Of a stretch of 64,000 bases of DNA, positions 1-64,000 are shown one piece after another. A model generated the notes under the pieces. The model made no database searches and was not told the origin of the DNA. It saw only the letters and a program-made list of their open reading frames with translations. The position numbers and the translations under genes were made by a program. The stretch is from an uncultured Lentimicrobiaceae bacterium (GTDB lineage: Bacteria; Bacteroidota; Bacteroidia; Bacteroidales; 4484-276). How positions within the stretch are numbered: position 1 is the first letter of the stretch; every line of letters starts with the position of its first letter. The stretch spans positions 15-64,014 of the forward strand of contig CAZGAO010000017.1 in NCBI GenBank assembly GCA_964523795.1, written 5' to 3'.

Positions 1-1484
1 CAGATATTTTTTTGCTTTTTGTATTTGTTAAAATCCATCTGTGCCATGGCTTTCTGGTCGGAAACCAGGGTGAAACTATAAGTGCTTTGTTGTTCGCTAA
101 CTGTGAAGGTGTCTTCCAAATCGTTGTAAGCGGTCTTGCTTAGTCGGATGGAATTTTTGCCAAAATTGGTGGTGATTTTCGTAGTTGTTGTTCCTTCGTT
201 TTTACCATTAACAAAAAGTGTAGCTCCCGGTGGATTGCTCTCTATGGTTATCTCTTTGAAGTTGCTCAGGTCTTTATCTACTTTGGTGCGTTCGTTTTCT
301 ATAACTTCGGTGGTAGTTTTAATGGTGGCGTAGTTTTCCTTTTTCAAAGTGATCTCGTAGCTTCCTATCAAGATTTCCGGGATTATCCTGGGTGTAAAAC
401 CGTAAGATTTACCCTCGATGATGATTTCAGCATCCGGCGGATTTGTCATCACCGAAAGGCTGCCATAGATGGGTTTAAGTTCCACAGCCCAGGTTTCGGT
501 AGCACCGGCCTTCATATCAATTTTCCGGGTCTGGGTATAGTATTTATCTTTTTTCACCTCGATGGTATGCACGCCTTTTCGTAATATGTTATTAAAGAAG
601 CTGCTTGCCAGCAATTCGCCATCAATGTAAATATCAGCTTCGGGTGATGTGGTAATTGCTACATTTCCAAAAACCGGATCCAGTTCGATGGAGAGGCTTG
701 TGTTTTCGTTATCACGGATAGTAAATTCCTGATTAACCGGTTCGTAAAGATCGATGGCAAGTGCAATGGTATGTTTTCCGCTGGAGAGGACATCGAATGT
801 GTGTGGTGTGCGGAAGTTTGTTGGGACACCATCCAGGGTTATTTTCGCGCCATCAACTGATGGCGTTGTTACTGTAAGTGAGCCAAAGTTGGGATCAAGC
901 GGCGCTTCTTCTGTAAGGGTTTCGTTTACTTTTACAGTAAAACCACCTTCCCTGGGATAGTACATTTCTTTTTCCAGCCTGTAATCGTAGTACCCGCTGG
1001 TCATTTCGCGCTGGAAAGGAGTCGTGCCCATGTATTCATCATCAATCCAAACATTGGCTTCTGATGGCTGCGATTTGATCAAAATAAATCCGGTAGCCAT
1101 TCCGCCAAAGTCTGATTCACCTTTGCGGGTGGCCACTACCTGGTACACTTTTCCGCTTTCAGATGATAGCGGCAGGTTTAAATTATACCTGAGCAATTCC
1201 GATCCCCACATACTCAGTCTGCGTTCGCCCGGGGAAACATAGACCCAGTATTCACCGGCTTTTTTTTCCACATTCCCCACAATGCGCATCCCTGCATCAA
1301 AGTTCAGATTGTCGATATCAGAGATCACCTTAATCAATGCACACAGTTTGTCGTTGGCATCGTAGCGGTCAAAACGCTGTGCCGAAATATCGTTTGGAAT
1401 TTGTTTGTAGCCTGCAACATCCAGAGAATCGGCAAATGCCAGGGTCGAAATAAAAAGAAAAATAGCGAGGTAAACGTGTTTCAT
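1..1484 (-). CDS. PEGA domain-containing secreted protein (3' end beyond window start)
   Basis: Absent from the ORF track because it runs off the left edge. Minus-strand ATG at 1484 gives MKHVYLAIFLFISTLAFA (signal peptide), then an open frame to position 1. My translation shows repeated modules with PEGA-type motifs (SNPPGATLFVNG, TNPPDAEIIIEG, TSPEADIYIDG, PSVDGAKITLDG). Confidence 0.75.
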   Translation of the reverse strand, partial: MKHVYLAIFLFISTLAFADSLDVAGYKQIPNDISAQRFDRYDANDKLCALIKVISDIDNLNFDAGMRIVGNVEKKAGEYWVYVSPGERRLSMWGSELLRYNLNLPLSSESGKVYQVVATRKGESDFGGMATGFILIKSQPSEANVWIDDEYMGTTPFQREMTSGYYDYRLEKEMYYPREGGFTVKVNETLTEEAPLDPNFGSLTVTTPSVDGAKITLDGVPTNFRTPHTFDVLSSGKHTIALAIDLYEPVNQEFTIRDNENTSLSIELDPVFGNVAITTSPEADIYIDGELLASSFFNNILRKGVHTIEVKKDKYYTQTRKIDMKAGATETWAVELKPIYGSLSVMTNPPDAEIIIEGKSYGFTPRIIPEILIGSYEITLKKENYATIKTTTEVIENERTKVDKDLSNFKEITIESNPPGATLFVNGKNEGTTTTKITTNFGKNSIRLSKTAYNDLEDTFTVSEQQSTYSFTLVSDQKAMAQMDFNKYKKQKNI

Positions 1485-1510
1485 ACTCAATATTTGATTT
1501 TGGGTTAATA

Positions 1511-3346
1511 TTAGTTCACAAAAAAATCATTCAAGCCATAAATGCCGCCATCCGGGCTGCGTTCGGGCTGCCAGGTGCGGACATATATCTTGGGCTTGAG
1601 CGAATCGTTCAGGTCGATCATCAAAAATAAATAGCCTTGGTCGGCATAGGTGGTCGAATAATAGTCCTGCTTAATCTGAATGCCGTAAAGCTTGGATTCT
1701 CCATTAACCTTGTTGATAATATTTTCTTCAAAATGAATATTTACAAACTCATTGGAATTAAAAACGCTCCGCAGCCGCTCGATGTATTCAGTTTTGCTGA
1801 GTTCGATGTATTTAACCTGATCTTTCCCTGCGAGCTGATACATGCCGTCGATGGGTTCTTCGCGTTTCACCATATTCCCGACAATGATCAGGGCATTTTC
1901 GGCAAAGATGGATTCGATATAATCCAGCCGTTTCAGGCAATAGGCAGTTTTGTAGTGTTCCATAAAATTTATCAAATGGTATTTGTCCTCCACCGTTCCG
2001 AAGCGATGACTTCGGGAAACTATATCAGCGATGGCCTTGTCGCTGATAGCAAAAGAAACGGCATCGATTTTATGTTCATAGTTAAAGGTAAAAACCACCT
2101 GTTCGATAAAATCCCGTGTGTTATTCTCGAACGAAAAACGCATGGGCACCGAACGAACGATAAAAGAGCTATCCATTTGGATCACACGCAAAGTATCCAC
2201 AAATGGAAGCACTTTCACATTTCCGTTAGTAATGAGTTGCTGAAAAGCCACCCACCCATCAAAAGTAAAATCTGATTGTACTGTTTCATAATTATGCACA
2301 CTGATGGCATCCACGATCTTCAGTATTTGTTTTCGCAACTTCCTGGAACGCTCCACCTTATTGATTTCGGCAAAATCAACTTTTTTAGTTTCGAAAGCGA
2401 TTAGCTCCGGCTCGGTTTCATAAATTTGTTTTTTCAGCGGAATAATAAATTCGCACCTTTCCAGATAAGGCAGTTGCATGTTTGAAAATACTGCATCTAC
2501 TTCCAGGTCGTAATTGGCCTTGTGCTTATAATCGTATTCCACCATCAATTTAATATCGCCAGGCTGATCGGCAGCTATATCGTAAAATTCCACCAGCCCA
2601 ATGCCACTTCTTACGTTTACCGGATTTGAATAGTTACGGCCAGTCCAGTAAATAAAGTCGAGATTATCGACAGGCTGATCGTTGTAGCTTACCTTTAAAT
2701 AGAAGGCCTTGTATTTTTCATCAGGCAGCCACTCCGTATTTTGAACGCTGAAAGATAAGTCCGTAAAAACATTGTTGATTATTTCGGGGAGTGCAGTCAT
2801 CAACATGCTTTCGCCAGACTCATCAAAATCATAAGTGATTTTATCACGATCCTGGTGACTCTGCAAAAGGGCAAGTGCCCAGTAATAGTTTTTTAAGGCA
2901 TCACCAAGCCTCATGTCCCGTTCGGCGTTTTGCCCGGCTTTTACATATTCCCAAATCTTTATTTTACGATTCTCAAACACCTGTTTCAGATCAGCTATCG
3001 AGATATAGCGCATCACCTGGTAATTTCCTTTTTTTTCGGATATTAATACACTCCGTGCCGAAACAAGGGAAACGTTGGAATAGGTCTTTACAATCGATTG
3101 TGCAAACTCCGTTACGTCACCTTCCTTCTCGGTAGTTGTTCCAACAAATTCGCTTTCAACCTGCACCGTAATTTGAGTAATCAGGTTATCGAGCGCGTTA
3201 TGATCCGCTATTTGGTAGCTTTCCCCGAATCCTGTGCCGCTAAGGTAATTCCCGGAATTTTTAATTTCCTGAATTTCAGCATCATTTTGCGATAGAAGCA
3301 ATAGCGGAGCACAGCAGAAGAACAGGATGATAAAGATTTTTTTCAT
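1511..3346 (-). CDS. hypothetical secreted protein, 611 aa (possible LPP20-like N-terminal region)
   Basis: Long ORF with signal peptide MKKIFIILFFCCAPLLLLSQ. It lies 27 nt upstream of the PEGA gene on the same strand. The N-terminal segment GTGFGESYQIADHNALDNLITQITVQVESEF resembles LPP20-type lipoprotein motifs (weak). Confidence 0.6.
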   Translation of the reverse strand: MKKIFIILFFCCAPLLLLSQNDAEIQEIKNSGNYLSGTGFGESYQIADHNALDNLITQITVQVESEFVGTTTEKEGDVTEFAQSIVKTYSNVSLVSARSVLISEKKGNYQVMRYISIADLKQVFENRKIKIWEYVKAGQNAERDMRLGDALKNYYWALALLQSHQDRDKITYDFDESGESMLMTALPEIINNVFTDLSFSVQNTEWLPDEKYKAFYLKVSYNDQPVDNLDFIYWTGRNYSNPVNVRSGIGLVEFYDIAADQPGDIKLMVEYDYKHKANYDLEVDAVFSNMQLPYLERCEFIIPLKKQIYETEPELIAFETKKVDFAEINKVERSRKLRKQILKIVDAISVHNYETVQSDFTFDGWVAFQQLITNGNVKVLPFVDTLRVIQMDSSFIVRSVPMRFSFENNTRDFIEQVVFTFNYEHKIDAVSFAISDKAIADIVSRSHRFGTVEDKYHLINFMEHYKTAYCLKRLDYIESIFAENALIIVGNMVKREEPIDGMYQLAGKDQVKYIELSKTEYIERLRSVFNSNEFVNIHFEENIINKVNGESKLYGIQIKQDYYSTTYADQGYLFLMIDLNDSLKPKIYVRTWQPERSPDGGIYGLNDFFVN

Positions 3347-3562
3347 TGCATTTAATTTTTGGGGCTCAAAAGTACAAAATCAATCGTATTCACCAAACAA
3401 AGCTCAATAGATAATTTTGGGGTGTCGATATGCTAAAGCTGTGTTTAATGATGGAAAATAAAAATGATTAAGTCGGGGAATGAAATTTAAAATATCACAA
3501 TTAATATTGGCAAAATTACAAATTGACTTAATGATTTTGTATTTTTGAAAAAACTTTTGATT

Positions 3563-3790
3563 ATGAGAATGATTCAATTAAAGATTCCAGATTGTGTCGA
3601 TTTGAAAGACTATGATTTTTCGATGATAATTGCAGCAAAGTTATATGAGGATGCTAAGCTATCAGCAGGCCAGGCAGCGGAGATTGCAGGTCTTTCAAAA
3701 AGGGCATTCATTGAGATATTAGGAAAATATGGTGTATCCGTTTTTAGTACATCAATTGATGATTTACATTCAGATATAGCCAATGCCTAA
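3563..3790 (+). CDS. UPF0175-family antitoxin-like protein
   Basis: Small ORF; the ATG at 3563 is preferred over the TTG at 3545. The sequence AKLYEDAKLSAGQAAEIAGLSKRAFIEILGKYGVSVF is typical of UPF0175. It overlaps the downstream gene by 8 nt. Confidence 0.7.
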   Translation: MRMIQLKIPDCVDLKDYDFSMIIAAKLYEDAKLSAGQAAEIAGLSKRAFIEILGKYGVSVFSTSIDDLHSDIANA

Positions 3791-4238
3791 AATTGTAATT
3801 TCCGATACCAGCACCTTGATAGTATTTCATAAGATTGATGAGTTTAATCTTTTGGAAAAAGTCTATGGCAATTTGATAACTACGCCTGAAATCGCAGAAG
3901 AATTTGGAGAGACTTTGCCCGACTGGATTCAAGTTCAATCCGTTTCGGATAAAAAATATCAATACTTTTTAGAAACACAAATTGATATTGGGGAAGCAAG
4001 TGCAATTGCTTTGGCTACAGAGTATAATGATGCACTGCTATTACTTGATGATTTAAAAGCCCGAAAATTGGCAATTCGATTAGGATTTAAAATTTCCGGA
4101 ACTTTGGGTGTGATTCATAAGGCTAAACAACTATCAATTATTGATAAAGTTAAGCCTCTAATTGACAAAATTATGCTTACAGATTTTCGAATAGCTGACA
4201 AGATTATCGAAGATATATTAAAATTGAACAATGAATAA
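3783..4238 (+). CDS. DUF3368 (PIN-like) domain protein, putative toxin
   Basis: The N-terminus MPKIVISDTSTLIVFHKIDEFNLLEKVYGNLITTPEIAEEF is typical of DUF3368 PIN-like proteins paired with UPF0175. The overlap with the upstream gene suggests coupling. Confidence 0.7.
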   Translation: MPKIVISDTSTLIVFHKIDEFNLLEKVYGNLITTPEIAEEFGETLPDWIQVQSVSDKKYQYFLETQIDIGEASAIALATEYNDALLLLDDLKARKLAIRLGFKISGTLGVIHKAKQLSIIDKVKPLIDKIMLTDFRIADKIIEDILKLNNE

Positions 4239-4286
4239 ATTGCCTATCATTAAAAGCTGATGTTGAAATAAAAAAACCACCATCCC

Positions 4287-5006
4287 CTACCCCCGCTTGC
4301 TGATTTTTTCGAGGGCTTCGGTTTTGAGAATGCTCACCTGCGAGCCTTGAACCTGGATATAGCCCTCGTGCTGAAAGTGAGTGAGAGCGCGGGTAGCACT
4401 TTCGCGGGTAATGCCAATAAGGCTGCCCAGCTCATCGCGCGTTAAGGGCAATACGAAAGTGGGATTATCAAAAATCACATTGGCAAAGTAAAGCAGCGCA
4501 TCGGCCACCTTGCCGTAGGTTTGTTTGGAATAGGTATTCAAAAACCGATGGTGGCTGTTCAGGCTTTCCTTGCAAACAGAAACCAGGATTTCGTAGCCAA
4601 AATCCCCGTTCTCACGCACCAGTTTTTTAAAGGCATCCACATCGATATAGCAAACTTTAATATCGGTGAGTGCCTTGTAGGAATAATGATTTACGCGGTC
4701 GCCAAACAAGGAATGTAGCCCAAGGTAAGAAAGACTCTTCACAATTTGTAATATCTGGTCGCGACCGCCCTCGCCTTTTTTGTACTCCATCACCAGGCCC
4801 TGGCGTAGATAAACAATGTGGGAAGTAAGCGAGCCTTGATGATAAATATGCTCGCCCTTGCGAAGCGGCACCTCGCGACAGTTGTACTCAAGGCTGGAAA
4901 GCTGCACATCGCTTAACGATGAAACGGCACAAAACCTTTCCTGGCAGGTGCTACATGTCCCTGAGCTATGTTTTATGTCCGGAATATTATCCGCCATCAT
5001 TGTCAA
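4287..5006 (-). CDS. Crp/Fnr family transcriptional regulator, FNR-like Cys cluster
   Basis: cNMP-binding-like core plus a C-terminal HTH (RDELGSLIGITRESATRALTHF). N-terminal C18-x2-C21-x4-C26 plus central C119 resemble the E. coli FNR [4Fe-4S] ligands. Confidence 0.85.
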   Translation of the reverse strand: MTMMADNIPDIKHSSGTCSTCQERFCAVSSLSDVQLSSLEYNCREVPLRKGEHIYHQGSLTSHIVYLRQGLVMEYKKGEGGRDQILQIVKSLSYLGLHSLFGDRVNHYSYKALTDIKVCYIDVDAFKKLVRENGDFGYEILVSVCKESLNSHHRFLNTYSKQTYGKVADALLYFANVIFDNPTFVLPLTRDELGSLIGITRESATRALTHFQHEGYIQVQGSQVSILKTEALEKISKRG

Positions 5007-5166
5007 AATTTTTATTTGCGCAAAGATAGCAAATACAGGGTAATGTGATAAATATCACAGGCGATTAAAAAAACAATCACGGTTTTTATTTTGAAACGAA
5101 GGCCAGTAGGCTTATCTTTGTAAACAATATTTAAATTTAGATATTTATATACTAATACATAAAGCT

Positions 5167-5406
5167 ATGAAACCATTTGCCTGTAAATGCCTATTTCTGC
5201 TTCCCGTAATTTTATTCGTGGATTATTTAATTTTGGTTGCCTTTGGTGTGAGTTCGTGTTTTTTTGGCGCGGGCGAAGCCATGTACTGCAAGGCTTACCT
5301 GCCGATAGCCCTGATGCTGGTCGGCGCATCGCTGGTATTTTTTATGGGCATTATCGCACGCAAGAATAAAAAGGAGATGTGCGAAACCGAGGATAATGCC
5401 GGCTAA
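5167..5406 (+). CDS. small hydrophobic membrane protein (79 aa), hypothetical
   Basis: Two predicted TM helices; divergent from the FNR-like gene; followed by a strong terminator. No homology recognised. Confidence 0.4.
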   Translation: MKPFACKCLFLLPVILFVDYLILVAFGVSSCFFGAGEAMYCKAYLPIALMLVGASLVFFMGIIARKNKKEMCETEDNAG

Positions 5407-5441
5407 TATTTTTTATCGAGCATTTTTACCTCAAATAGTAA

Positions 5442-5480
5442 AACCCGGATAAGAGTAACTCTTATTCCGGGTTTTTTTTA
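5442..5480 (+). terminator. rho-independent terminator
   Basis: Hairpin aacccggataagag / ctcttattccgggtt followed by a T8 run. Confidence 0.65.
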
Positions 5481-5485
5481 TTTTT

Positions 5486-5672
5486 CAAAAACATCAAACA
5501 TCGGACATCAAAAAACACCAGGGTTGCTATCCCCTTTGTTAGTGAGCCTGCCGAACTGCGGGGCTGCAATCCCTTGCCATTCAATCTAACATCTAAAATC
5601 TAACATCAACATCTGAAATCGGACCCCGATGGTCGGGGCAGGCTATCGGACATCTGAAATCGGACATCAAAC
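5486..5672. repeat. short-period degenerate tandem block (acatc / ggacatc words) with 16-nt direct repeat
   Basis: acatctgaaatcggac occurs at 5609-5624 and 5650-5665, flanking the hairpin ccccga-tgg-tcgggg (5624-5638). The same catcggacatcggacatc word recurs at 26187-26208. Confidence 0.7.
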
Positions 5673-5710
5673 CGGTTTCACCGATTTCGATAATAATATT
5701 GCACAACACG

Positions 5711-5834
5711 AGAAACTTATCATCAACAAAAAACCTTAGTAGAAAATCCAAGCCAGATAAACACCAACCTTATTTCTATCATGATGAAAAAATAAGGTTG
5801 ATTTTTTCCGTGGAATCATTTTTCTACTAAGTTT
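5711..5834 (-). repeat. nested double-hairpin element, copy 1 (ncRNA, MITE or IS-end candidate)
   Basis: Outer stem cttagtagaaaa (5735-5746) / ttttctactaag (5820-5831). Inner stem aaccttattt / aaataaggtt. Conserved tail agaaacttatcatcaacaaaaaacc. A second copy lies in inverted orientation at 29127-29265. Confidence 0.7.
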
Positions 5835-5857
5835 CTGTTCAATAATTAACGATACAT

Positions 5858-6013
5858 TTAAGTTTGAATGCTATAGTTCCAATCCCCTCTAAATATATCT
5901 GGTTTTAATTTTATACTATTTATTTCTTCGTCACTGATTTTTAATCCTTTTTCATATTGCCTTTTATCAGCAATAGCATTCACTTTTAACCGCCATTGGA
6001 ACGGTATCATAAA
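5858..6013 (-). pseudogene. ISAzo13-like transposase, C-terminal fragment only (~51 codons)
   Basis: Minus-strand translation MIPFQWRLKVNAIADKRQYEKGLKISDEEINSIKLKPDIFRGDWNYSIQT* matches the conserved C-terminus of ISAzo13-family transposases (G.K.SD.E...L....FHG.WNY.I). An upstream in-frame stop lies at 6014-6016. Confidence 0.6.
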
Positions 6014-6017
6014 TTAG

Positions 6018-6188
6018 GTAGACTATAAAATCGGTAACGGAATCCTTGAAGGTTTTAATTCAATCTTCCAGGCAGCTAAAGCAAAAGCCAGGGGCTACAA
6101 AAAAACGCAAACAATCAAAACTATCATTTATATACTTACCGCTAATCTCCAATTTCAAAAACTTAATAAATACTATTTACCCACTTAA
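6018..6188 (+). pseudogene. ISL3-like transposase, C-terminal fragment only (~55 codons)
   Basis: Plus-strand translation IGNGILEGFNSIFQAAKAKARGYKKTQTIKTIIYILTANLQFQKLNKYYLPT* carries the (S/T)N..xEGxNxxxxxxKxxxRGY motif of ISL3-type transposase C-termini. There is no N-terminal part. Confidence 0.5.
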
Positions 6189-6392
6189 TTTTGTAAAGAG
6201 CCTTAGTTTTCTTCTACCAATAAGGCTTTTCGGTATTGCCCCGTTTTTTTAGTGGTTTCTGGACTCCACATTTTATTGAAAGTATCTGCTGGAAGCTTAT
6301 CTATAATAAGTACTTTTTCCGGAGGCTTCACCTTTCCGTATCAAGACAGGTTACCACAAATAGTGTGTGTCAATAAATTTGAAAAAGTTTTT

Positions 6393-6425
6393 AGTCATAG
6401 CATGGCTTTGAGCCATACCATGATT
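6393..6425. repeat. palindromic element agtcatagcatggct-N3-agccataccatgatt
   Basis: Imperfect inverted repeat. A better copy is at 33613-33645. Confidence 0.55.
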
Positions 6426-6524
6426 TTGATGACCTGACAAACGCTAACCATGGCAATGAGTTAAAGAAAAATAATTTTCTTTGCAAGCGATATGCACAAA
6501 AATTCATAACCAAATTTTTAGAAA

Positions 6525-7556
6525 ATGAAAAAAATGTTTCTCCTGTTACTCGCTGCTTCCTTGTTTTCTGTAGGAAGCTTTGCACAAGAAATTGATAATT
6601 CGGATCGCACCAACAATTTTTACGACAACGAAGAATTGCACCCCCTAAAAACCGGGACTATCGAAATTGCCGGCGAAATTACTAATCCCGGTATCATCGA
6701 CCTCGCATCGCTGCCTGTGCGCTCGCTGATTGTGAAAGAAGCCCTGCCCACCGCCGAAGGCAACAGCTTTGTGGGTGCCTACCGCTATGATGGATATTCG
6801 CTTTTCGACATTATTAACCTGCATACTCCTGACAAAAAAAATCAGGATGTCTTCCCGCCTATCATCGACCTGTATGCCGAAATTGAGAATGAGCAAGGTG
6901 AAAAGGTGATTTTTAGCTGGGGCGAAATTTATTATCCAAACCATCTGCACGAGATTATCATCGCCACCAAAGTGATGCGCATCGTGCCCTCGAAAACCAA
7001 AGAACTGTGGCCACTGCCCACCGATTCAAAAATTGTTGCCGGCCACGATTTGCTTACTTCGCGCAATATCTCTAATCCAACAAAAATCACCATCAAGAGT
7101 GCAAGCCGCGAATTTGCTATCGAAAAAGGGATGAACCCGATGCATGCTCCGGCGGTGGATGTTTTTGTAAACGATAGCAAAACGCTGACCCTGACCAAAT
7201 CGGCCAAAAACATTGATGATGCCAGCTACGAGGCCATCTTTTACGGACGTGGCCGCGGCATACACAGCACCACGCCCTTTGAAGGACAAATGCTAAAAGA
7301 GGTACTTGCAGATCAAATTCCGTTTACGGCGCAGAATATCAAGGAGGCCTATCTTATCGTTGTTGCCAGGGATGGCTACCGGGGCGTATTTACTTACTCG
7401 GAGATATTCAACAGAAACGACCAAAGCGAAGTACTGCTCATTTACGATCCCAAAGCTGAAACTGGTGGCGCATTCCGGCTATTCCCGGCCAGTGATTTCT
7501 TTTCTGACCGCGCCATAAAATCTACCAACCGGATTTACTTTGAACAATTAGATTAA
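6525..7556 (+). CDS. hypothetical secreted protein, first gene of the ABC importer operon
   Basis: Signal peptide MKKMFLLLLAASLFSVGSFAQ. Lies 4 nt upstream of the permease gene. Two internally similar halves (YRYDGYSLFDIINL / ARDGYRGVFTYSEIF). It does not look like a classical periplasmic binding protein. Confidence 0.6.
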   Translation: MKKMFLLLLAASLFSVGSFAQEIDNSDRTNNFYDNEELHPLKTGTIEIAGEITNPGIIDLASLPVRSLIVKEALPTAEGNSFVGAYRYDGYSLFDIINLHTPDKKNQDVFPPIIDLYAEIENEQGEKVIFSWGEIYYPNHLHEIIIATKVMRIVPSKTKELWPLPTDSKIVAGHDLLTSRNISNPTKITIKSASREFAIEKGMNPMHAPAVDVFVNDSKTLTLTKSAKNIDDASYEAIFYGRGRGIHSTTPFEGQMLKEVLADQIPFTAQNIKEAYLIVVARDGYRGVFTYSEIFNRNDQSEVLLIYDPKAETGGAFRLFPASDFFSDRAIKSTNRIYFEQLD

Positions 7557-7560
7557 TGCT

Positions 7561-8355
7561 ATGGTAAAGCATAGTCAGTATAGCGCATTTACACTCGCGC
7601 TCCTGTTTTTGGGAGGGCTGGTACTGCTATTTATCCTGGCTCCTTTGCTCAACATCACCTTTAATACTTCCCTAAGCTCAATCACCGAAACGATCGAAGA
7701 CCACGAGGTAGGCCAAAGTATTTGGCTAACCCTGTGGACATCAATGGTGGCTACACTTGTCCTGGGATTGGGTTCGATACCACTGGCCTACGTGCTGGCG
7801 CATCGCAACTTCCGCCTGAAAAGGCTTGTTCAGGGCATTATCGACTTGCCGGTAGTTATTCCGCATTCGGCGGCGGGCATTGCCATTTTGGGTGTGATAT
7901 CCCGCGATAGCTGGCTAGGCCAGGCCGCCGAAAGTGCAGGCCTCGAGTTTGTGGGTCATCCCGCCGGAATAATGGTAGCCATGGCCTTTGTAAGCGTGCC
8001 CTACCTTATCAACGCTGCCCGCGATGGTTTTGCGCAGGTGCCCGACCGAATCGAGAAAGCAGCACTAAATCTGGGGGCATCGCCGGCACGGGTTTTTTTT
8101 AGAATATCGACACCACTGGCCTGGCGCAGCATTGTTTCGGGTTTGATATTGATGTTTGCCCGGGGCATGAGCGAATTTGGCGCGGTGGTCATCATTGCTT
8201 ACCATCCCATGATTACGCCGGTGCTGATCTACGAACGCTTTGGTGCCTTCGGCCTGGAATACGCCCGCCCTGTTTCGGTAATTTTTATCGCCGTCTGCTT
8301 GTCGTTTTTTATTCTTTTGCGCATGTTGGTTAAAGAGCCTAAACGCCATGCTTAA
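7561..8355 (+). CDS. ABC transporter permease, CysTW/ModB/WtpB-type (molybdate/tungstate/sulfate family)
   Basis: Multi-TM protein with EAA loop IEKAALNLGASPARVFFRISTPLAWRS and the WtpB-like tail IIAYHPMITPVLIYERFGAFGL. Overlaps the ATPase gene by 8 nt. Confidence 0.8.
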   Translation: MVKHSQYSAFTLALLFLGGLVLLFILAPLLNITFNTSLSSITETIEDHEVGQSIWLTLWTSMVATLVLGLGSIPLAYVLAHRNFRLKRLVQGIIDLPVVIPHSAAGIAILGVISRDSWLGQAAESAGLEFVGHPAGIMVAMAFVSVPYLINAARDGFAQVPDRIEKAALNLGASPARVFFRISTPLAWRSIVSGLILMFARGMSEFGAVVIIAYHPMITPVLIYERFGAFGLEYARPVSVIFIAVCLSFFILLRMLVKEPKRHA

Positions 8356-9388
8356 TATCCAAAATATCCACACCCGGCTCGACAGCTTTGAACTGGACAT
8401 TGCAGAACTAAGCATTGATAAAGGCGAGTATTTTGTTCTGGCAGGACCCTCGGGTTCTGGCAAAACAATCCTGCTCGAATTGATTGCCGGCATTTATAAA
8501 ACCCGCCCGCCCGGAAAAATTCTTCTTGATGGCAAAGACATTACGCATCACAAAATGCAGGACAGAAAGGTGGGGATGGTTTTTCAGGATAATACGCTAT
8601 TTCCACATCTTTCAGTTCTGAAAAATATCGAGTTTGCGTTCAAACATAAAAATCAGGAGCGTGCTAAAATTGTTGAGCGTCTGGCAGGCCAATTCCGATT
8701 GCACGACTTATTAGCCCGGGATCCCAAAACCCTTTCGGGCGGAGAGATACAACGTGTTGTCCTGGCTCGCACCCTGGCCTCCAATCCCGACATCCTGCTG
8801 CTTGACGAACCCCTCTCGGCCATCGACACCAGCCAGAAAGACCAATTGAAAATCCTGCTCAGGCAATTGAACCGCCAGGGACAAACCATCATCCACGTTA
8901 CGCACGACTTTGAGGAAGCCTACACGCTGGCGACAAAAATGGGCATTATGCACCAGGGCAAAATTGTGAGCACCGGCAGTCCGCAATCTATCTATCAAAA
9001 TCCTAAAAATAATTTTGTGGCTCGCTTTTGCGGATACAAAAATTATTTTGAAGCCCAAACTGCCGACAACAAAAAGCTGTGTATTGGTAAAAATATTTGC
9101 CTTGAACTCAGGGGAGATATTGCCCCAAACTCGAATTGCAAACTACTTATTGATGAAAGAAAAATTGAATTTATAGCTCAGACAGCAAAATCCCAACAGA
9201 TAAACACTTTTGATGGAATTGTAGAGGATGCCTACAATGCCCTGCCGGGGATTGAATATCGAATAGACATTGGGATTCAGGTTATCGTTTGGGAAAATTC
9301 AGGGACAATATCAAGACCAAAATACCACCCGAAAGATCGGGTACAAATACATTTCCCGGATGATTCGCTTCGGATAATTATGGGATGA
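8348..9388 (+). CDS. ABC transporter ATP-binding protein with C-terminal TOBE-like extension
   Basis: Walker A GPSGSGKT, signature LSGGEIQRV and Walker B ILLLDEP. About 110 aa of extra C-terminal sequence, as in ModC/WtpC-type ATPases. Confidence 0.85.
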   Translation: MLNIQNIHTRLDSFELDIAELSIDKGEYFVLAGPSGSGKTILLELIAGIYKTRPPGKILLDGKDITHHKMQDRKVGMVFQDNTLFPHLSVLKNIEFAFKHKNQERAKIVERLAGQFRLHDLLARDPKTLSGGEIQRVVLARTLASNPDILLLDEPLSAIDTSQKDQLKILLRQLNRQGQTIIHVTHDFEEAYTLATKMGIMHQGKIVSTGSPQSIYQNPKNNFVARFCGYKNYFEAQTADNKKLCIGKNICLELRGDIAPNSNCKLLIDERKIEFIAQTAKSQQINTFDGIVEDAYNALPGIEYRIDIGIQVIVWENSGTISRPKYHPKDRVQIHFPDDSLRIIMG

Positions 9389-9399
9389 CTCAAATACAA

Positions 9400-10104
9400 T
9401 TAAAACCGGTAATAAACCCCGGCATTCACGCCAATCGACCACAGATAGTATTCCATTGCATCCGAATTGATGGGCATGAGCGAACGGCGGTAAATGGGTT
9501 CGAGGTGAAGCGAAATTTTGTCGGAAATGCGGTAGTCGATGCCCAGGCCTGCAAGCATTACCAGGTTGATGGTATTAGCACTCATGGAGCTTTCGGACTT
9601 GTATGTTTCTTCTTCGCCGTTGTCATATTTAAATTCATCAAAATAATTGTAATCCAGATAAATGGATGGAGAAAGACCGGCGGTAGCAAATAAGCGAAGA
9701 CGGTTTTGGAGGATATAAAATTTGGCGCTTAGGGGAATATCGAGGTAATAAAAATGATCGAAATACCTGGCTTCACCAAGACGAGCTCCTTGAATATTGG
9801 TAGATGGAATCCAGGACGACTTGTAGCCCTTGTTGGCAAAGTGAAGCCCCGCCTCCAGACCAAGCCAGGCATTGAACTGATAATTGAGATTCAGTCCGGT
9901 GGTATATCCAAAGTCAGGTTCAATAATATCTTTAACAAAATTGGGTATATCCGGATCGGTCAATTTTGTAATCGTACTTGAATAATCGGGCGAAAAGCTA
10001 AGCCCCAGACATAATCGCCCCTTGTTTTCTTGCTCGGTGGTTTGCGAAAATCATAAGTGGGCAGCAAAAATGCAGATGGAAAGCAGTAATACTATTTTTT
10101 TCAT
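9400..10104 (-). pseudogene. outer-membrane beta-barrel (porin-family) protein interrupted by in-frame TGA at codon 18
   Basis: The ATG at 10104 gives MKKIVLLLSICIFAAHL. A TGA follows at 10051-10053, and the same frame continues FSQTTEQENKGRLCLGLSFSPDYS...YYRF (C-terminal aromatic residue). The track ORF 9400-9963 is only the downstream part, from a TTG. Confidence 0.6.
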
Positions 10105-10134
10105 TTTTTTAAATTTAACGGTGTCGCGTAAAAT

Positions 10135-10707
10135 CTATTCTCCCCCACCAGTCGTAGGGAAATCCTCATTTACAATGTCAAAAATACTTTCGGCAATATT
10201 ATAAGTGATGGAAGGTGTGTATCGCTGTCCTAATTTTGGTTTCCAATAACGCCCATGAGCCAACCAATGGCGATAGTTTAAAAGGCTCAAAAAGCTACTA
10301 AAATCATTTTTACGTGAAGAAATTATTTCCTCCCAACTTTCAACAATATCATTTTCTAAGGATATTATAATTCCTTTATTTTTTTCTATATTTCTAAATT
10401 TTCTTCCTATTTCAGATTTATCTTTATTATATACTTTGGTATAGAAGTCTGACCGTAAAACAGCCTCAGTAGCAGAAATTAAGTCAAAACAAACCAAATG
10501 CTCCAATTCTTCTTCACTGTCTTCAAAGTATTAATTGAGCTCATCAGTAGTTAATCCAAAAAATTTAGAATTAATCACTTTTGATGCATTAATAATTGCA
10601 CCAAATATTTTTGTTCTAAAATCAAGTAAACCCTCCTTTTGGTCTTCGTACCAGCTCCAAATAAACTGGATAGATTGTTCTTTATCCGATAACGAAACTT
10701 TTGTCAT
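10135..10707 (-). pseudogene. HEPN-like protein (R-x4-H motif) interrupted by in-frame TAA at codon 59
   Basis: The ATG at 10707 overlaps the upstream stop (TAATG). After 58 codons (MTKVSLSDKEQSIQFIWSWYEDQKEG...TTDELN) a TAA occurs at 10531-10533. The same frame continues into track ORF 10135-10506, which contains YRHWLAHGRYW (Rx4H, HEPN-type). Confidence 0.5.
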
Positions 10708-11159
10708 TATACCAAATCTTGAATTATTTCCTTAAATGATTCAGGGTTAACATTCCAGGTTTCCAATTTTGGTGTTCTTTTCGCAAACTTCCAATTACCC
10801 CATTCAGGCTGAATAATTAGCGTTTCACCTTTGGACCCTCTCATATCTATTCTACCATAAGAACCAATGATTAAAGTCCCTTTTGGTGTTAATGAAATAA
10901 TATCATTCCCTAAATAGATATCTAAACGCCTTGTTTGGTATTGCCCTATATACTCTTCATTAAGCGTGATTTCTTTATCATCCTTAATTTGGATAAATCC
11001 TTTTTCTTCAAAAGTTTTTAGCCACCCTCGGATATTGGTGTATAATTCGCTAATTGATTTTAACCAATTTATTTTTCTTTCTTCCCAATTGATTTTATTT
11101 TTCCCGTCTTCTTGTTTCTTTTTTAAAAGAAAATCTTCAAATGTATCTATCTGTTTCAT
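10707..11159 (-). CDS. hypothetical protein (150 aa), upstream partner of the HEPN-like gene
   Basis: Intact ORF in a visibly AT-rich segment. Its stop overlaps the downstream start by 1 nt. No family recognised. Confidence 0.55.
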   Translation of the reverse strand: MKQIDTFEDFLLKKKQEDGKNKINWEERKINWLKSISELYTNIRGWLKTFEEKGFIQIKDDKEITLNEEYIGQYQTRRLDIYLGNDIISLTPKGTLIIGSYGRIDMRGSKGETLIIQPEWGNWKFAKRTPKLETWNVNPESFKEIIQDLV

Positions 11160-11184
11160 AATTGTATATGTTTTTCTAATTACA

Positions 11185-11214
11185 AAGGTAATTGTTTTCT
11201 GTCAAAATTACCTT
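11185..11214. promoter_or_regulatory. inverted repeat aaggtaatt-N12-aattacctt upstream of the 150-aa gene (possible operator)
   Basis: Perfect 9-bp arms at 11185-11193 and 11206-11214, 26-55 nt upstream of the ATG at 11159. Confidence 0.25.
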
Positions 11215-11240
11215 GAATCCTAAATATCAGAATATGGCAA

Positions 11241-11275
11241 AAAAAAGACCTCCCGATTTGGAAGGTCTTTTTTAT
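11241..11275. terminator. bidirectional rho-independent terminator
   Basis: Hairpin aagacct...aggtctt flanked by an A-run on the left and a T-run on the right. Lies just downstream of the minus-strand gene ending at 11294. Confidence 0.6.
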
Positions 11276-11293
11276 AAATTAAAAATATTTGTT

Positions 11294-14014
11294 CTATTTA
11301 GTTTTTAATACCTTAATCGCATCGATGTGATTTTCGCTGATAATTTGTATCAGATAAACGCCTTTGCCAATGGCCTGGTCATTTCTTCCGGGCATCCAAA
11401 CTAATTGATTGGAATTTAAGACCGATCCCAAAAATTCTTTGACCACCTGTCCCTGAATATCCATAATTATCACACTTTCCACCGTTTCGATGGAATTGGA
11501 TAAGTCGATGGTGAGCTTGTCGGTGAAGGGGCTGGGATAGGTATTCACTTTGGTTTTGTTCGGATCTTTAACGCTCCCCAATAAATCGGGGTTCACAGCC
11601 AAAAACATGTAATAGTCCGCGACATTTGTGGTAACATACACCGAATCGTAGAGGTATTCATAATTGTCCATTACTCCCGGCATAATGGCTACATAAAAGG
11701 TCATTTCTTCACCGGCTTGCAAAATATGGGGAAAGGTTTGTGAAATATTTTCTGTGGTCCATCCTATATCCCCGATTCCTGATTCCTGAATATCGAGTAC
11801 CTCAACAGCTGCCTCAGAATTATTCATAATGGTAGCCATCTGATACATATCTTCGGGTAGCGTTACCCACATCGTATCAGGTGTAACACTTAAATATCCC
11901 ATCGCAGTTACTTCAAAATGTACGGGTATTTCCAATTCGGGATGGTCGGGGTCGTTGGAGCTAATTGTTAGCGAGCCTTCGTGGATTCCGGCTTCCAGTT
12001 CTGCGGCATTGCAGGCAATGTTGATATTGATGCAATCGCCCGGAGCCAGGATTCCCGACACAGCTTCAGCCAAAAGCCATTCGATATCGCTAATCACAAT
12101 GGTAAACTCAAGCTGAATATTAGTAGCCTGATGGCCGCCATCGCCGTAGGTATCCTCGATCCACATCCGCCAGGTACCATTCATCTCTTCGCCGTTAAAG
12201 GCCATCATGTCCACCGTGTAATTTCCAGAAGGATTTGCTGACGCAATGGTAGCCTGTGTTCCTGCAGGCGACATCAGATGAAAACTACTCTCCTCGGGGT
12301 AGTTGTCGGTATCCCAATCATAAGTAATCAAAAGACCTTCGACGCTTTCCGAGCTTGTAACTTCAAATTCGGCCCAGCCTTCCTCATCCCAGGTATTGTA
12401 GTCATAAGCATTCGAGGCCGGACTATCCCCCACCTCGTAGCTTATTTCGCCATAAACTGCGGTGTTGGCTTCGATATCAAAGTACAAATCCAGTTCGCCG
12501 GTATTACAAATAGTAAGTACTTCGCTGCTCGTGCCTCCCACAGGAGCACTGGTGCTGATTTCGCCGGGCGTAACGTTGATGTAGGCAAAAGCCTGTTGGC
12601 CGGCAAAAAATACATGCGGATCAGCCGCACCGATAAAGGGATGGTATTGATGGTTGCCGTTTTGGTCGGCGGCATATAGGTAATAATCAATTTGATTGCC
12701 CTGCTCAGCACCGGTGATGGTGCCTTCCCAAACTTGGCCACCGGTGTTGCTCATCATCGCGGTGAGCCATTCGCCCTGGTTAATTCTGTAATTGATGAGC
12801 ACCGAATCGCTGTAAAGTTCTGCTCCGCTAAAGGCTTTGATGGTGGCTTCCAAAGTATAATCGCCCTTTACATCCTGGTCGCCCATCAATGCCACATGAT
12901 GAATGTGTATCATATTTTGGTCGGCGATGCCCTTGGTGCGACAATGCAGGGCATCGGTGGATTCCCAGCTTCCGGTAAAGCCAAAAACTTCGTAGCCCGG
13001 CATGGCTTCCTCATAAGAGGCCAGAGCTTCGTCATCCCATTGCGAGTTGGTAATGGGCACAAATACCCGATCGTTGAGAATGAGCGAATTGGTGTAAGGC
13101 TGATTTTGCGGGGTGTAAACCCTATAAACCTCGAAGGGCGTACCAAAGGAAGAAGCTTGGTTGGCGTAATAATCTGCCGTAGCTTCTATTTCGTCGTATT
13201 GCGGATGCGATTCGGGAACCGAGCGAATCAGCACCTTGTCGTAGTCCAAAAATTTTCCCCAGCAGTCGATGTGGTCGATGTAGGTATTGTTGGGATCCTG
13301 CACCACCATATAATTTTCGATACCAAGGTAATCCTCAAATATCTGGGCAACCTGGTCGTGGGTGTAAGCGGGGTTTTCGTCCCAAATAAGTTGCGATGAT
13401 GAAGCCATCCCCATGCCGTTGCACATATAATTTCCGCCGGCCGTTTCGATGTCCATTTCAAAAAGATTAAAGCCAAATTCCTGGGCAACCTTCGATGGTA
13501 TGGCGTTGTCGGTGGGGCGTGGACGGTTGTAGGTAAAATCGACAATTCCCAGTTCATCGTTGCCGTCAATCACAAACCAGGGGCCGTAGTCGCGCGTCCA
13601 GTAAGAATCGGAAGGGGCGATAAGAAACTCGCAGTTGTCGAGGTTTACGCCCTGATTGTTGTATTGATTGGTAACGAGGGTTTGCTCGTTGGTGTTGGCA
13701 AGGAGGGTAGTAATCTTGCACTGCTGTGACATCTCGGCAATCAGGTTGTAAGGGATGCCAAAACCGATTACAGAATCGTAGCGGATCAACACCGATTGCA
13801 TTTTTTCGAACTCGGCGATATTGGTAACCGGGCCATCCGGCGGATCGGTAACTTGTTTGTCGATCCCGATCAGATGTTTCAGTTTGGCCTCTTCGGGGCT
13901 CATCCAATGTTTGAGAGTAGGCGTTTTGCCTTTGTCCTGGGCACTAAGCGCAGGGCTGAGCAAGAGCAGGAAAAATGAAAGCAGCACGAGTTTTTGGGTA
14001 GAGAAGTACTTCAT
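11294..14014 (-). CDS. agmatine deiminase / PAD_porph-family deiminase with P-domain-like module and T9SS C-terminal sorting domain
   Basis: YWTRDYGPWF, YIDHIDCWGKF and TDALHCRTKG (catalytic HC) are deiminase motifs. NGTWRMWIEDTYGDGG is proprotein-convertase P-domain-like. The C-terminus VNTYPSPFTDKLTIDL...GVYLIQII...VLKTK is a T9SS CTD. I chose the start at Met18 (14014) because MKYFSTQKLVLLSFFLLLLSPALSAQ is a signal peptide. Confidence 0.85.
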   Translation of the reverse strand: MKYFSTQKLVLLSFFLLLLSPALSAQDKGKTPTLKHWMSPEEAKLKHLIGIDKQVTDPPDGPVTNIAEFEKMQSVLIRYDSVIGFGIPYNLIAEMSQQCKITTLLANTNEQTLVTNQYNNQGVNLDNCEFLIAPSDSYWTRDYGPWFVIDGNDELGIVDFTYNRPRPTDNAIPSKVAQEFGFNLFEMDIETAGGNYMCNGMGMASSSQLIWDENPAYTHDQVAQIFEDYLGIENYMVVQDPNNTYIDHIDCWGKFLDYDKVLIRSVPESHPQYDEIEATADYYANQASSFGTPFEVYRVYTPQNQPYTNSLILNDRVFVPITNSQWDDEALASYEEAMPGYEVFGFTGSWESTDALHCRTKGIADQNMIHIHHVALMGDQDVKGDYTLEATIKAFSGAELYSDSVLINYRINQGEWLTAMMSNTGGQVWEGTITGAEQGNQIDYYLYAADQNGNHQYHPFIGAADPHVFFAGQQAFAYINVTPGEISTSAPVGGTSSEVLTICNTGELDLYFDIEANTAVYGEISYEVGDSPASNAYDYNTWDEEGWAEFEVTSSESVEGLLITYDWDTDNYPEESSFHLMSPAGTQATIASANPSGNYTVDMMAFNGEEMNGTWRMWIEDTYGDGGHQATNIQLEFTIVISDIEWLLAEAVSGILAPGDCININIACNAAELEAGIHEGSLTISSNDPDHPELEIPVHFEVTAMGYLSVTPDTMWVTLPEDMYQMATIMNNSEAAVEVLDIQESGIGDIGWTTENISQTFPHILQAGEEMTFYVAIMPGVMDNYEYLYDSVYVTTNVADYYMFLAVNPDLLGSVKDPNKTKVNTYPSPFTDKLTIDLSNSIETVESVIIMDIQGQVVKEFLGSVLNSNQLVWMPGRNDQAIGKGVYLIQIISENHIDAIKVLKTK

Positions 14015-14178
14015 AATTTGTGGTATTAATAAATGAGTGATTCGACAAAAAAATAGTGGATGCAAAAATAGTTAATTTGTGTTAAGAAGGGTGTTTTGTT
14101 ATTCGTTATCCGTTATCCGTGAGTTGATATCTGTGAATTGTTATCCGTGATTCGTGAATTATTGTGATGTAACGCAGC

Positions 14179-14264
14179 CAGAGACGCGCAAAAAATATTA
14201 GAAAGTTAACAGAGACGCGCAAAAAATATTAGAAAGTTAACAGAGACGCGCAAATTGCGCGTCT
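14179..14264. repeat. 31-bp tandem repeat (2.4 copies) ending in a 21-nt palindrome
   Basis: cagagacgcgcaaaaaatattagaaagttaa at 14179-14209 and 14210-14240, with a partial third copy running into agacgcgcaaattgcgcgtct (14244-14264). Confidence 0.85.
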
Positions 14265-14333
14265 GTACAAGCTATCCACTTGTTTGGCTCTATCTATAAA
14301 TTGATCGTTTTTATACATCAGGATTTCATTTTT

Positions 14334-14431
14334 CGATATTCGATATTCGATATTCGATATTCGATATTCGATATTCGATATTCGGTATTCAATATTCGGC
14401 ATTTAATATTCGGTATTCAATATTCAGTATT
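14334..14431. repeat. 7-bp microsatellite (cgatatt) x7 perfect plus ~7 degenerate copies
   Basis: Read directly from the sequence: cgatatt repeats at 14334-14382, then cggtatt, caatatt, cggcatt, taatatt, cggtatt, caatatt, cagtatt. Confidence 0.9.
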
Positions 14432-14452
14432 TAATTTCAAATAAATCATTTT

Positions 14453-14480
14453 GTACAGACGCGATGCATCGCGTCTGTAC
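14453..14480. repeat. perfect 28-bp palindrome gtacagacgcgatgcatcgcgtctgtac
   Basis: Perfect inverted repeat. It shares the cagacgc core with the 14179 repeats and the 60.6-kb array. Confidence 0.9.
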
Positions 14481-14698
14481 CATCCATCATTCCACAAGTC
14501 CTTGATCCAACAAATCCAGACGCACGTCCCCCGAAAAGTCAGGGCAGGCTGTGCGCCTCCACCTCCTATAACCCACTTCTCATCGTGCTACTCCTTATGT
14601 TAAAAAATCATTATATCTTCACCCATAATGAATCTCGCGCACATCACATTGCGCAAAAACGGTACTTTTGCCGACTGATTTTTAAAATGATTATAAAT

Positions 14699-17600
14699 AT
14701 GGATAATAAAACATTAAATAAACCCAATTATATTTTTGAAACCAGTTGGGAAGTCTGCAATATGATCGGGGGTATTTACACCGTGCTCTCCAGCAAAGTC
14801 CCTTCGATGGTAAAAGAATACGGCGACAATTACATCAGCATTGGCCCGGACGTGTGGAAAGAAACCCGCGAGAATCCTGATTTTATCGAAGACCGCAACC
14901 TGCTTAAATCATGGCGTGAGGCCGCAGCACTCGATGATCTCCACTTTAGGGTTGGTCGCTGGAATGTTGAAGGCAAGCCCATAGCAATATTGGTGGACTT
15001 CACCACGCTATTCCCCAAGAAAGATAAGATTTTCACCGCCTTGTGGGATAAGTATAAGGTGGACTCGCTAAGTGGTGGTTGGGACTATATCGAGCCGGCC
15101 ATGTTTGGCTATGCCGTAGGTCAGGTTATCGAAAGTTTTTATAAGTTTAAGCTCTCCTTCTCTGACAAGGTTGTGGCACACTTTCACGAGTGGATGACCG
15201 GCACAGGTGTGCTCTATCTCAACCAAAATTTACCACAGGTAGCCACAGTGTTTACAACCCATGCCACCACCATTGGCCGGGCCATTTCCGGTAACGGGTT
15301 TCCACTTTACAGCCAGCTCAAGAGCTACAATGGCGAAAATATGGCCCGCCGCTTTGGGATGATGTCGCGCTTTTCGCTGGAGCAAAAATCGGCAATGGCT
15401 GCCGATGCCTTTACCGCTGTAAGCAAAACTACCTCCGATGAAGCTGAAGTGTTACTTGAAAAAGCCGTGGATGTGGTAACTCCCAATGGTTTTTCACCTT
15501 CGATGATTCTGGAAAAAGCGGATGCCGATAAAAAAAGAGCAACAGCCCGCAAAAAATTGTTGCAGGTAGCCCAGGCTCTGCTCAATCAAAAGATTGGGGA
15601 TGATGCTTTTCTTACTATAACCAGCGGACGCTATGAGTTTCGTAACAAGGGAATTGACTTATTTATTGCGGCTCTGGGGAAATTAGCCAAAGCCAATCCG
15701 GAAAGAGAAATTCTGGCTTTTATAAAAATACCAGCCAACCATTCAGGCCCTGACCCCGAGCTACTCAAGCGTATTGAACAGCCCGATTTTAAAAACCCGC
15801 TCAGCGAGGTTTACCTTACCCATGGCTTGTACAATTATAGCAGCGATGCCATTATTCAGGAAATTCATAAGCATGGTCTAAAGAATTTGGCCGGCGATAA
15901 GGTGAAGATCATTTTTGTTCCGGCATATCTTAACGGACAGGATGGCGTTTTCGACATGCGTTATTACGACTTGCTTGCAGGTTTCGACTTCACAGTTTTC
16001 CCCTCCTACTACGAACCATGGGGCTACACACCCTTGGAAAGCATCGCCTTCCGTGTGCCTACCCTCACTACCTGCCAGGCCGGTTTTGGCCAATGGGTTA
16101 ACGAAACCTTTGGCGAAGATCATCCCTCGGTAGTAGTAGCCGACCGCACCGATGAAAACGAAGATGAGCTTGTAAAACAAATTGCCGCTTCAATCAAACA
16201 CTACCTTTCGTTAGCAGCAAAGCCGATGGAAGCAGTGCGCAAAAATGCCTTCGATATTGCCAGCCAGGCCGCATGGTCTAATTTTATTAATAATTATCGC
16301 ATTGCCTACGATATAGCACTTACCAAAACCAGCGGGCGCGGCGAAGCTTTACCTAAGGACTTTATTAAAGATAAAAAGCGGATATTGGTGGAAGCACCCC
16401 AGCAGGATCTTCCGGTGTGGAAACGCATTACCATCGAGCCCAGCGTACCTGCAAAACTCAAAGGCTTGCAGGAGATGTCGCGCAACCTGTGGTGGTCGTG
16501 GAACTTTAAGGCCACTGAGATGTTCGAATCCATCAATCCAAAACTATGGAAAGAATATCATGAAAACCCCATCGAGTTGCTCGATTCGCTGAGCATCTAC
16601 GAATGGAAAGCCCTGGAAGAAAACCAGGCTTTCATGGATAAATACAAGGAGAGCTACACCAAGTTTAAAACTTACATCGAAGCGACTAAACAAAAGCCAG
16701 AGGCACGCATAGCTTATTTCAGCATGGAGTATGGGCTTCATCAGTCCTTTAAACTCTATTCGGGAGGCTTGGGCATTTTGGCCGGCGATTATCTGAAAGA
16801 GGCCAGCGATTCAAATGAGAATTTGGTGGCCGTGGGTTTGCTCTACCGCTATGGCTATTTCCAGCAAAGTATTTCCCTCTTTGGTGATCAGGTGGCACAA
16901 TACCAGCCACAAAAGTTTTCGCAACTTCCCATCGTAAAGGTTTTGAACGAGCAAGGCGAACAGATGTCTATTAAGATTGGCCTCCCCGGGCGTACCCTTT
17001 ATGCCCGTGTGTGGCGATGCGATGTGGGTCGTATCCCTCTGTATTTGATGGATACCGACTTTGAAGAAAATCAGGATGTCGATCGCTCTATCACTCACCA
17101 ACTGTATGGTGGCGAACTCGAAAACCGCTTAAAGCAGGAAATCCTCCTTGGCATCGGGGGCATCCGAATACTGGAAGCCATGGGTATCCAACCCGACATT
17201 TACCACAGCAACGAGGGTCATTCGGCATTTATCAGCTTGGAACGCCTGCGTTATTTAATCCAGGAAGAAAAACTGAATTTCACCACCGCCTTCGAGGTAG
17301 TTCGCTCTTCGACACTCTTTACTACCCATACGCCGGTGCCGGCAGGCCACGATTATTTTAACGAAGACCTGCTGCGTACCTACTTTCCTCATTATCCCGA
17401 AAGGCTAAATATTAGCTGGGATCAGATGATGAATCTTGGAAAATTCCATGCCAACAACCCCCACGAGTTATTTTCGATGAGCGTACTGGCCGCCCGACTA
17501 TCGCAGGAAGTTAACGGCGTAAGCCGCATCCACGGCCGTGTATCGCAAGAAATGTTTGCGCCCCTGTTCGAGGGTTATTACCCCGAAGAATCGCACATAG

Positions 17601-18946
17601 GCTACGTTACCAATGGTGTTCACCTACCTACCTGGACAGCCAAGCCCTGGAAGCTGATGTACAAAAAAGTGTTTGGCAATGACTACAAATTGCACCAGCT
17701 CGATTTTGAGATGTGGCAAAAGATGCAGCAGGTAAAAGACAGCGAAATATGGGACACACGCAAGGTGCTCAAGAAAGAACTTCTCGATTACTTAAAAGTC
17801 CGTATCGAAGGCGAAATGACCCGCCGTCAGGAAAATCCTAAGCTGATCATCAACACCATCGAATCGATTGATAAAGATGCTTTGACCATTGGCTTTGCCC
17901 GGCGCTTTGCCACCTACAAACGAGCGAAACTGCTCTTCTCGAATCTGGACAGGCTGCGAAGACTGGTAAATACCGTTGGCAGACCCTTGCAATTTATATA
18001 TGCCGGCAAGGCTCACCCCAAAGATGTGGAAGGTCAATATCTGATAAAGCGCATTATCGAAATATCAAAAACCGAAGGCTTTATTGGCAAGGTGATTTTT
18101 ATCGAAAACTACGACATGGAGCTGGCGCATAAGCTAATCCCCGGCGTGGACATCTGGCTCAACACCCCCACCCGACCCCTGGAAGCCTCGGGAACCAGCG
18201 GTGAAAAAGCCGTGATGAACGGCGTGGTCAACTTCTCGGTGCTGGATGGCTGGTGGGCCGAAGGCTACAAAGAAAATGCAGGCTTTGCCATTGCCGAAGC
18301 CCGTACCTACGCCAATCAGCAGTTTCAGGATGAACTGGATGCCGAAATCATCTACAACGTTTTTGAAGATGAAATTCTGCCTTTGTATTTTGATACCAAC
18401 AGCGAAAATGTACCTCAGCGTTGGGTGCAGTACATCAAAAATACCATCACCAATGTGGCTCCCCACTTTACCATGAAGCGCATGATAGAAGATTATCAGC
18501 AAAAATTCTATCGCAAACTCATCGAGCGCAACGCCATTATGCGAAAAGATTCGTTTAAGCTGGCAGGCGAATATGCCTCCTGGAAACAGGACATGCGCAA
18601 CAAATGGCAGGATATTAAACTGGAAAAACTGATGGTTCCTGATGCCTCAACAGGCCCGCTTACTATCGATGACAGCTTTTCGACCGAGGTAAGCTTGTAC
18701 ACCAACGGCATTGCTCCCGAGCATATCGGTGTCGAAATTATTTTTGGCAAAAAAGTAGAAGGCAAGGTTGAGCGCATTGTGTTTAGCAAAGAGCTTAGTC
18801 TGATGGATGTGGATGGCAAGCTGGCTCGTTTTAGTGTAGATATTCCCACATTTAAAGCCGGGGCTTACAGCTATGCTTTCCGCATTTTCCCCCGACACGA
18901 ATTGATGCCCCACCGCCAGGATTGCGGATTGGTAAAATGGGTGTAG
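14699..18946 (+). CDS. fusion protein: GT3-type glycogen synthase (N-terminal) + GT35 alpha-glucan phosphorylase (C-terminal)
   Basis: N-terminal FETSWEVCNMIGGIYTVLSSK is the GT3 glycogen synthase hallmark. From about aa 700, IAYFSMEYGL...SGGLGILAGDYLKEASD and LEASGTSGEKAVMNG (PLP lysine region) are alpha-glucan phosphorylase motifs. Start taken at MDNKTLNK (14699); the ATG at 14687 is also possible, and the track start at 14585 is unlikely. Confidence 0.85.
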   Translation: MDNKTLNKPNYIFETSWEVCNMIGGIYTVLSSKVPSMVKEYGDNYISIGPDVWKETRENPDFIEDRNLLKSWREAAALDDLHFRVGRWNVEGKPIAILVDFTTLFPKKDKIFTALWDKYKVDSLSGGWDYIEPAMFGYAVGQVIESFYKFKLSFSDKVVAHFHEWMTGTGVLYLNQNLPQVATVFTTHATTIGRAISGNGFPLYSQLKSYNGENMARRFGMMSRFSLEQKSAMAADAFTAVSKTTSDEAEVLLEKAVDVVTPNGFSPSMILEKADADKKRATARKKLLQVAQALLNQKIGDDAFLTITSGRYEFRNKGIDLFIAALGKLAKANPEREILAFIKIPANHSGPDPELLKRIEQPDFKNPLSEVYLTHGLYNYSSDAIIQEIHKHGLKNLAGDKVKIIFVPAYLNGQDGVFDMRYYDLLAGFDFTVFPSYYEPWGYTPLESIAFRVPTLTTCQAGFGQWVNETFGEDHPSVVVADRTDENEDELVKQIAASIKHYLSLAAKPMEAVRKNAFDIASQAAWSNFINNYRIAYDIALTKTSGRGEALPKDFIKDKKRILVEAPQQDLPVWKRITIEPSVPAKLKGLQEMSRNLWWSWNFKATEMFESINPKLWKEYHENPIELLDSLSIYEWKALEENQAFMDKYKESYTKFKTYIEATKQKPEARIAYFSMEYGLHQSFKLYSGGLGILAGDYLKEASDSNENLVAVGLLYRYGYFQQSISLFGDQVAQYQPQKFSQLPIVKVLNEQGEQMSIKIGLPGRTLYARVWRCDVGRIPLYLMDTDFEENQDVDRSITHQLYGGELENRLKQEILLGIGGIRILEAMGIQPDIYHSNEGHSAFISLERLRYLIQEEKLNFTTAFEVVRSSTLFTTHTPVPAGHDYFNEDLLRTYFPHYPERLNISWDQMMNLGKFHANNPHELFSMSVLAARLSQEVNGVSRIHGRVSQEMFAPLFEGYYPEESHIGYVTNGVHLPTWTAKPWKLMYKKVFGNDYKLHQLDFEMWQKMQQVKDSEIWDTRKVLKKELLDYLKVRIEGEMTRRQENPKLIINTIESIDKDALTIGFARRFATYKRAKLLFSNLDRLRRLVNTVGRPLQFIYAGKAHPKDVEGQYLIKRIIEISKTEGFIGKVIFIENYDMELAHKLIPGVDIWLNTPTRPLEASGTSGEKAVMNGVVNFSVLDGWWAEGYKENAGFAIAEARTYANQQFQDELDAEIIYNVFEDEILPLYFDTNSENVPQRWVQYIKNTITNVAPHFTMKRMIEDYQQKFYRKLIERNAIMRKDSFKLAGEYASWKQDMRNKWQDIKLEKLMVPDASTGPLTIDDSFSTEVSLYTNGIAPEHIGVEIIFGKKVEGKVERIVFSKELSLMDVDGKLARFSVDIPTFKAGAYSYAFRIFPRHELMPHRQDCGLVKWV

Positions 18947-19004
18947 CCAGACTGCCCTGGCAAGTTCGTTGTTTTTATCTATTTTTGCCGATTAATATTT
19001 AACT

Positions 19005-19475
19005 ATGAATTTGATTAGAAACACCATATTTCTCATCTTACTTACCGGTCTGGTGTATGGCTGTGGCTCAGGCAATCAGGATAAAAATAGTCTGCCTGCC
19101 GACTTAGTTAAAACGCCAACTAGTGCTTCCGGTTCGGGCGACAGCCGTGCCATGCCACGCATTGCTTTCGAGGAAGAAGTCCACGATTTTGGCCGCGTTA
19201 TCGAAGGGGAGAAAATAACCTATGCTTTCAAATTCTCAAATACCGGAAAAGCTGACCTGCTGATTACCGATGTTAAATCGACCTGCGGCTGCACCGTGCC
19301 CGAGTTTACTAACGAAGCCATGAAGCCAGGCGAAAGCGGAACCGTAAAAATTACTTTCGACAGCAGCAACCGCAAAGGATTTCAAAACAAAAGCATTACC
19401 GTTATCAGCAATGCCATTCCAAGTACTACGATTTTAAAGATTAAAGCGCAGGTAATCATACCCGAACAATTTTAG
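19005..19475 (+). CDS. DUF1573 domain-containing lipoprotein
   Basis: Lipobox LTGLVYGC. HDFGRVIEGEKITYAFKFSNTGKADLLITDVKSTCGCTVPEF is the DUF1573 core. Confidence 0.8.
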   Translation: MNLIRNTIFLILLTGLVYGCGSGNQDKNSLPADLVKTPTSASGSGDSRAMPRIAFEEEVHDFGRVIEGEKITYAFKFSNTGKADLLITDVKSTCGCTVPEFTNEAMKPGESGTVKITFDSSNRKGFQNKSITVISNAIPSTTILKIKAQVIIPEQF

Positions 19476-19514
19476 ATAAGCTATTTAATATTCATTTTTA
19501 AACAAAATCACAAT

Positions 19515-19844
19515 ATGTTATTCAATTCAATTTTGCTTATGGCTCCTACTGAAGGAGGAGAAGGTGGAAGCAGCACTTTTATAATTATGATGGTGCTGAT
19601 GATCGTAGTATTTTATTTTTTTATGATCAGACCCCAAATGAAAAAAAGCAAGGAGCAAAAAAACTTTCGTGAAAGCCTGAAAAAAGGCGACAAAATCATT
19701 ACCATCGGTGGTATTCATGGTAAGATACTCGAAGTGCAGGAAACCACAATGACTATCGAAACCGAAGGGCAAGGCCGGCTAAAAATTGAGAAGAGTGCCG
19801 CCAACGCCGATGGTTCTGCCATGCTTAACCAGCAGCAGAAATAA
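19515..19844 (+). CDS. yajC: preprotein translocase subunit YajC
   Basis: Single TM helix followed by FFMIRPQMKKSKEQKNFRESLKKGDKIITIGGIHGKILEV. Confidence 0.85.
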   Translation: MLFNSILLMAPTEGGEGGSSTFIIMMVLMIVVFYFFMIRPQMKKSKEQKNFRESLKKGDKIITIGGIHGKILEVQETTMTIETEGQGRLKIEKSAANADGSAMLNQQQK

Positions 19845-19869
19845 TACTGGTAATCAAACACCATTAACT

Positions 19870-19911
19870 ACTCCATCCTGATGAATTTCAAATCGGGATG
19901 GAGTTTTTTTT
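19870..19911 (+). terminator. rho-independent terminator after yajC
   Basis: Stem ctccatcc (19871-19878) / ggatggag (19896-19903) followed by T8. Confidence 0.6.
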
Positions 19912-19977
19912 AGCCATGCTCCCGATATTTTTTTGATACTTTTGCAAGCAATTGCATTCATCAATCTATTGGCGAAA

Positions 19978-20958
19978 ATGTTGAAACTATTAAGCGGGAA
20001 AAAAAAAGAGGACTATCGTTATAAACTTACGGTGTTTTTAGTTTGCCTTATCATATCCTCGCTGGTGTGGATGCTCATAAAGCTGGCAAACCATTACACC
20101 GTTGAGGTTGAGATACCGCTCACCTTTGTCAATTATCCTAAGGACAAAATACTGGTAAGCAAGGTTGACAGCATCATTAGCATCGGCATTAACGACCAGG
20201 GCTTTACCGTGGCATGGATAAAATACTTTAGCCGCAAATCGCCCCTGCGTATCGACCTGAGCGATTATCGGTTAAAACAACAAATGCACGGTTATGTGGC
20301 CAATGTGGGAACCCGCGCATGGGCGCAACAATTTTTGGATCAATATGATTTGAAAGGGCAGGTTACGCATATTCTACCCGATACTATTACCTTTTATTTT
20401 GAAGACCGATACACCCGGGAAGTGCCCGTTGAGGCGAAACTTAATCTTAGCTTCAGCAAACAGTATTATGCTTACGACACGCTGGTAATAAGTCCGGCTA
20501 CCGTAGAAATAAGTGGCTTGTACCAAACCGTGGATACCATCGAAAGTTTGACTACAAAAACGCTAACCTACGATAAACTCAACAAATCGATAAATACCAT
20601 GGTTGCCGTTGAAAAGCCTGCCAAAAGTCCCGGCCTGCGCATCGATCCTGGTGAGGTAAACGTAAAACTTACCGTAGCCAAATTTACGGAATCAACCATC
20701 GATATCCCTGTTAAGATTAAGCATCAGCCTCTAAACATGCGCATCAAGATTTTCCCTGAAACTGTAAGCATCAAATTTTTGGTTGCCCTCGATGATTTCA
20801 AAAAAATAAACCCCGACATGTTTGCCGCATCGGTTGACTTGTCGATGTTAAACGAAACTACCGGCAACAAACTGGAGGTATCCATCGACACTTACCCTGC
20901 CTTTGTAAAAATTATTAATACCGAGCCCTCAGAGGTTGACTTTTTAGTTTTGAAATAA
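19978..20958 (+). CDS. YbbR-like domain-containing protein
   Basis: ATG at 19978 (MLKLLSGKKKEDYRYKLTVFLVCLIISSLVWMLI, N-terminal TM helix). Sits in the yajC-YbbR-coaE order and overlaps coaE by 1 nt. The family call rests mainly on context. Confidence 0.55.
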   Translation: MLKLLSGKKKEDYRYKLTVFLVCLIISSLVWMLIKLANHYTVEVEIPLTFVNYPKDKILVSKVDSIISIGINDQGFTVAWIKYFSRKSPLRIDLSDYRLKQQMHGYVANVGTRAWAQQFLDQYDLKGQVTHILPDTITFYFEDRYTREVPVEAKLNLSFSKQYYAYDTLVISPATVEISGLYQTVDTIESLTTKTLTYDKLNKSINTMVAVEKPAKSPGLRIDPGEVNVKLTVAKFTESTIDIPVKIKHQPLNMRIKIFPETVSIKFLVALDDFKKINPDMFAASVDLSMLNETTGNKLEVSIDTYPAFVKIINTEPSEVDFLVLK

Positions 20959-21542
20959 TGCAAAAGATTGGACTTACCGGCAACATAGGCAGCGGCAAAA
21001 GCCTGGTGGCGAAAATATTCGAGCAACTGCAGGTTCCGGTTTTTTATGCTGATATTGAAGGAAAAATGGTTTTGGAAGAAGCCCAGGTAATTTACAAAAT
21101 CAAGGCTGAATTTGGAGACAACATTATGGCCGGAACTAAGCTTGACCGAAAAAAATTGGCACTAATTGTTTTTGCCGACAAGGCTAAACTTGAATTTCTA
21201 AATAAAATCATTCATCCTGCGGTACGAGCAAAATTTACCGCATGGTCGGAGCAAAAGTGCGATTTCCCTTATATAATCTACGAGGCTGCCATCCTTTACG
21301 AATCGGGACACTACCATAGGATGGACAAAATTATTGCGGTTACCGCCAGCCAAGAATTGCGTATAAAACGCGTGATGCAACGCGACAAAGTAAGCCGCGA
21401 GGAGGTAGAAAAGCGCATAGCCATGCAATGGCCTGAGGATAAAAAAATAGCATTGGCTGATTTTGTGATCGACAACAACGAGAGCTGCTTGTTGATACCC
21501 CAGGTTTTGCAAATAGATCAAAGCATTGGTGAAGAATTCTAA
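20958..21542 (+). CDS. coaE: dephospho-CoA kinase
   Basis: P-loop IGLTGNIGSGKS; about 194 aa; typical CoaE length and layout. Confidence 0.85.
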   Translation: MQKIGLTGNIGSGKSLVAKIFEQLQVPVFYADIEGKMVLEEAQVIYKIKAEFGDNIMAGTKLDRKKLALIVFADKAKLEFLNKIIHPAVRAKFTAWSEQKCDFPYIIYEAAILYESGHYHRMDKIIAVTASQELRIKRVMQRDKVSREEVEKRIAMQWPEDKKIALADFVIDNNESCLLIPQVLQIDQSIGEEF

Positions 21543-21556
21543 GTGTGCAAAAGGCA

Positions 21557-22768
21557 TCAGGTGGTATATACCGAATTGAACAAGACGTAGTCGGTGGTAA
21601 GATCGGTACCCCAGCCCTTGCTCTGCACCTTCCCCTTATTCAAATCGAGCTTGATATGGAGGTGCGACTCGCGCAGGAGCTTTTTCATAAAATTAATATC
21701 ATATTCCAGCGGCTGCCCTTTTTCGAGTACTTGCACCAATTTTTTATCCGAACCCAAATACAGATCCGTTTCCAGATAATTAAAAGGAACTCCGGCATTT
21801 CCAGCAGCACCAATGATGCGACCCCAATTGGGGTCGCGGCCATACATGGCAGTTTTTACCAATACCGAATCCGACATGGCGCGGATGATGGCGCGGGCAT
21901 ATTCGGCGGTGGGCGCATGTAGTACTTCGTATTCGATAAACTTGCTTGCTCCTTCGCCGTCCGACACAATTTGCTGAGCCAGATGTTTCATCAGCTCCTC
22001 AAGCTGAAACTTAAATTCCTGGTAATCTTTACCGCGTTTATTTTTGATAGGCTCGTTTTTGGCCAGGCCATTGGCCAGCACCACCACCATGTCGTTAGTC
22101 GAGGTATCGCCATCCACGGTAATCATGTTAAAAGATTTGTCCACCGCCTCTTTCACCATCGTTTGCAAAAGTCGGGAATCAACAGCAGCATCAGTTACAA
22201 TAAACGAGAGCATGGTAGCCATATTGGGATGAATCATTCCCGAGCCTTTGGCTATGCCGCCCATATTTATTTCATGGTCGTCGATTTCAAATTCCACAAA
22301 GCCTTCTTTGGCAAAGGTGTCGGTGGTAAGTATGGCGTTGGCCACAAAGGAGCCTGCGTTGCTCCGGTTTGACAATTTTTTAACGTTGTCGCGAATTCCC
22401 TGGACGATATCATCGGTAGGAAAGGGTTCGCCAATAATTCCCGTTGACGAAACAATCACCAAATCTTTGGCAATATTCAGTTCTTCGGCCATGGCATCTG
22501 CCATTGCTTCGGCACCAGCCAGCCCCTGCGATCCGGTTGCAGCATTGGCATTGCCGGCATTTACAACGATAGCCTGTGCCTGGCCGTTGGCAATATGCTT
22601 TTTGGAAACGATAAGCGGCGCAGCCACTACCTGATTTTGGGTAAAAACGGCTGCGGCACTGGCGGGCACTTCCGAATAGATAATGGCCAGATCGCGACGC
22701 AGCGATTTAACGCCGATGTGGGCACCCCAGCATGTAATGCCTCTTACGTTGGTAATATTCTTAATCAT
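21557..22768 (-). CDS. argJ: bifunctional glutamate N-acetyltransferase / amino-acid acetyltransferase ArgJ
   Basis: ILTTDTFAKE and the autoprocessing site region ATMLSFIVTDA; C-terminus YTT. Confidence 0.9.
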   Translation of the reverse strand: MIKNITNVRGITCWGAHIGVKSLRRDLAIIYSEVPASAAAVFTQNQVVAAPLIVSKKHIANGQAQAIVVNAGNANAATGSQGLAGAEAMADAMAEELNIAKDLVIVSSTGIIGEPFPTDDIVQGIRDNVKKLSNRSNAGSFVANAILTTDTFAKEGFVEFEIDDHEINMGGIAKGSGMIHPNMATMLSFIVTDAAVDSRLLQTMVKEAVDKSFNMITVDGDTSTNDMVVVLANGLAKNEPIKNKRGKDYQEFKFQLEELMKHLAQQIVSDGEGASKFIEYEVLHAPTAEYARAIIRAMSDSVLVKTAMYGRDPNWGRIIGAAGNAGVPFNYLETDLYLGSDKKLVQVLEKGQPLEYDINFMKKLLRESHLHIKLDLNKGKVQSKGWGTDLTTDYVLFNSVYTT

Positions 22769-22856
22769 AATATTTCGAATTTAATTTCTTTTTATTTGCA
22801 ACTTTGTAATGAGTATCTTAAATCAACATAAAGTTGACTTTAAAGACAAACACTGA

Positions 22857-23900
22857 TTACGGATTCAGCGGAAGCTGCATCAGTCCGCTTGTTTCATCCA
22901 AACTCAACATCAGGTTCATATTTTGCACCGCCTGTCCGGCAGCTCCTTTTACAAGATTATCAATTACACTTATCAAAATTATCATCCCGGTACGTTCGTC
23001 CCAGGTGGGATAAATATCGCAGTAATTGGAGCCACGCACATCTTTGATGGCCGGTGGCTGCTTGCGGATACGCACAAAGGGAGCATCCTTGTAAAATTCG
23101 GTATAAATCTCACGCAATTTATCATCGCTCATTACAAGATCAGGGCGCGGCTGTGCATAAACAGTGGTAAGTATGCCACGGTCAACCGGCAGCAGGTGTG
23201 GCGTAAATTGCACCACTATTTCCTGCCTGAGAAGTCGCTCCAGGACACTTTGTATCTCGATGGTATGCCTGTGTTTTTTCAGGCCATAAGCCTTAAAATT
23301 ATCGTTGACATTGGAATACAGATTAACGGCCTTGGACTTTATCCCGGCACCTGTTATTCCGGATTTTGAATCCACGATGATGGGCTTCGTTAGGATGCTT
23401 TCGCTTTTGATGAGCGGTGCCAGAGCAAGAATGGCGCTGGTAGGATAGCACCCCGGATTGGCCACCAGCCGGGCTTTGGTGATGGCGGATCCCAGGATTT
23501 CGGGGCAACCAAAAATCGCCTCGCCGATACCCGCAGGATAGCTGTGCTTTTGGCCATACCATTCCTCGTACATCTGTGCGTTGTCCAAACGAAAGTCGCC
23601 CGAAAGATCGATAATTTTAAAATCTTCGTTACTAAGGTCTCTAACATATTCCATCGAAACCCCGTGAGGCAAAGCCAGAAAAACAAGCTCCGGGTCGTAA
23701 TGACGGATTTCAGTTGCCTTGATTAATTCCTGGTCAACCAGGCCTTCGAAAAAGGGATGGACATCCGAAAACCTTTCGCCTGCCCTGCTCTCGGAAGTGA
23801 TAAAGGCAATTTCTACATCCGGATGATGAGTTAAAACTCGCACCAGCTCGGAGCCTGTAAAACCGGTAGCTCCAATAATTCCAACTTTTATCTTATCCAT
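22857..23900 (-). CDS. argC: N-acetyl-gamma-glutamyl-phosphate reductase
   Basis: GATGFTGSELVRVL NAD-binding N-terminus; active-site region ANPGCYPTS. Confidence 0.9.
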   Translation of the reverse strand: MDKIKVGIIGATGFTGSELVRVLTHHPDVEIAFITSESRAGERFSDVHPFFEGLVDQELIKATEIRHYDPELVFLALPHGVSMEYVRDLSNEDFKIIDLSGDFRLDNAQMYEEWYGQKHSYPAGIGEAIFGCPEILGSAITKARLVANPGCYPTSAILALAPLIKSESILTKPIIVDSKSGITGAGIKSKAVNLYSNVNDNFKAYGLKKHRHTIEIQSVLERLLRQEIVVQFTPHLLPVDRGILTTVYAQPRPDLVMSDDKLREIYTEFYKDAPFVRIRKQPPAIKDVRGSNYCDIYPTWDERTGMIILISVIDNLVKGAAGQAVQNMNLMLSLDETSGLMQLPLNP

Positions 23901-25089
23901 TGTTTTTTATTTCTTTTAATGATTCTATGAGTACTTGCATAATTTTTTTCAAATCGCTAAAACCAATATTTAATGGCGGCAGCAGGCGCAGCACATTACC
24001 AGCAGTGGCATTGGCCAACACGCCTTTGTCCAGCATTTTCTGCACCAGCGCCTTGGTTTCAAACGAAAACTCAAGGCCAATCATCAGACCCCTTCCACGT
24101 ATTTCGCGGATATCGGGATTGTTCAGCTTTTTGATTTGCGCCATCAGCCATTGACCCTTTTCGCTCGCCTGTTGCAGTATTTTTTCGGTTTCCATTACCT
24201 TAATCGTGGCCAGTGCAGCAGCACAAGCCAGCGGGTTGCCGCCAAAGGTAGTTCCATGGTCGCCATAGTTAATGGCATCGCTTACCTTACTGTTCGACAG
24301 TATTGCACCGATGGGAAAGCCTCCGCCCAAGGCCTTGGCCAAAGTCATAATATCCGGCTGGACATCGGCATATTCCTTAGCAAACATTTTTCCGGTACGC
24401 CCCATCCCGCATTGTATCTCATCAAAAATCAATACGATATCCTGTTCATCGCAGTAACGCCGCAGGTCGCGCAAAAAATCATCTTCGGCAAGGTTTACAC
24501 CTCCCTCGCCCTGGATGGGTTCGATAATAATAGCGGCTGTTTCGCTGCTTGCAACTTTTTTAATTGCTTCCAGGTCGTTAAAAGGTACTTGCACAAAACC
24601 CTGTGGAATAGGCTCGAAGCCCTGCTGCATTTCTTTTTTGCTGGTGGCAATGGTGGCCAGGGTTCGCCCGTGGAAGCTACCCTCGAACGAAATGATTTCT
24701 CCTCCCCTACCCCTGCTGTGTGCATATTTTCGGGCAATTTTCATCGCTCCTTCTACCGATTCGGCTCCACTATTGGTAAAAAAGGCGCGGTCGAGGCCGG
24801 ATAGTTCTACCAATTTTTTTGCAAGTTCAACCTGTGGAATGCTTAGATAAAAATTTGAAATATGCATAAGCTGCCCGGCCTGACTACGAATAGCATGAAC
24901 TACCTCGGCATGGTTGTGCCCAAGACTATTAACTGCAATGCCGCCGAGCGCATCGATGTATTCGCGCCCTTCTACATCCCACAAATGGGAGCCTTGTCCC
25001 TTAACAAATGTGAGTGGATAGCGCTTGAAGGTGGGCAGGTAATACTTTTGATCCAGATGGTGATAATACTGGTTTGTTTCTTTATTCAC
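23893..25089 (-). CDS. argD: acetylornithine aminotransferase (class III aminotransferase)
   Basis: FTNSGAESVEGAMK, DEIQCGMGRTGKMFA and TLAKALGGGFP (PLP lysine). Overlaps argC by 8 nt. Confidence 0.9.
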   Translation of the reverse strand: MNKETNQYYHHLDQKYYLPTFKRYPLTFVKGQGSHLWDVEGREYIDALGGIAVNSLGHNHAEVVHAIRSQAGQLMHISNFYLSIPQVELAKKLVELSGLDRAFFTNSGAESVEGAMKIARKYAHSRGRGGEIISFEGSFHGRTLATIATSKKEMQQGFEPIPQGFVQVPFNDLEAIKKVASSETAAIIIEPIQGEGGVNLAEDDFLRDLRRYCDEQDIVLIFDEIQCGMGRTGKMFAKEYADVQPDIMTLAKALGGGFPIGAILSNSKVSDAINYGDHGTTFGGNPLACAAALATIKVMETEKILQQASEKGQWLMAQIKKLNNPDIREIRGRGLMIGLEFSFETKALVQKMLDKGVLANATAGNVLRLLPPLNIGFSDLKKIMQVLIESLKEIKNNG

Positions 25090-25234
25090 AATCTTATATT
25101 TTTGTCATGCATTACTATTTTGATTTTTTAAATCTCTAATAATAATTGTGTCCTCAAAAACAACATCAGGGTATTTTACTTTATATTAGAATTAAATGGC
25201 TGTCTTGCCCAATGCGAAGGTTTCTTGATAAGTT

Positions 25235-26074
25235 TTAGGGGGTGATAAGTGTCCCCACCGATTTTCCGTCCATCATCTCCAGGATTTGCGAAGGCTGTGT
25301 GCCATTAATAATCCGTGCAGCCTGAGCACCTTTATTTATTGCAATTTCGCAGGACTCAATCTTGGGAATCATCCCTCCCTGAATAACGCCCTCGCTAATA
25401 AGACCGGTAGTCTCGGGCAGACGCATGTTGCGAATAATTGTGGAAGGATCGTCTTTATCGCGAAGTAATCCATCCACATCCGTAAGCACTACATATTGCT
25501 GGGCGGCGAGGGTGCCGGCAATGTGTCCGGCAAACATATCGGCGTTGATGTTGTAGCCGGTGCCGGCCTTATCGGCAGCAAGACAGGTAATTACGGGGAT
25601 GTAATTATGCAGCAGCAAAATACGGAGAAGTGTGGGATTAACGCGGGCAACATCGCCCACCTGACCCAAATCGATCAACGCTTCCTCGTCAGCTTCAATG
25701 CGCTTGTGCATCCTTTTGCTTGCCACTACCATTTCGCCATCTTTACCCGAAAGGCCAACCGCCTTATAGCCGAGGCTGTTTATAATGCTTGTCAGACTAC
25801 CGTTAACCTTGCCCTTGAGTGCCATCTCGACATACTCGAAAGCCTCGGGACTTGTTTTGCGATGGCCATCGATAAACTCTGATTCAATTTTGGCATCATC
25901 GAGAGCCTGCCCGATAAAGGGACCGCCACCATGCACAATTACAATCGCATAGCCTTTGGCCTGGAGTGAGCAAATACTTTTGAGGACTTCTTTTTTGAGG
26001 GTGTCATTAGTCATAGCGTTTCCGCCATACTTAAACACCAAAATCGGAGGGGAAGGATCGTCAGTTTCTGTCAT
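25235..26074 (-). CDS. argB: acetylglutamate kinase
   Basis: VFKYGGNAM, VIVHGGGP and NINADMFAG motifs. Confidence 0.9.
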   Translation of the reverse strand: MTETDDPSPPILVFKYGGNAMTNDTLKKEVLKSICSLQAKGYAIVIVHGGGPFIGQALDDAKIESEFIDGHRKTSPEAFEYVEMALKGKVNGSLTSIINSLGYKAVGLSGKDGEMVVASKRMHKRIEADEEALIDLGQVGDVARVNPTLLRILLLHNYIPVITCLAADKAGTGYNINADMFAGHIAGTLAAQQYVVLTDVDGLLRDKDDPSTIIRNMRLPETTGLISEGVIQGGMIPKIESCEIAINKGAQAARIINGTQPSQILEMMDGKSVGTLITP

Positions 26075-26186
26075 ATTAATAATGAATTACTTTTGATTTC
26101 ACTCTTATAAAGTCGTCTAAGCTGATATTGTTCAATCCGAATACCTTACCCATCCTTAATTTTCTAACATTCCCATGTCCTTATAC

Positions 26187-26610
26187 ATCGGACATCGGAC
26201 ATCTAACGTTTCCATATCTTCGTTCATCCGACCTTCATTTAACTTCCATATTCAAGATTCGGCATTCTCCGGTTCAATATTCAAAAAATCTCAATTCATG
26301 ATTTAGTTTTAAAAACCAGGGTTGCCATCCACACACCTTGCCTCCCACAAGAGCCATCACAAAGGCGGGGCTGTGAACCCTTGCATCAGGGTTCGCAGCC
26401 CCGAAGAGCCTGCTCCGCTCCAGCGGAGGGATTGCATTCATAAATTGCCGCAGCCATAGGTAATTCACGAAGTGACTATTTCCGTAGCCCGGTGCTTTAG
26501 CTCCGGGATTAAGGGAAATTGGCACAATCGGCAAAAGGGCGTTAACGCCCTTATAGTTAATTTGCGGGAGAATCCATTACCCCGGCCATTTATGGCCGGG
26601 GTAATGGATT
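26187..26610. repeat. hairpin- and repeat-dense intergenic segment (REP-like modules)
   Basis: Contains catcggacatcggacatc (26187-26208); hairpin ggggctgtgaaccc / gggttcgcagcccc (26367-26402); module aggtaattcacgaagtgacta (26458-26478); 18-bp palindrome aagggcgttaacgccctt (26535-26552); and a perfect 19-bp stem with 2-nt loop, aatccattaccccggccat-tt-atggccggggtaatggatt (26571-26610). Confidence 0.8.
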
Positions 26611-26783
26611 GAAACCGCCAAAAATTTGATGAGGTTTTTTTTGCAAATGTGTGTATTTCACGAGAAATCTCCTTTTAATTCATTTTTCCCAGGTTGACCT
26701 TCTATCGCAGTTGAGCTTATTGCGATAACCTGCTCAGGATGTATGCCGGGACTATTCAAAAGTGGCGACTTTGTGGACAAACA

Positions 26784-28877
26784 CTATTTCAGCCACTTGT
26801 CAAGCCAGGCAAAGAAAGTGCGCTGCCACAGGATTCCGTTTTGTGGTTGAAGCACCCAGTGATTTTCGTCGGGGAAAAACAGAAACTGTGCCGGCACATC
26901 GCGCAGCACTGCCGCATTAAAGGCTGTCATTCCCTGGGTATAAACTACCCTAAAATCCTGCTCACCGTGGATAACCAAAATCGGCGTATCCCAGTTTTGT
27001 ACAAATTTGTGTGGCGAATGTTCGTAAGCTCCCATAGCCACTTTATTGTCGAAATCCCAGAAAGAACCACCCTTATCCCAATTCTCGAACCACATTTCTT
27101 CGGTTTCCAGGTATTGGGCTTCCTCGTTAAAAATACCGTCGTGGGCAATAAATGCGCTGAAGCGACCTTCGTGGTGGCCGGCGAGATAATAAACCGCGTA
27201 ACCGCCGGCACTGGCACCGATAGCACCCAGATTATCAGCATCAACGTAAGGCTCCTTGGCCATAATGTCGATGGCGGTCAGGTAATCCTGCATACTCTTA
27301 CCATGGTAGTCGCCGCTGATCTGCTCCTGCCATGCCTGGCCAAATCCTGAAACACCCCTGCGGTTAGGAGCTACAATGATGTAATCGTTGGCGGCCATAA
27401 TTTGATAATTCCAGCGGAAGTGGAAACTCTGGCTCAACGGACCCTGAGGGCCACCCTTGCAATACAGCAGGGTTGGATATTTTTTTGCGGGATCAAAATC
27501 TGGTGGATAAATAATCCAGGTCAACATGTCTTCGCCATCGTGGGTTTTCATCCAGCGGCCTTCGGTTTCGCCCATTGCAATCTGATCGAGCAGGTCTTTG
27601 TTGGTGAAGGTAATTTGTTTTTCCTCCCCATTAGACGGGTTTACTGCAAAAAGCTCGGTGGGAAACTTCATGGTTTGCTTGCTGCCAATCAGCACATCAC
27701 CGGCCAGGGCAACGCCACGATAATCGTGCAATCCTTCGGTAATTTTACGGATCTTGCCATCGGCAAGGGTGTATTCATAAATCTGAAAAGTACCCTGAAC
27801 ATCGCTGGTAAAATAAATCGACTGGCTGTTGGCAGACCATTGCAGACTTCCGGCGTTTTGGTCGAAGCCTTTGGTAGCATCCGTTTTTTCGCCGGTTTTG
27901 GTATTCATAATAAAAAGCCGGTTTTTGTCCGATTCATAACCATCGCGCTCCATGCTTTCCCAGGCAATGTAGTTTCCATCGGGCGAATAGACAGGGGCAA
28001 TATCGAAACCCATCATGCCTACTGTAAAGTCGGTAGTTTTTCCGGTTTCAAGATCATAAATATAGTTGGCCGAGTTGGTGGATTCGCTGTATTGCTTGCC
28101 TTCCATTTTTTTGCTGGTGTAAACAATCTGCTTGCTGTCAGGGCTCCAGTTAACCTGCTCCATGCCACCCCATGGTTTCATGGGTGCATCCCATGGCTCG
28201 CCGGGCAACAGGTCTTTATGATTACTCAGTTTGTTTCCATCGTAATCGGCAATAAAAACGTGGCTCCAGGTATCGGTCCAGGTGTCCCAATGGCGATACA
28301 TCAGGTCGTCAATCAAGCGTCCGGATGCCTTGTCGAGACCCTTGTAAATATCTTTAAACATATTGTCCACCGCTACTTCTTTGGTATAAACGATCATCGA
28401 CTGATCCGGGGAATACTTGAAGCCGATGATGCCACCTTCGATATCCGAAATTTGCGTGCGTGCCGAGCCATCAGGGTTCACCTCCCACATTTGCATTGTG
28501 CCACTTTCGGCAGTCATAAAACCGATTTTCTTTCCATCGGGACGCCATATTGCATTGTATTCTCCTTTGGCTGTTCGCGTGAGGCGTTTAAAATTGCTGC
28601 CATCCGCACCAATCGAATACAAATCGCGATTGCTTTTGTTTTGCTCAACGCTATAATAACTAACGCCGTAAACAATGGCTTTGCCATCGGGCGAAACTTC
28701 GGGGCCGCTCAAACGTCCCATAGCCCATAAGGCTTCCGGAGTAAGGCGGTCGCCATCGAGTTTAAAATCCTGCTTTTCGATAATTGGAGTCTGTTCCTTG
28801 ACTTCTTCTTGTTGCCCGCAGCTCGCAATAAAAAGGAAGCTGGCGACAAAGAAAATCACTTGCGTAAATTTATTCAT
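26784..28877 (-). CDS. S9 family serine peptidase (prolyl oligopeptidase / DPP-type) lipoprotein
   Basis: Lipobox FIASC; N-terminal beta-propeller-like region; C-terminal alpha/beta hydrolase with GASAGGY nucleophile elbow and HGEQDFRV. Confidence 0.85.
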   Translation of the reverse strand: MNKFTQVIFFVASFLFIASCGQQEEVKEQTPIIEKQDFKLDGDRLTPEALWAMGRLSGPEVSPDGKAIVYGVSYYSVEQNKSNRDLYSIGADGSNFKRLTRTAKGEYNAIWRPDGKKIGFMTAESGTMQMWEVNPDGSARTQISDIEGGIIGFKYSPDQSMIVYTKEVAVDNMFKDIYKGLDKASGRLIDDLMYRHWDTWTDTWSHVFIADYDGNKLSNHKDLLPGEPWDAPMKPWGGMEQVNWSPDSKQIVYTSKKMEGKQYSESTNSANYIYDLETGKTTDFTVGMMGFDIAPVYSPDGNYIAWESMERDGYESDKNRLFIMNTKTGEKTDATKGFDQNAGSLQWSANSQSIYFTSDVQGTFQIYEYTLADGKIRKITEGLHDYRGVALAGDVLIGSKQTMKFPTELFAVNPSNGEEKQITFTNKDLLDQIAMGETEGRWMKTHDGEDMLTWIIYPPDFDPAKKYPTLLYCKGGPQGPLSQSFHFRWNYQIMAANDYIIVAPNRRGVSGFGQAWQEQISGDYHGKSMQDYLTAIDIMAKEPYVDADNLGAIGASAGGYAVYYLAGHHEGRFSAFIAHDGIFNEEAQYLETEEMWFENWDKGGSFWDFDNKVAMGAYEHSPHKFVQNWDTPILVIHGEQDFRVVYTQGMTAFNAAVLRDVPAQFLFFPDENHWVLQPQNGILWQRTFFAWLDKWLK

Positions 28878-28980
28878 AACTATTATGGTTTAAAATGTAT
28901 TAAAAATTTGAAGTTGCGAAAATACAAATAATCATCAATACCCGCCATATCAGGCTTACAATCCTTATCCGGCAGAGCAA

Positions 28981-29091
28981 ATTCACGGGGTAACTGAACT
29001 CAGATTGCAAGTCACCCCGTGAATCCTTACTAAGCACAAAGCATGATTTTATACTACGCACTACTGCTAAAGGTAATTCACGGGGTGACTA
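28981..29091. repeat. attcacggggt-type hairpin plus a third direct copy
   Basis: attcacggggtaact (28981-28995) / agtcaccccgtgaat (29010-29024). aggtaattcacggggtgacta at 29071-29091 matches 26458-26478 with 2 differences. Confidence 0.75.
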
Positions 29092-29126
29092 AACTCGTGG
29101 CAAAAACAACTATATTTTCCATTTTC

Positions 29127-29265
29127 AAACCTTCATTAAAAAATGTTCTTACGACTTAAAATAACCTTACCTTATTTTTTATTTTAGAAAAGAATAAGGT
29201 AAGGTTATGTAGTGCGTTGGGCTTGGATTTTCTATGAAGGTTTTTTGGTGATGATAAGGTTTCTA
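29127..29265 (+). repeat. nested double-hairpin element, copy 2
   Basis: Outer stem aaaccttcat (29127-29136) / atgaaggttt (29234-29243). Inner perfect 16-bp stem ataaccttaccttatt / aataaggtaaggttat (29161-29208). Tail ggcttggattttctatgaaggttttttggtgatgataaggtttct matches the reverse complement of 5711-5755. Confidence 0.75.
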
Positions 29266-29329
29266 TTTTTAAGGATAGAAAGTTGAGGCCTACCACTGCC
29301 TTTCGAGCGTCCGCAGGGCCTCGAAACGT

Positions 29330-29960
29330 CAAGGAATTTCTTGTTTTTTAAAACAAAACGGAAACCGAATCTTTCGATTGGGTTCCCGCTCGCTCAAGCT
29401 TGCCGTAGCAAACCGTTCACGTCAAGTTACTGTTATTATGGTTGTTCACTTTTGAAGACCTTTGCAGGATTTCGTTTATGAACCTGATCTGGTTGGGTAG
29501 GCCGTAAACGGATTTCCGTAGCCAAATCGCAGTTTGTTGTGCCGACAGTCAAATGCTGAAGTTCCGTAAAACCGGGTTTGAATGCCGCGATACCAGCAAT
29601 GTATTTTTCAATATCATCGGGATCTTTTCTTGCGAAAAGTCCCAGGCTGGTATGCTGGTTCTTTGCAAATCATCAGAAATCTCTTGCACCTGGATGCGTC
29701 ATTTTCCTGATGTCCTTGATGATTGCATCCTTGCGGTTGCTCCGGGCTTTTAACGTCCCTTTGCGGCATTCGTGAAAACGCCGCAATCATCAGGCAAAGT
29801 TTCAAAGAACTGGTGATTTTTCAAACCGACAAACTAATGTGCGGTCTTCGTTCTCACCCGGGATGCCCGAAAAGTAATCTTGCGAAATGCTTTTCTTCTT
29901 TCCCCTGGCTCAACAAGCTCACCTTTTATCGCTCGCTTGATGCAACAAATATACGGCGAA
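29330..29960 (-). pseudogene. decayed gene remnant, family unknown
   Basis: The minus strand gives protein-like stretches in shifting frames, broken by stops and frameshifts: IKRAIKGELVEPGERRKAFRKITF...TAH*FVGLKNHQFFETLPDDCGVFTNAAKG; TLKARSNRKDAIIKDIRKM; DDIEKYIAGIAAFKPGFTELQHLTVGTTNCDLATEIRL. No intact ORF on either strand. Confidence 0.35.
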
Positions 29961-30102
29961 AAACAAGCCGAAAGCAAGATTTTACTTGCTTTGTAATTCA
30001 CAGTTTATCAACGGGTTTTATCAACAAGTGTTGAAAACTCATAAAGCCCTAAGGGGGTAAGATTTGTGATAGTTTTATATAAAAAACCTTATTCACAATT
30101 TG

Positions 30103-31281
30103 TTAATAAGTGGCAAGTAGGCTTTCCAGATAATGATTTTCGATACCAAAGGTGGTTTTCAGTTGGACAATTTCCTGGGCGATCCGGTCAGTGTTAATCT
30201 TTTTACTGGTTTTTGTGGCAACGATCATCACGTTTTTTGGCGTGTGTTCGCTCGATACAAATTCCAGGGTTTTTACCTGGTAGCCGTGTTTTTCGAGGAT
30301 CAGTCCGCGAATGCCATCGGTGAGCAGCTCGGCCTGCCTTTCGAAATAGATGCCATGTTTTAGGATAGGCTTCAGCAGTTTGCCAGGGTTCATGGCTTTG
30401 CGTACTTGCTTGTGGCAGCATGGAGCAACCACGATGTATGAGGCATTGGCTCTGATGCCTTTAAAAATTGCATCATCGGTGGCGGTGTCGCAGGCATGAA
30501 GGGCGATGAGCATATCGATATTTTCCAGTTTATGATCCTGGATGCTGTTTTTTACAAAACTCAGCTTATCAAAACCATTATCCCTGGCAATGGTGTTGCA
30601 TTGATTTACCAATTCTTCACGAAGCTCAACGCCGGAAATTTCCGCTTGTACCTCGCGGTTATTTTTTAAATGATCGTAAAGTGCAAAGGTGAGGTAGCCC
30701 TTGCCCGATCCCATATCGGTCACTCGAAAATCTTTGTCAGCAGGCAAAACTTCCGGCAGGATGCTATCGATGATTTCGACAAACTTATTGATTTGTCTGA
30801 ATTTGCTGTTCATCTTCGGCATGACAACAAAATCTTCGGTGGTGATACCCAGTTGGTGCAAATACAATTTGCCCTCGGGCTGGATAAGGCGGCGTTTGAT
30901 TTTATCGTGCGAGAAGCTTTGCAGCAGTGGCGAGGAAGCAGGACTGGTTTTCAAAATAAGTTTACCTTTTTTACTTTTCATTAACTGGGCATCCTTTTTT
31001 TGTGCAAAAAAATTGGCTTGCAAAAAGTGCTGATCGATGAGTTCCCTGATTTGTTCGATGCCTTCGGCGATCTCAAAGTTTTTGGTAATATCCTTGCTTT
31101 GATGCCGATAGACAAACGAAAGTTTTTCGCCCTGGCCAAGTGCAACCGGGCTGATATACACATTTTTGAGCTCGGCATTTTTTTGCACCGCTTTGCCCAG
31201 GCTAATCTTAATCAATGTTTTCCCAAGGAAATTATCCCGGACCAAATCCAAAAAATCCTCGAGTGCTTTGGTTTCATTCAT
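30103..31281 (-). CDS. class I SAM-dependent methyltransferase
   Basis: Motif I VTDMGSGKGYLTFALY and post-I/II region IDMLIALHACDTATD; 392 aa. Confidence 0.75.
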   Translation of the reverse strand: MNETKALEDFLDLVRDNFLGKTLIKISLGKAVQKNAELKNVYISPVALGQGEKLSFVYRHQSKDITKNFEIAEGIEQIRELIDQHFLQANFFAQKKDAQLMKSKKGKLILKTSPASSPLLQSFSHDKIKRRLIQPEGKLYLHQLGITTEDFVVMPKMNSKFRQINKFVEIIDSILPEVLPADKDFRVTDMGSGKGYLTFALYDHLKNNREVQAEISGVELREELVNQCNTIARDNGFDKLSFVKNSIQDHKLENIDMLIALHACDTATDDAIFKGIRANASYIVVAPCCHKQVRKAMNPGKLLKPILKHGIYFERQAELLTDGIRGLILEKHGYQVKTLEFVSSEHTPKNVMIVATKTSKKINTDRIAQEIVQLKTTFGIENHYLESLLATY

Positions 31282-31374
31282 GTGTTTTGCTTATGTGGCG
31301 GCAAAGCTAATCATTATCAAAGTATGCTAATTTTGTTAATTACGGCGATTTCGGTCTTCACGAAAACACTACTA

Positions 31375-31790
31375 TGATCCGTGCCCCTTTGCAGAGCTTG
31401 CTTCAGGTGCCGGTATTATATTTCTTCGGTACCTCCCGCTTAACAGTAAGGCTGCTGACGCTTTTGTGGGTTTTTGGCATTTTGCTGGTTTTCTTTTTTT
31501 ATCCAAATTCATCCAAACTCACAAAATTAAATTTGCCCTCATTTTTGCTTTGACGGTTTTTGTGGCCTGGAGCTTTAAAATCCAGTACGCTTATTTTATA
31601 GCCATTCCATCGGTTGTTGTTTTTATTAATTCGCTACTGAGGAAAAAACGTGAAGGCATTTCAACAAAAGAGGCCTTCGGTGATTTAGGCATTTCTACCG
31701 CTTTCTTGCTGGCTTTTGCAGTGCTGTATTATTTGATTTGGTATTTGCCCAATAAGGGTTTTTATGATCTGATTATAATGATCCAACAAC
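31375..31790 (+). pseudogene. fragment of a polytopic membrane glycosyltransferase-like gene (ArnT/PMT-like), frameshifted
   Basis: MIRAPLQSLLQVPVLYFFGTSRLTVRLLTLLWVFGILLVFFF (from the ATG at 31375) continues in another frame, after the T-run near 31493-31503, as LSKFIQTHKIKFALIFALTVFVAWSF...AFLLAFAVLYYLIWYLPNKGF. There is no N- or C-terminal catalytic part. The tail of track ORF 31466-31948 has a non-protein-like composition. Confidence 0.3.
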
Positions 31791-32016
31791 ATTTTTTACG
31801 GAGCACAAACTGCATATCATCATCGCCGAACCCAACGAAGGCTCCTGCGGGCAGTTCTTCAAAAACAACGGCTACGGCCTCAAAAGGATGTAGGATTCGC
31901 TGCGCTATTTCGATGCCTGGCGTTAGGACTGTGAAATATTTTGGTTGAAAAATACTGCAGGAATCATGGGCGAACCATAAGTTTTATATTTTTACCGAAA
32001 CTAAACAAACACGAAA

Positions 32017-32763
32017 ATGAATTTTGAAGCTTTCTTTAAACTAACTTACGGTTTGTACATCCTGAGCTCGAAGGATGGCGACCGCTTTAACGGACACATT
32101 TCCAACACTGTTTTTCAGGTTACCGCCCAGCCACCACGCATAGCCGTGGCCAGCCATCGCGATAACCTTACCAGCGACTTTATAAAAAACAGCAAGGTAT
32201 TTTCGGTATCGTCCCTGCAAAAAGACAATTCGCTCGATTTTATGGGACCCTGGGGTTTTAAGAGCGGCAGAGAAATTGACAAGTTTGAAAAGGTGGCGCA
32301 TAAAATTGGAAAAACCGGCGTGCCCATTGTTACCGAAAACTGCATAGCCTGGTACGAATGCGAGGTTGAGGAAATCATCGAGATTGGCACCCATATCTTG
32401 TTTATCGGCAAAGTAGTGGATTTAGATGTTTTGGATAAGGATAAAGAGCCGCTCACCTACGATCATTATCGCTATTCGATCAAAGGCGTTTCTCCGCAAA
32501 ACTCTCCTACCTACCTTGGCGAAGCCAAAACAGACCACCATCTTGAGGAAAAAGTGGAAGCCATTGCTGATAAAACAAAGGCGAAGCAGGCAGCAGCCGA
32601 TATGAAAAAATATCGGTGTACGATCTGCGGCCATATTTACGATCCTGCCGAAGGCGACCCACCTGCAGGAATTGCGCCAGGCACAGCCTTCGAGGATATT
32701 CCCGACGACTGGACCTGCCCGATATGCGGCGTTACCAAAGCGGATTTTATTCCTTACGATTAA
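32017..32763 (+). CDS. flavin reductase-like domain fused to C-terminal rubredoxin (high-molecular-weight rubredoxin type)
   Basis: N-terminal flavin-reductase fold ([34 protein letters not shown]). C-terminal [40 protein letters not shown] has two CxxC pairs, as in rubredoxin. Confidence 0.85.
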
Positions 32764-32770
32764 ATAAAAA

Positions 32771-32802
32771 AGCCTCCCAAAAATTTGGGAGGCTTTTTTT
32801 TA
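32771..32802 (+). terminator. rho-independent terminator
   Basis: agcctccca-aaaatt-tgggaggct followed by T8. Lies between convergent genes. Confidence 0.7.
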
Positions 32803-32833
32803 TTCTGCTATTTTTCTAATTGCTGGCCATTCC

Positions 32834-33523
32834 TTAGTTAAGCTTTGCGGCAAGCTGAATGGTCAATCCAATTTCATCGTTGATAAATTTATCTTTGAGG
32901 TCATCAAAGAAAGAGCGCGAGCCGTATTGAATATTCCACTGGGCACGGTCAATAAAAAATTGATTGGTGTTTGCCTTAATCCAGTCATCCATCACCGCAA
33001 CTTTTGCATTAAAGCTGATGCTTTTGGTGATGTCTTTCATGGTTAGATTTCCGGTGATGGTGTGTGTGGGAATGATATCTCCCTTTTCCTTAGTCTTATC
33101 AATCGCTGAGGCATCAACGGCTTGAACATCGGTAATTACAAATTTGGCCTTAGGGAAGGTAGCGACATCAAAAAAGTCGGCTGAATTGAGGTGGCCGGTC
33201 AGCTTTCCGTTTTGATCGGCATCCTCGATGTCGGTAACCACAATCGTTTTCATGTCGATGTTAAAGCTACCGCCGATAAGCTGACCGTCTCTGGTTTCCA
33301 GTTTACCATTGTTAATTTGGATGGTTCCATCGTGCGTTCCGGTGGGTTTGTATCCCTCCCAACGGATGGTGCTGGTCTTGGTATCGGCCAGGTATGCCTG
33401 GTCGAAACTACCGGTTTTTACTTCTTTGGCATCGGTGGCCTTTGTTTTTTCGCCGCCCGAGGTGCAAGCCGTGGCAAAGGCCAGGGCTACAAAGGCTATT
33501 AATAATACTGCTTGATTCTTCAT
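32834..33523 (-). CDS. YceI family lipoprotein
   Basis: Lipobox FATAC. STIRWEGYKPTGTHDGTI, GGSFNIDMKTI, LTGHLNSADFFDVATFPKAKF and HTITGNLTMKDITKSISF are the YceI pattern. Confidence 0.8.
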   Translation of the reverse strand: MKNQAVLLIAFVALAFATACTSGGEKTKATDAKEVKTGSFDQAYLADTKTSTIRWEGYKPTGTHDGTIQINNGKLETRDGQLIGGSFNIDMKTIVVTDIEDADQNGKLTGHLNSADFFDVATFPKAKFVITDVQAVDASAIDKTKEKGDIIPTHTITGNLTMKDITKSISFNAKVAVMDDWIKANTNQFFIDRAQWNIQYGSRSFFDDLKDKFINDEIGLTIQLAAKLN

Positions 33524-33612
33524 GTTTATAGATATTTGTTTAAATGTACCACCATAACTTTAAACAGCGCGACTTGTTCAGGTACAAACATTAAAAATTC
33601 TTAACGAGCCAA

Positions 33613-33645
33613 AGTCATAGTATGGCTCCAAGCCATGCTATGACT
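33613..33645. repeat. palindromic element agtcatagtatggct-ccaa-agccatgctatgact
   Basis: 15-bp arms with one mismatch, in a divergent promoter region. Same family as 6393-6425. Confidence 0.7.
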
Positions 33646-33732
33646 CTATGCTGTTGATACAGAAAAACAGCTATTGTATTTCGGAAGAAAGTATATTTTT
33701 GCTTTTTAAAATTTTTACAAAACTAGTTATAC

Positions 33733-35205
33733 ATGGAAGCATACTTTGCTCGATTCAGAAATAATATTGTTGGAATCGACCAGCACTTTGATTCGCCTTA
33801 CGGGAAGCAGAAAATCGTTTATGGCGACTGGATTGCCAGCGGGCGTTTGTACCATCCCATCGAAGAAATCATCATCAACCGCTTTGGTCCTTTTGTGGCC
33901 AATACGCACACCGAAACCAGCGAAACCGGCACCTTGATGACCAAGGCCTACCACCTGGCTCACCAAAAAATTAAAGATCATGTAAACGCCGGCTTCGATG
34001 ATGTGATCATTACCGCAGGTTCGGGTATGACCACAGTGGTAAATAAGTTTCAACGGATTCTCGGCTTTCGCACCATACAAAAAATAGAGGCTTCCGATTG
34101 CTTAAAGGAGGAGGAACGACCAGTGGTTTTTATCACCCACATGGAGCATCATTCCAATCACACCTCCTGGCTCGAAACCACCGCCGATGTTGTACAACTC
34201 AAACCCGACAAAGATTTACTGGTCGATCCTGCCGAGTTGCAGCGCGAACTGGATAAATATAAAAACCGGATCATGAAGATTGGTTCGTTTACGGCCTGCT
34301 CTAATGTTACCGGTGTATCCACGCCCTATCATGAGCTGGCTAAGATTATGCACCAAAACGGGGGTTTATGTTTTATCGATTTTGCAGCTTCGGCTCCCTA
34401 CGTTGACATGAACATGCACCCCACAGATCCGCTGATGGCTCTGGATGCCATTATGTTTTCGCCCCATAAGTTTTTGGGAGGTCCGGGCAGCTCGGGGGTA
34501 CTTATCTTTAATTCAAAAATTTACAAGGCCGGTCAGCGACCTGATAATCCCGGCGGTGGCACGGTGGACTGGACCAATCCCTGGGGCGATTTTAAGTACA
34601 TCGACGATATCGAAGCCCGCGAGGATGGCGGGACACCCGGATTTTTGCAGGCTATAAAAACCGCGCTGAGCATCGAGTTGAAAAACCAGATGGGCGTGGA
34701 GGCAATCGAAAAACGTGAAAAGGAACTGGTGGACATCGTTTTTGAAGAATTGTCGAAAATTCCAAATCTTCATATTCTGGCTAACAATGTTAAAAACCGT
34801 TTGGGTGTAATCTCTTTTTACATCGATGATATCCATTTTAACATGGTGGTAAAAATGCTCAACGATAAATTTGGCGTTCAGGTGAGAGGCGGATGCGCCT
34901 GCGCCGGAACCTACGGCCACTTTTTGCTGGACGTGAGCTACGACACTTCGCGCGAAATTACTGAACTGATCAACCACGGCGACCTATCGAAAAAGCCCGG
35001 TTGGATCAGGCTTTCGCTACATCCCACGATGGCCAACGATGAGCTTTATTTTACCATCAATGCCATCAGCCAGGTGCAGCAAAATCATACAGAGTGGAGC
35101 AAGGATTATATCTATAATAATAAAACCAACGAATTCAGACATAAAAACGAACCCAAGGATAAAACCAGCCTGGTTGAACCCTGGTTTCGTCTGGAGGAAG
35201 TTTAG
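33733..35205 (+). CDS. aminotransferase class V-fold PLP-dependent enzyme (cysteine desulfurase / selenocysteine lyase-like)
   Basis: ITHMEHHSN, FIDFAASAPY and FSPHKFLGGPGSSGVLIF (PLP lysine); 490 aa. Confidence 0.75.
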   Translation: MEAYFARFRNNIVGIDQHFDSPYGKQKIVYGDWIASGRLYHPIEEIIINRFGPFVANTHTETSETGTLMTKAYHLAHQKIKDHVNAGFDDVIITAGSGMTTVVNKFQRILGFRTIQKIEASDCLKEEERPVVFITHMEHHSNHTSWLETTADVVQLKPDKDLLVDPAELQRELDKYKNRIMKIGSFTACSNVTGVSTPYHELAKIMHQNGGLCFIDFAASAPYVDMNMHPTDPLMALDAIMFSPHKFLGGPGSSGVLIFNSKIYKAGQRPDNPGGGTVDWTNPWGDFKYIDDIEAREDGGTPGFLQAIKTALSIELKNQMGVEAIEKREKELVDIVFEELSKIPNLHILANNVKNRLGVISFYIDDIHFNMVVKMLNDKFGVQVRGGCACAGTYGHFLLDVSYDTSREITELINHGDLSKKPGWIRLSLHPTMANDELYFTINAISQVQQNHTEWSKDYIYNNKTNEFRHKNEPKDKTSLVEPWFRLEEV

Positions 35206-35240
35206 CACAGGATCTAAAAACCTTCTACCCGCAAAATAAA

Positions 35241-35271
35241 AGGGGAAGCCAATGGTTTCCCCTTTTTTTTT
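35241..35271 (+). terminator. rho-independent terminator
   Basis: aggggaa-gccaatggt-ttcccct followed by T9. Confidence 0.65.
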
Positions 35272-35444
35272 ATCAATAGTGCCCAATTAAAATTGAATTT
35301 ACGGATTATTTAAAATCCTTTCCATCATCAAAATAACAGGCTCAACCCTGAATTTATCGCGTTCAGCAAGTTCTGTTTTTTCTGCCGAAACTTGACGCAT
35401 ACTTTTGCTTCATCAATTTTTATTAACAATTAAAAAGTTTTAAG

Positions 35445-36032
35445 ATGAAAACAAGAGGTTTATTAGTACTAACAATGCTTGTACTACTTTCATTAAGTAG
35501 TACTGCTCAGCAAAACGAAAAACGATTTGGCTTCGAACTAAGCACTGGCGCATCAGTGGCTACAAACAAATTAAGCGGAGTAGAGCTAAAGCCCGGTTTT
35601 GGCTTTGAAGGAATCTTGCATTACCGTTTCATGCCTCATTTAGGTGTTTATGCCGGATGGGGTTGGAACCGCTTTGGTGCCGATGATTCATTTGCCGGCG
35701 ATGATGTATGTTTTGAGGAAACCGGATATGTATTCGGCTTGGAATTTAAACATCCAATAACACAATTGCCACTTGCTTATTATGTGAGAGGTGGCGCGCT
35801 GTATAATCACATCGAAACCGAAAATGCAGATGGTGATATTATCAACGACAGCCAACATGGTCTCGGTTTCCAGATTGCCGGAGGTGTGGATATCAATCTT
35901 GGATCAAACTGGAGTTTAACCCCGGGTGTCAAATTCAATTCCCTTTCGAGAGATACTGAATTTGAAGGGATTTCAAAACAGTTTGATTTAAACTACATTT
36001 CTATTCGGCTTGGAATTCTTAAGAAATTCTAA
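35445..36032 (+). CDS. outer-membrane beta-barrel protein (OmpW/porin-like)
   Basis: Signal peptide ending SSTAQ; alternating beta-strand pattern; C-terminal ...LGILKKF. Confidence 0.7.
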   Translation: MKTRGLLVLTMLVLLSLSSTAQQNEKRFGFELSTGASVATNKLSGVELKPGFGFEGILHYRFMPHLGVYAGWGWNRFGADDSFAGDDVCFEETGYVFGLEFKHPITQLPLAYYVRGGALYNHIETENADGDIINDSQHGLGFQIAGGVDINLGSNWSLTPGVKFNSLSRDTEFEGISKQFDLNYISIRLGILKKF

Positions 36033-36270
36033 ATCAAAAACTAGCCTAAGCTGTGATCACGATATTGTTGAGCAAGAATGTTTCCTTGATAAATATCAAA
36101 GTCATAGCTTAGGCTATTCAATCACTTGATAGTTTGTTAATCAGCAAAATACTTAATTTCAAAAATGGATATTGGAAATTGAAATATTCCTGTATTCAGA
36201 GCTCAGGACAAATCGATTTACACCTGAGCTATTGAGGTGATGTATTTTTGCATATTTTTGATTTTTAATT

Positions 36271-37341
36271 ATGCGTAAAATGGGAATCAGGCAAATTCAT
36301 AGTTTTCTTTCTTTCACCAGTTTGCTGAAGTTGCTTATTGGATTGGCTATTGCGGTGCAGCTTATTGTTATTTCATACAATCATTTTAGCGGGTATTATG
36401 TGCTTGATGGTTCCATGCACTTTTTTACCCGTCTATTAAGAGGGTTTTTACTGAGTTTACTCGCCGCATTTTTAATTGCATATCCTGATTTATTCGTAAT
36501 TCAATACATGAATAAAATTGCACCGTGGAGCAAAAATGCGCTTAAAAGAATTCCTATACAGCTTAGTTTTACAGTGCTTATTGCGGTAGTTATTTCGATT
36601 CTCATTACATCATTTGCCAATTGGGTGAATGCTTACACAGAAGATTTGGCGGGCGTTTACCGTTCAAATATTTTTATCTATGCTGTAGTTAATGTCGTTG
36701 TAGTTGCTGTTTTGGAAGCGTGGGTATTTTTCATAGAAAGCGATCGGGCCACACAAAAAGCGGAGCACCTGCAGGAAGAATTATCACAAATCAAGTTTGA
36801 GGTATTAAAAAGTCAGATAAATCCTCATTTTATGTTTAATAGCCTAAATGTACTTTCAGGATTAATAGATACGGATACCAAAAAAGCACAATTATTTATT
36901 GATGAATTTTCGCAAATTTATCGATACGTGCTTGAAGCCATCGAAAAGAAAGTTACCCCATTGAGTAAAGAACTGGAATTTATGCGATCCTATTTGTTTT
37001 TGCAACAAATGCGATATGGGGATACGCTATCCTATTCCGTTGATATTCCTTCGGAGCATCTTAAATTATTTTTACCACCACTTTCATTGCAGGTCTTGCT
37101 CGAAAATGCAATAAAACACAACATTGTAAACGAGGCAAAACCACTTAGAATCGATGTTTTTTGTGAGGGTTCATTTTTATTAGTAAAAAACAATCTGCAA
37201 CCTAAGATATCGGGGCACTCAACCGGGTTAGGCCTTAAGAACCTTGTAAAGCGGTATGCTTTAATTTGTGAAATAGAACCAACTTTCAGGCTTGAAAAAG
37301 ATTTTTATGTTGCTAAAATTCCATTAATAAATATCGATTGA
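36271..37341 (+). CDS. sensor histidine kinase, LytS/YehU family
   Basis: Multi-TM N-terminus; LKSQINPHFMFNSLNVLSGLI (His_kinase PF06580-type H box); LLENAIKHN (N box). Confidence 0.85.
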   Translation: MRKMGIRQIHSFLSFTSLLKLLIGLAIAVQLIVISYNHFSGYYVLDGSMHFFTRLLRGFLLSLLAAFLIAYPDLFVIQYMNKIAPWSKNALKRIPIQLSFTVLIAVVISILITSFANWVNAYTEDLAGVYRSNIFIYAVVNVVVVAVLEAWVFFIESDRATQKAEHLQEELSQIKFEVLKSQINPHFMFNSLNVLSGLIDTDTKKAQLFIDEFSQIYRYVLEAIEKKVTPLSKELEFMRSYLFLQQMRYGDTLSYSVDIPSEHLKLFLPPLSLQVLLENAIKHNIVNEAKPLRIDVFCEGSFLLVKNNLQPKISGHSTGLGLKNLVKRYALICEIEPTFRLEKDFYVAKIPLINID

Positions 37342-37342
37342 G

Positions 37343-38098
37343 ATGAACGTATTAATAATAGAAGACGAAAGTGTTGCAGCAGAAAAGCTGGAATCGATGC
37401 TGACCGAAATCGACCCAACTATCGAAGTCTTGGACAAGCTGGGGTCGATTAAAGAATCGACGAAGTGGCTTTTTAAAAACAATGCCGATCTTATTTTTTT
37501 GGATATCCAGCTCTCCGATGGGATCAGCTTCAGCATATTTGATCAAATTGCCGTGAACACACCCATTATATTTACAACGGCCTACGACCAGTATGCGGTT
37601 AAAGCCTTCCAGCTCAACAGCATTTCGTACTTACTAAAACCCATTCGCAAGACTGAACTTGCTGATGCCCTTAAAAAATATGCGACGCTCAAAACCGCCT
37701 TCAGTATCGACTTTGATACAATAATGGCGCAATTACAAGGGAAAAGTCCCGATTATAAAAAGCGGTTTTTGGTTCAGATTGGCGAAAAAATTAAAAAAAT
37801 TGAGACGGCTGAAATTGCCTATTTCTATGTTTTGGAAAAAGGAGTGTATCTCAAAACATTTCAAGGAGCTTCCTTGCCCATCGATTTTTCGCTGGACAAA
37901 TTGGAGCTTATCCTGAACCCTGAAACTTTTTTCAGAATTAACCGGAAGTATATTGTAAATATGGCATCCATTAGCAATATGATTGCCTGGTCAAGGGCTA
38001 GGGTTAAACTGGAGCTTAAGCCCAAAGCCGATGATGAGACTGAAACCATTGTGAGCATCGACCGCTCTGCGGATTTTAAGAAATGGCTGAATACATAA
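37343..38098 (+). CDS. LytTR family response regulator
   Basis: Receiver domain (LIIEDE...DLIFLDIQLSDG) plus a C-terminal LytTR DNA-binding domain (FFRINRKYIVNM). Starts 2 nt after the kinase stop. Confidence 0.85.
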   Translation: MNVLIIEDESVAAEKLESMLTEIDPTIEVLDKLGSIKESTKWLFKNNADLIFLDIQLSDGISFSIFDQIAVNTPIIFTTAYDQYAVKAFQLNSISYLLKPIRKTELADALKKYATLKTAFSIDFDTIMAQLQGKSPDYKKRFLVQIGEKIKKIETAEIAYFYVLEKGVYLKTFQGASLPIDFSLDKLELILNPETFFRINRKYIVNMASISNMIAWSRARVKLELKPKADDETETIVSIDRSADFKKWLNT

Positions 38099-38169
38099 GC
38101 TGAGGATGGAAAATCCCTCATTCTATGCTCCAAACCCAACAGCCATAAAAACGCTTTCAAGCAGCTAAG

Positions 38170-38251
38170 CTGCATAATTCACAAATTTTTGTGAATTATG
38201 CAGGTTAGCCTGTACTATTCATAAATATTACAAAAGCTAATATTTATGAAT
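38170..38251. repeat. two consecutive perfect hairpins downstream of the response regulator
   Basis: ctgcataattcacaaa-tt-tttgtgaattatgcag (38170-38203) and attcataaatatt-N9-aatatttatgaat (38217-38251). No clear T-tract, so terminator function is uncertain. Confidence 0.6.
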
Positions 38252-38792
38252 ACGTCAGGCTAAACTTTTCAACTTTTTTTATTTCAGCACAATTCGCAAC
38301 AAAATATTGTTTACCTTTGGCAAACCAAATTAATGAGCACAAAGCGAATGAGGAATACTTTTATCACATTGGCCAATTACATGCTCCGTGGAAATTTCCC
38401 GGTAAGCCTGCGTTTTAAGAAAGCTTGCGGAGCGAGTTGCGGGAGATTATTGGGTAAGGAGTGGTGGATATCAAGAAATACTCGCGTACATTCGCCAAAA
38501 GATTTACGGGATTTGGTAAAGCATTCGATGATGATTTTTTTAATGATGGATAAGCGATGTTAACATACATCTCCAAAACGTGAGGAATATGTTAAACAAG
38601 AATGAAAAGCATAGAAGAAATATAATCACCTGTTAACATACACAATCGTTAGAGCCAATGCAAAGAAAAAAGACGAACAGACAGATTTTGAGACAACGAC
38701 ATACTTTGACTTAGGCTTGACATATTTTTGAAATTTTAAAATAGGGAAGCCGAAAACTAACCAGAGTAGGCGAAAAAATAAAAATTAATAAT

Positions 38793-39095
38793 ATGGCAAT
38801 TTCAGATGTACAAGACAAAGGTAGTTGGTACTACATTTTTGACAGCAATGGAAAAAAAACAGCAACCCTTGCATCTTCAACTGGGGATTTAATGGGAATA
38901 GGAAGTGACTTTATAGTTCTTCAGAAAGGTAGTTGGTATTACACTTATGATGAGAGCGGAAAGAAAATTGGTACGCTTGCAAGTTCATCAGGGGATTTTA
39001 AGAATGCAGCAGGAAACTCTTTTAATTTGAAAAAAGGTAGTTGGATTTATACATATGATAAATCCTGCAAAAAAACAGGAACAAGAGCAGCATAG
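38793..39095 (+). CDS. hypothetical 100-aa protein made of 2.6 tandem 36-aa repeats (KGSWYYxxDxxGKKxxTLASSxGD)
   Basis: 108-nt DNA period with repeat starts at 38817, 38925 and 39033. No signal peptide. The GSWYY.FD.NGKK motif is reminiscent of cell-wall/choline-binding beta-hairpin repeats. Confidence 0.6.
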   Translation: MAISDVQDKGSWYYIFDSNGKKTATLASSTGDLMGIGSDFIVLQKGSWYYTYDESGKKIGTLASSSGDFKNAAGNSFNLKKGSWIYTYDKSCKKTGTRAA

Positions 39096-39100
39096 ACAAG

Positions 39101-39131
39101 ATATGCGGTGGTTTGACCACCGCATATTAAT
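39101..39131 (+). terminator. rho-independent terminator
   Basis: atatgcggtgg-tttga-ccaccgcatat followed by taatttt. Confidence 0.55.
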
Positions 39132-39158
39132 TTTAAAATTTAATAATTGGCAACAAAT

Positions 39159-40850
39159 ATGGAAGCATCAACAACCGTAAATAAAATGTTAGCAGGGAAT
39201 AAGATATTTGTTCCTACTTATCAACGAGCTTATTCTTGGGATACAGAATTTGACAAAAGTAAAACACCAAAACAAGTAAATGTATTTTTGACTGATTTAG
39301 AAGATTACAATAAAAGTTCAGCTATAACATCCTATTATTTTGGTCATTTTCTGTTTGAAGAAAAATCAGAAAGCAATTTTGGAGTTATTGACGGACAGCA
39401 ACGATTAACAACGATTGTTATTTTTCTTTCTACCTTATTTTCAAAATTAAAATCAATTCGACTATTAACTGAAAACGAAGAAGTGCTTTTTGAAAATATG
39501 ATTAAGCGTAAATCAAATTACATTTTTTCAACTGTTGATTATGACAATCAGTTGTTTAAAGACTATGTAGTTGAGCAAACCAAAAAAAATAAAAATGGAT
39601 TGGAAACTGAATCAGCGAAACGAATAGTTAATGCTTTCGACTTCTTTACAAAAGCCTTATCCGACAAGGACGAAGTTTATTTGTCTAAAATGCTAAAAAC
39701 AGTAAATGAAGCATCTTGCTCAACACATCCAGTTAAAAATGAATCCGAAGCAATTCAAATGTTCATTTTTCAAAACAATCGTGGAAAGAAGCCCTCAAAC
39801 TTAGAAATTATAAAAGCTCAGTTTATGTTTAATGTTCATCTTTACGGTGGAGATGAAAAAGACAGCTTAATTGATGAAATAAAAAATAGATTTGAAAAAA
39901 TATATAAATCAATTTCGTCTATCGAATACAAAATTAACGAAGATGATGTTTTGGTTTACACTTTGAGAGTTCATTTCAACTCACTTTGGGAATCAAATGC
40001 AATAGACAAAATCAATAAACTTTTATCGGAAAACAATCCAATTCCTTTTATCAAATCATTTACAAATTCGCTTGCAATTAGCTTTGAACATTTAACTACA
40101 TTTTTCGGAAAGGACGAAAGAGAAAATATTGAAATTCATTCCCTTATAACATTAGGTGGTTTTGCAATAGCAATTCCATTTGTAATTAAAGCTTATACTT
40201 TCGGACTTCAAACAAATGAAATATGTAAGATTTGTTCGACAATGGAAGCGTTAGTTTTACGTCATAGACTTATTGGAACAAGGGCAGAAATGACATCAAG
40301 AATTAATGGCATTTTTCAAGAATTTAATGCAGAACATCCTGATACAAAACCAATAATTGACAGAATTGAATGGATGAAAACGACAACTGATTGGTGGTGG
40401 GCATATTGGAATAAATCACATTTAGAAGAATCAATACAAGGTGGATTAAATCATTCAATTGCAAAATTCTTACTATGGAAATATGAAAATTATCTTGAAA
40501 GTAATGGACAGTCAGGTTATATTTTAAAAAGATTTGACAACATAGAAAGTCCTGAATTAGAACATATTGCTCCATCAACTGAACCAGTCCTTAAACCTCA
40601 CGGATATGGAGAATATAATGATGAATTTAGAAATGAATACCTTAATTGCTTAGGGAACTATTTGCTTTTATCAAAATCACATAATTGTTCTGCAAGTAAT
40701 AATACTTTTCCTATTAAAAGAAAGGACTATACCTATCTTGCTCAACAAAGAGAAATCAGTGATATGACAAAAGAAACAGAGATTTGGGATAAGGAAAAAA
40801 TTAGTTTTCGGAAACAAAAAATAGTGAAATTTATACTTGAAAACTTATAG
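39159..40850 (+). CDS. DUF262 + DUF1524 protein (GmrSD-like, candidate modification-dependent nuclease)
   Basis: N-terminal FVPTYQRAYSW and IDGQQRLTTIVIFL (DUF262 / ParB-like NTPase). C-terminal ELEHIAPS ... LGNYLLLSKSHNCSASNN (DUF1524 His-Me finger). The ATG at 39159 is preferred over the TTG at 39147. The segment is AT-rich. Confidence 0.8.
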   Translation: MEASTTVNKMLAGNKIFVPTYQRAYSWDTEFDKSKTPKQVNVFLTDLEDYNKSSAITSYYFGHFLFEEKSESNFGVIDGQQRLTTIVIFLSTLFSKLKSIRLLTENEEVLFENMIKRKSNYIFSTVDYDNQLFKDYVVEQTKKNKNGLETESAKRIVNAFDFFTKALSDKDEVYLSKMLKTVNEASCSTHPVKNESEAIQMFIFQNNRGKKPSNLEIIKAQFMFNVHLYGGDEKDSLIDEIKNRFEKIYKSISSIEYKINEDDVLVYTLRVHFNSLWESNAIDKINKLLSENNPIPFIKSFTNSLAISFEHLTTFFGKDERENIEIHSLITLGGFAIAIPFVIKAYTFGLQTNEICKICSTMEALVLRHRLIGTRAEMTSRINGIFQEFNAEHPDTKPIIDRIEWMKTTTDWWWAYWNKSHLEESIQGGLNHSIAKFLLWKYENYLESNGQSGYILKRFDNIESPELEHIAPSTEPVLKPHGYGEYNDEFRNEYLNCLGNYLLLSKSHNCSASNNTFPIKRKDYTYLAQQREISDMTKETEIWDKEKISFRKQKIVKFILENL

Positions 40851-41253
40851 AAACAACAAGCACAGGCTCTAACAATGTATATAAAAAATAAGCGAGATAG
40901 TAGTAATATCAAGGCTTGTAGCCCATTTTAACTCTCTTGTAAGTTGAAAGTTTTGTGCTTCGGAATCGCTTACTTTTCATATACTAACCGTTTTCATTTA
41001 TAATTCCTTAATCCCTTTTCCAAAGCCATAATGCATAGCACTTTTATGTGCAAGGGTCAGCATTCTCCGAAATGGCAGGTGTTCCTTCGTCAAACACTAA
41101 CATTTTTATGGCTCTCCTTCTTCCGATTTTAGGGAGGGGGTCAGCTTAGTCCGGGATATCCAAGGATGCGGGATTTGTTTCTACCTATCATATTCAAATA
41201 AAAATTTGTATTTTTAGCCCTTCAAATTTATTCACATTAAAATTACAAAACTT

Positions 41254-44200
41254 ATGAAAAATCTCTTCTTTACACTTTTAACGCTTTTTGCCTTTCAGGT
41301 GCTGCTTGCACAAAAAGGCTTCGATGTGAGCTACAGCTACCCCGATTCGCGAAGCATCGAAATCGAGTTTGCACTCGATGGCTATGCGGTGGATGATCTA
41401 AGCGAAGCAGGTGTCTTGTACAAGCAAATTATTTCGGATATGCCGCTACACAGCCAAAAAGCAGGCTGGGCCGAGCTGCCCTACATGACGGCGGCTCTGC
41501 AACTCGATAATTTAAAAAATTATTCCATTCAGTTTGTTGAGGGCGACTGGACTGATTTACACTTAAACACCCCCCTCCTACCCTCCCGTGGCGTAATTTA
41601 CCGCGATCAGGATCCCTCGGCAATTCCTTATCAAATCGATCCGGCCTCCCTTGTCGATCGTTTTTATCCGGCCATCGAATGCGAAATGATCGAGCCTTAC
41701 ATTATTAAAGATGTGCGTGCTGCTACCGTAATGGCATATCCTTTTAGATACAATGCTGCTAAACAGACCCTGCGCGTGTATCGCTCGATGACTATTCGGC
41801 TGGTTCAGAATGATGAAGATCCTTTAAATCCGCTATACCAAAGCCAGGCCCTTCCGCTACGCGAGATGATAGGGATTTACCAAAGTGCTTTTATAAATTA
41901 CGAAGTCCCCGAAGACTTGACCATTGCCGATAATGGCGAAATTTTGGTGATTACCACCGCCCGCGATGAAACCGCCATGCAGCCTTACATCGACTGGAAA
42001 ACCGAAAAGGGCTTTGTGGTACACAAAGAAGTGGTGGCCACCGGAACCAACGTGGATAATCTGGTGCAAAGCAGCTACGATGCCAACAACAATATTTTGT
42101 ATGTTTTGCTGGTGGGCGACTGGGCGGATATAAAATGCGCCAACAGCGGCGGCACACCGCAAGACCCCCAAACCGGCTGTGTGGTAGGCAGCGACAACTA
42201 TTTCGACATCAGCATCGGGCGGCTTGCGGCCGGCTCGGCTTCGGATGTTAGCGTGCAGGTGAACAAAATTATCAGCTACGAAAAAGAACCCGACATGGGC
42301 GCATCGTGGTACGAAACTTCTACGGGAATCGCCAGCAGCCAGGGTACCGGCGACGACGGTGAGTACGACAATGAACATATCCAGATTATTTACGACGATA
42401 AGCACGAGCCTTTCACCTACAACCTTTTCAACGATATTTACGATCCTGTGGCAAATACCACCATGGTAAGCGCCGCCCTGGAAACGGGAACCAGCGTTAT
42501 CAATTATTGCGGCCATGGCTCATCCACTTCCTGGGGTAGCTCGGGTTTTAGCAATAGCAATATCGCATCGCTGACCAATGGCAGCAAGTTGCCCATCATT
42601 TTTTCGGTGGCTTGTGTTAACGGTGCCTATCATTCCACCTACTGCTTTGCCGAGGCCTGGATGAACCAGAATGGCGGCGGTGCGGTGGCCACGCTTATGT
42701 CAACCATCAACCAGGCCTGGGATCCACCCATGCGCGGGCAGGATTATTTTAACGACCTGCTTATTGGTGGTTACGATTATGATGCTCATCCCGGCCAAAA
42801 CGGGATCTCGACTACCGAAGGCCGTCATAGCTTTGGCTCGATCGTTTTCAACGGCCTGGTGCTGATGATTACCGAATCGCCCGGCGACCTGGAAACGGCC
42901 AACACCTGGATATTATTTGGCGACCCCGCCATGCAGGTGCGAACAGCCACACCGGCCAGCCTTACCTATTCGAATAATGTGATGCTGGTAGGCACAGCCT
43001 TCGAGACTAACGTTTATAAAGCCGGAGTTCCCATGCAAGGAGCCATGCTTGCGCTTTCGCAGGATGGCACTACCCACTCGGCAATCAGCGATGCCTCAGG
43101 CTTTATTTCTATCCCCAACGATTTCCTGCCGGGCGATGTGCAGATTGTGATCACCGGATTTAACTGCGAAACGGTTTATGAAACCATCCAGTGTATTCCG
43201 CCAACAGGGCCTTATGTTATTTTTGATACTTATGTTTTAAATGATGTAAATGGAAACAATAATGGCATTCTGGAATATTTTGATGGTGCTGTTAATTTGG
43301 ATTTTAGTATGAAAAATGTAGGTGTTGAAAATTCGGTAAATGTGGTCGTTACAATCTCCTCGGACGATCCTTACATTACCATTAGCGATAACAGCGAAAA
43401 CTTTGGCACGATCAATGCTGGCGAGGCTGTTAATGTAATCAACGCCTTTGCCTTTGAGGTGGCCGGCGATGTGCCCGAGGGGCATTCCATCATGTTTGAT
43501 GTGGTGGCTGTGGCCGAAGAAACCTGGGAGAGTACCTGCGCTATCATGGCTTATTCGGCACTTTTGGAATACGAAAGTTTTATTATCGACGACAGCCAGG
43601 GAAACAACAATGGAATCCTGGATCCCGGCGAAACCGCAAGCCTGGTAGTAAGCATTGCCAACAATGGTTCTGCCGATGCCTTTGGTGTATTTGGCAGTCT
43701 CGAAAGCCTGGATAGCCATGTTATGGTCAACTCCGGCGAGCCGCAGGAATTTGGCGATATTTTGGGCAATCAGAGTGGAACGGCAACCTTTAGCGTTACG
43801 GCGGTAAGTTCCATTCCCGGAGGGTATATTGCCGATTTGAACCTTAACTTTACTGCCGATTATGGCTTTGCCGGCACGGCTACCTTCGGCTTGCTTTTCC
43901 CGGATTATTGCTACGGCGAAGGCAACTGCAGTTATGGCGATGGCATCACAGGGTTTATCCTCAAAGATATCCAAAATATGGACAACGGCTGTAGTGCTGA
44001 CAACGGCCTGACTGGCTATGGCGACTTTTTGGATATGAGCACCCAGCTCGAACCTGGGCAAAGTTATACGGCCTCTTTCAAAACCGGATACTCCAATCAA
44101 TATCTTTGCCTATGGATCGATTTTGACGATGATAAAGAATTTGAGACCGATGAACGATTAATTTCCGACCTTGTTCTTGCAAATGCCAACCAGGTTTATA

Positions 44201-45129
44201 CCGCCGAAATCACTCTCCCGACCAATGTGCCAACAGGTCAAAAGCGGATGCGTGTTCGCGCCCAATGGCAGAATAGTGCCATCGATCCCTGCGAAGACTG
44301 GAGCTATGGCGAAACCGAAGATTACACTGTGATTATTGGCCAGCCGCCTTATATGCCCCCACCCGTAAATCTTACGGCACAGCTTAGCGGCAACGATGTT
44401 AGCCTGAACTGGGATGAGCCCGAAAGACTAGAGATGCTTGGCTACAATGTATATCGCGATGGCGAAATGCTGGCACAGATGCTTACTGTAAATACCATGA
44501 TGGATGGGGATTGCCCCGATGGTAGCTACTGGTACGCGGTTACCTGCGTTTATGCCGAAGGGGAATCGGATCATTGCAGCCCGGTGCAGGTAAATATTGG
44601 CGACTTTGCGGGTAAGATCCAAGGCTTTGTGCGCGATGCCACCACCAACATCACCATCCAGGATGCCTGGGTTTCGGCCCTAAATGCTGACTTTGGCGCA
44701 GTAAATTACCAAACGCCTTTTGGCGGCCATTATACCTTGACTCTTCCGGGCGGAACTTATGATGTGGTGTGCCAGGCCAACGGTTATCAGGATTCCTTTG
44801 TGGAGAATGTTGTGCTGGAGGATTATGGCACACAAAGTATTAATTTCTATCTCCTTCCGGATACTTATGAGGAAATCCTTACCGGAATTATGGATGTTGA
44901 CAAAAAAGGTATTCAAATGTATCCCAATCCGGCTGATGACATTTTAAATCTGCGAATTTCGGCAAACAGCCAAATTCTTATTTTCAGCCATACCGGCCAA
45001 AAAGTATTAGCCCTGGTTAGTTTGACCGGCGAAGAAAAAATCAACTTAAACAGCTTTGAATCCGGCATTTATCTGGTTCGGATTATTTCGGGCAATCGCA
45101 GCTACCACGAAAAGCTGATTGTGAAATAG
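41254..45129 (+). CDS. peptidase C25 (gingipain-like cysteine peptidase) with GEVED, Fn3-like and CarbopepD_reg-like modules and T9SS CTD
   Basis: YVLLVGDWADI, YCGHGSSTSWG (catalytic His) and IFSVACVNGAY (catalytic Cys). RVRAQWQNSAIDPCEDWSYGETEDYTVII is a GEVED domain. GKIQGFVRDATTN...GGTYDVVCQANGYQ follows. C-terminus IQMYPNPADDILNLRI...GIYLVRII...KLIVK. Confidence 0.85.
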   Translation: MKNLFFTLLTLFAFQVLLAQKGFDVSYSYPDSRSIEIEFALDGYAVDDLSEAGVLYKQIISDMPLHSQKAGWAELPYMTAALQLDNLKNYSIQFVEGDWTDLHLNTPLLPSRGVIYRDQDPSAIPYQIDPASLVDRFYPAIECEMIEPYIIKDVRAATVMAYPFRYNAAKQTLRVYRSMTIRLVQNDEDPLNPLYQSQALPLREMIGIYQSAFINYEVPEDLTIADNGEILVITTARDETAMQPYIDWKTEKGFVVHKEVVATGTNVDNLVQSSYDANNNILYVLLVGDWADIKCANSGGTPQDPQTGCVVGSDNYFDISIGRLAAGSASDVSVQVNKIISYEKEPDMGASWYETSTGIASSQGTGDDGEYDNEHIQIIYDDKHEPFTYNLFNDIYDPVANTTMVSAALETGTSVINYCGHGSSTSWGSSGFSNSNIASLTNGSKLPIIFSVACVNGAYHSTYCFAEAWMNQNGGGAVATLMSTINQAWDPPMRGQDYFNDLLIGGYDYDAHPGQNGISTTEGRHSFGSIVFNGLVLMITESPGDLETANTWILFGDPAMQVRTATPASLTYSNNVMLVGTAFETNVYKAGVPMQGAMLALSQDGTTHSAISDASGFISIPNDFLPGDVQIVITGFNCETVYETIQCIPPTGPYVIFDTYVLNDVNGNNNGILEYFDGAVNLDFSMKNVGVENSVNVVVTISSDDPYITISDNSENFGTINAGEAVNVINAFAFEVAGDVPEGHSIMFDVVAVAEETWESTCAIMAYSALLEYESFIIDDSQGNNNGILDPGETASLVVSIANNGSADAFGVFGSLESLDSHVMVNSGEPQEFGDILGNQSGTATFSVTAVSSIPGGYIADLNLNFTADYGFAGTATFGLLFPDYCYGEGNCSYGDGITGFILKDIQNMDNGCSADNGLTGYGDFLDMSTQLEPGQSYTASFKTGYSNQYLCLWIDFDDDKEFETDERLISDLVLANANQVYTAEITLPTNVPTGQKRMRVRAQWQNSAIDPCEDWSYGETEDYTVIIGQPPYMPPPVNLTAQLSGNDVSLNWDEPERLEMLGYNVYRDGEMLAQMLTVNTMMDGDCPDGSYWYAVTCVYAEGESDHCSPVQVNIGDFAGKIQGFVRDATTNITIQDAWVSALNADFGAVNYQTPFGGHYTLTLPGGTYDVVCQANGYQDSFVENVVLEDYGTQSINFYLLPDTYEEILTGIMDVDKKGIQMYPNPADDILNLRISANSQILIFSHTGQKVLALVSLTGEEKINLNSFESGIYLVRIISGNRSYHEKLIVK

Positions 45130-45155
45130 TGAAGGATACTACATAATATTTTTAC

Positions 45156-45186
45156 CAAAACCCCGGCTCGTTGAGTTGGGGTTTTG
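45156..45186 (+). terminator. hairpin terminator after the C25 peptidase gene
   Basis: caaaacccc-N13-ggggttttg. Confidence 0.5.
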
Positions 45187-45312
45187 TTAGCTCTGCATAG
45201 ATAATCGTGTTTTTTCCGAACTCCTGACTTATCGTAATTACTATGTCGCATTTAAAATCCTTTGTGATACTTTGAGCCTTCGAGCCTTTGTGGCAAATTA
45301 TTGATCCATAGC

Positions 45313-45345
45313 CACTAAGACTCAAAGACACTAAGAAACACTAAG
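45313..45345. repeat. short-period block cactaag x3 (cactaagactcaaagacactaagaaacactaag)
   Basis: Read directly from the sequence. Same style as the other low-complexity word blocks in intergenic regions. Confidence 0.7.
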
Positions 45346-45556
45346 CTGATCAGTATGAATTTTACGGCATTTAGATTTACGATAAGATTGTTATAACTCT
45401 TTGATTTTAATCTTAAGGGTCAGGAGGTCTGTATTTAATAAATCAGTAATAATTGGATTTATGAAATTTGAATTTACAGGCTCGGTATTTTCTACACAAA
45501 TTACTCAACAAAAATAATTATTTACATTTGATACTATCAAATGAAACTATACTAAT

Positions 45557-46414
45557 ATGAAAAACTTAATAGGTGTCCTTTTCATGGCCTTTGTTTTCGT
45601 TGCCTGCCAACGCAGCTCTGAGCAAAGTACGCTGTCGCAGGATGGGCTGAAAGTAAGTTACAACGATCAGGGTAGCGGAGATACCGCCCTGGTTTTTGTG
45701 CACGGCTGGTCGTGTGATAAATCTTACTGGGAAAATCAAATACCGGCCTTTAGCGACCGTTACCGGGTAGTTACGCTGGATTATGGTGGCCATGGAAACT
45801 CAGGGTCAAACCGGGAGAACTTTACTATCGCTTCCTTTGGCAATGATGTAGTGGCTGTGGTTGAAAAACTCCATCTCGATCCGGTGATTCTTATCGGCCA
45901 TTCGATGGGTGGTGTGGTGATCGTGGATGCAGCTTCAAAAATACCTGATCGCGTATTGGCACTTGTGGGAGTGGATACTTATATTCAATTCAGCGATACT
46001 ACTTTTACAAGCGCGATGTTCAAGAGTTACACCGCACCTTTTTATCAAGATTTTCGCGGCCGCACCAAAAGTTTTGTGCGCGATATGTTCGCGGCCAATG
46101 CCGACACAACCCTGGTTAACCGGATTGCCAAAGATATGGCTTCGGCTGATAGCATTGTGGCCATGCAGGCTTTTGAGAGCATGTTCGGCTTTGGCGAGGA
46201 AATCGAGAATAAACTCCTCGAAATGAAAATTCCGGTTTATGCCGTAAATGCAGATTTGTGGCCAACAAATGAGGCTTATAACCGGAACATTGTGCCCGAC
46301 TTCAGCGTAAAATATATGAAGGGTTATGGCCATTTTATCATGCTCGAAAACACGGAACTTTTCAATCGATTGCTGCAAGAGACTATTGATGAGATGCAAG
46401 ATAAATTTGAATAA
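45557..46414 (+). CDS. alpha/beta hydrolase lipoprotein
   Basis: Lipobox FVFVAC; HG oxyanion motif (VFVHGW); nucleophile elbow GHSMGG; C-terminal GHF (catalytic His region). Confidence 0.8.
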   Translation: MKNLIGVLFMAFVFVACQRSSEQSTLSQDGLKVSYNDQGSGDTALVFVHGWSCDKSYWENQIPAFSDRYRVVTLDYGGHGNSGSNRENFTIASFGNDVVAVVEKLHLDPVILIGHSMGGVVIVDAASKIPDRVLALVGVDTYIQFSDTTFTSAMFKSYTAPFYQDFRGRTKSFVRDMFAANADTTLVNRIAKDMASADSIVAMQAFESMFGFGEEIENKLLEMKIPVYAVNADLWPTNEAYNRNIVPDFSVKYMKGYGHFIMLENTELFNRLLQETIDEMQDKFE

Positions 46415-46722
46415 TTTGTCGATTATTGTCTTTTTAGATTGCCCCTAAGTTTTGGATTTTTCGTTCACAGAATGATAAAAAATAAATGAATATCCAGAAA
46501 TTTATCTATGAATAAATAAACGCTAAATCATTATTTTATACGCCTTCATAATACGAATATTGACCCACCAATCATTATTTAACTTAATATTAACAGTTTG
46601 CCTTAGTAATTTTTGATTTGTTAATAATTGCCCATCCGATTAATCCCCTTCTTTGATGATTATCAAAATATTAGAATTTCATTCAGGCTATATTTTTTTA
46701 ATTTATACTAAAAATTATACTT

Positions 46723-47115
46723 ATGTTAGAACTAATTGCAATTACCGGAACGATATTGAGCCAAACGAAAAAGCTGATGGAAAACCCTGCCGTTGGCGAT
46801 GCCGTAAAAGGCGTGATCAACTGGGTTGGCGGCGTGCTGGGCAAGGATTCGGCACGGAAAAAGCTCCAGGAAATCGAAGCCGACCAGCACGATGAAGGAA
46901 CAATAAAGAGTATCGAGTCGAACCTGGAATATGTGCTCGAAGGTAACGAAGCCCTGCAAAAAGAGTTGGCTGCCAAAATTGAAGAACTGCAACAAATTGC
47001 TGCCCGCGAGGGGGTACCAATGGTTACCAAAACCAACACCATAACCATTACGGGCGATGGCAGCAAAGCCTTTCAGGATTTAAAAGTAGGCGGCGATTTT
47101 ACTTACAACGGATAA
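46723..47115 (+). CDS. small helical protein (130 aa), first gene of the six-gene cluster; possible adaptor
   Basis: Predicted all-alpha / coiled-coil centre (LQEIEADQHDEGTIKSIESNLEYVLEGNEALQKELAAKIEELQQ). The C-terminal ITITGDGSKAFQDLKVGGDFTYN motif is repeated at the N-terminus of the next protein. The stop lies 1 nt before the next ATG. Confidence 0.6.
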   Translation: MLELIAITGTILSQTKKLMENPAVGDAVKGVINWVGGVLGKDSARKKLQEIEADQHDEGTIKSIESNLEYVLEGNEALQKELAAKIEELQQIAAREGVPMVTKTNTITITGDGSKAFQDLKVGGDFTYNG

Positions 47116-47116
47116 T

Positions 47117-48352
47117 ATGAACGATAAGGATCATGCGCTTGCCGGGGAAGCTGCAACCAGCATAAGTGAAACGATAAAGCAAAACGCCATCACGAATAAT
47201 GGTGATGGAAATGTTGTTATGCAGGACATTACTGCCCGTGATATAACCATCAACATTGCCAGTGGTTTGCCGCCGGAGGTGAAGCAAAAAAAAGAAGAAC
47301 TTAAAGCAAGGGTTCAAAGCCTGGCAGATAATCTAAGCGTCCTCAAGGAGCAAATAGCACCTGCTGAAATCCCTGCAGATTTCGAGCCGCCCAGCGACCC
47401 TGCATATTCAAAAATTAAATGGCGTAAGCTTCTGCAAGCCTTGCAGCATAAAGGCTGTATTTTGTTTGTAGGCCCCGAAATAGCCATTAACGAACAGGGC
47501 AATTCGCTGCATCGCGAGTTTTATAAGGTGCTGACCGAGGACTTTGACGACATCGAATACCTGGAGCAGGAAGGTTTCTTCACTCCCGAATCCGATGAGG
47601 AAATTCTTTACGATGTGCTCGAATATTACTCCAAAGATTTTCCAACCCAAAACAAAATCGGGCGCAAGCTCTTGGAGCAGTTTGCACAAATTCCTTTCGA
47701 TCTGATCCTTTCGCTTTGCCCTGACGATACCATGCGTCGTATTTTTGAAGACTACGACCTGGAGCATCGCTTTCTGTTTTACGATGGCTCGAAGCAGGAA
47801 ATCGATGCCGCCGAAAACACAACGGTGATTTATAATGTGCTGGGCAATGCTGCCGACAATGGGCGATATATTTTTACGCACGAACAGTTTTATCAGTACC
47901 TCAACAAAATTATTATTCCCTCGGCTATCAAAAAGAAGATACAGGATGCCAGCCACTTTTTGTTTATCGGTTTCGATTTTGATAAATGGTACAATCGCTT
48001 GCTGCTTTTCATCCTCGATTTTGAGCAGAAGAGAAGCGGCGGCCATCGCCTGATTGTGGGCAACAAAAAGATAAAAGAAGATATCGAGAAATTTATCGAG
48101 AAGCAGTTCAACATCACTTTTGTGGATAACGAGTACTCCCAATTTATCGAATGGCTTTCGCTGAATGCAGCGCAGGAAGGACTTTTGCGAAATCTGAACC
48201 AGGTTTTTGTGCAGAATAATTTCAGGGCCTTGAAGTATATAAGCATCCGTGTAACCGATGATGATAAACTGGAAGATTTGCTGAAGATGGAAGAACTGAC
48301 CACTGCTATTGATCAAAAAATAGAACAATTCAAAAAACGAATACAAAACTAA
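47117..48352 (+). CDS. SIR2_2-like domain protein with divergent catalytic positions
   Basis: Colinear with the SIR2_2 layout: CILFVGPEIA (GAG loop), PFDLILSLCPDD (in place of iiTTNYD), IYNVLGN...RYIFTHEQFYQYL (in place of klHG...lvlTeedY), HFLFIGFDFDKW (in place of llfiGySlsD). N-terminal AITNNGDGNVVMQDITARDITIN motif. Confidence 0.55.
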   Translation: MNDKDHALAGEAATSISETIKQNAITNNGDGNVVMQDITARDITINIASGLPPEVKQKKEELKARVQSLADNLSVLKEQIAPAEIPADFEPPSDPAYSKIKWRKLLQALQHKGCILFVGPEIAINEQGNSLHREFYKVLTEDFDDIEYLEQEGFFTPESDEEILYDVLEYYSKDFPTQNKIGRKLLEQFAQIPFDLILSLCPDDTMRRIFEDYDLEHRFLFYDGSKQEIDAAENTTVIYNVLGNAADNGRYIFTHEQFYQYLNKIIIPSAIKKKIQDASHFLFIGFDFDKWYNRLLLFILDFEQKRSGGHRLIVGNKKIKEDIEKFIEKQFNITFVDNEYSQFIEWLSLNAAQEGLLRNLNQVFVQNNFRALKYISIRVTDDDKLEDLLKMEELTTAIDQKIEQFKKRIQN

Positions 48353-48353
48353 A

Positions 48354-50528
48354 ATGGGCATCCGACGATATCCGGGGGCAACGCCCTTTAGCAGCGATCA
48401 GGCCAGGATTTTTTATGGCCGCGACAGCGACATCCAAAAGATGCTCACCCTGATACAGGTGGAAAAAAAAGTTTTGCTTTACTCCAAATCGGGGCTGGGC
48501 AAAACCTCCCTCCTCGAGGCGGGCGTTATTCCAAAGCTGCCCATAAATTATATGCCCGTCAGCATTCGTCTTTTTGCCAGCACCAAAGATGCCGTTTCGC
48601 CGGTGGCCAGCGTGCGCCAGGCTTTGAAAAAAGTAATCGATGGTCTGGACAAACTCCCTGATACGCTCCTGGATCAACTGAAAGCGGATGACCAAAAAGA
48701 CAGCTCGTTGTGGTATCTTTTCAAAAAGTTGCAATTGGCCGGCTTGGACAAAAATGAAGAGGGTAAGCAGATAATATACCTGCTGGTTTTTGATCAGTTT
48801 GAAGAGCTTTTTTCCTATTCTCCTGCCCAGATTCTGGATTTCAAAAACCAACTTTACGAACTTACCGAGCAAAGGGTGCCCGACCGTTTTGCCGCACAAA
48901 TTGCTGCTGCACGGCGCAACAATAAAGAACTTTTTACGCGCGAAGCCCTGGCCACACTTCATCAGCGCATGGACATTAAAACGGTGTTCGCCATCCGCTC
49001 CGACCGTTTGAGTTTGCTCAACCAGCTCTCGGACAAAATTACCGACATCCAGCAGGTGTATCACGAAATAAAACCCCTGAGCAATACGCAGGCCATCGAG
49101 GCGGTGGTAAAACCTGCCGCAGACAAGGATACGGTTTTTGAAACCCGACCCTATACTTTTCATTCCGATGCGTTGGCTGCCATTATTCACAATCTTTCTA
49201 TCGATGAGAACGCTGCCGAAAAGTCGCAGAAGCCCATCGAAACCACACAGCTACAAATTGTATGTCATCGCATCGAGGAAGTTGCAGAGGCAAAATATCT
49301 AAAATTAGCAAATGCAAAGGCCGATACGGTAATCGAGATTGCAGAGAAGGATTTACCCAGTTTTTCAAATATCTTTTTGGATTTTTATAACGATTCTATC
49401 CAAAAGATCGAGGAGGGCAGTCGGGCTAATGCCAAACGCCTGATTGAAGATGAGCTGATACGAAGCAATCAAAGAATTTCGCTCGACGAGAATATTTGCA
49501 AAGATTTTATCAATGCTGACCAGCTTAAAAAACTTGTTGACACCCACCTGCTTCGTGCCGAGCGCAACAGTTTCGAGCGATTTAGCTTTGAGTTATGCCA
49601 CGACACGCTGGTAAATCCGATTCTGGAATCGCGCAAGCAATTTAAGGCCGAAGAACAAGAAAGGGTGCGTGAACTAAAGCGCAGAGCCGATTTGGAGGCA
49701 TTGAAGAAAAAACAGAAAGAAGAAAGACTGGCGCAGGAGGTTGAGATGAAACGCCTGAGAGAAGAGCAAGAACGCAAGGATAAAGAAAGGGTGCGCAAGC
49801 TGCGACAACAACGGATAATCACCGGCATCGTTGCATTTTTTCTACTGGTCTCACTTGGGCTGGGATATTGGGGTTACATTAATTTTTGTGAAGCCTCGGA
49901 GCAGCGCGACATCGCTCTTTTAAAAGAACAGGATGCACAGGGAAATCTGATCAATTTCATGGATGCCCAATATGATAATTATTTCGAGAATGCCCAAGGT
50001 GCCACCAAAGATGCAGATTATACGCTTGCAATTCAAAACTACTATGAGGCAATACCGTGGATTCACGCAAATATTGTTAGTGCCGTTGATACCGGAAGCG
50101 ACTGCAATATTTTTACTGTATTGTTTTCGTCTCAAGCCGAAGAAAATTATCTGAAGGAGCACAGCAAAATCTACCGCGCGCAAGAGGAATTAGCTATCAG
50201 CGATAGCTTGAGCAAAATGTTGGCGGTGATCGATGGTATAAAGTTTTGCGAGCGAAAAGCCTCCAAAAAAGCCACCATCGATAGCTTGCACAGGCAGGCA
50301 AACAGCTATATGCGAAAGCGCAATTATATAAAGGCACTCCAACTCTTCCGTGAGGCCTATCGCGAAGACGACAATATGCCGGGAAGCAAGCAAAAATTTA
50401 TTGATGCCAAAAAAGAAGCGGTGCGGATGTACGAAAAAAGCATGGATGATTACCGGGAAATTGGCGATCAGGCTGAATGGGAAAGAGCCGAAGACTTATT
50501 AGATCAGGTAAATTTGATACGATTGTAG
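48354..50528 (+). CDS. nSTAND-type (novel STAND) P-loop NTPase with coiled coil, one TM helix and a C-terminal helical-repeat domain
   Basis: RYPGATPFSSDQARIFYGRDSDIQKM...LLYSKSGLGKTSLLEAGVIPKL (nSTAND1-like N-terminus plus Walker A). LLVFDQFEELF (Walker B). Charged coiled coil KQFKAEEQERVRELKRRADLEALKKKQKEERL.... TM helix IITGIVAFFLLVSLGLGYWGYINF. TPR-like tail. Confidence 0.7.
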   Translation: MGIRRYPGATPFSSDQARIFYGRDSDIQKMLTLIQVEKKVLLYSKSGLGKTSLLEAGVIPKLPINYMPVSIRLFASTKDAVSPVASVRQALKKVIDGLDKLPDTLLDQLKADDQKDSSLWYLFKKLQLAGLDKNEEGKQIIYLLVFDQFEELFSYSPAQILDFKNQLYELTEQRVPDRFAAQIAAARRNNKELFTREALATLHQRMDIKTVFAIRSDRLSLLNQLSDKITDIQQVYHEIKPLSNTQAIEAVVKPAADKDTVFETRPYTFHSDALAAIIHNLSIDENAAEKSQKPIETTQLQIVCHRIEEVAEAKYLKLANAKADTVIEIAEKDLPSFSNIFLDFYNDSIQKIEEGSRANAKRLIEDELIRSNQRISLDENICKDFINADQLKKLVDTHLLRAERNSFERFSFELCHDTLVNPILESRKQFKAEEQERVRELKRRADLEALKKKQKEERLAQEVEMKRLREEQERKDKERVRKLRQQRIITGIVAFFLLVSLGLGYWGYINFCEASEQRDIALLKEQDAQGNLINFMDAQYDNYFENAQGATKDADYTLAIQNYYEAIPWIHANIVSAVDTGSDCNIFTVLFSSQAEENYLKEHSKIYRAQEELAISDSLSKMLAVIDGIKFCERKASKKATIDSLHRQANSYMRKRNYIKALQLFREAYREDDNMPGSKQKFIDAKKEAVRMYEKSMDDYREIGDQAEWERAEDLLDQVNLIRL

Positions 50529-50532
50529 CATT

Positions 50533-53500
50533 ATGAAAAAGATATTTATCATAGTATTTCTGCTTGGGATCACATTTTCGTTGCTTGCGCAGGAAAGCGA
50601 TTTTAAGCGGAATTTCGACAAGGCAAAGGTTCTTTTCGCAAGCGAAACGCCGAATTACATCAAGGCTTTTCAGTATTTCGACAAGGCCTACGACTGGGCT
50701 GTCAGCACAAGCGAAGAAGATTTGGCCATGGAATGGAAAAACAAATGCCGCGTAGCCATCCAAAAGCAACAAGCCAAATTGGAAATTACTATCGGGCAAA
50801 ACCAGGATATCATCGGAGCCTTTTATTTTTACGACAAAAAATTTGCCCTGGCCTTTAAGGATAACAAATACGGCTTTATCGATACCCTGGGACAGGCGGT
50901 AATTGGCTACAAATACGACGAGGGGCGACCCTTTGACAACTATGGCCTGGCTCGCGTAAAACGCAATAATCAATATTTTTTGCTCGACACCGCCAAAACC
51001 GAATATTTGCTTGCCGATGGTTTTAATCGCCTGGTGGCCGAAACGCAGGCACTCGACCTGAGCAATAAGCAGCTCAGCGAATTGCCCGAGCTGGTGCTAA
51101 AAATTCATGGATTGAATATCCTCATGCTGAGCGGGAATTTTATCCACCAAATACCTGAAGATATTGCATTGCTTGCGCAAATGAAGATGCTGATTTTGAA
51201 TAATAATTTATTGCGCCATTTACCCGATAGCATCGGGAAACTGCAAAATCTAATAGTGCTCGATGTAAGCGATAATCGTCTGGATTCACTGCCAGCTTCG
51301 ATGGGTGAATTGAGCGGTATGCGCAATTTTTATATGTCCAACAATTTTATAAGTCATGTCCCTTCCGGGATTCAAAATATGAGGCAGCTTACCAATCTCG
51401 ACCTAAGCAACAATCAAATTCGCACGCTGCCCACAGCATTGGGGCAACTCGAAGATTTGAAAACTTTGAAAGTAAATAATAATATACTCGAAGATGTTCC
51501 TGATATTGTTTTTAGCTTTACTGCTATTGAATATCTCGACCTGAGCGGGAATGCGATTAAAAATTTGCCTCCGGCAATCGAAAGGCTTGATGATTTGCTT
51601 AGCCTGGATATTAGCGGAAACAGTATCGAAAGCCTGCCCTCCGAAATCAGAAAGCTGGATCATCTGCAGGTATTATCTTTTGCTGGAAACCAGATAAGTG
51701 ATATCCCACCGCAGATTGGCGAACTTGATCAATTGAAAATACTGGATGCTTCTGAAAACGCCATCGGGGATTTACCCGATTCTTTTGAAAACCTGGATAA
51801 CTTAACGATGCTCGATTTGGGTGGCAACCGATTACAAGCGTTTCCTGATCACCTATTAAAAATCAAAGATTTAAAAATTTTAAAACTAAACAACAACAAT
51901 ATCCCAATTATTCCCAGCCAAATTCATCAGCTAAAAAAACTAAATACTTTTGATATTAGTCATAACAATCTTCGCATTGTTGCTCCTCAAATCGATTCGC
52001 TTACCCATCTTACCCGGCTCTTTTTGAATAATAATAAAATCGAACAACTGCCTGCCGGAATTAGCCAACTACTTTTGCTGGATGAACTGGATGTAAGCTA
52101 TAATAATCTTTCGGCCTTGCCTGCCGATTTTGATAATCTGGAGTACTTGCAGTGGCTAAATCTGAGTAATAACAAGTTTAGCCAATTTCCACCCGTGTTA
52201 ACAAATCTTTATGCTTTAAGCGATCTTGATATTTCCAACAATCAACTCACAAGCCTTGATGCGCAAATCGACCGAATGACCCGGTTAACGAAACTCAATG
52301 TTTCGGTAAATCAACTAAAAGAATTGCCCGCCAATATTGGAGGGCTGCATCACCTAAGGCATCTCAACGTTTCGGATAATCAGCTTAGCACATTACCACA
52401 GGATTTGGGAAAACTGAAAAAGCTGACTTATTTAAAACTAAATAATAATCAACTCGACACACTTCCTCTTGCCCTCTTTAATCTTGACGCATTAAGCACC
52501 TTGGTTGCCAGCAATAATCAAATCAGCACGCTGCTCAAACGCTTACCACACCTGACTAATCTTAGCCATATAGATTTACGCAACAACGCACTGGACACAA
52601 TCCCACGCGGATGGGCTTTGCTACCCAAATTGCAAGTGCTGGATCTGCGTGGCAATCCCAATCTAGATCTCAATACGCTGATACACGCTTTTAGCCTGTC
52701 AAGCAGGAAAATTATTATTTCGGCAGGCAAAAACGATTACAGTACACTGGTGGATGAAAACATTACACTGATAAAAATTGACCCACCGGCTTCGCTTCCT
52801 GCTAAATTGTATAAATTGAATAATTTGCTCCTGCTCGACATTCAGGGAGCCGAAGGCATAACTGTAGATAATATTTTGAATATTACCGAAAAGCAACGCA
52901 ACAAATTTGTTTATGCCAGCTCGGCCTTTCCTGATTTGAGCGACCGCAACAAGACGGTGATAAATATGGATGCAAGTCTTTTTTTGAAAATGCGACGAAA
53001 TACCCAAGTTCAAAACAATGAACTGGACTTATCCGGGGAAGCATTGGTAGATATTTCTTTTCCGTCAGCAACATTCAAAGATCTGGAACGCCTGAATTTA
53101 AGCAATACTGCGCTAAGAAAACTTCCTAACGACCTCTGGAAATTTAAAAACCTACGCTACCTTGATCTAAGCAAAAATGAACTCTCGGGCATCCTGCCTG
53201 GCGAAATTAAAAGCCTAAGCAGCTTGCACAGCCTGGATATCAGCGGCAATAATTTTTCAGACCTTCCATCTGAAATAGAGGATTTATCTCAGCTTAACAG
53301 TCTGCTGGCCAACAACAATAATTTTACACTGCTTCCGCAAACCATCGGCAATCTGCACAATCTAAAGTATTTAGTTTTGGATGACAATCCACTGGCTGCT
53401 CTTCCCGATTCGCTGGCCGCATTGAAAAACCTCAGCTATCTCAGCCTTAATATCGATAGCCTGACTATGATTCCCGATGACTTTGCAATCCTGGCAAACA

Positions 53501-53826
53501 TTGACGGCCTGAAAACGCTAAGCCTAAATGCCGGAGCTATGGCTAGCTTACCTGATGAGATCGGTCTGCTGCGCAATATCGAAGTGCTGTATATTACGGC
53601 TGATAATGCCGAAGAACTTACAGACCGGATTGGTGAGCTGGACAACTTAAGCGAATTGCATCTGTGGATGGAAAAACTAAAATCGCTGGCCGATGGCCTT
53701 GAAAATTTAAGTAAGCTCAAACGCTTACACGTAAATTCAAGCCTGCTAAACCAGGATTTGGAAAGCCTGGGGAAAGCTCTGCCCGATTGCGAAATAATTA
53801 TTGAAAACAAAATCACGCAGCCATGA
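50533..53826 (+). CDS. secreted leucine-rich repeat protein (~38 LRRs) with N-terminal WG/KWG-like repeats
   Basis: Signal peptide MKKIFIIVFLLGITFSLLAQ. YGFIDTLGQAVIGYKYDEGRPFDNYGLARVKRNNQYFLLD is WG-repeat-like. A long run follows of 23-aa LxxLxxLxLxxNxLxxLPxxI units. Confidence 0.85.
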   Translation: MKKIFIIVFLLGITFSLLAQESDFKRNFDKAKVLFASETPNYIKAFQYFDKAYDWAVSTSEEDLAMEWKNKCRVAIQKQQAKLEITIGQNQDIIGAFYFYDKKFALAFKDNKYGFIDTLGQAVIGYKYDEGRPFDNYGLARVKRNNQYFLLDTAKTEYLLADGFNRLVAETQALDLSNKQLSELPELVLKIHGLNILMLSGNFIHQIPEDIALLAQMKMLILNNNLLRHLPDSIGKLQNLIVLDVSDNRLDSLPASMGELSGMRNFYMSNNFISHVPSGIQNMRQLTNLDLSNNQIRTLPTALGQLEDLKTLKVNNNILEDVPDIVFSFTAIEYLDLSGNAIKNLPPAIERLDDLLSLDISGNSIESLPSEIRKLDHLQVLSFAGNQISDIPPQIGELDQLKILDASENAIGDLPDSFENLDNLTMLDLGGNRLQAFPDHLLKIKDLKILKLNNNNIPIIPSQIHQLKKLNTFDISHNNLRIVAPQIDSLTHLTRLFLNNNKIEQLPAGISQLLLLDELDVSYNNLSALPADFDNLEYLQWLNLSNNKFSQFPPVLTNLYALSDLDISNNQLTSLDAQIDRMTRLTKLNVSVNQLKELPANIGGLHHLRHLNVSDNQLSTLPQDLGKLKKLTYLKLNNNQLDTLPLALFNLDALSTLVASNNQISTLLKRLPHLTNLSHIDLRNNALDTIPRGWALLPKLQVLDLRGNPNLDLNTLIHAFSLSSRKIIISAGKNDYSTLVDENITLIKIDPPASLPAKLYKLNNLLLLDIQGAEGITVDNILNITEKQRNKFVYASSAFPDLSDRNKTVINMDASLFLKMRRNTQVQNNELDLSGEALVDISFPSATFKDLERLNLSNTALRKLPNDLWKFKNLRYLDLSKNELSGILPGEIKSLSSLHSLDISGNNFSDLPSEIEDLSQLNSLLANNNNFTLLPQTIGNLHNLKYLVLDDNPLAALPDSLAALKNLSYLSLNIDSLTMIPDDFAILANIDGLKTLSLNAGAMASLPDEIGLLRNIEVLYITADNAEELTDRIGELDNLSELHLWMEKLKSLADGLENLSKLKRLHVNSSLLNQDLESLGKALPDCEIIIENKITQP

Positions 53827-56800
53827 AAAATATATTCGAGACATTAATTGGTTTAAAAATACTGGCACTTGCGCTCATGCTTAATACCCTTGGGCTGAGC
53901 GCACAGGAACAAGCAGGGGCAAACCAAAACCAATCGTACGCTAAAGTCATAAAAAATATAAGCGAATGGTCGCAGGGAAAAATCACCGGTGCCAGAGTTC
54001 TTGAAATTATCGCGTTGCCCGTGGTGCAAAAGAAGTTGCCGATGAATCCAAACCGACTTTTGGGCGATACCATTTTTATCGTGCCCGAAATTGCGGTAGC
54101 AGCTTACGATCAAAACCAGATCAGCTTTCAATACTTCCCCGAAGATACTTTTTTTGAAGATTCGATACTAATTTCCTTTCCGCAAAATCCCGGCTGGATT
54201 ACGGGCAGCACGGTCGATTCAACAAGTTCGGAAATTGCCGTTAACATCCAAACCAACGCTTTGCCTGAGCCGCGATCAACGCCGGTGCGCATTCAGGGAA
54301 TCATAAATACAGATACGGTGGAATACACAGCCTATATTCTTCAGCAGGCACAGCAACAACAGTTTATCCTGGTGTTGCCACAATTCCTCACGCTGTCTCC
54401 CGAAGCAGCCTTAACAATCCCCATCGATATTACTACCATAAACGTAGATGGCTGGACGGCCATTTTTACTACAAACTGGATTTCGGTTGATTCAGCAAGT
54501 CTGACCAATCAAAGCATTCGTTTCGATGTGGCAGCCAACAACGGAAACAGCAGTCGCACGGCGACAATCGAAATTCAGGATATCGAAAATCCGGATATTG
54601 CTGCGCAAATTACGCTCACGCAAGAGGCTTCTTTTCTTGTGCTCGATCCGGCGCAGGTGCTGGTTCCCTGCGAGGGGGCAAATATTTTAGTAAATATTAG
54701 CAGCCTTAACGTGGATAGCATCGTGGTGGATGCAGGCGTTTTTTTTGGTACTGTACAAATTTTCAGCAACGATAGCCTTGCCCTTACTATCCCACCCAAT
54801 CCTGATGCCACAGCACGACAAGCAAGTATTTCGGTTTGTAGTTTTGATAATCCTGCAATTTGCGCCGAACTTGATGTTTTGCAATACAGTTGCAATCAGG
54901 CTTACATCGTAATAAGTCCGGCCTTTCATTCGGTGCCTTACGAAGGAGGGCTTAGTCCTGATTACTTTATCAACACCTCCAATGTGCCGACCTGGGAAGT
55001 TATTTTTGATAATGCAATTCCCTGGATTACGGATACGATTTTTGATGGCGGCAATTTGCGTTTTCAAGTAGCAGCAAACAGCGATGCTGCAAGCCGGTCG
55101 GCAACTTTTAAGGTACGCAGCACAAGCAATGGCGCAATCGTGGATTCGGCAGTTTTGTTTCAGGCTGGTGCTCCAATGCCGGTTATTTTAGCTTCGCCAC
55201 GCACACAAGTGGTAAGCCATCAGGGCAGCGACAGTGTGGATTTTATTATTACTTATCAAAATATCGATAGCTGGACTTTGGATAATGCCACCCTGCCTCC
55301 CTGGATAACTGTTGATGCCGCTGCCGGCAATTTGCTTAGTCTGGATGTGATGAGCAATAACAGTAATATCACGCGCAATGCGAATATCCGGATTTTTTCG
55401 CCTGCTACGCCCCAGGTTCGCGACAGCGTTTTTGTAGTTCAATATGCAGCTCCCGAGCAGGATTTGGTGGCAGCACCGCGCCAGCAATCACTGCCCTGGA
55501 CTGCTTCTCCTTCGGTGGCTTTTGCAGTAACTGCCGTTAATGTAGATCATTGGCTGGTGGATACCACCGCGCTACCAGCCTGGATAAATGTGGCCGTTTC
55601 GGGCGATGAAGTGCTCATGTTGGATGTGGAAGCCAACCTTTCGGCATCAACGCGTCAGGCAGTGATTTCGATTTTTGACTCGCTGCAAACCGAGGTGCGC
55701 GACTCGGTTTCGATTTATCAGTTTGCACAAACCGAAGCCTATCTGATTGCCTCGCCACGCGAAAAAAGATTGAGCCGATTGGGTGCCGAAAAAACTGATT
55801 TTGTAATTTCGAGAGCCAACGTGGAGAACTGGGAAACTGATGTTACGACCCTACCCTTATGGATAGAAGTGCTGAACGAGGGTAACGATACCCTGAGTTT
55901 GAAAATCACCGAAAACCCATCAATGCAAACCCGGAGTGCAAGCATCAGCATATTTGCAACGGAGGATACTACGGTTAGAGATTCGGTTTTTGTTTTTCAA
56001 TATGCTGCAAACGACACCGTGCTGATAGCCGCACCGCGCGAAGTGCTTCTGCCTGCCGAAGGAAGCCCTGCCGTTGATTTTGCGATTACCGCACTTTACG
56101 TGGATGCCTGGCGGGTGGACGAAGATATGCTGGCAGATTGGATTGAAGTGGTAAGCACGAGCGAGGATTCGCTGCGCATTAGCGTAAGTGCCAACGATAG
56201 CCCAGGTACACGCAGCGCAATGATTCAGATTTATGATACCTTGAATCGAAATATCAGCGACAGCTTATTTATTTATCAATACGCCACGCCGCAAGCCTAC
56301 ATACTTATATCTCCCCGGTCGGATACCTCGGGCTTTACCGGAAAAACTACCTCTTTCGATATTACTACCGTAAATATTTCGGGCGACTTATTTTTTGATG
56401 AAGCCTTGCTACCCGAATGGATTGAAGCGGAAATTGTAAATAATTTATTGAATGTGGAAATAAATCCCAACGGCAACTCTGCCACACGCGAAACCACGAT
56501 TGTAGTTTATGAGGATAACAATCCTGATATTCGCGATTCAGTTTTAGTGTATCAATATGCCCTGCCCGGGAAATATCTGTTGGCCGCGCCACGCGAACAA
56601 AGCGTGGGCCACGAGCCGGGCACCGCCTTATTCGATATTACCGCCGTGGGCATGGATACCTGGTTTGTGGACACCACCACACTTCCCGCCTGGATTCCCG
56701 AATACAGCATGATAGGGCAAAGCATTATGTTTTCTTATCAGGAAAATTTAAGCCTGCAAACCCGATCTGCAAGCATTCGCATATTTGCCGATTCGATGGC

Positions 56801-58790
56801 ATCGCCGGTAGAAGATTACGTTTCGATATATCAATATTCTAAGCTCGATTATTATTTGCTTGCTGCTCCCCGCGAACAAAATACCGGCCCGGATGCCGAC
56901 ACCTTATACTTTGTTGTGGATACAATAAATGTATCATCATGGCAGGCACAAATTCCCGGGGATGATTCTTCCTGGATTGAAATATTGATATCCGGGGCGG
57001 ATACACTGGCACTGGCCATTGCCGAAAACTCCGAAACCACCACCCGGCAAGGAAGCATCGCCCTGTTTTCGGCGGTCCATCCTGATGCCCACGATCAGGT
57101 TTCGGTTTATCAATATTCGGCCTCCGAGCCATACATTGCCCTCGACCGAACTTTTGAAGTAGTTCCTTACTCCGGCGATACCATCCAAGTTACACTCTAT
57201 TCAAATGTCGATTCCATTAGCATTTCCAAAGGCAACCAAAGTCCATGGTACGAAATACTTGGCGGGAATATTATTTCGCCGGTCAACAATACTTATACTT
57301 TTGGATTGAAAATCAGCCAAAACCCCGAGGCCTATCTTGCCCGCTCGGCATTTCTCGAAATCAACGCGCTCAATCTTCCGGATACCCTGGTTTCGGAGAA
57401 TTTTTACTTCCGTCAACTGATCAACCCCAATCTTAACAATATTCTTTTGTCGGGTTTTATCACCACCGATTCTGTCGGTTTACCTGCCGTGGACGTAATT
57501 GTGGGTGAGGACACCGTTTATAGTGCGCAAAGTGGGTACTTCCAACGATCCTTGCCTTATGGATGGGTGGGTGCAGTAACGCCGCTTAAGGCCGATTACT
57601 ATTTCGAGCCACCCAATTATGTTTTCGAAACGTCGCAAAAAGCAGACAACGATACAGTGAATTTTAATGCTTTTTTAATCAATCCTACCATTGCCTTTAA
57701 TATTGAAAACGATACGATTTCGATTTGTCCGGGTGCGGCGATTAATCGCAATTCGCCAGAATATCCTTCTTTCGATATTTCGGGAACCTTTGGAGCACGA
57801 AGCTACTGGTGGTTTTCCAATCCGCCCGACCCGCAGCTCAATACCGATACCACCGAAACACCGGCATGGCAGGTATTTTCGCCAACAGTTACCACGCGCT
57901 ATTCGCTTGTGCTGTATAATTATGGTACTGCCGATACCAGCACTTTCACGCTTGGGGTTTATCCCCTTCCCGAGGCTCGCATCATCAGCGGACCGGACAA
58001 GGTGTGTAAAAACCAGGCGGGACTTATTTATTCGGTAAGCGAATTTTTGCCCGGCGAAACTTTTTCGTGGGAACTGTGGAAGGATTCGTTACTGCTAAAT
58101 ACCTGGCAGAGCAATATTGCCGTCATCGACTTTGGCAGCGATGCAGGGTCTTATGAGTTGGTGCTGAAAACATTCAATAAATATGGATGCAGCAGTTCGC
58201 GTAGTATGCAGATAGAGATGGCCAACACAGAGGCACCGCCAGCCACCACGGTTAATAAGAAAAGTGGCGATAATATGCTGGTGTGTACCGATACCGATGC
58301 CACGCGCTACCATTATTCCTGGGGCTGGTACACTATTAATGATGCGGGGATGCTCGATGAAGCCCATATTATTCCTGACCGAAAGGATTGGTTTTGCCGC
58401 CTGCCCGAAAATCACACCTTCGACCCGATAAAGTACAAATACTTTGTGCAAATGACCTTTGCCGATGATAGTTCCTGCGCCTCGCTGTCGTTTTTAAATG
58501 GCAATGCTCCGGTGAAGATTGATGAAGCAAATAGCCAGCCCTTTACCGTTTTCCCAAATCCTTCATCCGGGCAGTTGTACCTGCGCTTTGCAGCTGATTT
58601 TGGAGGAATGTCGGTGCGTACAATTTTGCTCAACAGCGCGGGGCAGAGGATATTTAGTCGAGTTTTCGATCGGGGAGTTTCAGGGCAGGTTTTACTTATT
58701 GACAATAGCGACATTTTAGAGCCAGGAATTTACCTGCTTAGAACCGAAATTGCCGGGACATTTTATAATACTAAAATAGTGGTGCAGTAA
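53823..58790 (+). CDS. 1655-aa secreted protein: ~11 BACON-like repeats plus T9SS C-terminal sorting domain
   Basis: Signal peptide ...LGLSAQ. A ~100-aa repeat recurs, ending in (T/S)R(S/Q)A.I.I(F/Y)......(V/I)RDSV.(V/I)YQYA. C-terminus FTVFPNPSSGQLYLRF...GIYLLRTEIAGTFYNTKIVVQ. ATGA overlap with the LRR gene. Confidence 0.8.
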   Translation: MKNIFETLIGLKILALALMLNTLGLSAQEQAGANQNQSYAKVIKNISEWSQGKITGARVLEIIALPVVQKKLPMNPNRLLGDTIFIVPEIAVAAYDQNQISFQYFPEDTFFEDSILISFPQNPGWITGSTVDSTSSEIAVNIQTNALPEPRSTPVRIQGIINTDTVEYTAYILQQAQQQQFILVLPQFLTLSPEAALTIPIDITTINVDGWTAIFTTNWISVDSASLTNQSIRFDVAANNGNSSRTATIEIQDIENPDIAAQITLTQEASFLVLDPAQVLVPCEGANILVNISSLNVDSIVVDAGVFFGTVQIFSNDSLALTIPPNPDATARQASISVCSFDNPAICAELDVLQYSCNQAYIVISPAFHSVPYEGGLSPDYFINTSNVPTWEVIFDNAIPWITDTIFDGGNLRFQVAANSDAASRSATFKVRSTSNGAIVDSAVLFQAGAPMPVILASPRTQVVSHQGSDSVDFIITYQNIDSWTLDNATLPPWITVDAAAGNLLSLDVMSNNSNITRNANIRIFSPATPQVRDSVFVVQYAAPEQDLVAAPRQQSLPWTASPSVAFAVTAVNVDHWLVDTTALPAWINVAVSGDEVLMLDVEANLSASTRQAVISIFDSLQTEVRDSVSIYQFAQTEAYLIASPREKRLSRLGAEKTDFVISRANVENWETDVTTLPLWIEVLNEGNDTLSLKITENPSMQTRSASISIFATEDTTVRDSVFVFQYAANDTVLIAAPREVLLPAEGSPAVDFAITALYVDAWRVDEDMLADWIEVVSTSEDSLRISVSANDSPGTRSAMIQIYDTLNRNISDSLFIYQYATPQAYILISPRSDTSGFTGKTTSFDITTVNISGDLFFDEALLPEWIEAEIVNNLLNVEINPNGNSATRETTIVVYEDNNPDIRDSVLVYQYALPGKYLLAAPREQSVGHEPGTALFDITAVGMDTWFVDTTTLPAWIPEYSMIGQSIMFSYQENLSLQTRSASIRIFADSMASPVEDYVSIYQYSKLDYYLLAAPREQNTGPDADTLYFVVDTINVSSWQAQIPGDDSSWIEILISGADTLALAIAENSETTTRQGSIALFSAVHPDAHDQVSVYQYSASEPYIALDRTFEVVPYSGDTIQVTLYSNVDSISISKGNQSPWYEILGGNIISPVNNTYTFGLKISQNPEAYLARSAFLEINALNLPDTLVSENFYFRQLINPNLNNILLSGFITTDSVGLPAVDVIVGEDTVYSAQSGYFQRSLPYGWVGAVTPLKADYYFEPPNYVFETSQKADNDTVNFNAFLINPTIAFNIENDTISICPGAAINRNSPEYPSFDISGTFGARSYWWFSNPPDPQLNTDTTETPAWQVFSPTVTTRYSLVLYNYGTADTSTFTLGVYPLPEARIISGPDKVCKNQAGLIYSVSEFLPGETFSWELWKDSLLLNTWQSNIAVIDFGSDAGSYELVLKTFNKYGCSSSRSMQIEMANTEAPPATTVNKKSGDNMLVCTDTDATRYHYSWGWYTINDAGMLDEAHIIPDRKDWFCRLPENHTFDPIKYKYFVQMTFADDSSCASLSFLNGNAPVKIDEANSQPFTVFPNPSSGQLYLRFAADFGGMSVRTILLNSAGQRIFSRVFDRGVSGQVLLIDNSDILEPGIYLLRTEIAGTFYNTKIVVQ

Positions 58791-58798
58791 AAACGAGG

Positions 58799-60511
58799 AT
58801 GAATATGAAGAAATTCGTTTGGATCATAAGTTTTATGTTTTTGATATTTGCCTTGCCGGGATATGGCCAGCACAACCCGACCGAAAAAGTTGCGCAGGCA
58901 CGTCTGCTGCTCAACGACCACCGGGATGCTTCGCATTTTGTCAGCACCAGCCCCGGTGCTTTCGATCCGGTGTGGGAAAGCATGTTCAAAAATTGCGTCC
59001 TGGCCAAAAACATCATTTTTGATATTCCGCTTAAGACGGAGAAGTTTGCCTCCGATCATCCACTTAGCACCTCCTATCTTAATTATGTTTCGGTGGATCG
59101 CTACCTGGAATTGATTCGTAAGCTCTATCAGGAATTTAGCCTAAGCAAAATTGATTTTCAATATCAGGAAACCGGTGTAGATTTAAGTCGTTTGGACAGT
59201 GATAGCATCTTGGTTTTTGAAATCGAAAAACGTTTTGAAGAAAGCCCGGTTTTTAGAAGGGATGTACGAAAATACCTGCTGGAGGTTTCGTTTATAAACG
59301 ATAATCCCAAAATTACAGCCGTCCGCCTTAATGATGTGCCTCAGGTAAAAAATGAGGTGGTGCTTGTGCTCGACATGAAGGATGTTGGCAAGCGGAAGCC
59401 ACAGAATCCCAAAGATATCTACACCATTATCGCTGACCTTACCATCGATTTTGATGAGGATATTTACGATCGGAAACTTACCGAGCAATTTGATCATTTT
59501 GGCAAGATCAATCTCGGCTTCCTATCCAACAGAGCAAAAGTGCGTATTGATCATGTTTATGGAAAAAATGGTGAAAAATTCAGCATTCCGCCCGACTGGA
59601 AAAGCGAGGGCAAAAGTGTGAATCTTCAGCCCGTGGGCGGCTTTCGTGTCGGGCTAAAACCCTACATCTGGAAGGGCTATTCGATCACCTTTGGCCTCGA
59701 AGGCGGGGCAGTGCTTTTATCAAAAAACAATACGGCCCATTTTTCGGATGACAGCGATTTCAAAAATCATCCGGGATTTAGCTTTGGTGCGGGGGCACAT
59801 ATTACCCGATTTTTAAATCCTGAAAACTGGCGTAAAAATTATGGCAGTTGGATTTACGGCTTTGGACTTGGGCTTAGCTTTCACGCCATACAGTATCGCG
59901 TCTCTGCTTCGCAATTCAGCCAGCACCCCTATCCATTTACTGATCTTGTAGGCGATAGCTCTCTGGTACATTTTGCGGGCAATCAGTTCGATGAAATCAT
60001 CCAGACCTACGCTATTAAAATACCCGCCTACATAGAGATTCGAAAAAAAACAATCCCCCGTTTTGGCTTGCGGTCGCTTTCGCTGCAGGCCGGCGTTAAT
60101 GTGATGATACCGGTTCAAAAAGAATATGATGCCGAAGGATTCTTTTCACGTTTTGGTCAGTATCCACAATACAATAACCAGCTTATTACCGATGACGAAT
60201 TTTATAATTATTATGATAAAAAAGATAAGGATTATTCCGGCACCGTGTCGTACAATGCCTTCCAGTTTGAAGGGATGGTAAAAATGAATGCCTTTTTCAA
60301 ACTGGATAACAGGTTTCCTGACCATTCGCTGGTGGTGAGTCTGGTGGCTTCTTTCCCCTTTAGCCGTTCTACATCTTCCAGCCCTAATGATTACTTTATC
60401 AATACCGGCGATGACCTATACTACAGCCTAGCCCAGTCGCGCGACAGGATATACGATTATTATTTTGGGTTGGGTGTGGGTATTAATTTTATCAATTATA
60501 AAGTAGAATGA
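58799..60511 (+). CDS. hypothetical secreted / outer-membrane protein (570 aa), last gene of the cluster
   Basis: Signal peptide MNMKKFVWIISFMFLIFALPGYGQ. The C-terminal half has an alternating beta-strand-like pattern (GFGLGLSFHAIQY, YFGLGVGINFINYKVE). Starts 9 nt after the preceding stop. Confidence 0.6.
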   Translation: MNMKKFVWIISFMFLIFALPGYGQHNPTEKVAQARLLLNDHRDASHFVSTSPGAFDPVWESMFKNCVLAKNIIFDIPLKTEKFASDHPLSTSYLNYVSVDRYLELIRKLYQEFSLSKIDFQYQETGVDLSRLDSDSILVFEIEKRFEESPVFRRDVRKYLLEVSFINDNPKITAVRLNDVPQVKNEVVLVLDMKDVGKRKPQNPKDIYTIIADLTIDFDEDIYDRKLTEQFDHFGKINLGFLSNRAKVRIDHVYGKNGEKFSIPPDWKSEGKSVNLQPVGGFRVGLKPYIWKGYSITFGLEGGAVLLSKNNTAHFSDDSDFKNHPGFSFGAGAHITRFLNPENWRKNYGSWIYGFGLGLSFHAIQYRVSASQFSQHPYPFTDLVGDSSLVHFAGNQFDEIIQTYAIKIPAYIEIRKKTIPRFGLRSLSLQAGVNVMIPVQKEYDAEGFFSRFGQYPQYNNQLITDDEFYNYYDKKDKDYSGTVSYNAFQFEGMVKMNAFFKLDNRFPDHSLVVSLVASFPFSRSTSSSPNDYFINTGDDLYYSLAQSRDRIYDYYFGLGVGINFINYKVE

Positions 60512-60528
60512 TTTTTTTTTAATAATCC

Positions 60529-60823
60529 GAACGCACATTCGTGTACCTCTACTTCCCATCAATCCGATACTCGTGTTTCAATCATTCTGTCAATACAATG
60601 CTCCTAACCTTGTAAACCTGGCAGGTTACCTCCCCATCATTGCATCCTTTCATCACTCCATCAGACGCACGTCCGTGCGCCTCTACTTCCCATCACTCCA
60701 TCAGACGCACGTCCGTGCGCCTCTACTTCCCATCACTCCATCAGACGCACGTCCGTGCGCCTCTACTTCCCATCACTCCAATTCTCCTGTTTCAATCATT
60801 CTGTCATTACAATGCTTCTAAAC
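60529..60823. repeat. composite repeat: 40-bp tandem array (3.25 copies) bracketed by a 42-nt direct repeat
   Basis: catcactccatcagacgcacgtccgtgcgcctctacttcc at 60651-60690, 60691-60730 and 60731-60770, plus a partial copy. A degenerate copy lies at 60529-60566. The 42-nt module atactcgtgtttcaatcattctgtcaatacaatgctcctaac (60567-60608) recurs at 60781-60823. Confidence 0.9.
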
Positions 60824-63800
60824 AAAATCTTTGAGCACCTTCAAAAACATCTTCATTTCGGTGATCTCGGGAATTTCGAGGGTTTCGATGCTGTCATCGA
60901 ATACTGTAATTTGTGCTATCCTAAAAGTACCTTTATCGAGTACGGCCATGCAATGGTCATTTTCAAATATCAGGGCATCCCAATTTTCGGTAAGCATGGC
61001 CAGGTTGCCGCCTCTTTTCAGGGTAAGGTCATGGTATTTCCCATTGCGGGTAAGCAATAGTCCTTCGGCATCCTGATTAAAAGTTTCGTGGCTAAAGTGC
61101 AGTCGTATTTTATCCTGATAGGGCGAACCTGTCGAGGGACAAAAGGTAGTGCAGTTGCCACAGTTGTTGCACCAGTCGGCAATATTTAGTACCTGGTGCT
61201 TTTGTGTAATGGGCAGCGAGTTGGGATAGCCTACCGAAAAGGTATCGTGCCCCAAAGCCACCACGGGTATTTTAATGTCTTTTAGGTTTACCTCAAAGGG
61301 CAGCATGGCCCGGTTGGGGCACACGGTAACGCAAACATTGCACAGGGCATCGCATTGCAAACAGCGGCCTGCTTCTTTCAGGGCTTTGAGCGGCTTGAAA
61401 GTGCTAACTACCGGCGAAAAATCAGTACGGGCTTCGGGAGCCAGGCTTTCCGGGAAATTTGCTTTTTCCACCTGGCAGCGTTTTATCTTTATCTGATCCA
61501 GATCGGCACTTTTGGTCTGGATAAAATGTTTGGCTTGGATTTCGATGCCTGCTTGCTCGGCTATTTCCAATGCTGTACTTTTTGCATCGGCAATGGCAGC
61601 CATTATCGAAATATTAGGATCGGTTACCGCACCGCCGACAAACACGCCATCCAGCTTTGTTTGGTGAGAATCACCATCAATTTTTAACTTACGAATATCC
61701 ACAAAACCGGTGCTTGCAACGCGCTCGCCACCATGGATTATCACATCAAACTTATAGGTTTGCTCGCTGCCTTCAATATCTTCATACTTCAGCTTTTTTG
61801 CCTTATCGGCTTTAGCCTCGCGGGTATTGATAAGCTCCAGGCTGTCAATTTTTCCATCGAGGATATTGTAGTTTTTTACCCTGCAATAGTCAAATATTTC
61901 GATTTCCTCGTCAATGATGGCCTCCTGAATAGAAGGATCCACGTTTATATCGCGACGACTACCCGGGATAATCAAAGCCACATAGCCCTCCTGGCCAACC
62001 AGCCGAATAGCCGCACGAGCCGCATCAGCAGCCATCCAGTCGTTGCCAATTACGGCAACTGCACCGCCTGGCTTATAATCCTTGTCTTCTTTGGCTTTGG
62101 TCAAAAATGTGGCTACATCAATTAGTCCTTCGGTGACATCATTACTTATTTTTGGTAAATTAATCTTAGCAGCACCGGTGGCGACATACACGAAGCTGTA
62201 GGTTTGGCGTATGCGTTCGAAGCGTTCCTTATCAATGGTGGTGTTATTATAAAATTTTATTCCGGCCTTCTTTAATCGCTCGATATCCTTATTGATGGCA
62301 TCGTTGGTAATGCGAAAACCGGGAACCATTTTGCTTATCATCCCACCAACCATAGTTTCGGCCTCATATACATCCACAGCAAAACCATAGCGATTTAAAA
62401 ACCAGGCGCAGGCCAAACCCGACATTCCGCCACCAATAACGGCGACTTCATAGTTATTGGATGGCAGTTTTTTTAAGCCTTCCAAATCGCCGGGCTCAAA
62501 TTCGGAGATAAAACGTTCTACTTCCTTCATCAACACCGGATAATCGTAGCCGGCGCGCATACATGTATAACGCGAGGGGTCATCATCGGCCATGCCCAAA
62601 ATTGAGGGCAGGGGGTTGTCGATAAGTATCGAGTTGATGGCCTTTTGGGGATCATTTTTAAGCGTAAACCAACAATAATCGGCAGGCTTAATGCCGAGCG
62701 GGCTGGCCTCGGTGCAGGGCGCTTTTATGCAATCGTAATGCAGCAAGGGCCGCTCCGACTTATACTTACGCCCCGAAAACACATCTTTTTGACAGGCAGG
62801 ATCGCTAAGCGTGCGCATGGCATAGTTGCGCAGGTTTTCGAGTGCCGATTCTTTCACGCCATATTCGTTACCCGATTTTAAAATAAACTCCCGGATATTC
62901 TTTGCCTGATAGTTAGCGAAGATACGTGAGAGTTCGGTGAAATACTGGTTTAGCCGTCCATATCCTCCGGGTTTCAAAAGATCGGTGGTAACACCTATCG
63001 AGCTAAAACCACTTTGCAGCAGATTAGAAATATTAAAACAATTGGCTCCACCCGCAAAGGCAAGGTCCAGCTGGCCTTCAAACTTGGTTTGAATTTTGGC
63101 AGCCAGGTTAACAGCTATGGGATGCAAGGCTTTACCGCTAAGATAAACCCGTGTGTCGGCTCCCGGAATTTGTGATGAGGTGTTTTTGCAAGTCAGGCTG
63201 TTGGAAATTTTTACGGTGAGTTGTTTTTTCATTTCCCCGGCTATCCCAAGCAGGTTCTCGATAAGTGTGATGGCTTCCCCATATTGGATGGTATCCTCAA
63301 AATCATCCTCAGCTACTTGAACATCGTGGGTATTTTCGTTATTTAAAATGGCTTGCACCGATTTATACCCCAAAAGGGATGGCGATAATTTAACGTTTGG
63401 ATGCAGCTTTTTATCAATCACCAAAAGTTTACAAATATATTCCAACTCGCGAGCCGAACAGCCCTTACAAGTCGTAATGGTAAAGCTTTGGCTTATTTGA
63501 TCAGGGATATTAATATTATTAATACCAGGATATATTTTTTTTATACGATTGATTTTCTCATTTTTTTCTTCACTACAATTTATCATCTTATCGATAAACC
63601 ATTGCATTTTTTCGTGACGTATATCGGCCAGGGTATAAGCCAATCCCATATTGAAAACGGTGCCAATATCCTTGTACTTATTAGTCTTGTTAAAAAGCTC
63701 GTGGTCGATGATGTGAATAATAATCCAGGCATTCAAATACTGGTCGAAAGCATTTTCGATACTTAGCTCCTGCGAAAGTTCGCTATTGAAAGCCCCGTTA

Positions 63801-64000
63801 AAAATATCAATCGAGGGCTTTGCACGTTCGTTCACTGCATTGGGTTGAACCGTTTTCAGGTCGATAAAACGTGCACCACACAGCCAGCCGGTAATAATAT
63901 TCTGAGCCAGTTGGGTATGAGAACCTGCCGACAAGCCAATAGGATTATGAATCCTTTGGCCATACTTCTCGGTGTATAGGCTGTAGTAATGCCAATGTTT
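60818..64000 (-). CDS. ygfK: YgfK-like putative selenate reductase subunit / Fe-S flavoprotein (5' end beyond window end)
   Basis: The frame stays open upstream of the track start to position 64000 (KHWHYYSLYTEKYGQRIHNPIGLSAGSHTQLAQNIITGWLCGARFIDLKTVQ, closely resembling the YgfK N-terminal region). Central FAD/NAD(P) fold VAVIGGGMSGLACAWFL. C-terminal Cys clusters CLQCDALCNVCVTVCPNRA and CNNCGNCTTFCPSTGSPY. Confidence 0.7.
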   Translation of the reverse strand, partial: KHWHYYSLYTEKYGQRIHNPIGLSAGSHTQLAQNIITGWLCGARFIDLKTVQPNAVNERAKPSIDIFNGAFNSELSQELSIENAFDQYLNAWIIIHIIDHELFNKTNKYKDIGTVFNMGLAYTLADIRHEKMQWFIDKMINCSEEKNEKINRIKKIYPGINNINIPDQISQSFTITTCKGCSARELEYICKLLVIDKKLHPNVKLSPSLLGYKSVQAILNNENTHDVQVAEDDFEDTIQYGEAITLIENLLGIAGEMKKQLTVKISNSLTCKNTSSQIPGADTRVYLSGKALHPIAVNLAAKIQTKFEGQLDLAFAGGANCFNISNLLQSGFSSIGVTTDLLKPGGYGRLNQYFTELSRIFANYQAKNIREFILKSGNEYGVKESALENLRNYAMRTLSDPACQKDVFSGRKYKSERPLLHYDCIKAPCTEASPLGIKPADYCWFTLKNDPQKAINSILIDNPLPSILGMADDDPSRYTCMRAGYDYPVLMKEVERFISEFEPGDLEGLKKLPSNNYEVAVIGGGMSGLACAWFLNRYGFAVDVYEAETMVGGMISKMVPGFRITNDAINKDIERLKKAGIKFYNNTTIDKERFERIRQTYSFVYVATGAAKINLPKISNDVTEGLIDVATFLTKAKEDKDYKPGGAVAVIGNDWMAADAARAAIRLVGQEGYVALIIPGSRRDINVDPSIQEAIIDEEIEIFDYCRVKNYNILDGKIDSLELINTREAKADKAKKLKYEDIEGSEQTYKFDVIIHGGERVASTGFVDIRKLKIDGDSHQTKLDGVFVGGAVTDPNISIMAAIADAKSTALEIAEQAGIEIQAKHFIQTKSADLDQIKIKRCQVEKANFPESLAPEARTDFSPVVSTFKPLKALKEAGRCLQCDALCNVCVTVCPNRAMLPFEVNLKDIKIPVVALGHDTFSVGYPNSLPITQKHQVLNIADWCNNCGNCTTFCPSTGSPYQDKIRLHFSHETFNQDAEGLLLTRNGKYHDLTLKRGGNLAMLTENWDALIFENDHCMAVLDKGTFRIAQITVFDDSIETLEIPEITEMKMFLKVLKDFV

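What the first reader, a model, noticed from the sequence alone, without database searches (positions are those of the whole stretch)
5711..5834. ~120-nt nested double-hairpin element present twice (second copy 29127-29265, opposite strand) with compensatory changes in both stems
Both copies share an outer stem, an inner stem and a conserved ~45-nt tail (ggcttggattttcta..aaggttttttg.tgatgataag.tttct, about 40/45 identical). The outer stem differs by two adjacent base pairs changed on both arms: copy 1 cttAGtag/ctaCTaag versus copy 2 cttCAt/aTGaag. The inner stem of copy 2 carries a 5-nt insertion on both arms (aaccttACCTTatt / aatAAGGTaaggtt), so pairing is preserved. Such covariation indicates selection on the structure. 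That fits a structured small RNA, a recombinase or transposase recognition hairpin, or a MITE with maintained inverted repeats. Copy 1 lies immediately 3' of the ISAzo13-like transposase fragment, so an IS-end origin is possible.
Basis: seen in the sequence. Interest (0 to 1): 0.65.

Follow-up and report, generated by a model that had tools for sequence, protein, structure and literature searches.

The report
Lineage-specific intergenic hairpin repeat family
The two look-alike hairpin sequences are real, but they belong to a small, old family of palindromic repeats scattered between the genes of one uncultured Bacteroidota bacterium; nothing shows that an RNA structure is being selected, and they are not the end of the neighbouring transposase remnant.

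Summary
Both copies exist as described: window 5710-5834 (+) and 29127-29277 (-). Each folds into a long three-helix hairpin (z = -6.35). One strand carries a T-run and a conserved tail after the hairpin.

Three more full copies and two half copies were found in other contigs of the same organism. None turned up in about 90 kb from its closest relatives, GTDB species representatives, IMG/VR, plasmids, phages or Rfam.

With five copies the covariation claim fails:
- The two "compensated" outer-stem pairs are mismatched in 3 of 5 copies.
- Pairing (91%) and covariation score do not exceed column shuffles.
- G·U-compatible mismatches are equal on both strands (6 vs 6).

The ISAzo13 link is an adjacency. 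A second copy of that IS shares sequence only up to ...TTGAACA, and its flank shows no module A (nhmmer). So the IS ends at window 5836 and abuts the hairpin.

The element always lies in swollen intergenic spacers, mixed with other hairpin and low-complexity repeat modules. It is co-directional with flanking genes in 4 of 5 copies in one orientation and in 1 of 5 in the other. Copies are 70-77% identical.

Best reading: an old, non-autonomous MITE/REPIN-like palindromic repeat inside BIME-like mosaics. It is a new member of a known kind, of low interest. Target-site duplications and a mobilising enzyme were not found.

The parts
5710..5834 (+). Module A, copy 1 (F orientation). It comprises a tail (5710-5729), the outer-stem arms (5730-5747 and 5818-5834) and the inner-stem arms (5767-5776 and 5790-5799). 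Its inner stem is the short form, lacking 5 nt on each arm.
   Evidence: covariance-model hit of 116 bits
29127..29277 (-). Module A, copy 2 (F orientation on the minus strand). It comprises an extended tail TATCCTTAAAAATAGAAACCTTATCATCACC (29277-29247), the outer-stem arms (29246-29227 and 29144-29127) and the inner-stem arms (29206-29193 and 29176-29163).
   Evidence: 135.6 bits
29009..29126 (-). Linker (AAAATGGAAAATA..GTTGTTTTTGCCACGA) followed by module B. Module B is an ~82-nt hairpin, GTCACCCCGTGAAT..ATTCACGGGGTGAC. It is joined to module A in 3 of 5 copies, but it is an independent repeat that also occurs alone elsewhere.
28981..28996 (-). A single extra arm of module B (AGTTACCCCGTGAAT), that is, a truncated second B copy.
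5836..5998 (-). 3' fragment of an ISAzo13-family IS: the last ~50 codons plus 24 nt. Its right end ...TTATTGAACA abuts module A with one base between. It is not part of module A.
5470..5709 (.). Other repeat modules beside copy 1: ATCGGACATC-type low-complexity repeats and a GGGTTGCTATCC..GCTGCAATCCC hairpin (module C-like). Both are shared with L004 and with window 26230-26440.
26232..26570 (-). A second mosaic of the same repeat modules (C, low-complexity, a B-like arm at 26449-26488, and a ~110-nt module also present in L020). It fills the 710-nt peptidase-argB spacer, which is 137 nt in a relative (L011).

Best explanation
Module A is a member of a small, old family of non-coding interspersed palindromic DNA repeats. 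It resembles a MITE or REPIN in architecture and is confined to one uncultured Bacteroidota (probably Bacteroidales) lineage.

The unit is an inverted duplication giving a long hairpin of 125-175 nt. It has an outer stem of ~15 bp, a weak middle helix, an inner stem of 10-15 bp and an A/T-rich variable loop. On one side sits an asymmetric conserved tail of 20-45 nt.

Copies sit only between genes, usually fused with other hairpin and low-complexity repeat modules. Together these form BIME-like mosaics that have inflated the intergenic spacers of this genome.

Shown here: multi-copy status, lineage restriction, intergenic mosaic context, absence of coding capacity, absence of covariation beyond background, independence from the ISAzo13 fragment.

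Inferred:
- The copies arose by DNA-level spread, either transposition in trans by an unidentified enzyme or recombination and segmental duplication, in a burst after the split from the sampled relatives.
- The family is now decaying.
- The few matched changes on both arms (the paired 5-nt deletion and one C-G to G-C flip) come from palindrome-templated repair or slippage in the ACCTT/AAGGT tandem repeat, not from selection on an RNA.

If a copy is transcribed on the strand that carries the T-run, it would act as a large stem-loop followed by U6. That would be a by-product terminator or stabiliser, as is known for other bacterial MITEs and REPs.
For: 1. Copy number and spread.
- There are five full copies at five different loci: window x2, L002/L018, L003/L020 and L004.
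- There are also two half copies (tail plus 5' arm only): L004 1470-1540 and L020 8887-8960.
- The metagenome loci come from the same organism or population as the window. They recur in the same ENA sample (ERZ27316330) and the same Logan run (SRR8526173).

2. Absence elsewhere.
- No copy was found in 90 kb around the peptidase S9 orthologue of relatives at 77-85% amino-acid identity (L010-L017).
- The GTDB species representatives gave only one chance match.
- IMG/VR, plasmids and phages gave nothing. Rfam gave nothing.

3. Context.
- All copies lie in long intergenic spacers (about 1.1-1.2 kb in the window) alongside other repeats shared between loci.
- The peptidase-argB spacer is 710 nt here and 137 nt in L011 and L012.

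4. Structure without selection.
- 91% of cells are paired, against at most 56% in slid registers. This is no better than shuffles, in which 165 of 500 reach the observed pairing and 156 of 500 the observed covariation score.
- The RNAalifold covariation term is +3.14.
- G·U-compatible mismatches number 6 on each strand, and 8 mismatches are incompatible on both.
- The arm variants assort freely: AG/CA on the 5' arm with CT/TG/TT on the 3' arm.

5. Orientation relative to flanking genes is mixed. F is co-directional in four copies and R in one.

6. All pairwise identities are 70-77% with many indels, including a 26-nt hairpin inserted in one arm (L003). The copies are old and equidistant.

7. 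The size (125-175 bp), the 15-18 bp inverted-repeat ends and the lack of coding capacity fit the published structural definition of bacterial MITEs (PMC3733652, Background).
Against: - No target-site duplication could be defined. The flanks of the palindrome are themselves conserved (tail on one side, linker on the other) or are other repeats.
- No autonomous partner element or RAYT/IS200-like gene was seen in about 107 kb of this organism. The rest of the genome could not be searched.
- Copy number looks low. Only 3 exact cores were found in metagenome Ga0307929, plus 2 in the window. That is unlike classical REP/REPIN families, which have hundreds of copies.
- There are no near-identical copies, so no direct sign of recent mobility. 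At least the L003/L020 copies lie in a tandem array of paralogous genes and may have spread by segmental duplication.
- Conservation is uneven. Between the two copies found without ascertainment bias, the 5' arm block is 22/24 identical while its pairing partner is 10/16. Uniform neutral decay does not predict this, so a sequence-specific constraint such as a protein site or an RNA is possible.
- The T-run after the outer stem is kept in 4 of 5 copies.
Confidence: 0.6

Rival explanations
1. A lineage-specific structured RNA. On the strand that carries the T-run (window minus strand for copy 1, plus strand for copy 2), the element would be the 3' domain and intrinsic terminator of a small RNA. 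In three loci this RNA would begin with the module B hairpin, giving about 270-300 nt. Alternatively it is a 3'-UTR stabiliser or terminator module.
For: - The folds are very stable (z about -6 in three copies).
- The outer stem is followed by T6 in 4 of 5 copies and TTTTATT in the fifth.
- The B-linker-A composite is kept as a unit at three loci.
- In L003/L020 this orientation follows a co-directional gene.
- There is one C-G to G-C flip and one paired 5-nt indel in the inner stem. Module B shows 8 pairs with changes on both sides.
Against: - Covariation is no higher than in shuffles, and the alifold covariation term is unfavourable.
- G·U-compatible mismatches are equal on both strands.
- In 4 of 5 copies the T-run strand is antisense to the flanking genes.
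- Conservation continues 20-45 nt past the T-run, where such an RNA would already have ended.
- The enclosed stem-loop is 110-150 nt, so it is not canonical terminator geometry and was not flagged by the terminator scan.
- By eye, no consistent Bacteroidetes-type promoter lies upstream.
- There is no Rfam match, and the element is absent from relatives.
Confidence: 0.15
2. A sequence-specific protein recognition module that uses the conserved tail plus 5' arm (CTTATCATCA.CAAAAAACCTT..TAGAAAATCCAAGCCCAACGCAC) presented on or beside a hairpin. Examples would be the substrate of a single-strand (HUH/RAYT-like) transposase or another recombinase, or a nucleoid or regulatory protein site.
For: - One arm and the tail are much better conserved than the partner arm: 22/24 against 10/16 between the two unbiased copies.
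- Half copies consisting of just the tail plus 5' arm exist.
- The hairpin-plus-flank layout resembles the ends recognised by IS200/IS605 and RAYT enzymes (own knowledge; PMC3733652 and PMC6006769 for the class).
Against: - No such enzyme gene lies in the window or the fetched loci.
- The GTAG or CGTC tag of REPs is not consistently present: AGTAG in 2 of 5 5' arms and CATAG in 3.
- The block's invariance in three copies was imposed by my search pattern.
- With only two unbiased copies, the unevenness is not significant after allowing for the choice of window.
Confidence: 0.12
3. The terminus (right end, terminator or inverted repeat) of an ISAzo13-family insertion sequence. Solo copies would be what remains after the IS was deleted.
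For: - Copy 1 lies 1 nt from the 3' end of an ISAzo13 transposase fragment, in the orientation transposase, then hairpin, then T-run.
- The first 18 nt beyond the shared IS end are 11/18 identical between L009 and the window.
Against: - L009 is a second copy of the same IS (86% amino-acid identity). It matches the window closely (about 88% by my count of the alignment) up to ...TTATTGAACA. After that the similarity falls away and no hairpin or module A is found.
- The other four full copies and both half copies have no transposase remnant.
- The IS end (TGTTCAATAATTAACG...) bears no resemblance to either end of module A.
Confidence: 0.03

Closest known systems
Bacterial MITEs that fold into long hairpins: ERIC/IRU in enterobacteria, NEMIS/Correia in Neisseria, RUP in S. 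pneumoniae (class as summarised in PMC3733652)
   Same: The size falls within 70-300 bp. It has no coding capacity and 15-18 bp inverted-repeat ends that form the base of one long imperfect hairpin. It is intergenic, dispersed in several copies and species-restricted. It could act as an RNA stem-loop if transcribed.
   Different: No target-site duplication or cognate IS was identified. A conserved asymmetric tail lies outside the inverted repeat. Copy number looks low and all copies are 23-30% diverged.
REP / REPIN elements with RAYT transposases, and BIME mosaics of E. coli (PMC3733652; Bertels & Rainey 2011 from own knowledge)
   Same: It is an inverted doublet forming a hairpin, with half units also present. 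It is embedded in mosaics with other short repeat modules. An IS is inserted at its edge, and REPs are known IS targets (PMC3733652). There are occasional matched changes on both arms.
   Different: There is no consistent GTAG or CGTC tag. The arms are about 50 nt rather than 20-40 nt. There are a handful of copies rather than hundreds. No RAYT gene was seen in the sequence available.
BOX elements of S. pneumoniae (modular boxA-boxB-boxC repeats; own knowledge)
   Same: It has a modular composite architecture. The tail, A, linker and B modules are joined in three loci, while the modules also occur alone or in another order (B before A in L004).
   Different: The sequences and the phylum are unrelated. 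BOX modules have a fixed order, whereas here the order varies.
ISAzo13-family insertion sequence ends
   Same: Only physical adjacency, in copy 1.
   Different: It is not contiguous with the IS in other copies of the element, and it is absent from the other copy of the IS (L009).

Membership tests
MITE (DDE-transposase-mobilised miniature inverted-repeat element) | Short (70-300 bp) and non-coding | tested here: met
   The element is 125-175 nt. Stops lie in or just upstream of the only shared open frame, and copies have no consistent start codon.
MITE (DDE-transposase-mobilised miniature inverted-repeat element) | Terminal inverted repeats of 15-30 bp | tested here: inconclusive
   The outer stem is a 15-18 bp inverted repeat. 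However, conserved sequence (the tail) extends 20-45 nt beyond it on one side, so it may not be terminal.
MITE (DDE-transposase-mobilised miniature inverted-repeat element) | Target-site duplication flanking each copy | tested here: inconclusive
   The flanks were compared by eye in five copies. Only A-tracts are shared, and the true boundaries are masked by neighbouring repeat modules.
MITE (DDE-transposase-mobilised miniature inverted-repeat element) | Ends resemble those of an autonomous IS in the same genome | tested here: not met
   The only IS end available, ISAzo13 TGTTCAATAATTAACG, is unrelated to either end of the element.
MITE (DDE-transposase-mobilised miniature inverted-repeat element) | Multiple dispersed copies, variable between related genomes | tested here: met
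   There are five full and two half copies in about 107 kb of this organism, and none in 90 kb of relatives.
REP/REPIN-RAYT | GTAG (or CGTC) tetranucleotide tag at one end of each palindromic unit | tested here: not met
   The 5' arm reads AGTAG in 2 copies and CATAG in 3. No CGTC is present.
REP/REPIN-RAYT | Inverted doublets forming a hairpin, alongside singlets | tested here: met
   Full palindromes are present together with two tail-plus-5'-arm half copies.
REP/REPIN-RAYT | A RAYT (Y1/HUH) gene flanked by the repeats | not testable with these tools
   None appears among the genes of the window or of L006, L018 and L020. The rest of the genome could not be fetched.
REP/REPIN-RAYT | High copy number (tens to hundreds per genome) | tested here: inconclusive
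   An exact 20-nt core search found 3 copies in metagenome Ga0307929 and 2 in the window. Diverged copies and unassembled regions would have been missed.
ISAzo13 terminus | Present at the end of other copies of the same IS and contiguous with the transposase gene | tested here: not met
   L009 lacks it. Four of five full copies have no transposase remnant.
Structured RNA family / intrinsic terminator | Match to a curated RNA family | tested here: not met
   Rfam 15 at gathering threshold and at E<=10 returned only generic hairpin noise.
Structured RNA family / intrinsic terminator | Covariation above background, with strand-specific tolerance of G·U | tested here: not met
   shuffles reach the observed values in 127-237 of 500 for four measures and 54 of 500 for further pair types; covariation term +3.14; 6 vs 6.
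Structured RNA family / intrinsic terminator | Compact G+C-rich hairpin followed by a U-run, co-directional with an upstream gene | tested here: not met
   A U-run is present, but the stem-loop spans 110-150 nt, is A/T-rich and was not flagged. It is antisense to the flanking genes in 4 of 5 copies.
Integron attC site | R''(RYYYAAC)/R'(GTTRRRY) cores, in a cassette array next to intI | tested here: not met
   The cores are absent from both orientations by inspection. No integrase or cassette array is present.

The most novel reading that the evidence does not exclude
The nearly invariant tail plus 5' arm block, presented on a maintained hairpin, is a functional module and not decaying junk. 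It could be the substrate of a still-unseen hairpin-recognising (HUH-type or other) recombinase in Bacteroidota. Alternatively, it could be the conserved 3' domain of a lineage-specific multi-copy small RNA that ends at the T-run.
Probability: 0.12. Interest if true: 0.5.

Novelty: new member of a known kind. Interest (0 to 1): 0.2.

Why it matters
It matters mainly as a caution. Two copies of a palindromic repeat can show what look like compensatory changes without any selection on RNA structure, and three extra copies were enough to dissolve that signal.

It also documents an uncultured Bacteroidota lineage whose intergenic spacers are inflated, for example 710 nt against 137 nt, by mosaics of several hairpin and low-complexity repeat modules. 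This kind of repeat landscape is well described in Proteobacteria and Firmicutes but, to my knowledge, little described in Bacteroidota.

Practical consequences are modest. These modules break assemblies, as shown by the 525-534 nt contigs ending inside them. They attract spurious ORF calls. They may also be insertion targets for IS elements.

Tried and rejected
- Rfam scans of the whole window (gathering threshold) and of the copy-2 region (E<=10) gave no family. The only hits were generic miRNA-like hairpin noise.
- An exact-core DNA scan of GTDB representatives gave one chance hit that does not extend. IMG/VR gave nothing. blastn against plasmids and phages gave nothing.
- I tried to find more copies through spurious ORFs translated from the conserved block (alignment A4). 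Only 6 word-sharing candidates appeared and none scored.
- A homologue search with the 50-aa ISAzo13 fragment returned only itself and one 62-aa fragment. Even so, that fragment (L009) settled the IS-end question.
- Two window proteins near the right edge are not on record, so the contig could not be extended. Going through the listing of cluster members ids worked.
- I at first read a 10-bp duplication (CAAAAAACCT) around the module C block in L004 as a target-site duplication. I rejected that as unsafe, because the upstream piece aligns as a truncated second A copy (tail plus diverged 5' arm).
- By eye, no consistent Bacteroidetes -33/-7 promoter motif (TTTG / TAnnTTTG) was found in either orientation across copies.
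- The attC, DnaA-box and Fur-box resemblances of the tail are all too weak or inconsistent.
- A covariance-model search (R1) over 170 kb found no additional diverged copies.

Full report
**Conventions.** F is the orientation that reads tail, then hairpin (window + strand for copy 1, - strand for copy 2). R is the reverse complement, which reads hairpin, then T-run, then tail.

**Observation.**
- Copy 1 is at 5710-5834 (+) and copy 2 at 29127-29277 (-).
- The shared 39-mer CTTATCATCAnCAAAAAACCTTnnTAGAAAATCCAAGCC occurs exactly twice, against 0.00 expected from shuffles.
- As single strands both fold into one long imperfect hairpin with three helices: an outer stem of ~15 bp, a weak middle helix and an inner stem of 10-15 bp.
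- Fold energies are -42.9 and -44.7 kcal/mol, z = -6.35.
- In the R orientation the outer stem is followed by GGTTTTTTG and the tail TGATGATAAG(G)TTTCT.
- The AG:CT versus CA:TG difference in the outer stem and the 5-nt difference on both arms of the inner stem are as described.

**More copies.**
- An exact scan for the 20-nt core found only one chance match among 185,579 GTDB species representatives.
- IMG/VR gave nothing.
- One JGI metagenome, Ga0307929, gave three further copies: L002, L003 and L004.
- These loci belong to the same organism or population as the window. The L003 locus recurs in ENA sample ERZ27316330, which also holds the window's contig. The L002 locus recurs in Logan run SRR8526173, which also holds the window's peptidase gene.
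- nhmmer and a covariance model over 170 kb of held sequence found no further full copy.
- They did show two half copies, consisting of the tail plus 5' arm only: L004 ~1470-1540 and L020 ~8887-8960.
- All pairwise identities among the five full copies are 70-77%, with many indels.

**Covariation test.** In the five-way alignment (A2) the two variable outer-stem positions come as AG or CA on the 5' arm and CT, TG or TT on the 3' arm. The combinations are:

| Copy | 5' arm : 3' arm | Pairing |
|---|---|---|
| Copy 1 | AG:CT | both pairs formed |
| Copy 2 | CA:TG | both pairs formed |
| L002 | CA:TT | one mismatch |
| L003 | AG:TG | one mismatch and one G·U |
| L004 | CA:CT | two mismatches |

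- The arm variants therefore assort freely.
- The inner stem shows one C-G to G-C flip (L002) and the paired 5-nt deletion (copy 1).
- It also shows a mismatch and a wobble in L004 and a 26-nt hairpin inserted into one arm in L003.
- RNAalifold gives a covariation term of +3.14, which is unfavourable.
- Counting pairs on a 34-pair structure gives 91.1% of cells paired. Slid registers give at most 56%, so the inverted repeat is real. Column shuffles give 90.3%, and 165 of 500 shuffles are at least as high.
- The covariation score is 0.091 against 0.078 (156 of 500).
- Mismatches that would be G·U on the F strand number 6. Those that would be G·U on the R strand also number 6. Eight are incompatible on both.
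- In sum, the hairpin reflects inverted-repeat ancestry. There is no measurable selection for pairing and no strand-specific RNA signature.
- By established knowledge, matched changes in quasi-palindromes can arise from intrastrand template switching and from slippage. The 5-nt unit lies in a tandem ACCTTACCTT / AAGGTAAGGT repeat, which favours slippage. This explanation of the paired deletion is an inference.

**Relation to the ISAzo13 fragment.**
- ORF 5858-6010 (-) is the C-terminus of an ISAzo13 transposase (PF07592, E = 3.5e-7).
- A second, more complete pseudogene copy of the same IS was found on L009, at 86% amino-acid identity.
- L009 and the window align closely (about 88% by my count) from window ~5998 to 5836, ending ...AAATGTATCGTTAATTATTGAACA. 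The similarity then decays: 11/18 identical, then background. L009 has no hairpin and no module A hit.
- The IS therefore ends at window 5836, one base from the outer stem of module A. It was inserted beside the element.
- REP-type palindromes are known IS targets (PMC3733652). With a single case here, targeting is only a suggestion.
- The same gap also holds an ISL3 transposase C-terminal fragment on the + strand (~5991-6185; PF01610, E = 8.7e-7). This spacer is an IS graveyard.

**Context.** Module A never stands alone in clean spacer.
- In copy 2, L002 and L003 it is joined through a conserved linker to module B. Module B is an ~85-nt hairpin with 14-16 bp perfect arms, GTCACCCCGTGAAT...ATTCACGGGGTGAC.
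- Module B also occurs by itself at L002 3355-3446, L004 1616-1702, L020 8628-8725 and L020 15377-15551. There is an extra single arm at window 28981-28996 and a weak copy at window 26449-26488.
- Module B shows its own mix of compensated changes (C-G to A-T in L004) and uncompensated ones.
- Further modules are shared between loci:
  - a nested hairpin GGGTTGC.ATCC...GGAT.GCAACCC;
  - a small hairpin CCTGCCTGACTGGCCAGGC, sitting at the same tail position in L003 and L020;
  - GATGTCC / GATATTC heptamer-like low-complexity tracts;
  - a ~110-nt block preceding B.
- The spacers holding them are about 1.1-1.2 kb in the window. The peptidase-argB spacer is 710 nt here against 137 nt in a relative with 81% identical peptidase.
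- About 90 kb from relatives at 77-85% identity contains no A or B copy.
- The window is otherwise ordinary chromosome: arginine biosynthesis, glycogen synthase, T9SS cargo proteins and a small defence island. No integrase, RAYT or intact transposase is present.

**Orientation and terminator question.**
- The F orientation is co-directional with the flanking genes in copy 1, copy 2, L002 and L004. The R orientation is co-directional only in L003/L020.
- The T-run is therefore on the antisense strand in four of five cases.
- The upstream genes in three of those cases carry their own compact terminator-like hairpin with a T-run. Copy 1's was flagged by the scan. Those of L002 and L004 were seen by eye.
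- The simple terminator scan does not flag module A, because its stem-loop spans 110-150 nt.
- Conservation continues past the T-run into the tail. A terminated RNA would not explain that.

**Interpretation.** The best-supported reading (confidence about 0.6) is an old, non-autonomous, lineage-restricted palindromic DNA repeat.
- It matches the published structural definition of a MITE: 70-300 bp, 15-30 bp inverted ends, non-coding (PMC3733652).
- It has REPIN-like doublet and singlet forms, and it sits inside BIME-like mosaics.
- Steps shown: multi-copy status, restriction to one lineage, intergenic mosaic context, no covariation above background, and independence from the IS.
- Steps inferred: spread by trans-mobilisation or recombination and segmental duplication (the L003/L020 copies lie in a tandem array of paralogous Porph_ging-family genes), followed by decay.
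- Weak points: no target-site duplication, no partner enzyme, low apparent copy number, and uneven conservation.
- On the last point, the 5' arm is 22/24 identical between the two unbiased copies and the 3' arm is 10/16. Part of the block's invariance in L002-L004 was imposed by my search pattern.
- That unevenness and the kept T-run leave room for two rivals: a functional RNA (0.15) and a protein-recognition module (0.12). The IS-terminus idea is essentially excluded (0.03).

**Verdict.** The covariation inference and the IS-end suggestion are not supported. The element is a new member of a known kind of bacterial interspersed repeat. Interest is low (0.2).

Noticed in passing
window 6207-6274 (-): A full-length, high-scoring DUF805 RNA motif (Rfam RF03081, 75 bits against a gathering score of 51). 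No DUF805 gene lies downstream. What follows on that strand is an ISL3 fragment in antisense, an ISAzo13 fragment, and module A. This looks like an orphaned cis-regulatory motif. Alternatively, the motif may be associated with the ISL3 end, because it starts ~20 nt past the ISL3 fragment's stop codon.
   Followed up: partly
window ~5991-6185 (+): C-terminal fragment of an ISL3-family transposase (PF01610, E = 8.7e-7), back to back with the ISAzo13 fragment. The 5406-6525 spacer is an IS graveyard.
   Followed up: yes
window 6393-6428 and 33610-33645 (inverted); L020 ~8840-8880: A 36-nt palindromic motif, AGTCATAGCATGGCTTnGAGCCATACnATGA. It lies upstream of gene 6525 (+) and of the YceI-like gene 32834-33523 (-), and it also adjoins a half copy of module A in L020. 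It could be an operator-like site or another repeat module.
   Followed up: no
window 14100-14480: The intergenic spacer holds a (GATATTC)n heptamer tandem array (~14330-14440), two 31-nt direct repeats CAGAGACGCGCAAAAAATATTAGAAAGTTAA, and GACGCG...CGCGTC hairpins. One of the hairpins is shared with L002 1122-1154.
   Followed up: partly
window 29006-29094 (-) and six other loci (alignment A7): Module B is a separate ~85-nt hairpin repeat family with 14-16 bp near-perfect arms. It is more numerous than module A: at least 8 copies in ~107 kb. L004 carries a compensated C-G to A-T change in its arms.
   Followed up: partly
window 60546-60821: Direct repeats of 50-62 nt (90-100% identical) in the spacer between genes 58799-60511 and 60818-63934.
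   Followed up: no
window 39147-40850, 47117-50528: Defence-type genes: a GmrSD-like restriction endonuclease, a SIR2_2-domain protein, and an adjacent nSTAND1 NTPase. Large unannotated ORFs follow at 50533-60511.
   Followed up: no
window 38785-39100 (+): A small ORF with three tandem repeats of the peptide GSWYY.(F/Y)D..GKK.(A/G)TLASS.GD in an otherwise empty 1-kb spacer.
   Followed up: no
L007 (534 nt), L008 (525 nt): Short metagenome contigs from sister samples end inside module A or the adjacent low-complexity repeats. These repeats break assemblies.
   Followed up: partly

What the first reader, a model, noticed from the sequence alone, without database searches (positions are those of the whole stretch)
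47117..48352. SIR2_2-like scaffold in which the canonical catalytic Asn and His positions appear substituted
The order of conserved blocks matches SIR2_2. However, the block normally reading TTNYD reads SLCPDD, and the block normally reading HG reads LGN. If my by-eye alignment is right, the protein may not hydrolyse NAD+. It could instead be a nucleotide or ADP-ribose sensor, or use different chemistry. That would be unusual for a defence-type SIR2.
Basis: inference. Interest (0 to 1): 0.55.

Follow-up and report, generated by a model that had tools for sequence, protein, structure and literature searches.

The report
Catalytically degenerate SIR2 adaptor of membrane STAND
The gene encodes a true SIR2-fold protein that has lost the residues SIR2 enzymes need to break down NAD+; it belongs to a large, undescribed family that always sits next to a membrane-anchored STAND ATPase and looks more like a signalling adaptor that recruits a killer protein than a toxin.

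Summary
ORF 47117-48352 (411 aa) has a SIR2 fold: it matches Pfam SIR2_2, and its AlphaFold model hits ThsA, KomC, DSR2 and Avs5. A profile-profile alignment to ThsA (96% probability) puts C201 at the catalytic Asn112 and L242 at His152. The NAD-binding GAG loop reads GPE.

This is not a one-off. The family has over 2,200 clusters at 50% identity. No sampled member has His at that position, and Asn survives in only 8%.

The context changes the interpretation. In 69 of 74 cases the gene is followed, usually with overlapping stop and start codons, by an nSTAND1 NTPase. That NTPase has no N-terminal adaptor domain and nearly always carries a transmembrane helix.

The SIR2-like protein carries a variable adaptor:
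- Most members have a C-terminal EAD11 domain, sometimes matched by an EAD11-TIR gene in the same locus.
- The window's clade has a 25-residue N/T/G/I-rich N-terminal motif. The same motif ends the upstream 130-aa helical protein, as in Bell/BASS amyloid-signalling gene pairs.

My best reading is a SIR2 pseudoenzyme acting as the scaffold or adaptor subunit of a split, membrane-bound SIR2-STAND system. Loss of NADase activity, ligand sensing and amyloid templating are all inferred, not tested.

The parts
46723..47115 (+). 130-aa Bell-like small protein. It has a helical bundle (aa 2-96) with an N-terminal hydrophobic helix (MLELIAITGTIL, Glu at position 3) and a disordered C-terminal tail.
   Evidence: The AF2 model has helices at 2-13, 15-18, 22-39, 42-52, 58-72 and 76-96 with pLDDT 81-91; aa 104-130 are below 50. 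A homologue lies directly upstream of the SIR2-like gene in 17 loci. There are no Pfam, PADLOC or NCBIfam hits and no Foldseek PDB match.
47032..47112 (+). C-terminal ~25-aa N/T/G/I-rich motif of the small protein (KTNTITITGDGSKAFQDLKVGGDFTYNG).
   Evidence: It matches the N-terminus of the next protein. Cognate ungapped BLOSUM62 scores average 43.8, against a shuffle null of 22.7±4.8 with a 99th percentile of 37. The motif regex occurs only in these two protein classes among 2,692 ORFs, with one stray hit.
47117..48352 (+). SIR2-like protein of 411 aa, the subject of the finding.
47177..47257 (+). N-terminal partner motif (aa ~21-47, KQNAITNNGDGNVVMQDITARDITINI), disordered in the monomer model.
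   Evidence: pLDDT is below 50 for aa 1-35. The motif is conserved in the clade alignment A1 and paired with the upstream protein's tail.
47273..47353 (+). Long helix (aa 53-79) linking the motif to the SIR2-like domain.
   Evidence: The AF2 model shows helix H53-79 with pLDDT 88-97.
47396..48184 (+). SIR2-fold domain (aa 94-356).
   Evidence: Pfam SIR2_2, Foldseek, hhalign to ThsA, and a family profile that finds 2,224 representative proteins.
47471..47479 (+). G119-P120-E121, replacing the G-A-G of the GAGxS NAD-phosphate loop.
   Evidence: hhalign; translation; family counts G 228, P 204 and E 167 of about 229.
47717..47719 (+). Cys201 codon at the position of the catalytic Asn (ThsA N112). 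The following P202-D203 are nearly invariant.
47840..47842 (+). Leu242 codon at the position of the catalytic His (ThsA H152). N240 and G243 are conserved.
48194..48349 (+). C-terminal two-helix hairpin (aa 360-410). It occupies the place where most family members carry EAD11.
   Evidence: AF2 helices H360-381 and H385-410. EAD11 is present in 72 of 132 family representatives but is not detected here.
48354..50528 (+). nSTAND1 NTPase of 724 aa. The NTPase starts at residue ~1 with P-loop SKSGLGKT, followed by a charged coiled coil, a TM helix and a TPR-containing tail.
   Evidence: Pfam nSTAND1 at 3.9e-23 and TPR_2 at 644-674. The same gene follows the SIR2-like gene in 69 of 74 cases.
49815..49871 (+). 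Predicted transmembrane helix of the nSTAND1 protein (aa 488-506).
   Evidence: Hydropathy scan: 57 of 61 full-length nSTAND1 partners have such a helix just after the NTPase module.
50533..53826 (+). Signal-peptide LRR plus WG-repeat protein of 1,097 aa. It is a probable extracytoplasmic partner and its membership in the system is tentative.
   Evidence: Pfam LRR_14 at 1.5e-85 and WG_beta_rep. LRR or WG-repeat proteins occupy the same position in L025, L028, L034 and L035 and in several other loci.

Best explanation
The protein is a SIR2-fold pseudoenzyme, at least with respect to canonical NAD+ glycohydrolysis. It serves as the constant, separately encoded 'N-terminal domain' of a membrane-anchored nSTAND1 NTPase.

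Shown:
- It has the SIR2 fold.
- Asn, His and the GAG loop are replaced family-wide.
- The gene is almost always followed by, and usually overlaps, an nSTAND1 gene that has no adaptor domain of its own and carries a transmembrane helix after the NTPase module.
- The SIR2-like protein carries a variable adaptor. Most members have a C-terminal EAD11, sometimes matched by an EAD11-TIR protein in the same locus. The window's clade has an N-terminal 25-residue N/T/G/I-rich motif, which is repeated at the C-terminus of the upstream 130-aa helical protein.

Inferred mechanism:
1. A signal is perceived outside the cytoplasm by the nSTAND1 tail, possibly together with the secreted LRR/WG protein.
2. 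This drives NTP-dependent oligomerisation of nSTAND1.
3. The bound SIR2-like subunits are clustered. Active SIR2 domains assemble into helical filaments in the ThsA, KomBC and Avs5 entries.
4. Their disordered N-terminal motifs come together and adopt a beta structure that templates the identical motif on the Bell-like protein.
5. The Bell-like protein's N-terminal hydrophobic helix is released to attack the membrane. In EAD11 relatives, a TIR effector is recruited instead.

The conserved, remodelled cleft probably binds something, either a ligand or a segment of nSTAND1. What it binds is unknown.
For: - Fold and residue mapping.
- Family-wide loss of the motifs: position 201 is C/T/S/A, with Asn in 20 of 240; position 242 is L/F/I/M and never His; the loop reads GPE.
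- Large family under selection: 2,224 representatives at E<=1e-3 and 487 at E<=1e-30.
- Adjacency: 69 of 74 SIR2-like ORFs are followed by nSTAND1 on the same strand, with a modal 4-nt overlap. The 5 exceptions are short or truncated ORFs, one of them cut by the locus end.
- The nSTAND1 match starts at residues 1-17, so there is no room for an adaptor domain.
- 57 of 61 nSTAND1 partners have a TM helix.
- Adaptors: EAD11 in 72 of 132 representatives and EAD7 in 7; EAD11-TIR is the third gene in L048, L049 and L056.
- Motif pairing with the upstream protein.
- The small protein is a five-helix bundle with a disordered tail. It starts with M-[ML]-E plus a hydrophobic helix, matching the Bell-domain description: 120-140 aa, an N-terminal hydrophobic helix with an acidic residue at position 2-3, and a five-helix bundle (bioRxiv 10.1101/2020.01.06.895854).
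- The genes are collinear with gaps of 15 nt or less, or a 4-nt overlap, as reported for Bell/NLR pairs.
- The motif is rich in N, G and I and poor in K, P and L, similar to the BASS bias.
- The Foldseek hits include helical-assembly entries of ThsA, KomBC and Avs5.
Against: - No biochemistry: loss of NADase activity is inferred from residues only.
- PaAvs5 is active with NG in place of HG, so SIR2 chemistry tolerates some change.
- D203, the Asp of TTNxD, is invariant, and N240, K290, W291 and Y292 line the same cleft. That also fits a working, non-canonical active site.
- Evidence that partner motifs co-vary within loci is weak (permutation p=0.04, and cognates are often not the best match).
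- The small protein has no detectable homology to any known pore-former.
- In known BASS systems the N-terminal motif sits on the NLR itself, not on a separate protein.
- 17 of 74 SIR2-like genes carry neither a detected EAD11 nor an upstream Bell-like gene.
- No direct evidence shows that the SIR2-like protein binds nSTAND1.
Confidence: 0.5

Rival explanations
1. It is still an enzymatic effector. The SIR2 cleft has been rebuilt (E121, D203, N240, H255, K290, Y292) to cleave NAD+ by a non-canonical route, or to act on another nucleotide or substrate. EAD11 or the N-terminal motif merely docks this effector onto the system alongside TIR or Bell-like co-effectors.
For: The cleft-lining positions are the most conserved polar residues in the family. 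The domain sits where effectors sit in EAD-type proteins, as domain plus EAD11. Avs5 shows that the HG motif can be replaced by NG without loss of function. Asn is retained at position 201 in 8% of members.
Against: Three separate NAD motifs are changed at once: GAG to GPE, Asn to C/T/S/A, and His to L/F. Position 201 varies freely among C, T, S, A and N, so it is not under catalytic constraint. The His position always holds a hydrophobic residue. nSTAND1 carries no EAD11 or matching motif, so the only partners for the adaptor are other effectors such as TIR or the Bell-like protein. That makes the SIR2-like protein the bridge rather than the cargo.
Confidence: 0.2
2. It is a ligand sensor or regulatory subunit. 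The remodelled cleft binds, without cleaving, NAD+, ADP-ribose or a TIR-made signal, and gates nSTAND1 or effector recruitment.
For: The cleft is conserved although the catalytic residues are lost. The domain is fused to TIR domains in P0144, P0146 and P0226. It also shares EAD11 with TIR proteins in the same operon.
Against: The window's own locus and its clade contain no TIR or other signal-generating enzyme. A Glu in the phosphate-binding loop (GPE) argues against binding a pyrophosphate-containing ligand in the canonical pose; this point rests on general knowledge of Rossmann GxG loops. There are no binding data.
Confidence: 0.2
3. It is a decaying relic of a SIR2 effector with no function of its own.
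For: The canonical catalytic residues are lost.
Against: The family has over 2,200 representatives at 50% identity, with near-invariant residues, a confident fold and strict synteny with nSTAND1.
Confidence: 0.02

Closest known systems
Avs5 (AVAST type 5) and other SIR2-STAND defence proteins
   Same: A SIR2-fold module lies immediately N-terminal to a STAND NTPase that carries a C-terminal sensor region. The Avs5 filament entry 9nc9 is among the Foldseek hits.
   Different: Here the SIR2 module is a separate polypeptide and lacks GAGxS, the Asn of TTNxD, and HG or NG. The NTPase is nSTAND1 and is membrane-anchored. The SIR2 module carries adaptor modules (EAD11 or a short beta-prone motif) that match other proteins. 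Neither the SIR2-like protein nor nSTAND1 matches any PADLOC model.
ThsA (Thoeris) SIR2 NADase
   Same: It is the best structural match (6lhx, E=5.5e-8). The profile alignment has 96% probability, and the order of motif blocks is the same.
   Different: There is no SLOG domain. N112 is replaced by Cys, H152 by Leu, and GAG by GPE. Sequence identity is about 14%.
Bell-domain / BASS amyloid signalling pairs, and fungal HET-S/NWD2 (Dyrka et al., bioRxiv 10.1101/2020.01.06.895854)
   Same: A ~130-aa helical protein has an N-terminal hydrophobic helix with an acidic residue at position 2-3. Its ~25-aa C-terminal motif is repeated at the N-terminus of the next, collinear and often overlapping gene. 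The motif is rich in N, G and I and poor in K, P and L.
   Different: The N-terminal motif is on a SIR2-like protein, not on the NLR; the STAND is the third gene. The host phylum is Bacteroidota, where Bell domains were reported as rare or absent. Homology to Bell could not be tested, and amyloid formation is untested.
EAD-coupled nSTAND1 conflict systems (Kaur, Burroughs, Iyer and Aravind, eLife 2020 and 2021)
   Same: The NTPase is nSTAND1, and nSTAND1+TM architectures appear 412 times in their source data. Most family members use EAD11 or EAD7 adaptors, and matched EAD11-TIR partners occur in the same locus.
   Different: The SIR2-like partner is not labelled in the neighbourhood tables I could search: there is no 'SIR2+EAD11' string, and only 7 mentions of SIR2 against 1,181 of nSTAND1 in the file that holds their nSTAND1 tables. 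The window's clade uses a short beta-prone motif instead of an EAD.

Membership tests
SIR2_2 / defence-type SIR2 NADase | SIR2 (Rossmann-type) fold with the SIR2_2 order of blocks | tested here: met
   Pfam PF13289 at 36.2 bits, above the 24.5 cutoff. Foldseek hits to ThsA, KomC, DSR2 and Avs5. hhalign probability 96.4%.
SIR2_2 / defence-type SIR2 NADase | GAGxS NAD-phosphate binding loop | tested here: not met
   The loop reads G119-P120-E121-I-A. Family counts are P 204 and E 167 of about 229.
SIR2_2 / defence-type SIR2 NADase | Catalytic Asn of TTNxD (ThsA N112, Avs5 N110) | tested here: not met
   Cys201 is at that position. Family counts are C 75, T 67, S 54, N 20 and A 13. The Asp of the motif is retained (D203, 229 of 235).
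SIR2_2 / defence-type SIR2 NADase | Catalytic His of HG (ThsA H152), or Asn in the NG variant (Avs5 N153) | tested here: not met
   Leu242 is at that position. Family counts are L 135, F 75, I 12 and M 8, with no His or Asn.
SIR2_2 / defence-type SIR2 NADase | NAD+ glycohydrolase activity | not testable with these tools
   This needs an enzyme assay.
SIR2-STAND (Avs5-like) | SIR2 and STAND NTPase in one polypeptide, with SIR2 at the N-terminus | tested here: not met
   They are separate genes, but adjacent in the same order in 69 of 74 cases, with a modal 4-nt overlap. P0101 fuses them in the opposite order, with nSTAND1 N-terminal to the SIR2-like domain.
SIR2-STAND (Avs5-like) | Match to known Avs or defence-system profiles | tested here: not met
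   There are no PADLOC hits for the SIR2-like protein or for nSTAND1.
Bell/BASS-NLR amyloid signalling pair | 120-140 aa helical-bundle effector with an N-terminal hydrophobic helix and an acidic residue at position 2-3 | tested here: met
   The upstream proteins are 128-139 aa and start with M-[ML]-E-[LIV]-I. AF2 gives a five-helix bundle. These are shared features only. Homology to Bell was not tested because no Bell model was available.
Bell/BASS-NLR amyloid signalling pair | ~25-aa motif shared by the effector C-terminus and the N-terminus of the adjacent collinear gene | tested here: met
   Cognate score 43.8 against a shuffle null of 22.7±4.8. The motif is exclusive to the two protein classes. 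Gaps are 15 nt or less, or a 4-nt overlap.
Bell/BASS-NLR amyloid signalling pair | The motif-bearing partner is itself an NLR (NB-ARC or NACHT plus repeats) | tested here: not met
   The partner is the SIR2-like protein. The STAND (nSTAND1 plus TM plus TPR) is the next gene and has no motif.
Bell/BASS-NLR amyloid signalling pair | The motifs form amyloid and cross-seed | not testable with these tools
   This needs fibril or prion assays. Within-locus co-variation is only marginal (p=0.04).
EAD-coupled nSTAND1 conflict systems | nSTAND1 NTPase | tested here: met
   PF20703 at E=3.9e-23.
EAD-coupled nSTAND1 conflict systems | Matched effector-associated domains (EADs) on the core and effector proteins | tested here: not met
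   No EAD is detected in the window's proteins. The feature is met in relatives: EAD11 in 72 of 132 representatives, and EAD11-TIR in L048, L049 and L056.

The most novel reading that the evidence does not exclude
A widespread family of natural SIR2 pseudoenzymes is the hub of a transmembrane, outside-in cell-death or immune pathway in Bacteroidota and Acidobacteriota. An extracytoplasmic TPR/LRR/WG sensor would signal to a membrane-spanning nSTAND1 NTPase. The SIR2-fold scaffold would then nucleate either an amyloid-like assembly that fires a Bell-like membrane-disrupting protein, or an EAD11 assembly that recruits TIR. This would be the first SIR2 domain repurposed as a signalling scaffold. 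It would also extend amyloid signalling to a new phylum and to a three-protein relay.
Probability: 0.25. Interest if true: 0.85.

Novelty: new variant of a known kind. Interest (0 to 1): 0.62.

Why it matters
Bacterial SIR2 domains are currently treated as NAD+-depleting toxins, and annotation pipelines label this protein simply 'SIR2 family protein'. A family of more than 2,000 clusters that keeps the fold but not the chemistry would change that picture. Its strict coupling to a membrane-anchored STAND NTPase and to swappable adaptors would show that immune enzymes can become pseudoenzyme scaffolds in bacteria, as pseudokinases and pseudocaspases have in animals.

The finding also gives a concrete three-gene cassette for testing amyloid-type signalling outside Actinobacteria and Cyanobacteria. 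In addition, it suggests that some STAND systems sense signals from outside the cytoplasm. Practically, it warns against inferring NAD+ depletion from a SIR2_2 hit alone.

Tried and rejected
- Sequence searches of the PDB found nothing relevant, either with the protein (phmmer) or with the family profile. Only fold and profile-profile comparison linked it to ThsA.
- PADLOC and NCBIfam gave no hits for the small protein, the SIR2-like protein or nSTAND1.
- I considered that the small protein is EACC1, which nSTAND1 papers mention. I rejected this: there is no Pfam EACC1 hit. EACC1 has a central glycine-rich TM helix and is paired with caspases that cleave it, and no protease is conserved here.
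- Foldseek of the small-protein model against the PDB gave no match (best E=2.3), so I cannot claim a structural link to HeLo, MLKL or other pore-formers.
- A test for within-locus co-variation of the paired motifs was only marginal (permutation p=0.04). I do not claim co-evolution.
- P0101 (nSTAND1, then SIR2-like, then EAD11) could suggest a C-terminal 'sensor' position. I give it little weight, because systems occur in tandem (L021, L039) and the fusion may join neighbouring systems.
- Literature searches for naturally inactive bacterial SIR2 domains found nothing relevant. The Kaur et al. supplements list nSTAND1+TM architectures but contain no 'SIR2+EAD11' label.
- I could not inspect the model's coordinates, so statements about the pocket rest on alignment to ThsA, not on geometry.
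Full report
**1. The observation**

ORF 47117-48352 (+) encodes 411 aa. Pfam SIR2_2 matches aa 203-330 above its gathering cutoff (E=7.8e-9, 36.2 against 24.5 bits).

Sequence searches of the PDB found nothing, with either the protein or the family profile. An AlphaFold2 model built on 36 homologues is confident (pLDDT 84, pTM 0.85). Its best Foldseek hits are all defence SIR2 domains: ThsA 6lhx (5.5e-8), KomC/HAM-SIR2, DSR2 and the Avs5 filament.

**2. Residue mapping**

I needed a trustworthy reference, so I first checked the B. cereus ThsA sequence against the PDB. It is 100% identical to 6lhx_A, and entry 8bto differs from it by Ala at residue 112.

hhalign of a 240-member family alignment against a ThsA SIR2-domain alignment gave probability 96.4% and E=1.4e-9 over 192 columns. 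The pairings are:

| This protein | ThsA |
|---|---|
| IPFDLILSLCPDD | LPIHTYWTTNYDR |
| C201 | N112 |
| D203 | D114 |
| VIYNVLGN | VVYKMHGD |
| L242 | H152 |
| LFVGPEIAI | IFAGAGLSM |
| GPE (119-121) | GAG |

The predicted secondary structure agrees: a strand at 196-199 followed by a helix at 205-212, and a strand at 236-240. The by-eye alignment is therefore right. A third NAD motif, the GAG loop, is altered as well.

**3. It is a family trait, not an accident**

A profile of the domain (aa 92-357) found 2,224 representative proteins (50%-identity clusters) at E<=1e-3, and 487 at E<=1e-30. Counts in 240 sampled members:

| Position | Residues |
|---|---|
| 201 (Asn site) | C 75, T 67, S 54, N 20, A 13 |
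| 242 (His site) | L 135, F 75, I 12, M 8; never His or Asn |
| 120 | P 204 |
| 121 | E 167 |

The 20 members that keep Asn still have GPE and [LF]G. The Asn site therefore looks released from constraint rather than re-used.

The most conserved positions nevertheless lie in the same motif blocks: G119, P202, D203, P236, Y239, N240, G243, G285, K290, W291 and Y292. The cleft has been remodelled, not abandoned.

The Avs5 paper gives useful calibration (PMC12931631). It calls GAGXS and TTNXD 'characteristic of all known Sirtuins'. It also shows that HG can be NG and still work. So loss of His alone would not prove inactivity. The triple change, with a hydrophobic residue at the His site, makes canonical NADase chemistry unlikely. 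This remains an inference.

**4. Genomic context**

In the window the gene sits in a tight same-strand run:
- a 130-aa ORF at 46723-47115, separated by a 1-nt gap;
- the SIR2-like gene, followed by another 1-nt gap;
- a 724-aa nSTAND1 NTPase at 48354-50528;
- a 1,097-aa signal-peptide LRR/WG-repeat protein at 50533-53826.

I fetched 67 related genome loci, mostly Bacteroidota MAGs with some Acidobacteriota and Gemmatimonadota. 69 of 74 SIR2-like ORFs are followed on the same strand by nSTAND1, with a modal 4-nt overlap. The five exceptions are short or truncated ORFs, one of them cut by the locus end.

The nSTAND1 match begins at residues 1-17, so the NTPase has no N-terminal adaptor or effector domain of its own. 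57 of 61 full-length partners have a hydrophobic helix right after the NTPase module. In the window this helix is aa 488-506. It is preceded by a highly charged coiled coil and followed by a TPR-containing tail, which would put the tail outside the cytoplasm.

The gene after nSTAND1 is a signal-peptide LRR or WG-repeat protein in the window and in four other loci I scanned with Pfam. Similarly sized ORFs hold that position in several further loci. 'nSTAND1+TM' architectures are catalogued in the source data of Kaur et al. 2021 (412 mentions). I found no 'SIR2+EAD11' label there, and only 7 mentions of SIR2 in the file holding their nSTAND1 tables.

**5. The SIR2-like protein carries swappable adaptors**

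Of 132 family representatives, 72 have a C-terminal EAD11 and 7 have EAD7. Others are fused to TIR or trypsin domains, and P0101 is nSTAND1, then SIR2-like, then EAD11.

In L048, L049 and L056 the third gene is EAD11-TIR. The order there is [SIR2-like-EAD11][nSTAND1-TM][EAD11-TIR]. nSTAND1 has no EAD11, so the EAD11 on the SIR2-like protein can only pair with the effector's EAD11. The SIR2-fold domain is then left to contact nSTAND1. This is the architecture of a bridge, not of cargo.

**6. The window's clade uses a different adaptor**

Seventeen SIR2-like genes, including the window's, have a 128-139 aa ORF directly upstream, with a gap of 15 nt or less or a 4-nt overlap. The last ~25 residues of that protein have the consensus KTNT[IM]xITG[DN]xNIx[FL]QDIxxxGNIxI. 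They match the first ~25 residues of the SIR2-like protein, whose consensus is NTSNITGDxNIVLQDIxARDIxINI.

- Cognate ungapped scores average 43.8, against 22.7±4.8 for composition-preserving shuffles with a 99th percentile of 37.
- A regex for the motif hits only these two protein classes among 2,692 ORFs, with one stray hit.
- The motif is rich in N, T, G and I and poor in K, P, L and E.
- It is disordered in both AlphaFold models.

The small protein is a confident five-helix bundle (aa 2-96) that starts M-[ML]-E-[LIV]-I.

All of this parallels the Bell-domain/BASS pairs of Dyrka et al. Their effectors are 120-140 aa five-helix bundles with an N-terminal hydrophobic helix and an acidic residue at position 2-3. 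The ~25-aa motif is shared with the N-terminus of the next, collinear gene, which often overlaps it.

There are differences:
- The partner here is not the NLR but a SIR2-like protein.
- The phylum is one where Bell domains were reported as rare or absent.
- I could not test homology to Bell.
- No PDB fold match exists.
- Within-locus co-variation of the motifs is only marginal (p=0.04).

L018 adds a linking case: its upstream small protein is EAD11 plus the same kind of C-terminal motif.

**7. Most likely mechanism**

The pair [SIR2-like][nSTAND1] looks like a split, membrane-anchored version of the SIR2-STAND architecture known from Avs5. In it the SIR2 module has lost its chemistry and become the adaptor-bearing subunit.

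Steps shown:
- the fold;
- the residue losses;
- the strict gene pairing;
- the TM helix;
- the adaptor modules and their matched partners.

Steps inferred:
- nSTAND1 oligomerises on an extracytoplasmic cue.
- It clusters the SIR2-like subunits. Active SIR2 domains assemble into helical filaments in the ThsA, KomBC and Avs5 entries.
- The clustered N-terminal motifs template the identical tail of the Bell-like protein.
- That protein's N-terminal helix then damages the membrane. In EAD11 relatives a TIR effector is recruited instead.

I put this at about 0.5. The rivals are a non-canonical enzyme (0.2), a ligand sensor (0.2, and compatible with the scaffold model) and a relic (0.02).

**8. Comparison and novelty**

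The closest known systems are Avs5, ThsA, Bell/BASS-NLR pairs and the EAD-coupled nSTAND1 systems. The protein fails defining tests for each as a strict member:
- It has no GAGxS, Asn or His.
- It is not fused to the STAND.
- The motif partner is not an NLR.
- No EAD is present in the window.

It does plausibly work like a hybrid of them. Neither the SIR2-like protein nor nSTAND1 matches PADLOC. I found no description of a naturally degenerate bacterial SIR2 family in the held literature. I rate it a new variant of a known kind, with interest 0.62. The whole functional reading is computational and needs the assays listed under next steps.

Noticed in passing
window 46723-47115 and 47177-47257; L001-L021: A 128-139 aa helical protein encoded directly upstream ends in the same ~25-aa N/T/G/I-rich motif that begins the SIR2-like protein. 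This is the gene arrangement of Bell/BASS or HET-S/NWD2 amyloid-signalling pairs, seen here in Bacteroidota.
   Followed up: yes
window 48354-50528 (TM helix at 49815-49871); 57 of 61 related loci: The partner nSTAND1 NTPases carry a transmembrane helix straight after the NTPase module. Their variable C-terminal regions (TPR in the window) are probably extracytoplasmic, which would make this a membrane-spanning STAND.
   Followed up: partly
window 50533-53826; L025 8702-11575, L028 8756-11203, L034 5548-8208, L035 2970-6206: The gene after nSTAND1 is recurrently a signal-peptide LRR and/or WG-repeat protein, with an S8 peptidase domain in L035. It could be an extracytoplasmic sensing partner. 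I did not test whether these proteins are orthologous.
   Followed up: partly
L048 11732-12604, L049 8777-9631, L056 8573-9445: In Acidobacteriota and Gemmatimonadota loci the third gene is EAD11-TIR, matching the EAD11 on the SIR2-like protein. Direct TIR plus SIR2-like fusions also exist (P0144, P0146, P0226).
   Followed up: partly
L018 5550-5960: A 136-aa protein combines an EAD11 domain (E=6.5e-23) with a C-terminal copy of the short beta-prone motif. It links the two adaptor types.
   Followed up: no
L021 and L039: Two SIR2-like/nSTAND1 cassettes occur side by side: in tandem in L021 and divergently in L039. This suggests local duplication and diversification.
   Followed up: no
window 39147-40850: A GmrSD-type (DUF262/DUF1524) type IV restriction enzyme, matching PADLOC HEC-06 at E=4e-37, lies about 6 kb upstream. 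It is the only other defence-like gene I saw nearby.
   Followed up: no
window 41254-45129 and 53823-58790: Two very large T9SS-sorted proteins flank the cassette: a C25 gingipain-like peptidase with a GEVED domain, and a BACON/PKD protein. The start of the BACON protein overlaps the LRR gene's stop by 4 nt, and the same order is seen in L001. Whether it belongs to the system is unknown.
   Followed up: no
window 36271-38098: A LytTR-type two-component pair (a His_kinase-domain protein and a response regulator) lies upstream. It is probably unrelated.
   Followed up: no

What the first reader, a model, noticed from the sequence alone, without database searches (positions are those of the whole stretch)
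48354..53826. Cytoplasmic STAND ATPase tethered by one TM helix, followed by a signal-peptide LRR protein: possible trans-envelope sensor pair
The nSTAND ATPase domain has no signal peptide. It is followed by a highly charged coiled coil, then one hydrophobic helix (IITGIVAFFLLVSLGLGYWGYINF, about nt 49815-49885), then ~200 aa of helical repeats that would lie outside the cytoplasm. The next gene encodes an exported protein with ~38 LRRs. STAND proteins usually carry their sensor repeats (WD40, TPR, LRR) on the same cytoplasmic chain. Here the repeat sensor appears split off and exported, which would imply sensing of periplasmic or extracellular ligands.
Basis: inference. Interest (0 to 1): 0.6.

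Follow-up and report, generated by a model that had tools for sequence, protein, structure and literature searches.

The report
Membrane-anchored STAND ATPase with exported sensor
A bacterial relative of animal and plant NOD-like immune ATPases sits in the inner membrane and seems to use a separately exported leucine-rich-repeat protein as its sensor, so this widespread Bacteroidota system probably detects threats outside the cytoplasm.

Summary
Window 48354-50528 encodes an nSTAND1 ATPase with no signal peptide. After the ATPase come a 65-residue charged helix, one hydrophobic helix (nt 49815-49886) and a 213-residue helical tail. Window 50533-53826 encodes a signal-peptide protein with WG repeats and at least 28 LRRs.

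The helix is present in 114 of 120 homologues, always with the positive flank on the ATPase side. In 71 related genes, 37 of 47 short ATPases are followed directly by a gene for a signal-peptide protein (WD40 or LRR), against 2 of 19 long ATPases. The long ones carry WD40, FGE or LRR fused after the helix. Exported partners share an N-terminal module that resembles the ATPase tail.

The unit is larger than reported. It is six abutting genes, 46723-60511: a small helical protein, a SIR2-like protein, the ATPase, the LRR protein, a BACON/T9SS surface protein and a predicted outer-membrane barrel.

The SIR2-like protein is the most constant neighbour (64 of 71) but lacks the canonical catalytic Asn and His. 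In relatives it carries EAD11 or TIR.

I read this as a conflict-type system that signals from outside to inside. It is a new variant of a known kind. Docking, ligand and output are all inferred.

The parts
46723..47115 (+). p130. A small helical protein of 130 aa with a hydrophobic N-terminal segment (MLELIAITGTIL). Its C-terminal motif of about 25 residues (aa 103-129, nt 47029-47109) is shared with the N-terminus of the next protein. Candidate second effector or regulator.
   Evidence: - ORF.
- No Pfam, NCBIfam, PADLOC or PDB match.
- Conserved directly upstream of the SIR2-like gene in L001-L009, L011 and L087.
- The motif shared with the SIR2-like N-terminus scores z 4.6-8.1 against shuffles.
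47117..48352 (+). SIR2-like protein, 411 aa. It has an N-terminal shared motif (aa 21-46, nt 47177-47254), a coiled-coil linker, and a SIR2_2-like Rossmann domain (aa about 105-335). The domain lacks the canonical catalytic Asn and His. It starts 1 nt after p130 and ends 1 nt before the ATPase gene.
   Evidence: - Pfam SIR2_2 E 7.8e-9, 36 bits against a cut-off of 24.5.
- A family profile hits ThsA and KomC in the PDB at 1e-6 to 1e-5.
- The column aligned to ThsA N112 is T/S/C. The column aligned to H152 is F/L or another non-His residue in all 64 members.
- A homologue lies directly upstream of the ATPase in 64 of 71 relatives.
48354..49619 (+). nSTAND1 NTPase core plus helical and winged-helix module (aa 1-422). 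Cytoplasmic. Walker A is GLGKTS (G47, G49, K50, S52). Walker B is VFDQFEE (D147, E150).
   Evidence: - Pfam nSTAND1, 83 bits.
- These residues are invariant in 120 homologues.
- AlphaFold2 pLDDT is mostly above 90.
- Foldseek matches ORC/Cdc6, NLRC4 and Avs4.
49620..49814 (+). Highly charged helix or coiled coil (aa 423-487) linking the ATPase to the membrane.
   Evidence: - 24 K/R and 16 D/E in 65 residues.
- A single helix at 417-469, followed by a low-confidence stretch at 468-487, in the model.
49815..49886 (+). Single transmembrane helix (aa 488-511), predicted N-in and C-out.
   Evidence: - Kyte-Doolittle maximum 2.08. Flanks have 8 against 2 K/R.
- Present in 114 of 120 homologues and 69 of 71 locus relatives.
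- The N-flank has more K+R than the C-flank in 114 of 114.
49887..50525 (+). Extracytoplasmic helical tail (aa 512-724). It carries three clade-conserved Cys (C512, C584, C632) and a TPR-like hairpin (NYIKALQLFREAY, aa 657-669). Candidate docking surface for the exported partner.
   Evidence: - pLDDT above 90 over most of 540-724, all helical.
- Pfam TPR_2 at 644-674, E 3e-4, below the cut-off.
- Each of the three Cys is conserved in 17 of the 19 closest homologues.
- 9 of 13 residues are identical to the LRR protein's NYIKAFQYFDKAY.
50533..50589 (+). Signal peptide of the LRR protein (aa 1-19, MKKIFIIVFLLGITFSLLA|QE).
   Evidence: - Hydrophobic window with maximum 2.09 at residues 1-22 and a KK n-region.
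- The same type of N-terminus occurs in 37 partner proteins. 39 of 40 have a small residue followed by Gln.
50590..50847 (+). Partner N-terminal module (aa 20-105). A TPR-like hairpin plus a short coiled coil, with one conserved Cys (C72). Candidate docking module.
   Evidence: - jackhmmer from this segment recovers the N-termini (aa about 20-110) of partner proteins in other loci.
- An HMM built from Saprospiraceae-type partners hits only partner N-termini and, weakly, ATPase tails. It hits no fused long tail.
- The module is missing from the natural fusion proteins.
50857..53826 (+). WG repeats (aa about 109-160) followed by two LRR blocks (aa about 171-700 and about 848-1075). The presumed ligand-binding sensor, located in the periplasm.
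   Evidence: - Pfam WG_beta_rep E 4e-9 and LRR_14 E 1.5e-85.
- 22 consecutive 23-residue repeats plus at least 6 more.
- Colinear homology to the fused P0061 from the WG repeat onward.
53823..58790 (+). 1655-aa protein with a signal peptide, multiple BACON domains, a PKD-like domain and a T9SS C-terminal sorting domain. Probably displayed on the cell surface. Its start overlaps the LRR gene's stop by 4 nt.
   Evidence: - Pfam BACON E 5e-37 and PKD_6. Por_Secre_tail at E 3.5e-4 is below the cut-off in the window protein.
- Por_Secre_tail is listed without a weak or faint mark in homologues, which sit at the same position in L001, L003 and L005.
58799..60511 (+). p570. It has a signal peptide, an N-terminal alpha/beta domain and a C-terminal predicted outer-membrane beta-barrel. 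It is the last gene of the cassette, and the next gene is convergent.
   Evidence: - No Pfam or NCBIfam match.
- Only 8 homologues were found.
- AlphaFold2 pLDDT 78, with long beta-strands over 289-567.
- The top Foldseek PDB hits are all OM barrels: OmpA, porins, autotransporter barrels and OmpW.
- Proteins of similar size (557-590 aa) are called at the same position in L001, L003 and L005. Their homology to p570 was not tested.

Best explanation
The two genes belong to a six-gene operon-like cassette (46723-60511). It is the Bacteroidales version of a widespread Bacteroidota conflict-type system built around a membrane-anchored nSTAND1 ATPase.

Shown by sequence and comparative analysis:
- The ATPase is cytoplasmic and has intact Walker motifs.
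- One conserved transmembrane helix places its C-terminal tail outside the cytoplasm.
- The classical STAND sensor domains (WD40, LRR, FGE) lie beyond that helix. They are either fused to it or encoded by the next gene as a signal-peptide protein.
- Split partners carry a conserved N-terminal module. This module resembles the ATPase tail and is absent from the fused forms.
- On the cytoplasmic side, a SIR2-like protein is the constant neighbour.
- In relatives the SIR2-like protein carries EAD11 or TIR. EAD11-TIR or EAD11-CHAT genes sit nearby.
- In this lineage the SIR2-like protein shares a short N-terminal motif with the C-terminus of the small protein p130.

Inferred mechanism:
1. The exported LRR protein docks by its N-terminal module on the periplasmic tail of the ATPase.
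2. A periplasmic or surface-derived ligand binds the LRR protein. Candidates are a phage component crossing the envelope, a secreted attack protein, or envelope damage.
3. Binding changes the arrangement of the tails.
4. The change passes through the transmembrane helix and the charged coiled coil. This allows nucleotide-dependent oligomerisation of the ATPase.
5. Oligomerisation clusters the SIR2-like protein and through it activates the output. In relatives the output is TIR or CHAT. Here it is probably p130, by templating of the shared motif, and perhaps the SIR2-like domain itself.
6. The predicted outer-membrane barrel (p570) and the T9SS BACON protein may extend the sensing chain to the cell surface.
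For: Topology:
- The helix is in 114 of 120 homologues, and none has an N-terminal TM.
- Positive-inside bias holds in 114 of 114.
- The tail is folded and helical with pLDDT above 90.
- Three Cys are conserved within the clade in the tail, and one in the partner's N-module.

Linkage:
- An identical cassette sits in different genomic flanks.
- 37 of 47 short against 2 of 19 long ATPases have a signal-peptide partner.
- Partners are WD40 in 8 of 10 tested, or LRR.
- Long tails are WD40 in 12 of 20 and FGE in 5 of 20.
- The fused nSTAND1-TM-WG-LRR is colinear with the window's LRR protein. Its locus lacks a separate LRR gene.

Docking module:
- The HMM is specific to partner N-termini and ATPase tails.
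- jackhmmer links the window module to these.
- The two hairpins share 9 of 13 residues.

Conflict-system character:
- SIR2_2 in 63 of 64, EAD11 in 35, TIR in 11 of the upstream proteins.
- EAD11-TIR and EAD11-CHAT genes occur in the loci.
- The p130/SIR2-like shared motif is significant.

ATPase competence:
- Walker A, Walker B and sensor residues are invariant.
- The fold matches NLRC4 and Avs4.
Against: - No dedicated topology or signal-peptide predictor was run, and no co-fold could be run.
- The docking of tail and partner is inferred only from co-occurrence, loss on fusion and weak similarity.
- The SIR2-like domain lacks the canonical catalytic Asn and His in all 64 members, so the window cassette has no demonstrably active effector. 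p130 has no detectable homology to any known toxin.
- PADLOC models match none of p130, the SIR2-like protein, the ATPase or the LRR protein.
- The window is not an obvious defence island. Only a GmrSD gene lies 6 kb upstream.
- No relative was found on viral contigs.
- The ATPase has no N-terminal adaptor that would explain how it binds the SIR2-like protein.
- The direction of signalling is assumed by analogy with other STAND proteins.
Confidence: 0.6

Rival explanations
1. Non-immune trans-envelope device. The ATPase could be a cytoplasmic switch that controls, from inside to outside, the assembly or activity of an envelope or surface structure. That structure would comprise the LRR or WD40 scaffold, the OM barrel and the T9SS BACON adhesin, used for example in adhesion, gliding or polysaccharide capture. 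Alternatively it could be a general outside-in signalling receptor with no cell-death output.
For: - The SIR2-like domain lacks the canonical catalytic residues.
- BACON, PKD and T9SS proteins and LRR proteins are typical Bacteroidota surface proteins.
- There is no PADLOC hit and no clear defence-island context.
- The cassette lies next to a T9SS C25 peptidase gene.
Against: - Relatives attach TIR, CHAT and EAD11 modules to the cytoplasmic side. These modules are characteristic of conflict and cell-death systems.
- BACON and p570 are confined to one clade. They are absent from most relatives and from the fused variant, so they cannot be the core function.
- In STAND proteins the C-terminal repeats are sensors, not outputs (established knowledge).
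Confidence: 0.17
2. The hydrophobic helix is itself the effector. On oligomerisation of a cytoplasmic sensor ATPase, the helices would cluster and damage the membrane. Under this view the downstream LRR gene is an unrelated exported protein.
For: - Transmembrane helices serve as effectors in several bacterial defence systems (general knowledge; a TM effector is mentioned in a paper listed).
- Six of 120 homologues lack the helix, and a few have very short tails.
- The Acidobacteriota variants L022 and L039 have two helices, a short tail and no exported partner.
Against: - The helix lies C-terminal to the ATPase, where sensors sit.
- It is followed by large folded domains of the classical sensor repertoire (WD40, FGE, LRR) in the long forms.
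- Short forms are followed by signal-peptide partners carrying the same repertoire and a dedicated N-module.
- No cytoplasmic sensor domain is left in the protein.
Confidence: 0.08
3. Chance or merely syntenic adjacency. The LRR gene and the ATPase gene would be neighbours with no functional link.
For: Exported LRR proteins are common in Bacteroidota. Gene order can persist among close relatives by descent alone.
Against: - The adjacency persists at 46-58% protein identity in unrelated flanks.
- The pattern extends to distant clades with other sensor types.
- Stop and start codons abut or overlap.
- Fused proteins exist.
Confidence: 0.03

Closest known systems
nSTAND1-centred and EAD-coupled conflict systems of multicellular bacteria (Kaur, Burroughs, Iyer, Aravind; eLife 2020 PMC7159879 and eLife 2021 PMC8195603)
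   Same: - The same NTPase family (Pfam nSTAND1).
- The same sensor repertoire (WD40, LRR, TPR, FGE/FGS).
- The same effector repertoire in relatives (TIR, CHAT, SIR2).
- The same adaptor logic: EAD11 sits on the SIR2-like protein and on separate TIR or CHAT proteins.
- Enrichment in filamentous or gliding Bacteroidota.
   Different: - The sensor lies beyond a transmembrane helix. It is often a separate signal-peptide protein with its own docking module.
- The window version has no Pfam-detectable EAD.
- The constant SIR2-like domain lacks catalytic residues.
- I found no description of this three-part arrangement in the main texts searched. Supplementary data were not read.
Transmembrane STAND/NACHT proteins predicted to sense periplasmic signals (Kibby et al., bioRxiv 10.1101/2022.07.19.500537, supplementary discussion; Dore et al. 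2024, PMC10907252, DGR 3 locus; Evans et al., bioRxiv 10.1101/2025.11.14.688446)
   Same: A STAND ATPase joined to membrane segments, with a sensor domain (for example CLec/FGE) predicted on the periplasmic side.
   Different: - Those are NACHT or other clades. They are fused single chains, and some have multiple TM segments.
- They are mentioned only in passing and without experiments.
- Here the anchor is a single helix, the sensor is split off and exported, there is a conserved docking module, and a SIR2-like partner is constant.
Cytoplasmic antiviral STAND proteins (Avs1-5, bNACHT) and Thoeris ThsA
   Same: - The STAND fold (Foldseek hits to Avs4 and NLRC4).
- An N-terminal-side effector and C-terminal-side sensor logic.
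- The SIR2-plus-STAND combination recalls SIR2-STAND fusions.
- The SIR2_2 domain is related to ThsA and KomC.
   Different: - Avs and bNACHT sense phage proteins in the cytoplasm on one chain.
- ThsA and KomC have the catalytic Asn and His, which this family lacks.
- There is no PADLOC match.
Bell/Bab-BASS amyloid signalling pairs (Dyrka et al., bioRxiv 10.1101/2020.01.06.895854; Ibarlosa et al., bioRxiv 10.1101/2024.11.07.622273)
   Same: A small helical protein with a hydrophobic N-terminus. Its C-terminal motif of about 25 residues recurs at the N-terminus of the adjacent gene's product.
   Different: - The motif partner is the SIR2-like protein, not the STAND protein itself.
- There is no sequence homology of p130 to Bell or Bab or any Pfam or PDB entry.
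- Amyloid formation is untested.
Toll-like receptors (animal LRR ectodomain, single TM, cytoplasmic TIR). An analogy only.
   Same: Extracytoplasmic LRR, one membrane-spanning helix, and cytoplasmic TIR-bearing output in some relatives.
   Different: - There is no homology of the architecture as a whole.
- A STAND ATPase is interposed.
- The LRR is on a separate chain.
- The window's own cassette has no TIR.

Membership tests
STAND NTPase, nSTAND1 clade (Pfam PF20703) | Significant match to the family profile | tested here: met
   83.1 bits against a gathering score of 27.1, residues 6-275. All 120 listed homologues carry PF20703.
STAND NTPase, nSTAND1 clade (Pfam PF20703) | Intact Walker A and Walker B motifs and an AAA+/STAND fold with helical and winged-helix modules | tested here: met
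   G47, G49, K50, S52, D147, E150 and R215 are invariant in 120 sequences. The AlphaFold2 model has pLDDT 88. Foldseek hits ORC/Cdc6, NLRC4 and Avs4.
STAND NTPase, nSTAND1 clade (Pfam PF20703) | Sensor repeats on the same chain, C-terminal to the NTPase | tested here: not met
   The window protein has only a 213-aa helical tail after the TM helix, and the LRRs are on the next protein. This feature is typical of the family rather than strictly defining. Long relatives do carry WD40, FGE or LRR on the same chain.
STAND NTPase, nSTAND1 clade (Pfam PF20703) | Ligand-induced, nucleotide-dependent oligomerisation | not testable with these tools
   This needs biochemistry or cryo-EM.
SIR2-family NADase effectors (ThsA, DSR, KomC type) | SIR2_2 Rossmann-like domain | tested here: met
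   Pfam SIR2_2 E 7.8e-9, above the cut-off. 63 of 64 family members match. The family profile hits ThsA and KomC.
SIR2-family NADase effectors (ThsA, DSR, KomC type) | Catalytic Asn (ThsA N112) and His (ThsA H152) | tested here: not met
   In the HMMER alignment to 6lhx, N112 aligns with a T/S/C column. H152 aligns with a column that is F/L or another non-His residue in all 64 members, and L242 in the window protein. The GAG loop is replaced by G-P. I therefore do not file it as an active SIR2 NADase.
EAD-coupled conflict systems (Kaur et al. 2020) | The same small adaptor domain on a core component and on an effector encoded nearby | tested here: inconclusive
   In relatives this is met. EAD11 is on 35 of 64 SIR2-like proteins and on separate EAD11-TIR or EAD11-CHAT proteins. 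In the window no Pfam EAD is detected. Instead, a motif of about 25 residues is shared by p130 and the SIR2-like protein.
Bell/Bab-BASS amyloid signalling pair | A short motif at the C-terminus of a small effector, repeated at the N-terminus of the adjacent protein | tested here: met
   Local alignment score 50, z = 6.4 in the window. Scores are z 4.6-8.1 in the other p130-bearing loci, L001-L009 and L011. The motif is also present in L087.
Bell/Bab-BASS amyloid signalling pair | Homology of the small protein to Bell or Babybell domains | tested here: not met
   There is no Pfam match below E 0.05 and no PDB match below E 0.4 with a 7-sequence profile.
Bell/Bab-BASS amyloid signalling pair | The motif forms amyloid and templates the effector | not testable with these tools
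   This needs fibril, ThT or in-cell foci assays.
Known anti-phage defence systems (PADLOC-DB 2.0) | A match of any component to a defence-system model | tested here: not met
   There were zero families for p130, the SIR2-like protein, the ATPase and the LRR protein at E <= 0.01.
T9SS cargo (type A C-terminal domain) | A C-terminal Por_Secre_tail domain plus an N-terminal signal peptide | tested here: inconclusive
   The window BACON protein scores E 3.5e-4, 21.2 bits, below the cut-off of 27. Homologues at the same position list PF18962 without a weak mark. A signal-peptide-like N-terminus is present.
Outer-membrane beta-barrel proteins | A signal peptide and a closed antiparallel barrel of long strands | tested here: met
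   This is met at model level only. p570 has AlphaFold2 pLDDT 78, with strands of 9-35 residues over 289-567. The top Foldseek PDB hits are all OM barrels, and several have probability 1.00. The alignment behind the model was shallow, with 8 sequences.

The most novel reading that the evidence does not exclude
The six gene products form one envelope-spanning immune receptor. Its proposed parts are:
- a T9SS-displayed BACON protein at the cell surface;
- an outer-membrane barrel;
- a periplasmic LRR protein;
- an inner-membrane STAND ATPase;
- cytoplasmic outputs, namely the SIR2-like hub and p130, activated by templating of a shared amyloid-like motif.

Such a receptor would let Bacteroidota detect phage or contact-dependent attack at or inside the envelope, before any foreign molecule reaches the cytoplasm. 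More generally, the family would be a bacterial counterpart of surface pattern-recognition receptors, with exchangeable exported WD40 or LRR sensor subunits docking on a common membrane STAND.
Probability: 0.25. Interest if true: 0.85.

Novelty: new variant of a known kind. Interest (0 to 1): 0.66.

Why it matters
To my knowledge (not checked against the papers read here), all experimentally characterised bacterial STAND/NLR-like defence proteins recognise their triggers in the cytoplasm, on a single chain. This family has at least 527 relatives among species-representative genomes, mostly Bacteroidota. It places the classical STAND sensor domains outside the cytoplasm and often splits them into separately exported subunits that carry a dedicated docking module.

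If the model is right, three things follow.
- NLR-type switches can read extracytoplasmic signals through one transmembrane helix.
- It would offer a tractable bacterial model for how ligand binding outside a membrane triggers STAND oligomerisation inside.
- Some loci carry two to four partner genes, which suggests that sensor subunits may be swapped on a common transducer.

It also singles out a catalytically degenerate SIR2-like domain as a recurrent hub that carries EAD11, TIR or a short amyloid-like motif. That is a testable clue to how effectors are recruited.

Tried and rejected
- **Co-fold.** I tried to fold the ATPase tail and the LRR N-module as a linker chimera.
- **PADLOC.** Scanning p130, the SIR2-like protein, the ATPase and the LRR protein gave nothing.
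- **SIR2-like protein against the PDB.** The single sequence gave nothing. Only the 64-sequence profile reached ThsA and KomC.
- **p130.** Profile searches against the PDB and Pfam gave only noise.
- **Viral contigs.** A scan for ATPase relatives found none.
- **Source record.** The closest named relatives are Bacteroidales and Lentimicrobiaceae MAGs.
- **Promoter and terminator scan.** The sigma-70 scan gave fewer promoter-like sites than shuffles and was uninformative for Bacteroidota promoters.
- **Defence-island context.** Only GmrSD lies nearby, and the other neighbours are housekeeping or two-component genes. There are no tRNA genes.
- **My greedy ORF caller.** It dropped the LRR gene in L001 and L002 because of an over-extended neighbouring ORF. 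This was corrected by a direct downstream-ORF search.
- **Active SIR2 NADase as the effector.** I considered this and rejected it, because the catalytic Asn and His are missing.
- **p130 as EACC1.** I considered this and rejected it, because there is no Pfam match and no central TM helix.

Full report
**1. What is in the sequence**

The + strand between 46723 and 60511 carries six ORFs whose stops and starts abut or overlap:
- p130, 46723-47115
- a 411-aa protein, 47117-48352
- a 724-aa protein, 48354-50528
- a 1097-aa protein, 50533-53826
- a 1655-aa protein, 53823-58790
- a 570-aa protein, 58799-60511

A 308-nt AT-rich spacer precedes p130. The gene that follows the cassette is convergent. 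The finding covers only the third and fourth ORFs.

**2.

The 724-aa protein:
- It matches Pfam nSTAND1 at residues 6-275, with 83 bits against a cut-off of 27.
- Its N-terminus is not hydrophobic.
- Residues 423-487 hold 24 K/R and 16 D/E. AlphaFold2 models 417-469 as one long helix.
- The only strongly hydrophobic segment is residues 488-511, nt 49815-49886.
- The last 213 residues form a confident all-helical domain. Overall pLDDT is 88, and the tail is mostly above 90.

The 1097-aa protein:
- It begins with a typical signal peptide, MKKIFIIVFLLGITFSLLA|QE.
- It has a WG repeat region and very strong LRR matches.
- I count 22 consecutive 23-residue repeats plus at least 6 in a second block. 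That gives at least 28 clear LRRs.

**3. The helix is a family trait with a fixed orientation**

The search found 1018 homologues at E <= 1e-5. Among the 120 best:
- 107 have one hydrophobic helix and 7 have several. The helix always lies 25-115 residues after the end of the ATPase core.
- None has an N-terminal hydrophobic segment.
- K+R in the 15 residues before the helix exceeds K+R in the 15 after it in 114 of 114 cases. The means are 6.75 and 2.92.

By the positive-inside rule (established knowledge), the ATPase is inside and the tail is outside. Each of three Cys in the tail (C512, C584, C632) is conserved in 17 of the 19 closest homologues, and C632 in 71 of 120. This fits an oxidising compartment but does not prove it.

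What follows the helix varies:
- a helical tail of about 100-235 residues
- FGE-sulfatase
- WD40
- WG plus LRR
- 4HB_MCP
- an ABC-2-type membrane domain

**4. The adjacency is recurrent, and fission and fusion are complementary**

Close homologues at 46-58% identity sit in the same six-gene order, but in unrelated flanks.

A scan of one genome per species found at least 527 relatives. They are mostly Saprospiraceae, Lewinellaceae, Cytophagales, Chitinophagaceae and Bacteroidales, with a few Acidobacteriota and one Brocadia MAG.

In the 80 best loci plus the earlier ones there are 71 distinct ATPase genes:
- 69 have the helix.
- Of 47 short ATPases (under 750 aa) with enough downstream sequence, 42 are followed within -60 to +150 nt by a co-directional ORF of at least 200 aa. 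In 37 of these the ORF starts with a signal-peptide-like segment.
- Of 19 long ATPases (850 aa or more), only 2 have such a partner.
- Fisher p = 3.7e-7.

Of 40 partner N-termini, 39 have a small residue followed by Gln at about the cleavage position. This matches the Gln-after-cleavage habit of Bacteroidota signal peptidase I substrates, which I cite from memory and have not checked in a paper.

The partners tested with Pfam:
- 8 of 10 are WD40 beta-propellers.
- 1 is DUF2610.
- 1 has no match.

About a dozen loci, including the window clade, have LRR partners. The post-helix parts of long ATPases are WD40 in 12 of 20 and FGE-sulfatase in 5 of 20, with LRR in others. The same sensor repertoire therefore lies beyond the helix whether it is fused or split.

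**5. Rosetta-stone fusions**

P0061 and P0077 are nSTAND1-helix-coiled coil-WG-LRR on one chain. P0061 aligns colinearly with window LRR residues 109-251, starting at the WG repeat (32% identity, E 5e-21).

The P0077 locus (L087) keeps p130 and the SIR2-like gene. It has no separate LRR, BACON or p570 gene.

The fusion lacks two segments: the window ATPase's C-terminal tail domain and the LRR protein's N-terminal 90 residues.

**6. A candidate docking pair**

After the signal peptide, partner proteins share a module of about 90 residues. It is a TPR-like hairpin, often bracketed by two Cys, followed by a coiled coil.

An HMM of this module gave these hits:
- the N-termini (about aa 15-110) of partner proteins, including two to four tandem partner genes in L024, L043, L060 and L059
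- more weakly, the tails of the ATPases themselves
- no long fused tail

A jackhmmer search from window LRR residues 20-105 reaches the same set of N-termini.

The window tail has NYIKALQLFREAY. The LRR N-module has NYIKAFQYFDKAY. Nine of 13 residues are identical.

Like-with-like adaptor pairing is the logic Kaur et al. proposed for cytoplasmic EADs (PMC7159879). Here it would operate in the periplasm. This step is inference, and a co-fold could not be run.

**7. The cytoplasmic side**

A homologue of the 411-aa protein lies directly upstream of the ATPase in 64 of 71 cases. It matches Pfam SIR2_2 (63 of 64 members). As a profile it matches ThsA and KomC structures.

In those alignments, ThsA N112 falls on a T/S/C column. 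ThsA H152 falls on a column that is F/L or another non-His residue in all 64 members. The GAG loop is G-P. By canonical criteria it is not an active NADase.

Its other end varies:
- EAD11 in 35 of 64
- TIR in 11
- EAD7 in 2

Some loci encode separate EAD11-TIR or EAD11-CHAT proteins, or TIR or CHAT genes just upstream.

In the window clade the protein instead has an N-terminal extension. Residues 21-46 resemble the last 27 residues of p130 (z 6.4 here; 4.6-8.1 in the other p130-bearing loci). Proteins without p130 upstream lack this extension.

This layout is that of Bell/Bab-BASS amyloid signalling pairs. However, p130 has no detectable homology to them, and the motif partner is not the STAND protein.

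I read the SIR2-like protein as a constant hub that brings outputs to the ATPase. How it binds the ATPase is unexplained, because the ATPase has no N-terminal adaptor.

**8. The two downstream genes**

The 1655-aa protein has a signal peptide, BACON and PKD-like domains and a T9SS sorting domain. The sorting domain is below the cut-off here and is listed without a weak or faint mark in homologues.

p570 has a signal peptide, and only 8 homologues were found. Its model (pLDDT 78) has long strands over 289-567. The best PDB matches are all outer-membrane barrels.

Both genes are confined to the Bacteroidales-type cassette. Their products would occupy the outer membrane and the cell surface. The six proteins would then span every compartment of the envelope. 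That they act as one chain is speculation.

**9. Mechanism, and what is shown versus inferred**

Shown:
- domain identities
- conservation of the helix and its charge bias
- conserved gene order
- the fission/fusion rule
- the shared modules
- loss of the catalytic residues

Inferred:
- export and topology
- docking of tail and partner
- outside-in signalling through the helix and coiled coil to ATPase oligomerisation
- activation of outputs
- a defence or cell-death role

The conflict-system reading rests on the TIR, CHAT and EAD11 modules in relatives. It is weakened by three things:
- There is no PADLOC hit.
- There is no clear defence island.
- The window cassette has no demonstrably active effector.

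**10. Comparison with what is known**

- nSTAND1 and the EADs were defined by Kaur et al. (PMC8195603, PMC7159879).
[quoted passage not shown].
- A NACHT protein with a predicted periplasmic NACHT and CLec domain appears in Dore et al..
- "Transmembrane STAND ATPases" are mentioned in Evans et al..

I found no text describing the three-part arrangement of a SIR2-like hub, a single-helix nSTAND1 and a separately exported sensor with a docking module. Supplementary tables were not read, and the library is incomplete. I therefore rate it a new variant of a known kind.

**11. Verdict**

The boundaries should be widened to 46723-60511. Interest is 0.66. A specialist would find a large family of STAND switches with exported, exchangeable sensors surprising, and the model is directly testable.

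Noticed in passing
window 46723-47115 and 47117-47254: The last 27 residues or so of the small protein p130 (TKTNTITITGDGSKAFQDLKVGGDFTY) resemble residues 21-46 of the next protein (KQNAITNNGDGNVVMQDITARDITIN). The pair is conserved in L001-L009, L011 and L087. It is absent wherever p130 is absent. The layout is that of amyloid-signalling (BASS) pairs.
   Followed up: partly
window 47117-48352; alignment A3: The SIR2-like protein is the most constant neighbour of the membrane STAND. It lacks the canonical catalytic Asn and His in all 64 members examined, and its GAG loop is G-P. In relatives it carries EAD11 (35), TIR (11) or EAD7 (2).
   Followed up: yes
window 39147-40850: This is a GmrSD-type restriction endonuclease gene (GmrSD_N E 2.6e-27, GmrSD_C E 1.6e-13). 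It lies in a low-GC stretch (GC 0.33-0.37 over 36-42 kb), about 6 kb upstream of the cassette. It is the only recognisable defence gene nearby.
   Followed up: no
window 41254-45129: This is a 1291-aa gingipain-like protein with a C25 propeptide and peptidase, GEVED, a CarboxypepD_reg domain and a T9SS sorting domain. Two genes further on comes the cassette, with a signal-peptide alpha/beta hydrolase (45557-46414) in between.
   Followed up: no
L059 (4358-16946), L043 (11607-17167), L060 (9947-12428), L024 (7346-10056): Several loci carry two to four genes for exported proteins that all begin with the same partner N-terminal module. This suggests alternative sensor subunits for one membrane STAND.
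   Followed up: partly
L022 (731-3278) and L039 (9971-12470), Acidobacteriota MAGs: This is a variant form. The ATPase has two hydrophobic helices and a tail of only 30-40 residues, with no exported partner. The downstream gene encodes a cytoplasmic EAD11-TIR protein.
   Followed up: partly
L048 (1714-5749): This is a gene-order variant. The SIR2-like-TIR gene lies downstream rather than upstream of a long (853-aa) membrane STAND.
   Followed up: no
window 36271-38098: This is a LytTR-type two-component pair (His_kinase, then Response_reg plus LytTR) in the lowest-GC part of the window. No link to the cassette was seen.
   Followed up: no
proteins P0060, P0081/P0090/P0092, P0099: Other homologues replace the tail with different domains. 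One has a 4HB_MCP chemoreceptor-type sensor. Others have a six-helix ABC-2-type membrane domain. One, which lacks the helix, has a SpoIIE/PP2C phosphatase domain. The ATPase module is combined with a wider range of C-terminal parts than WD40, LRR and FGE.
   Followed up: no
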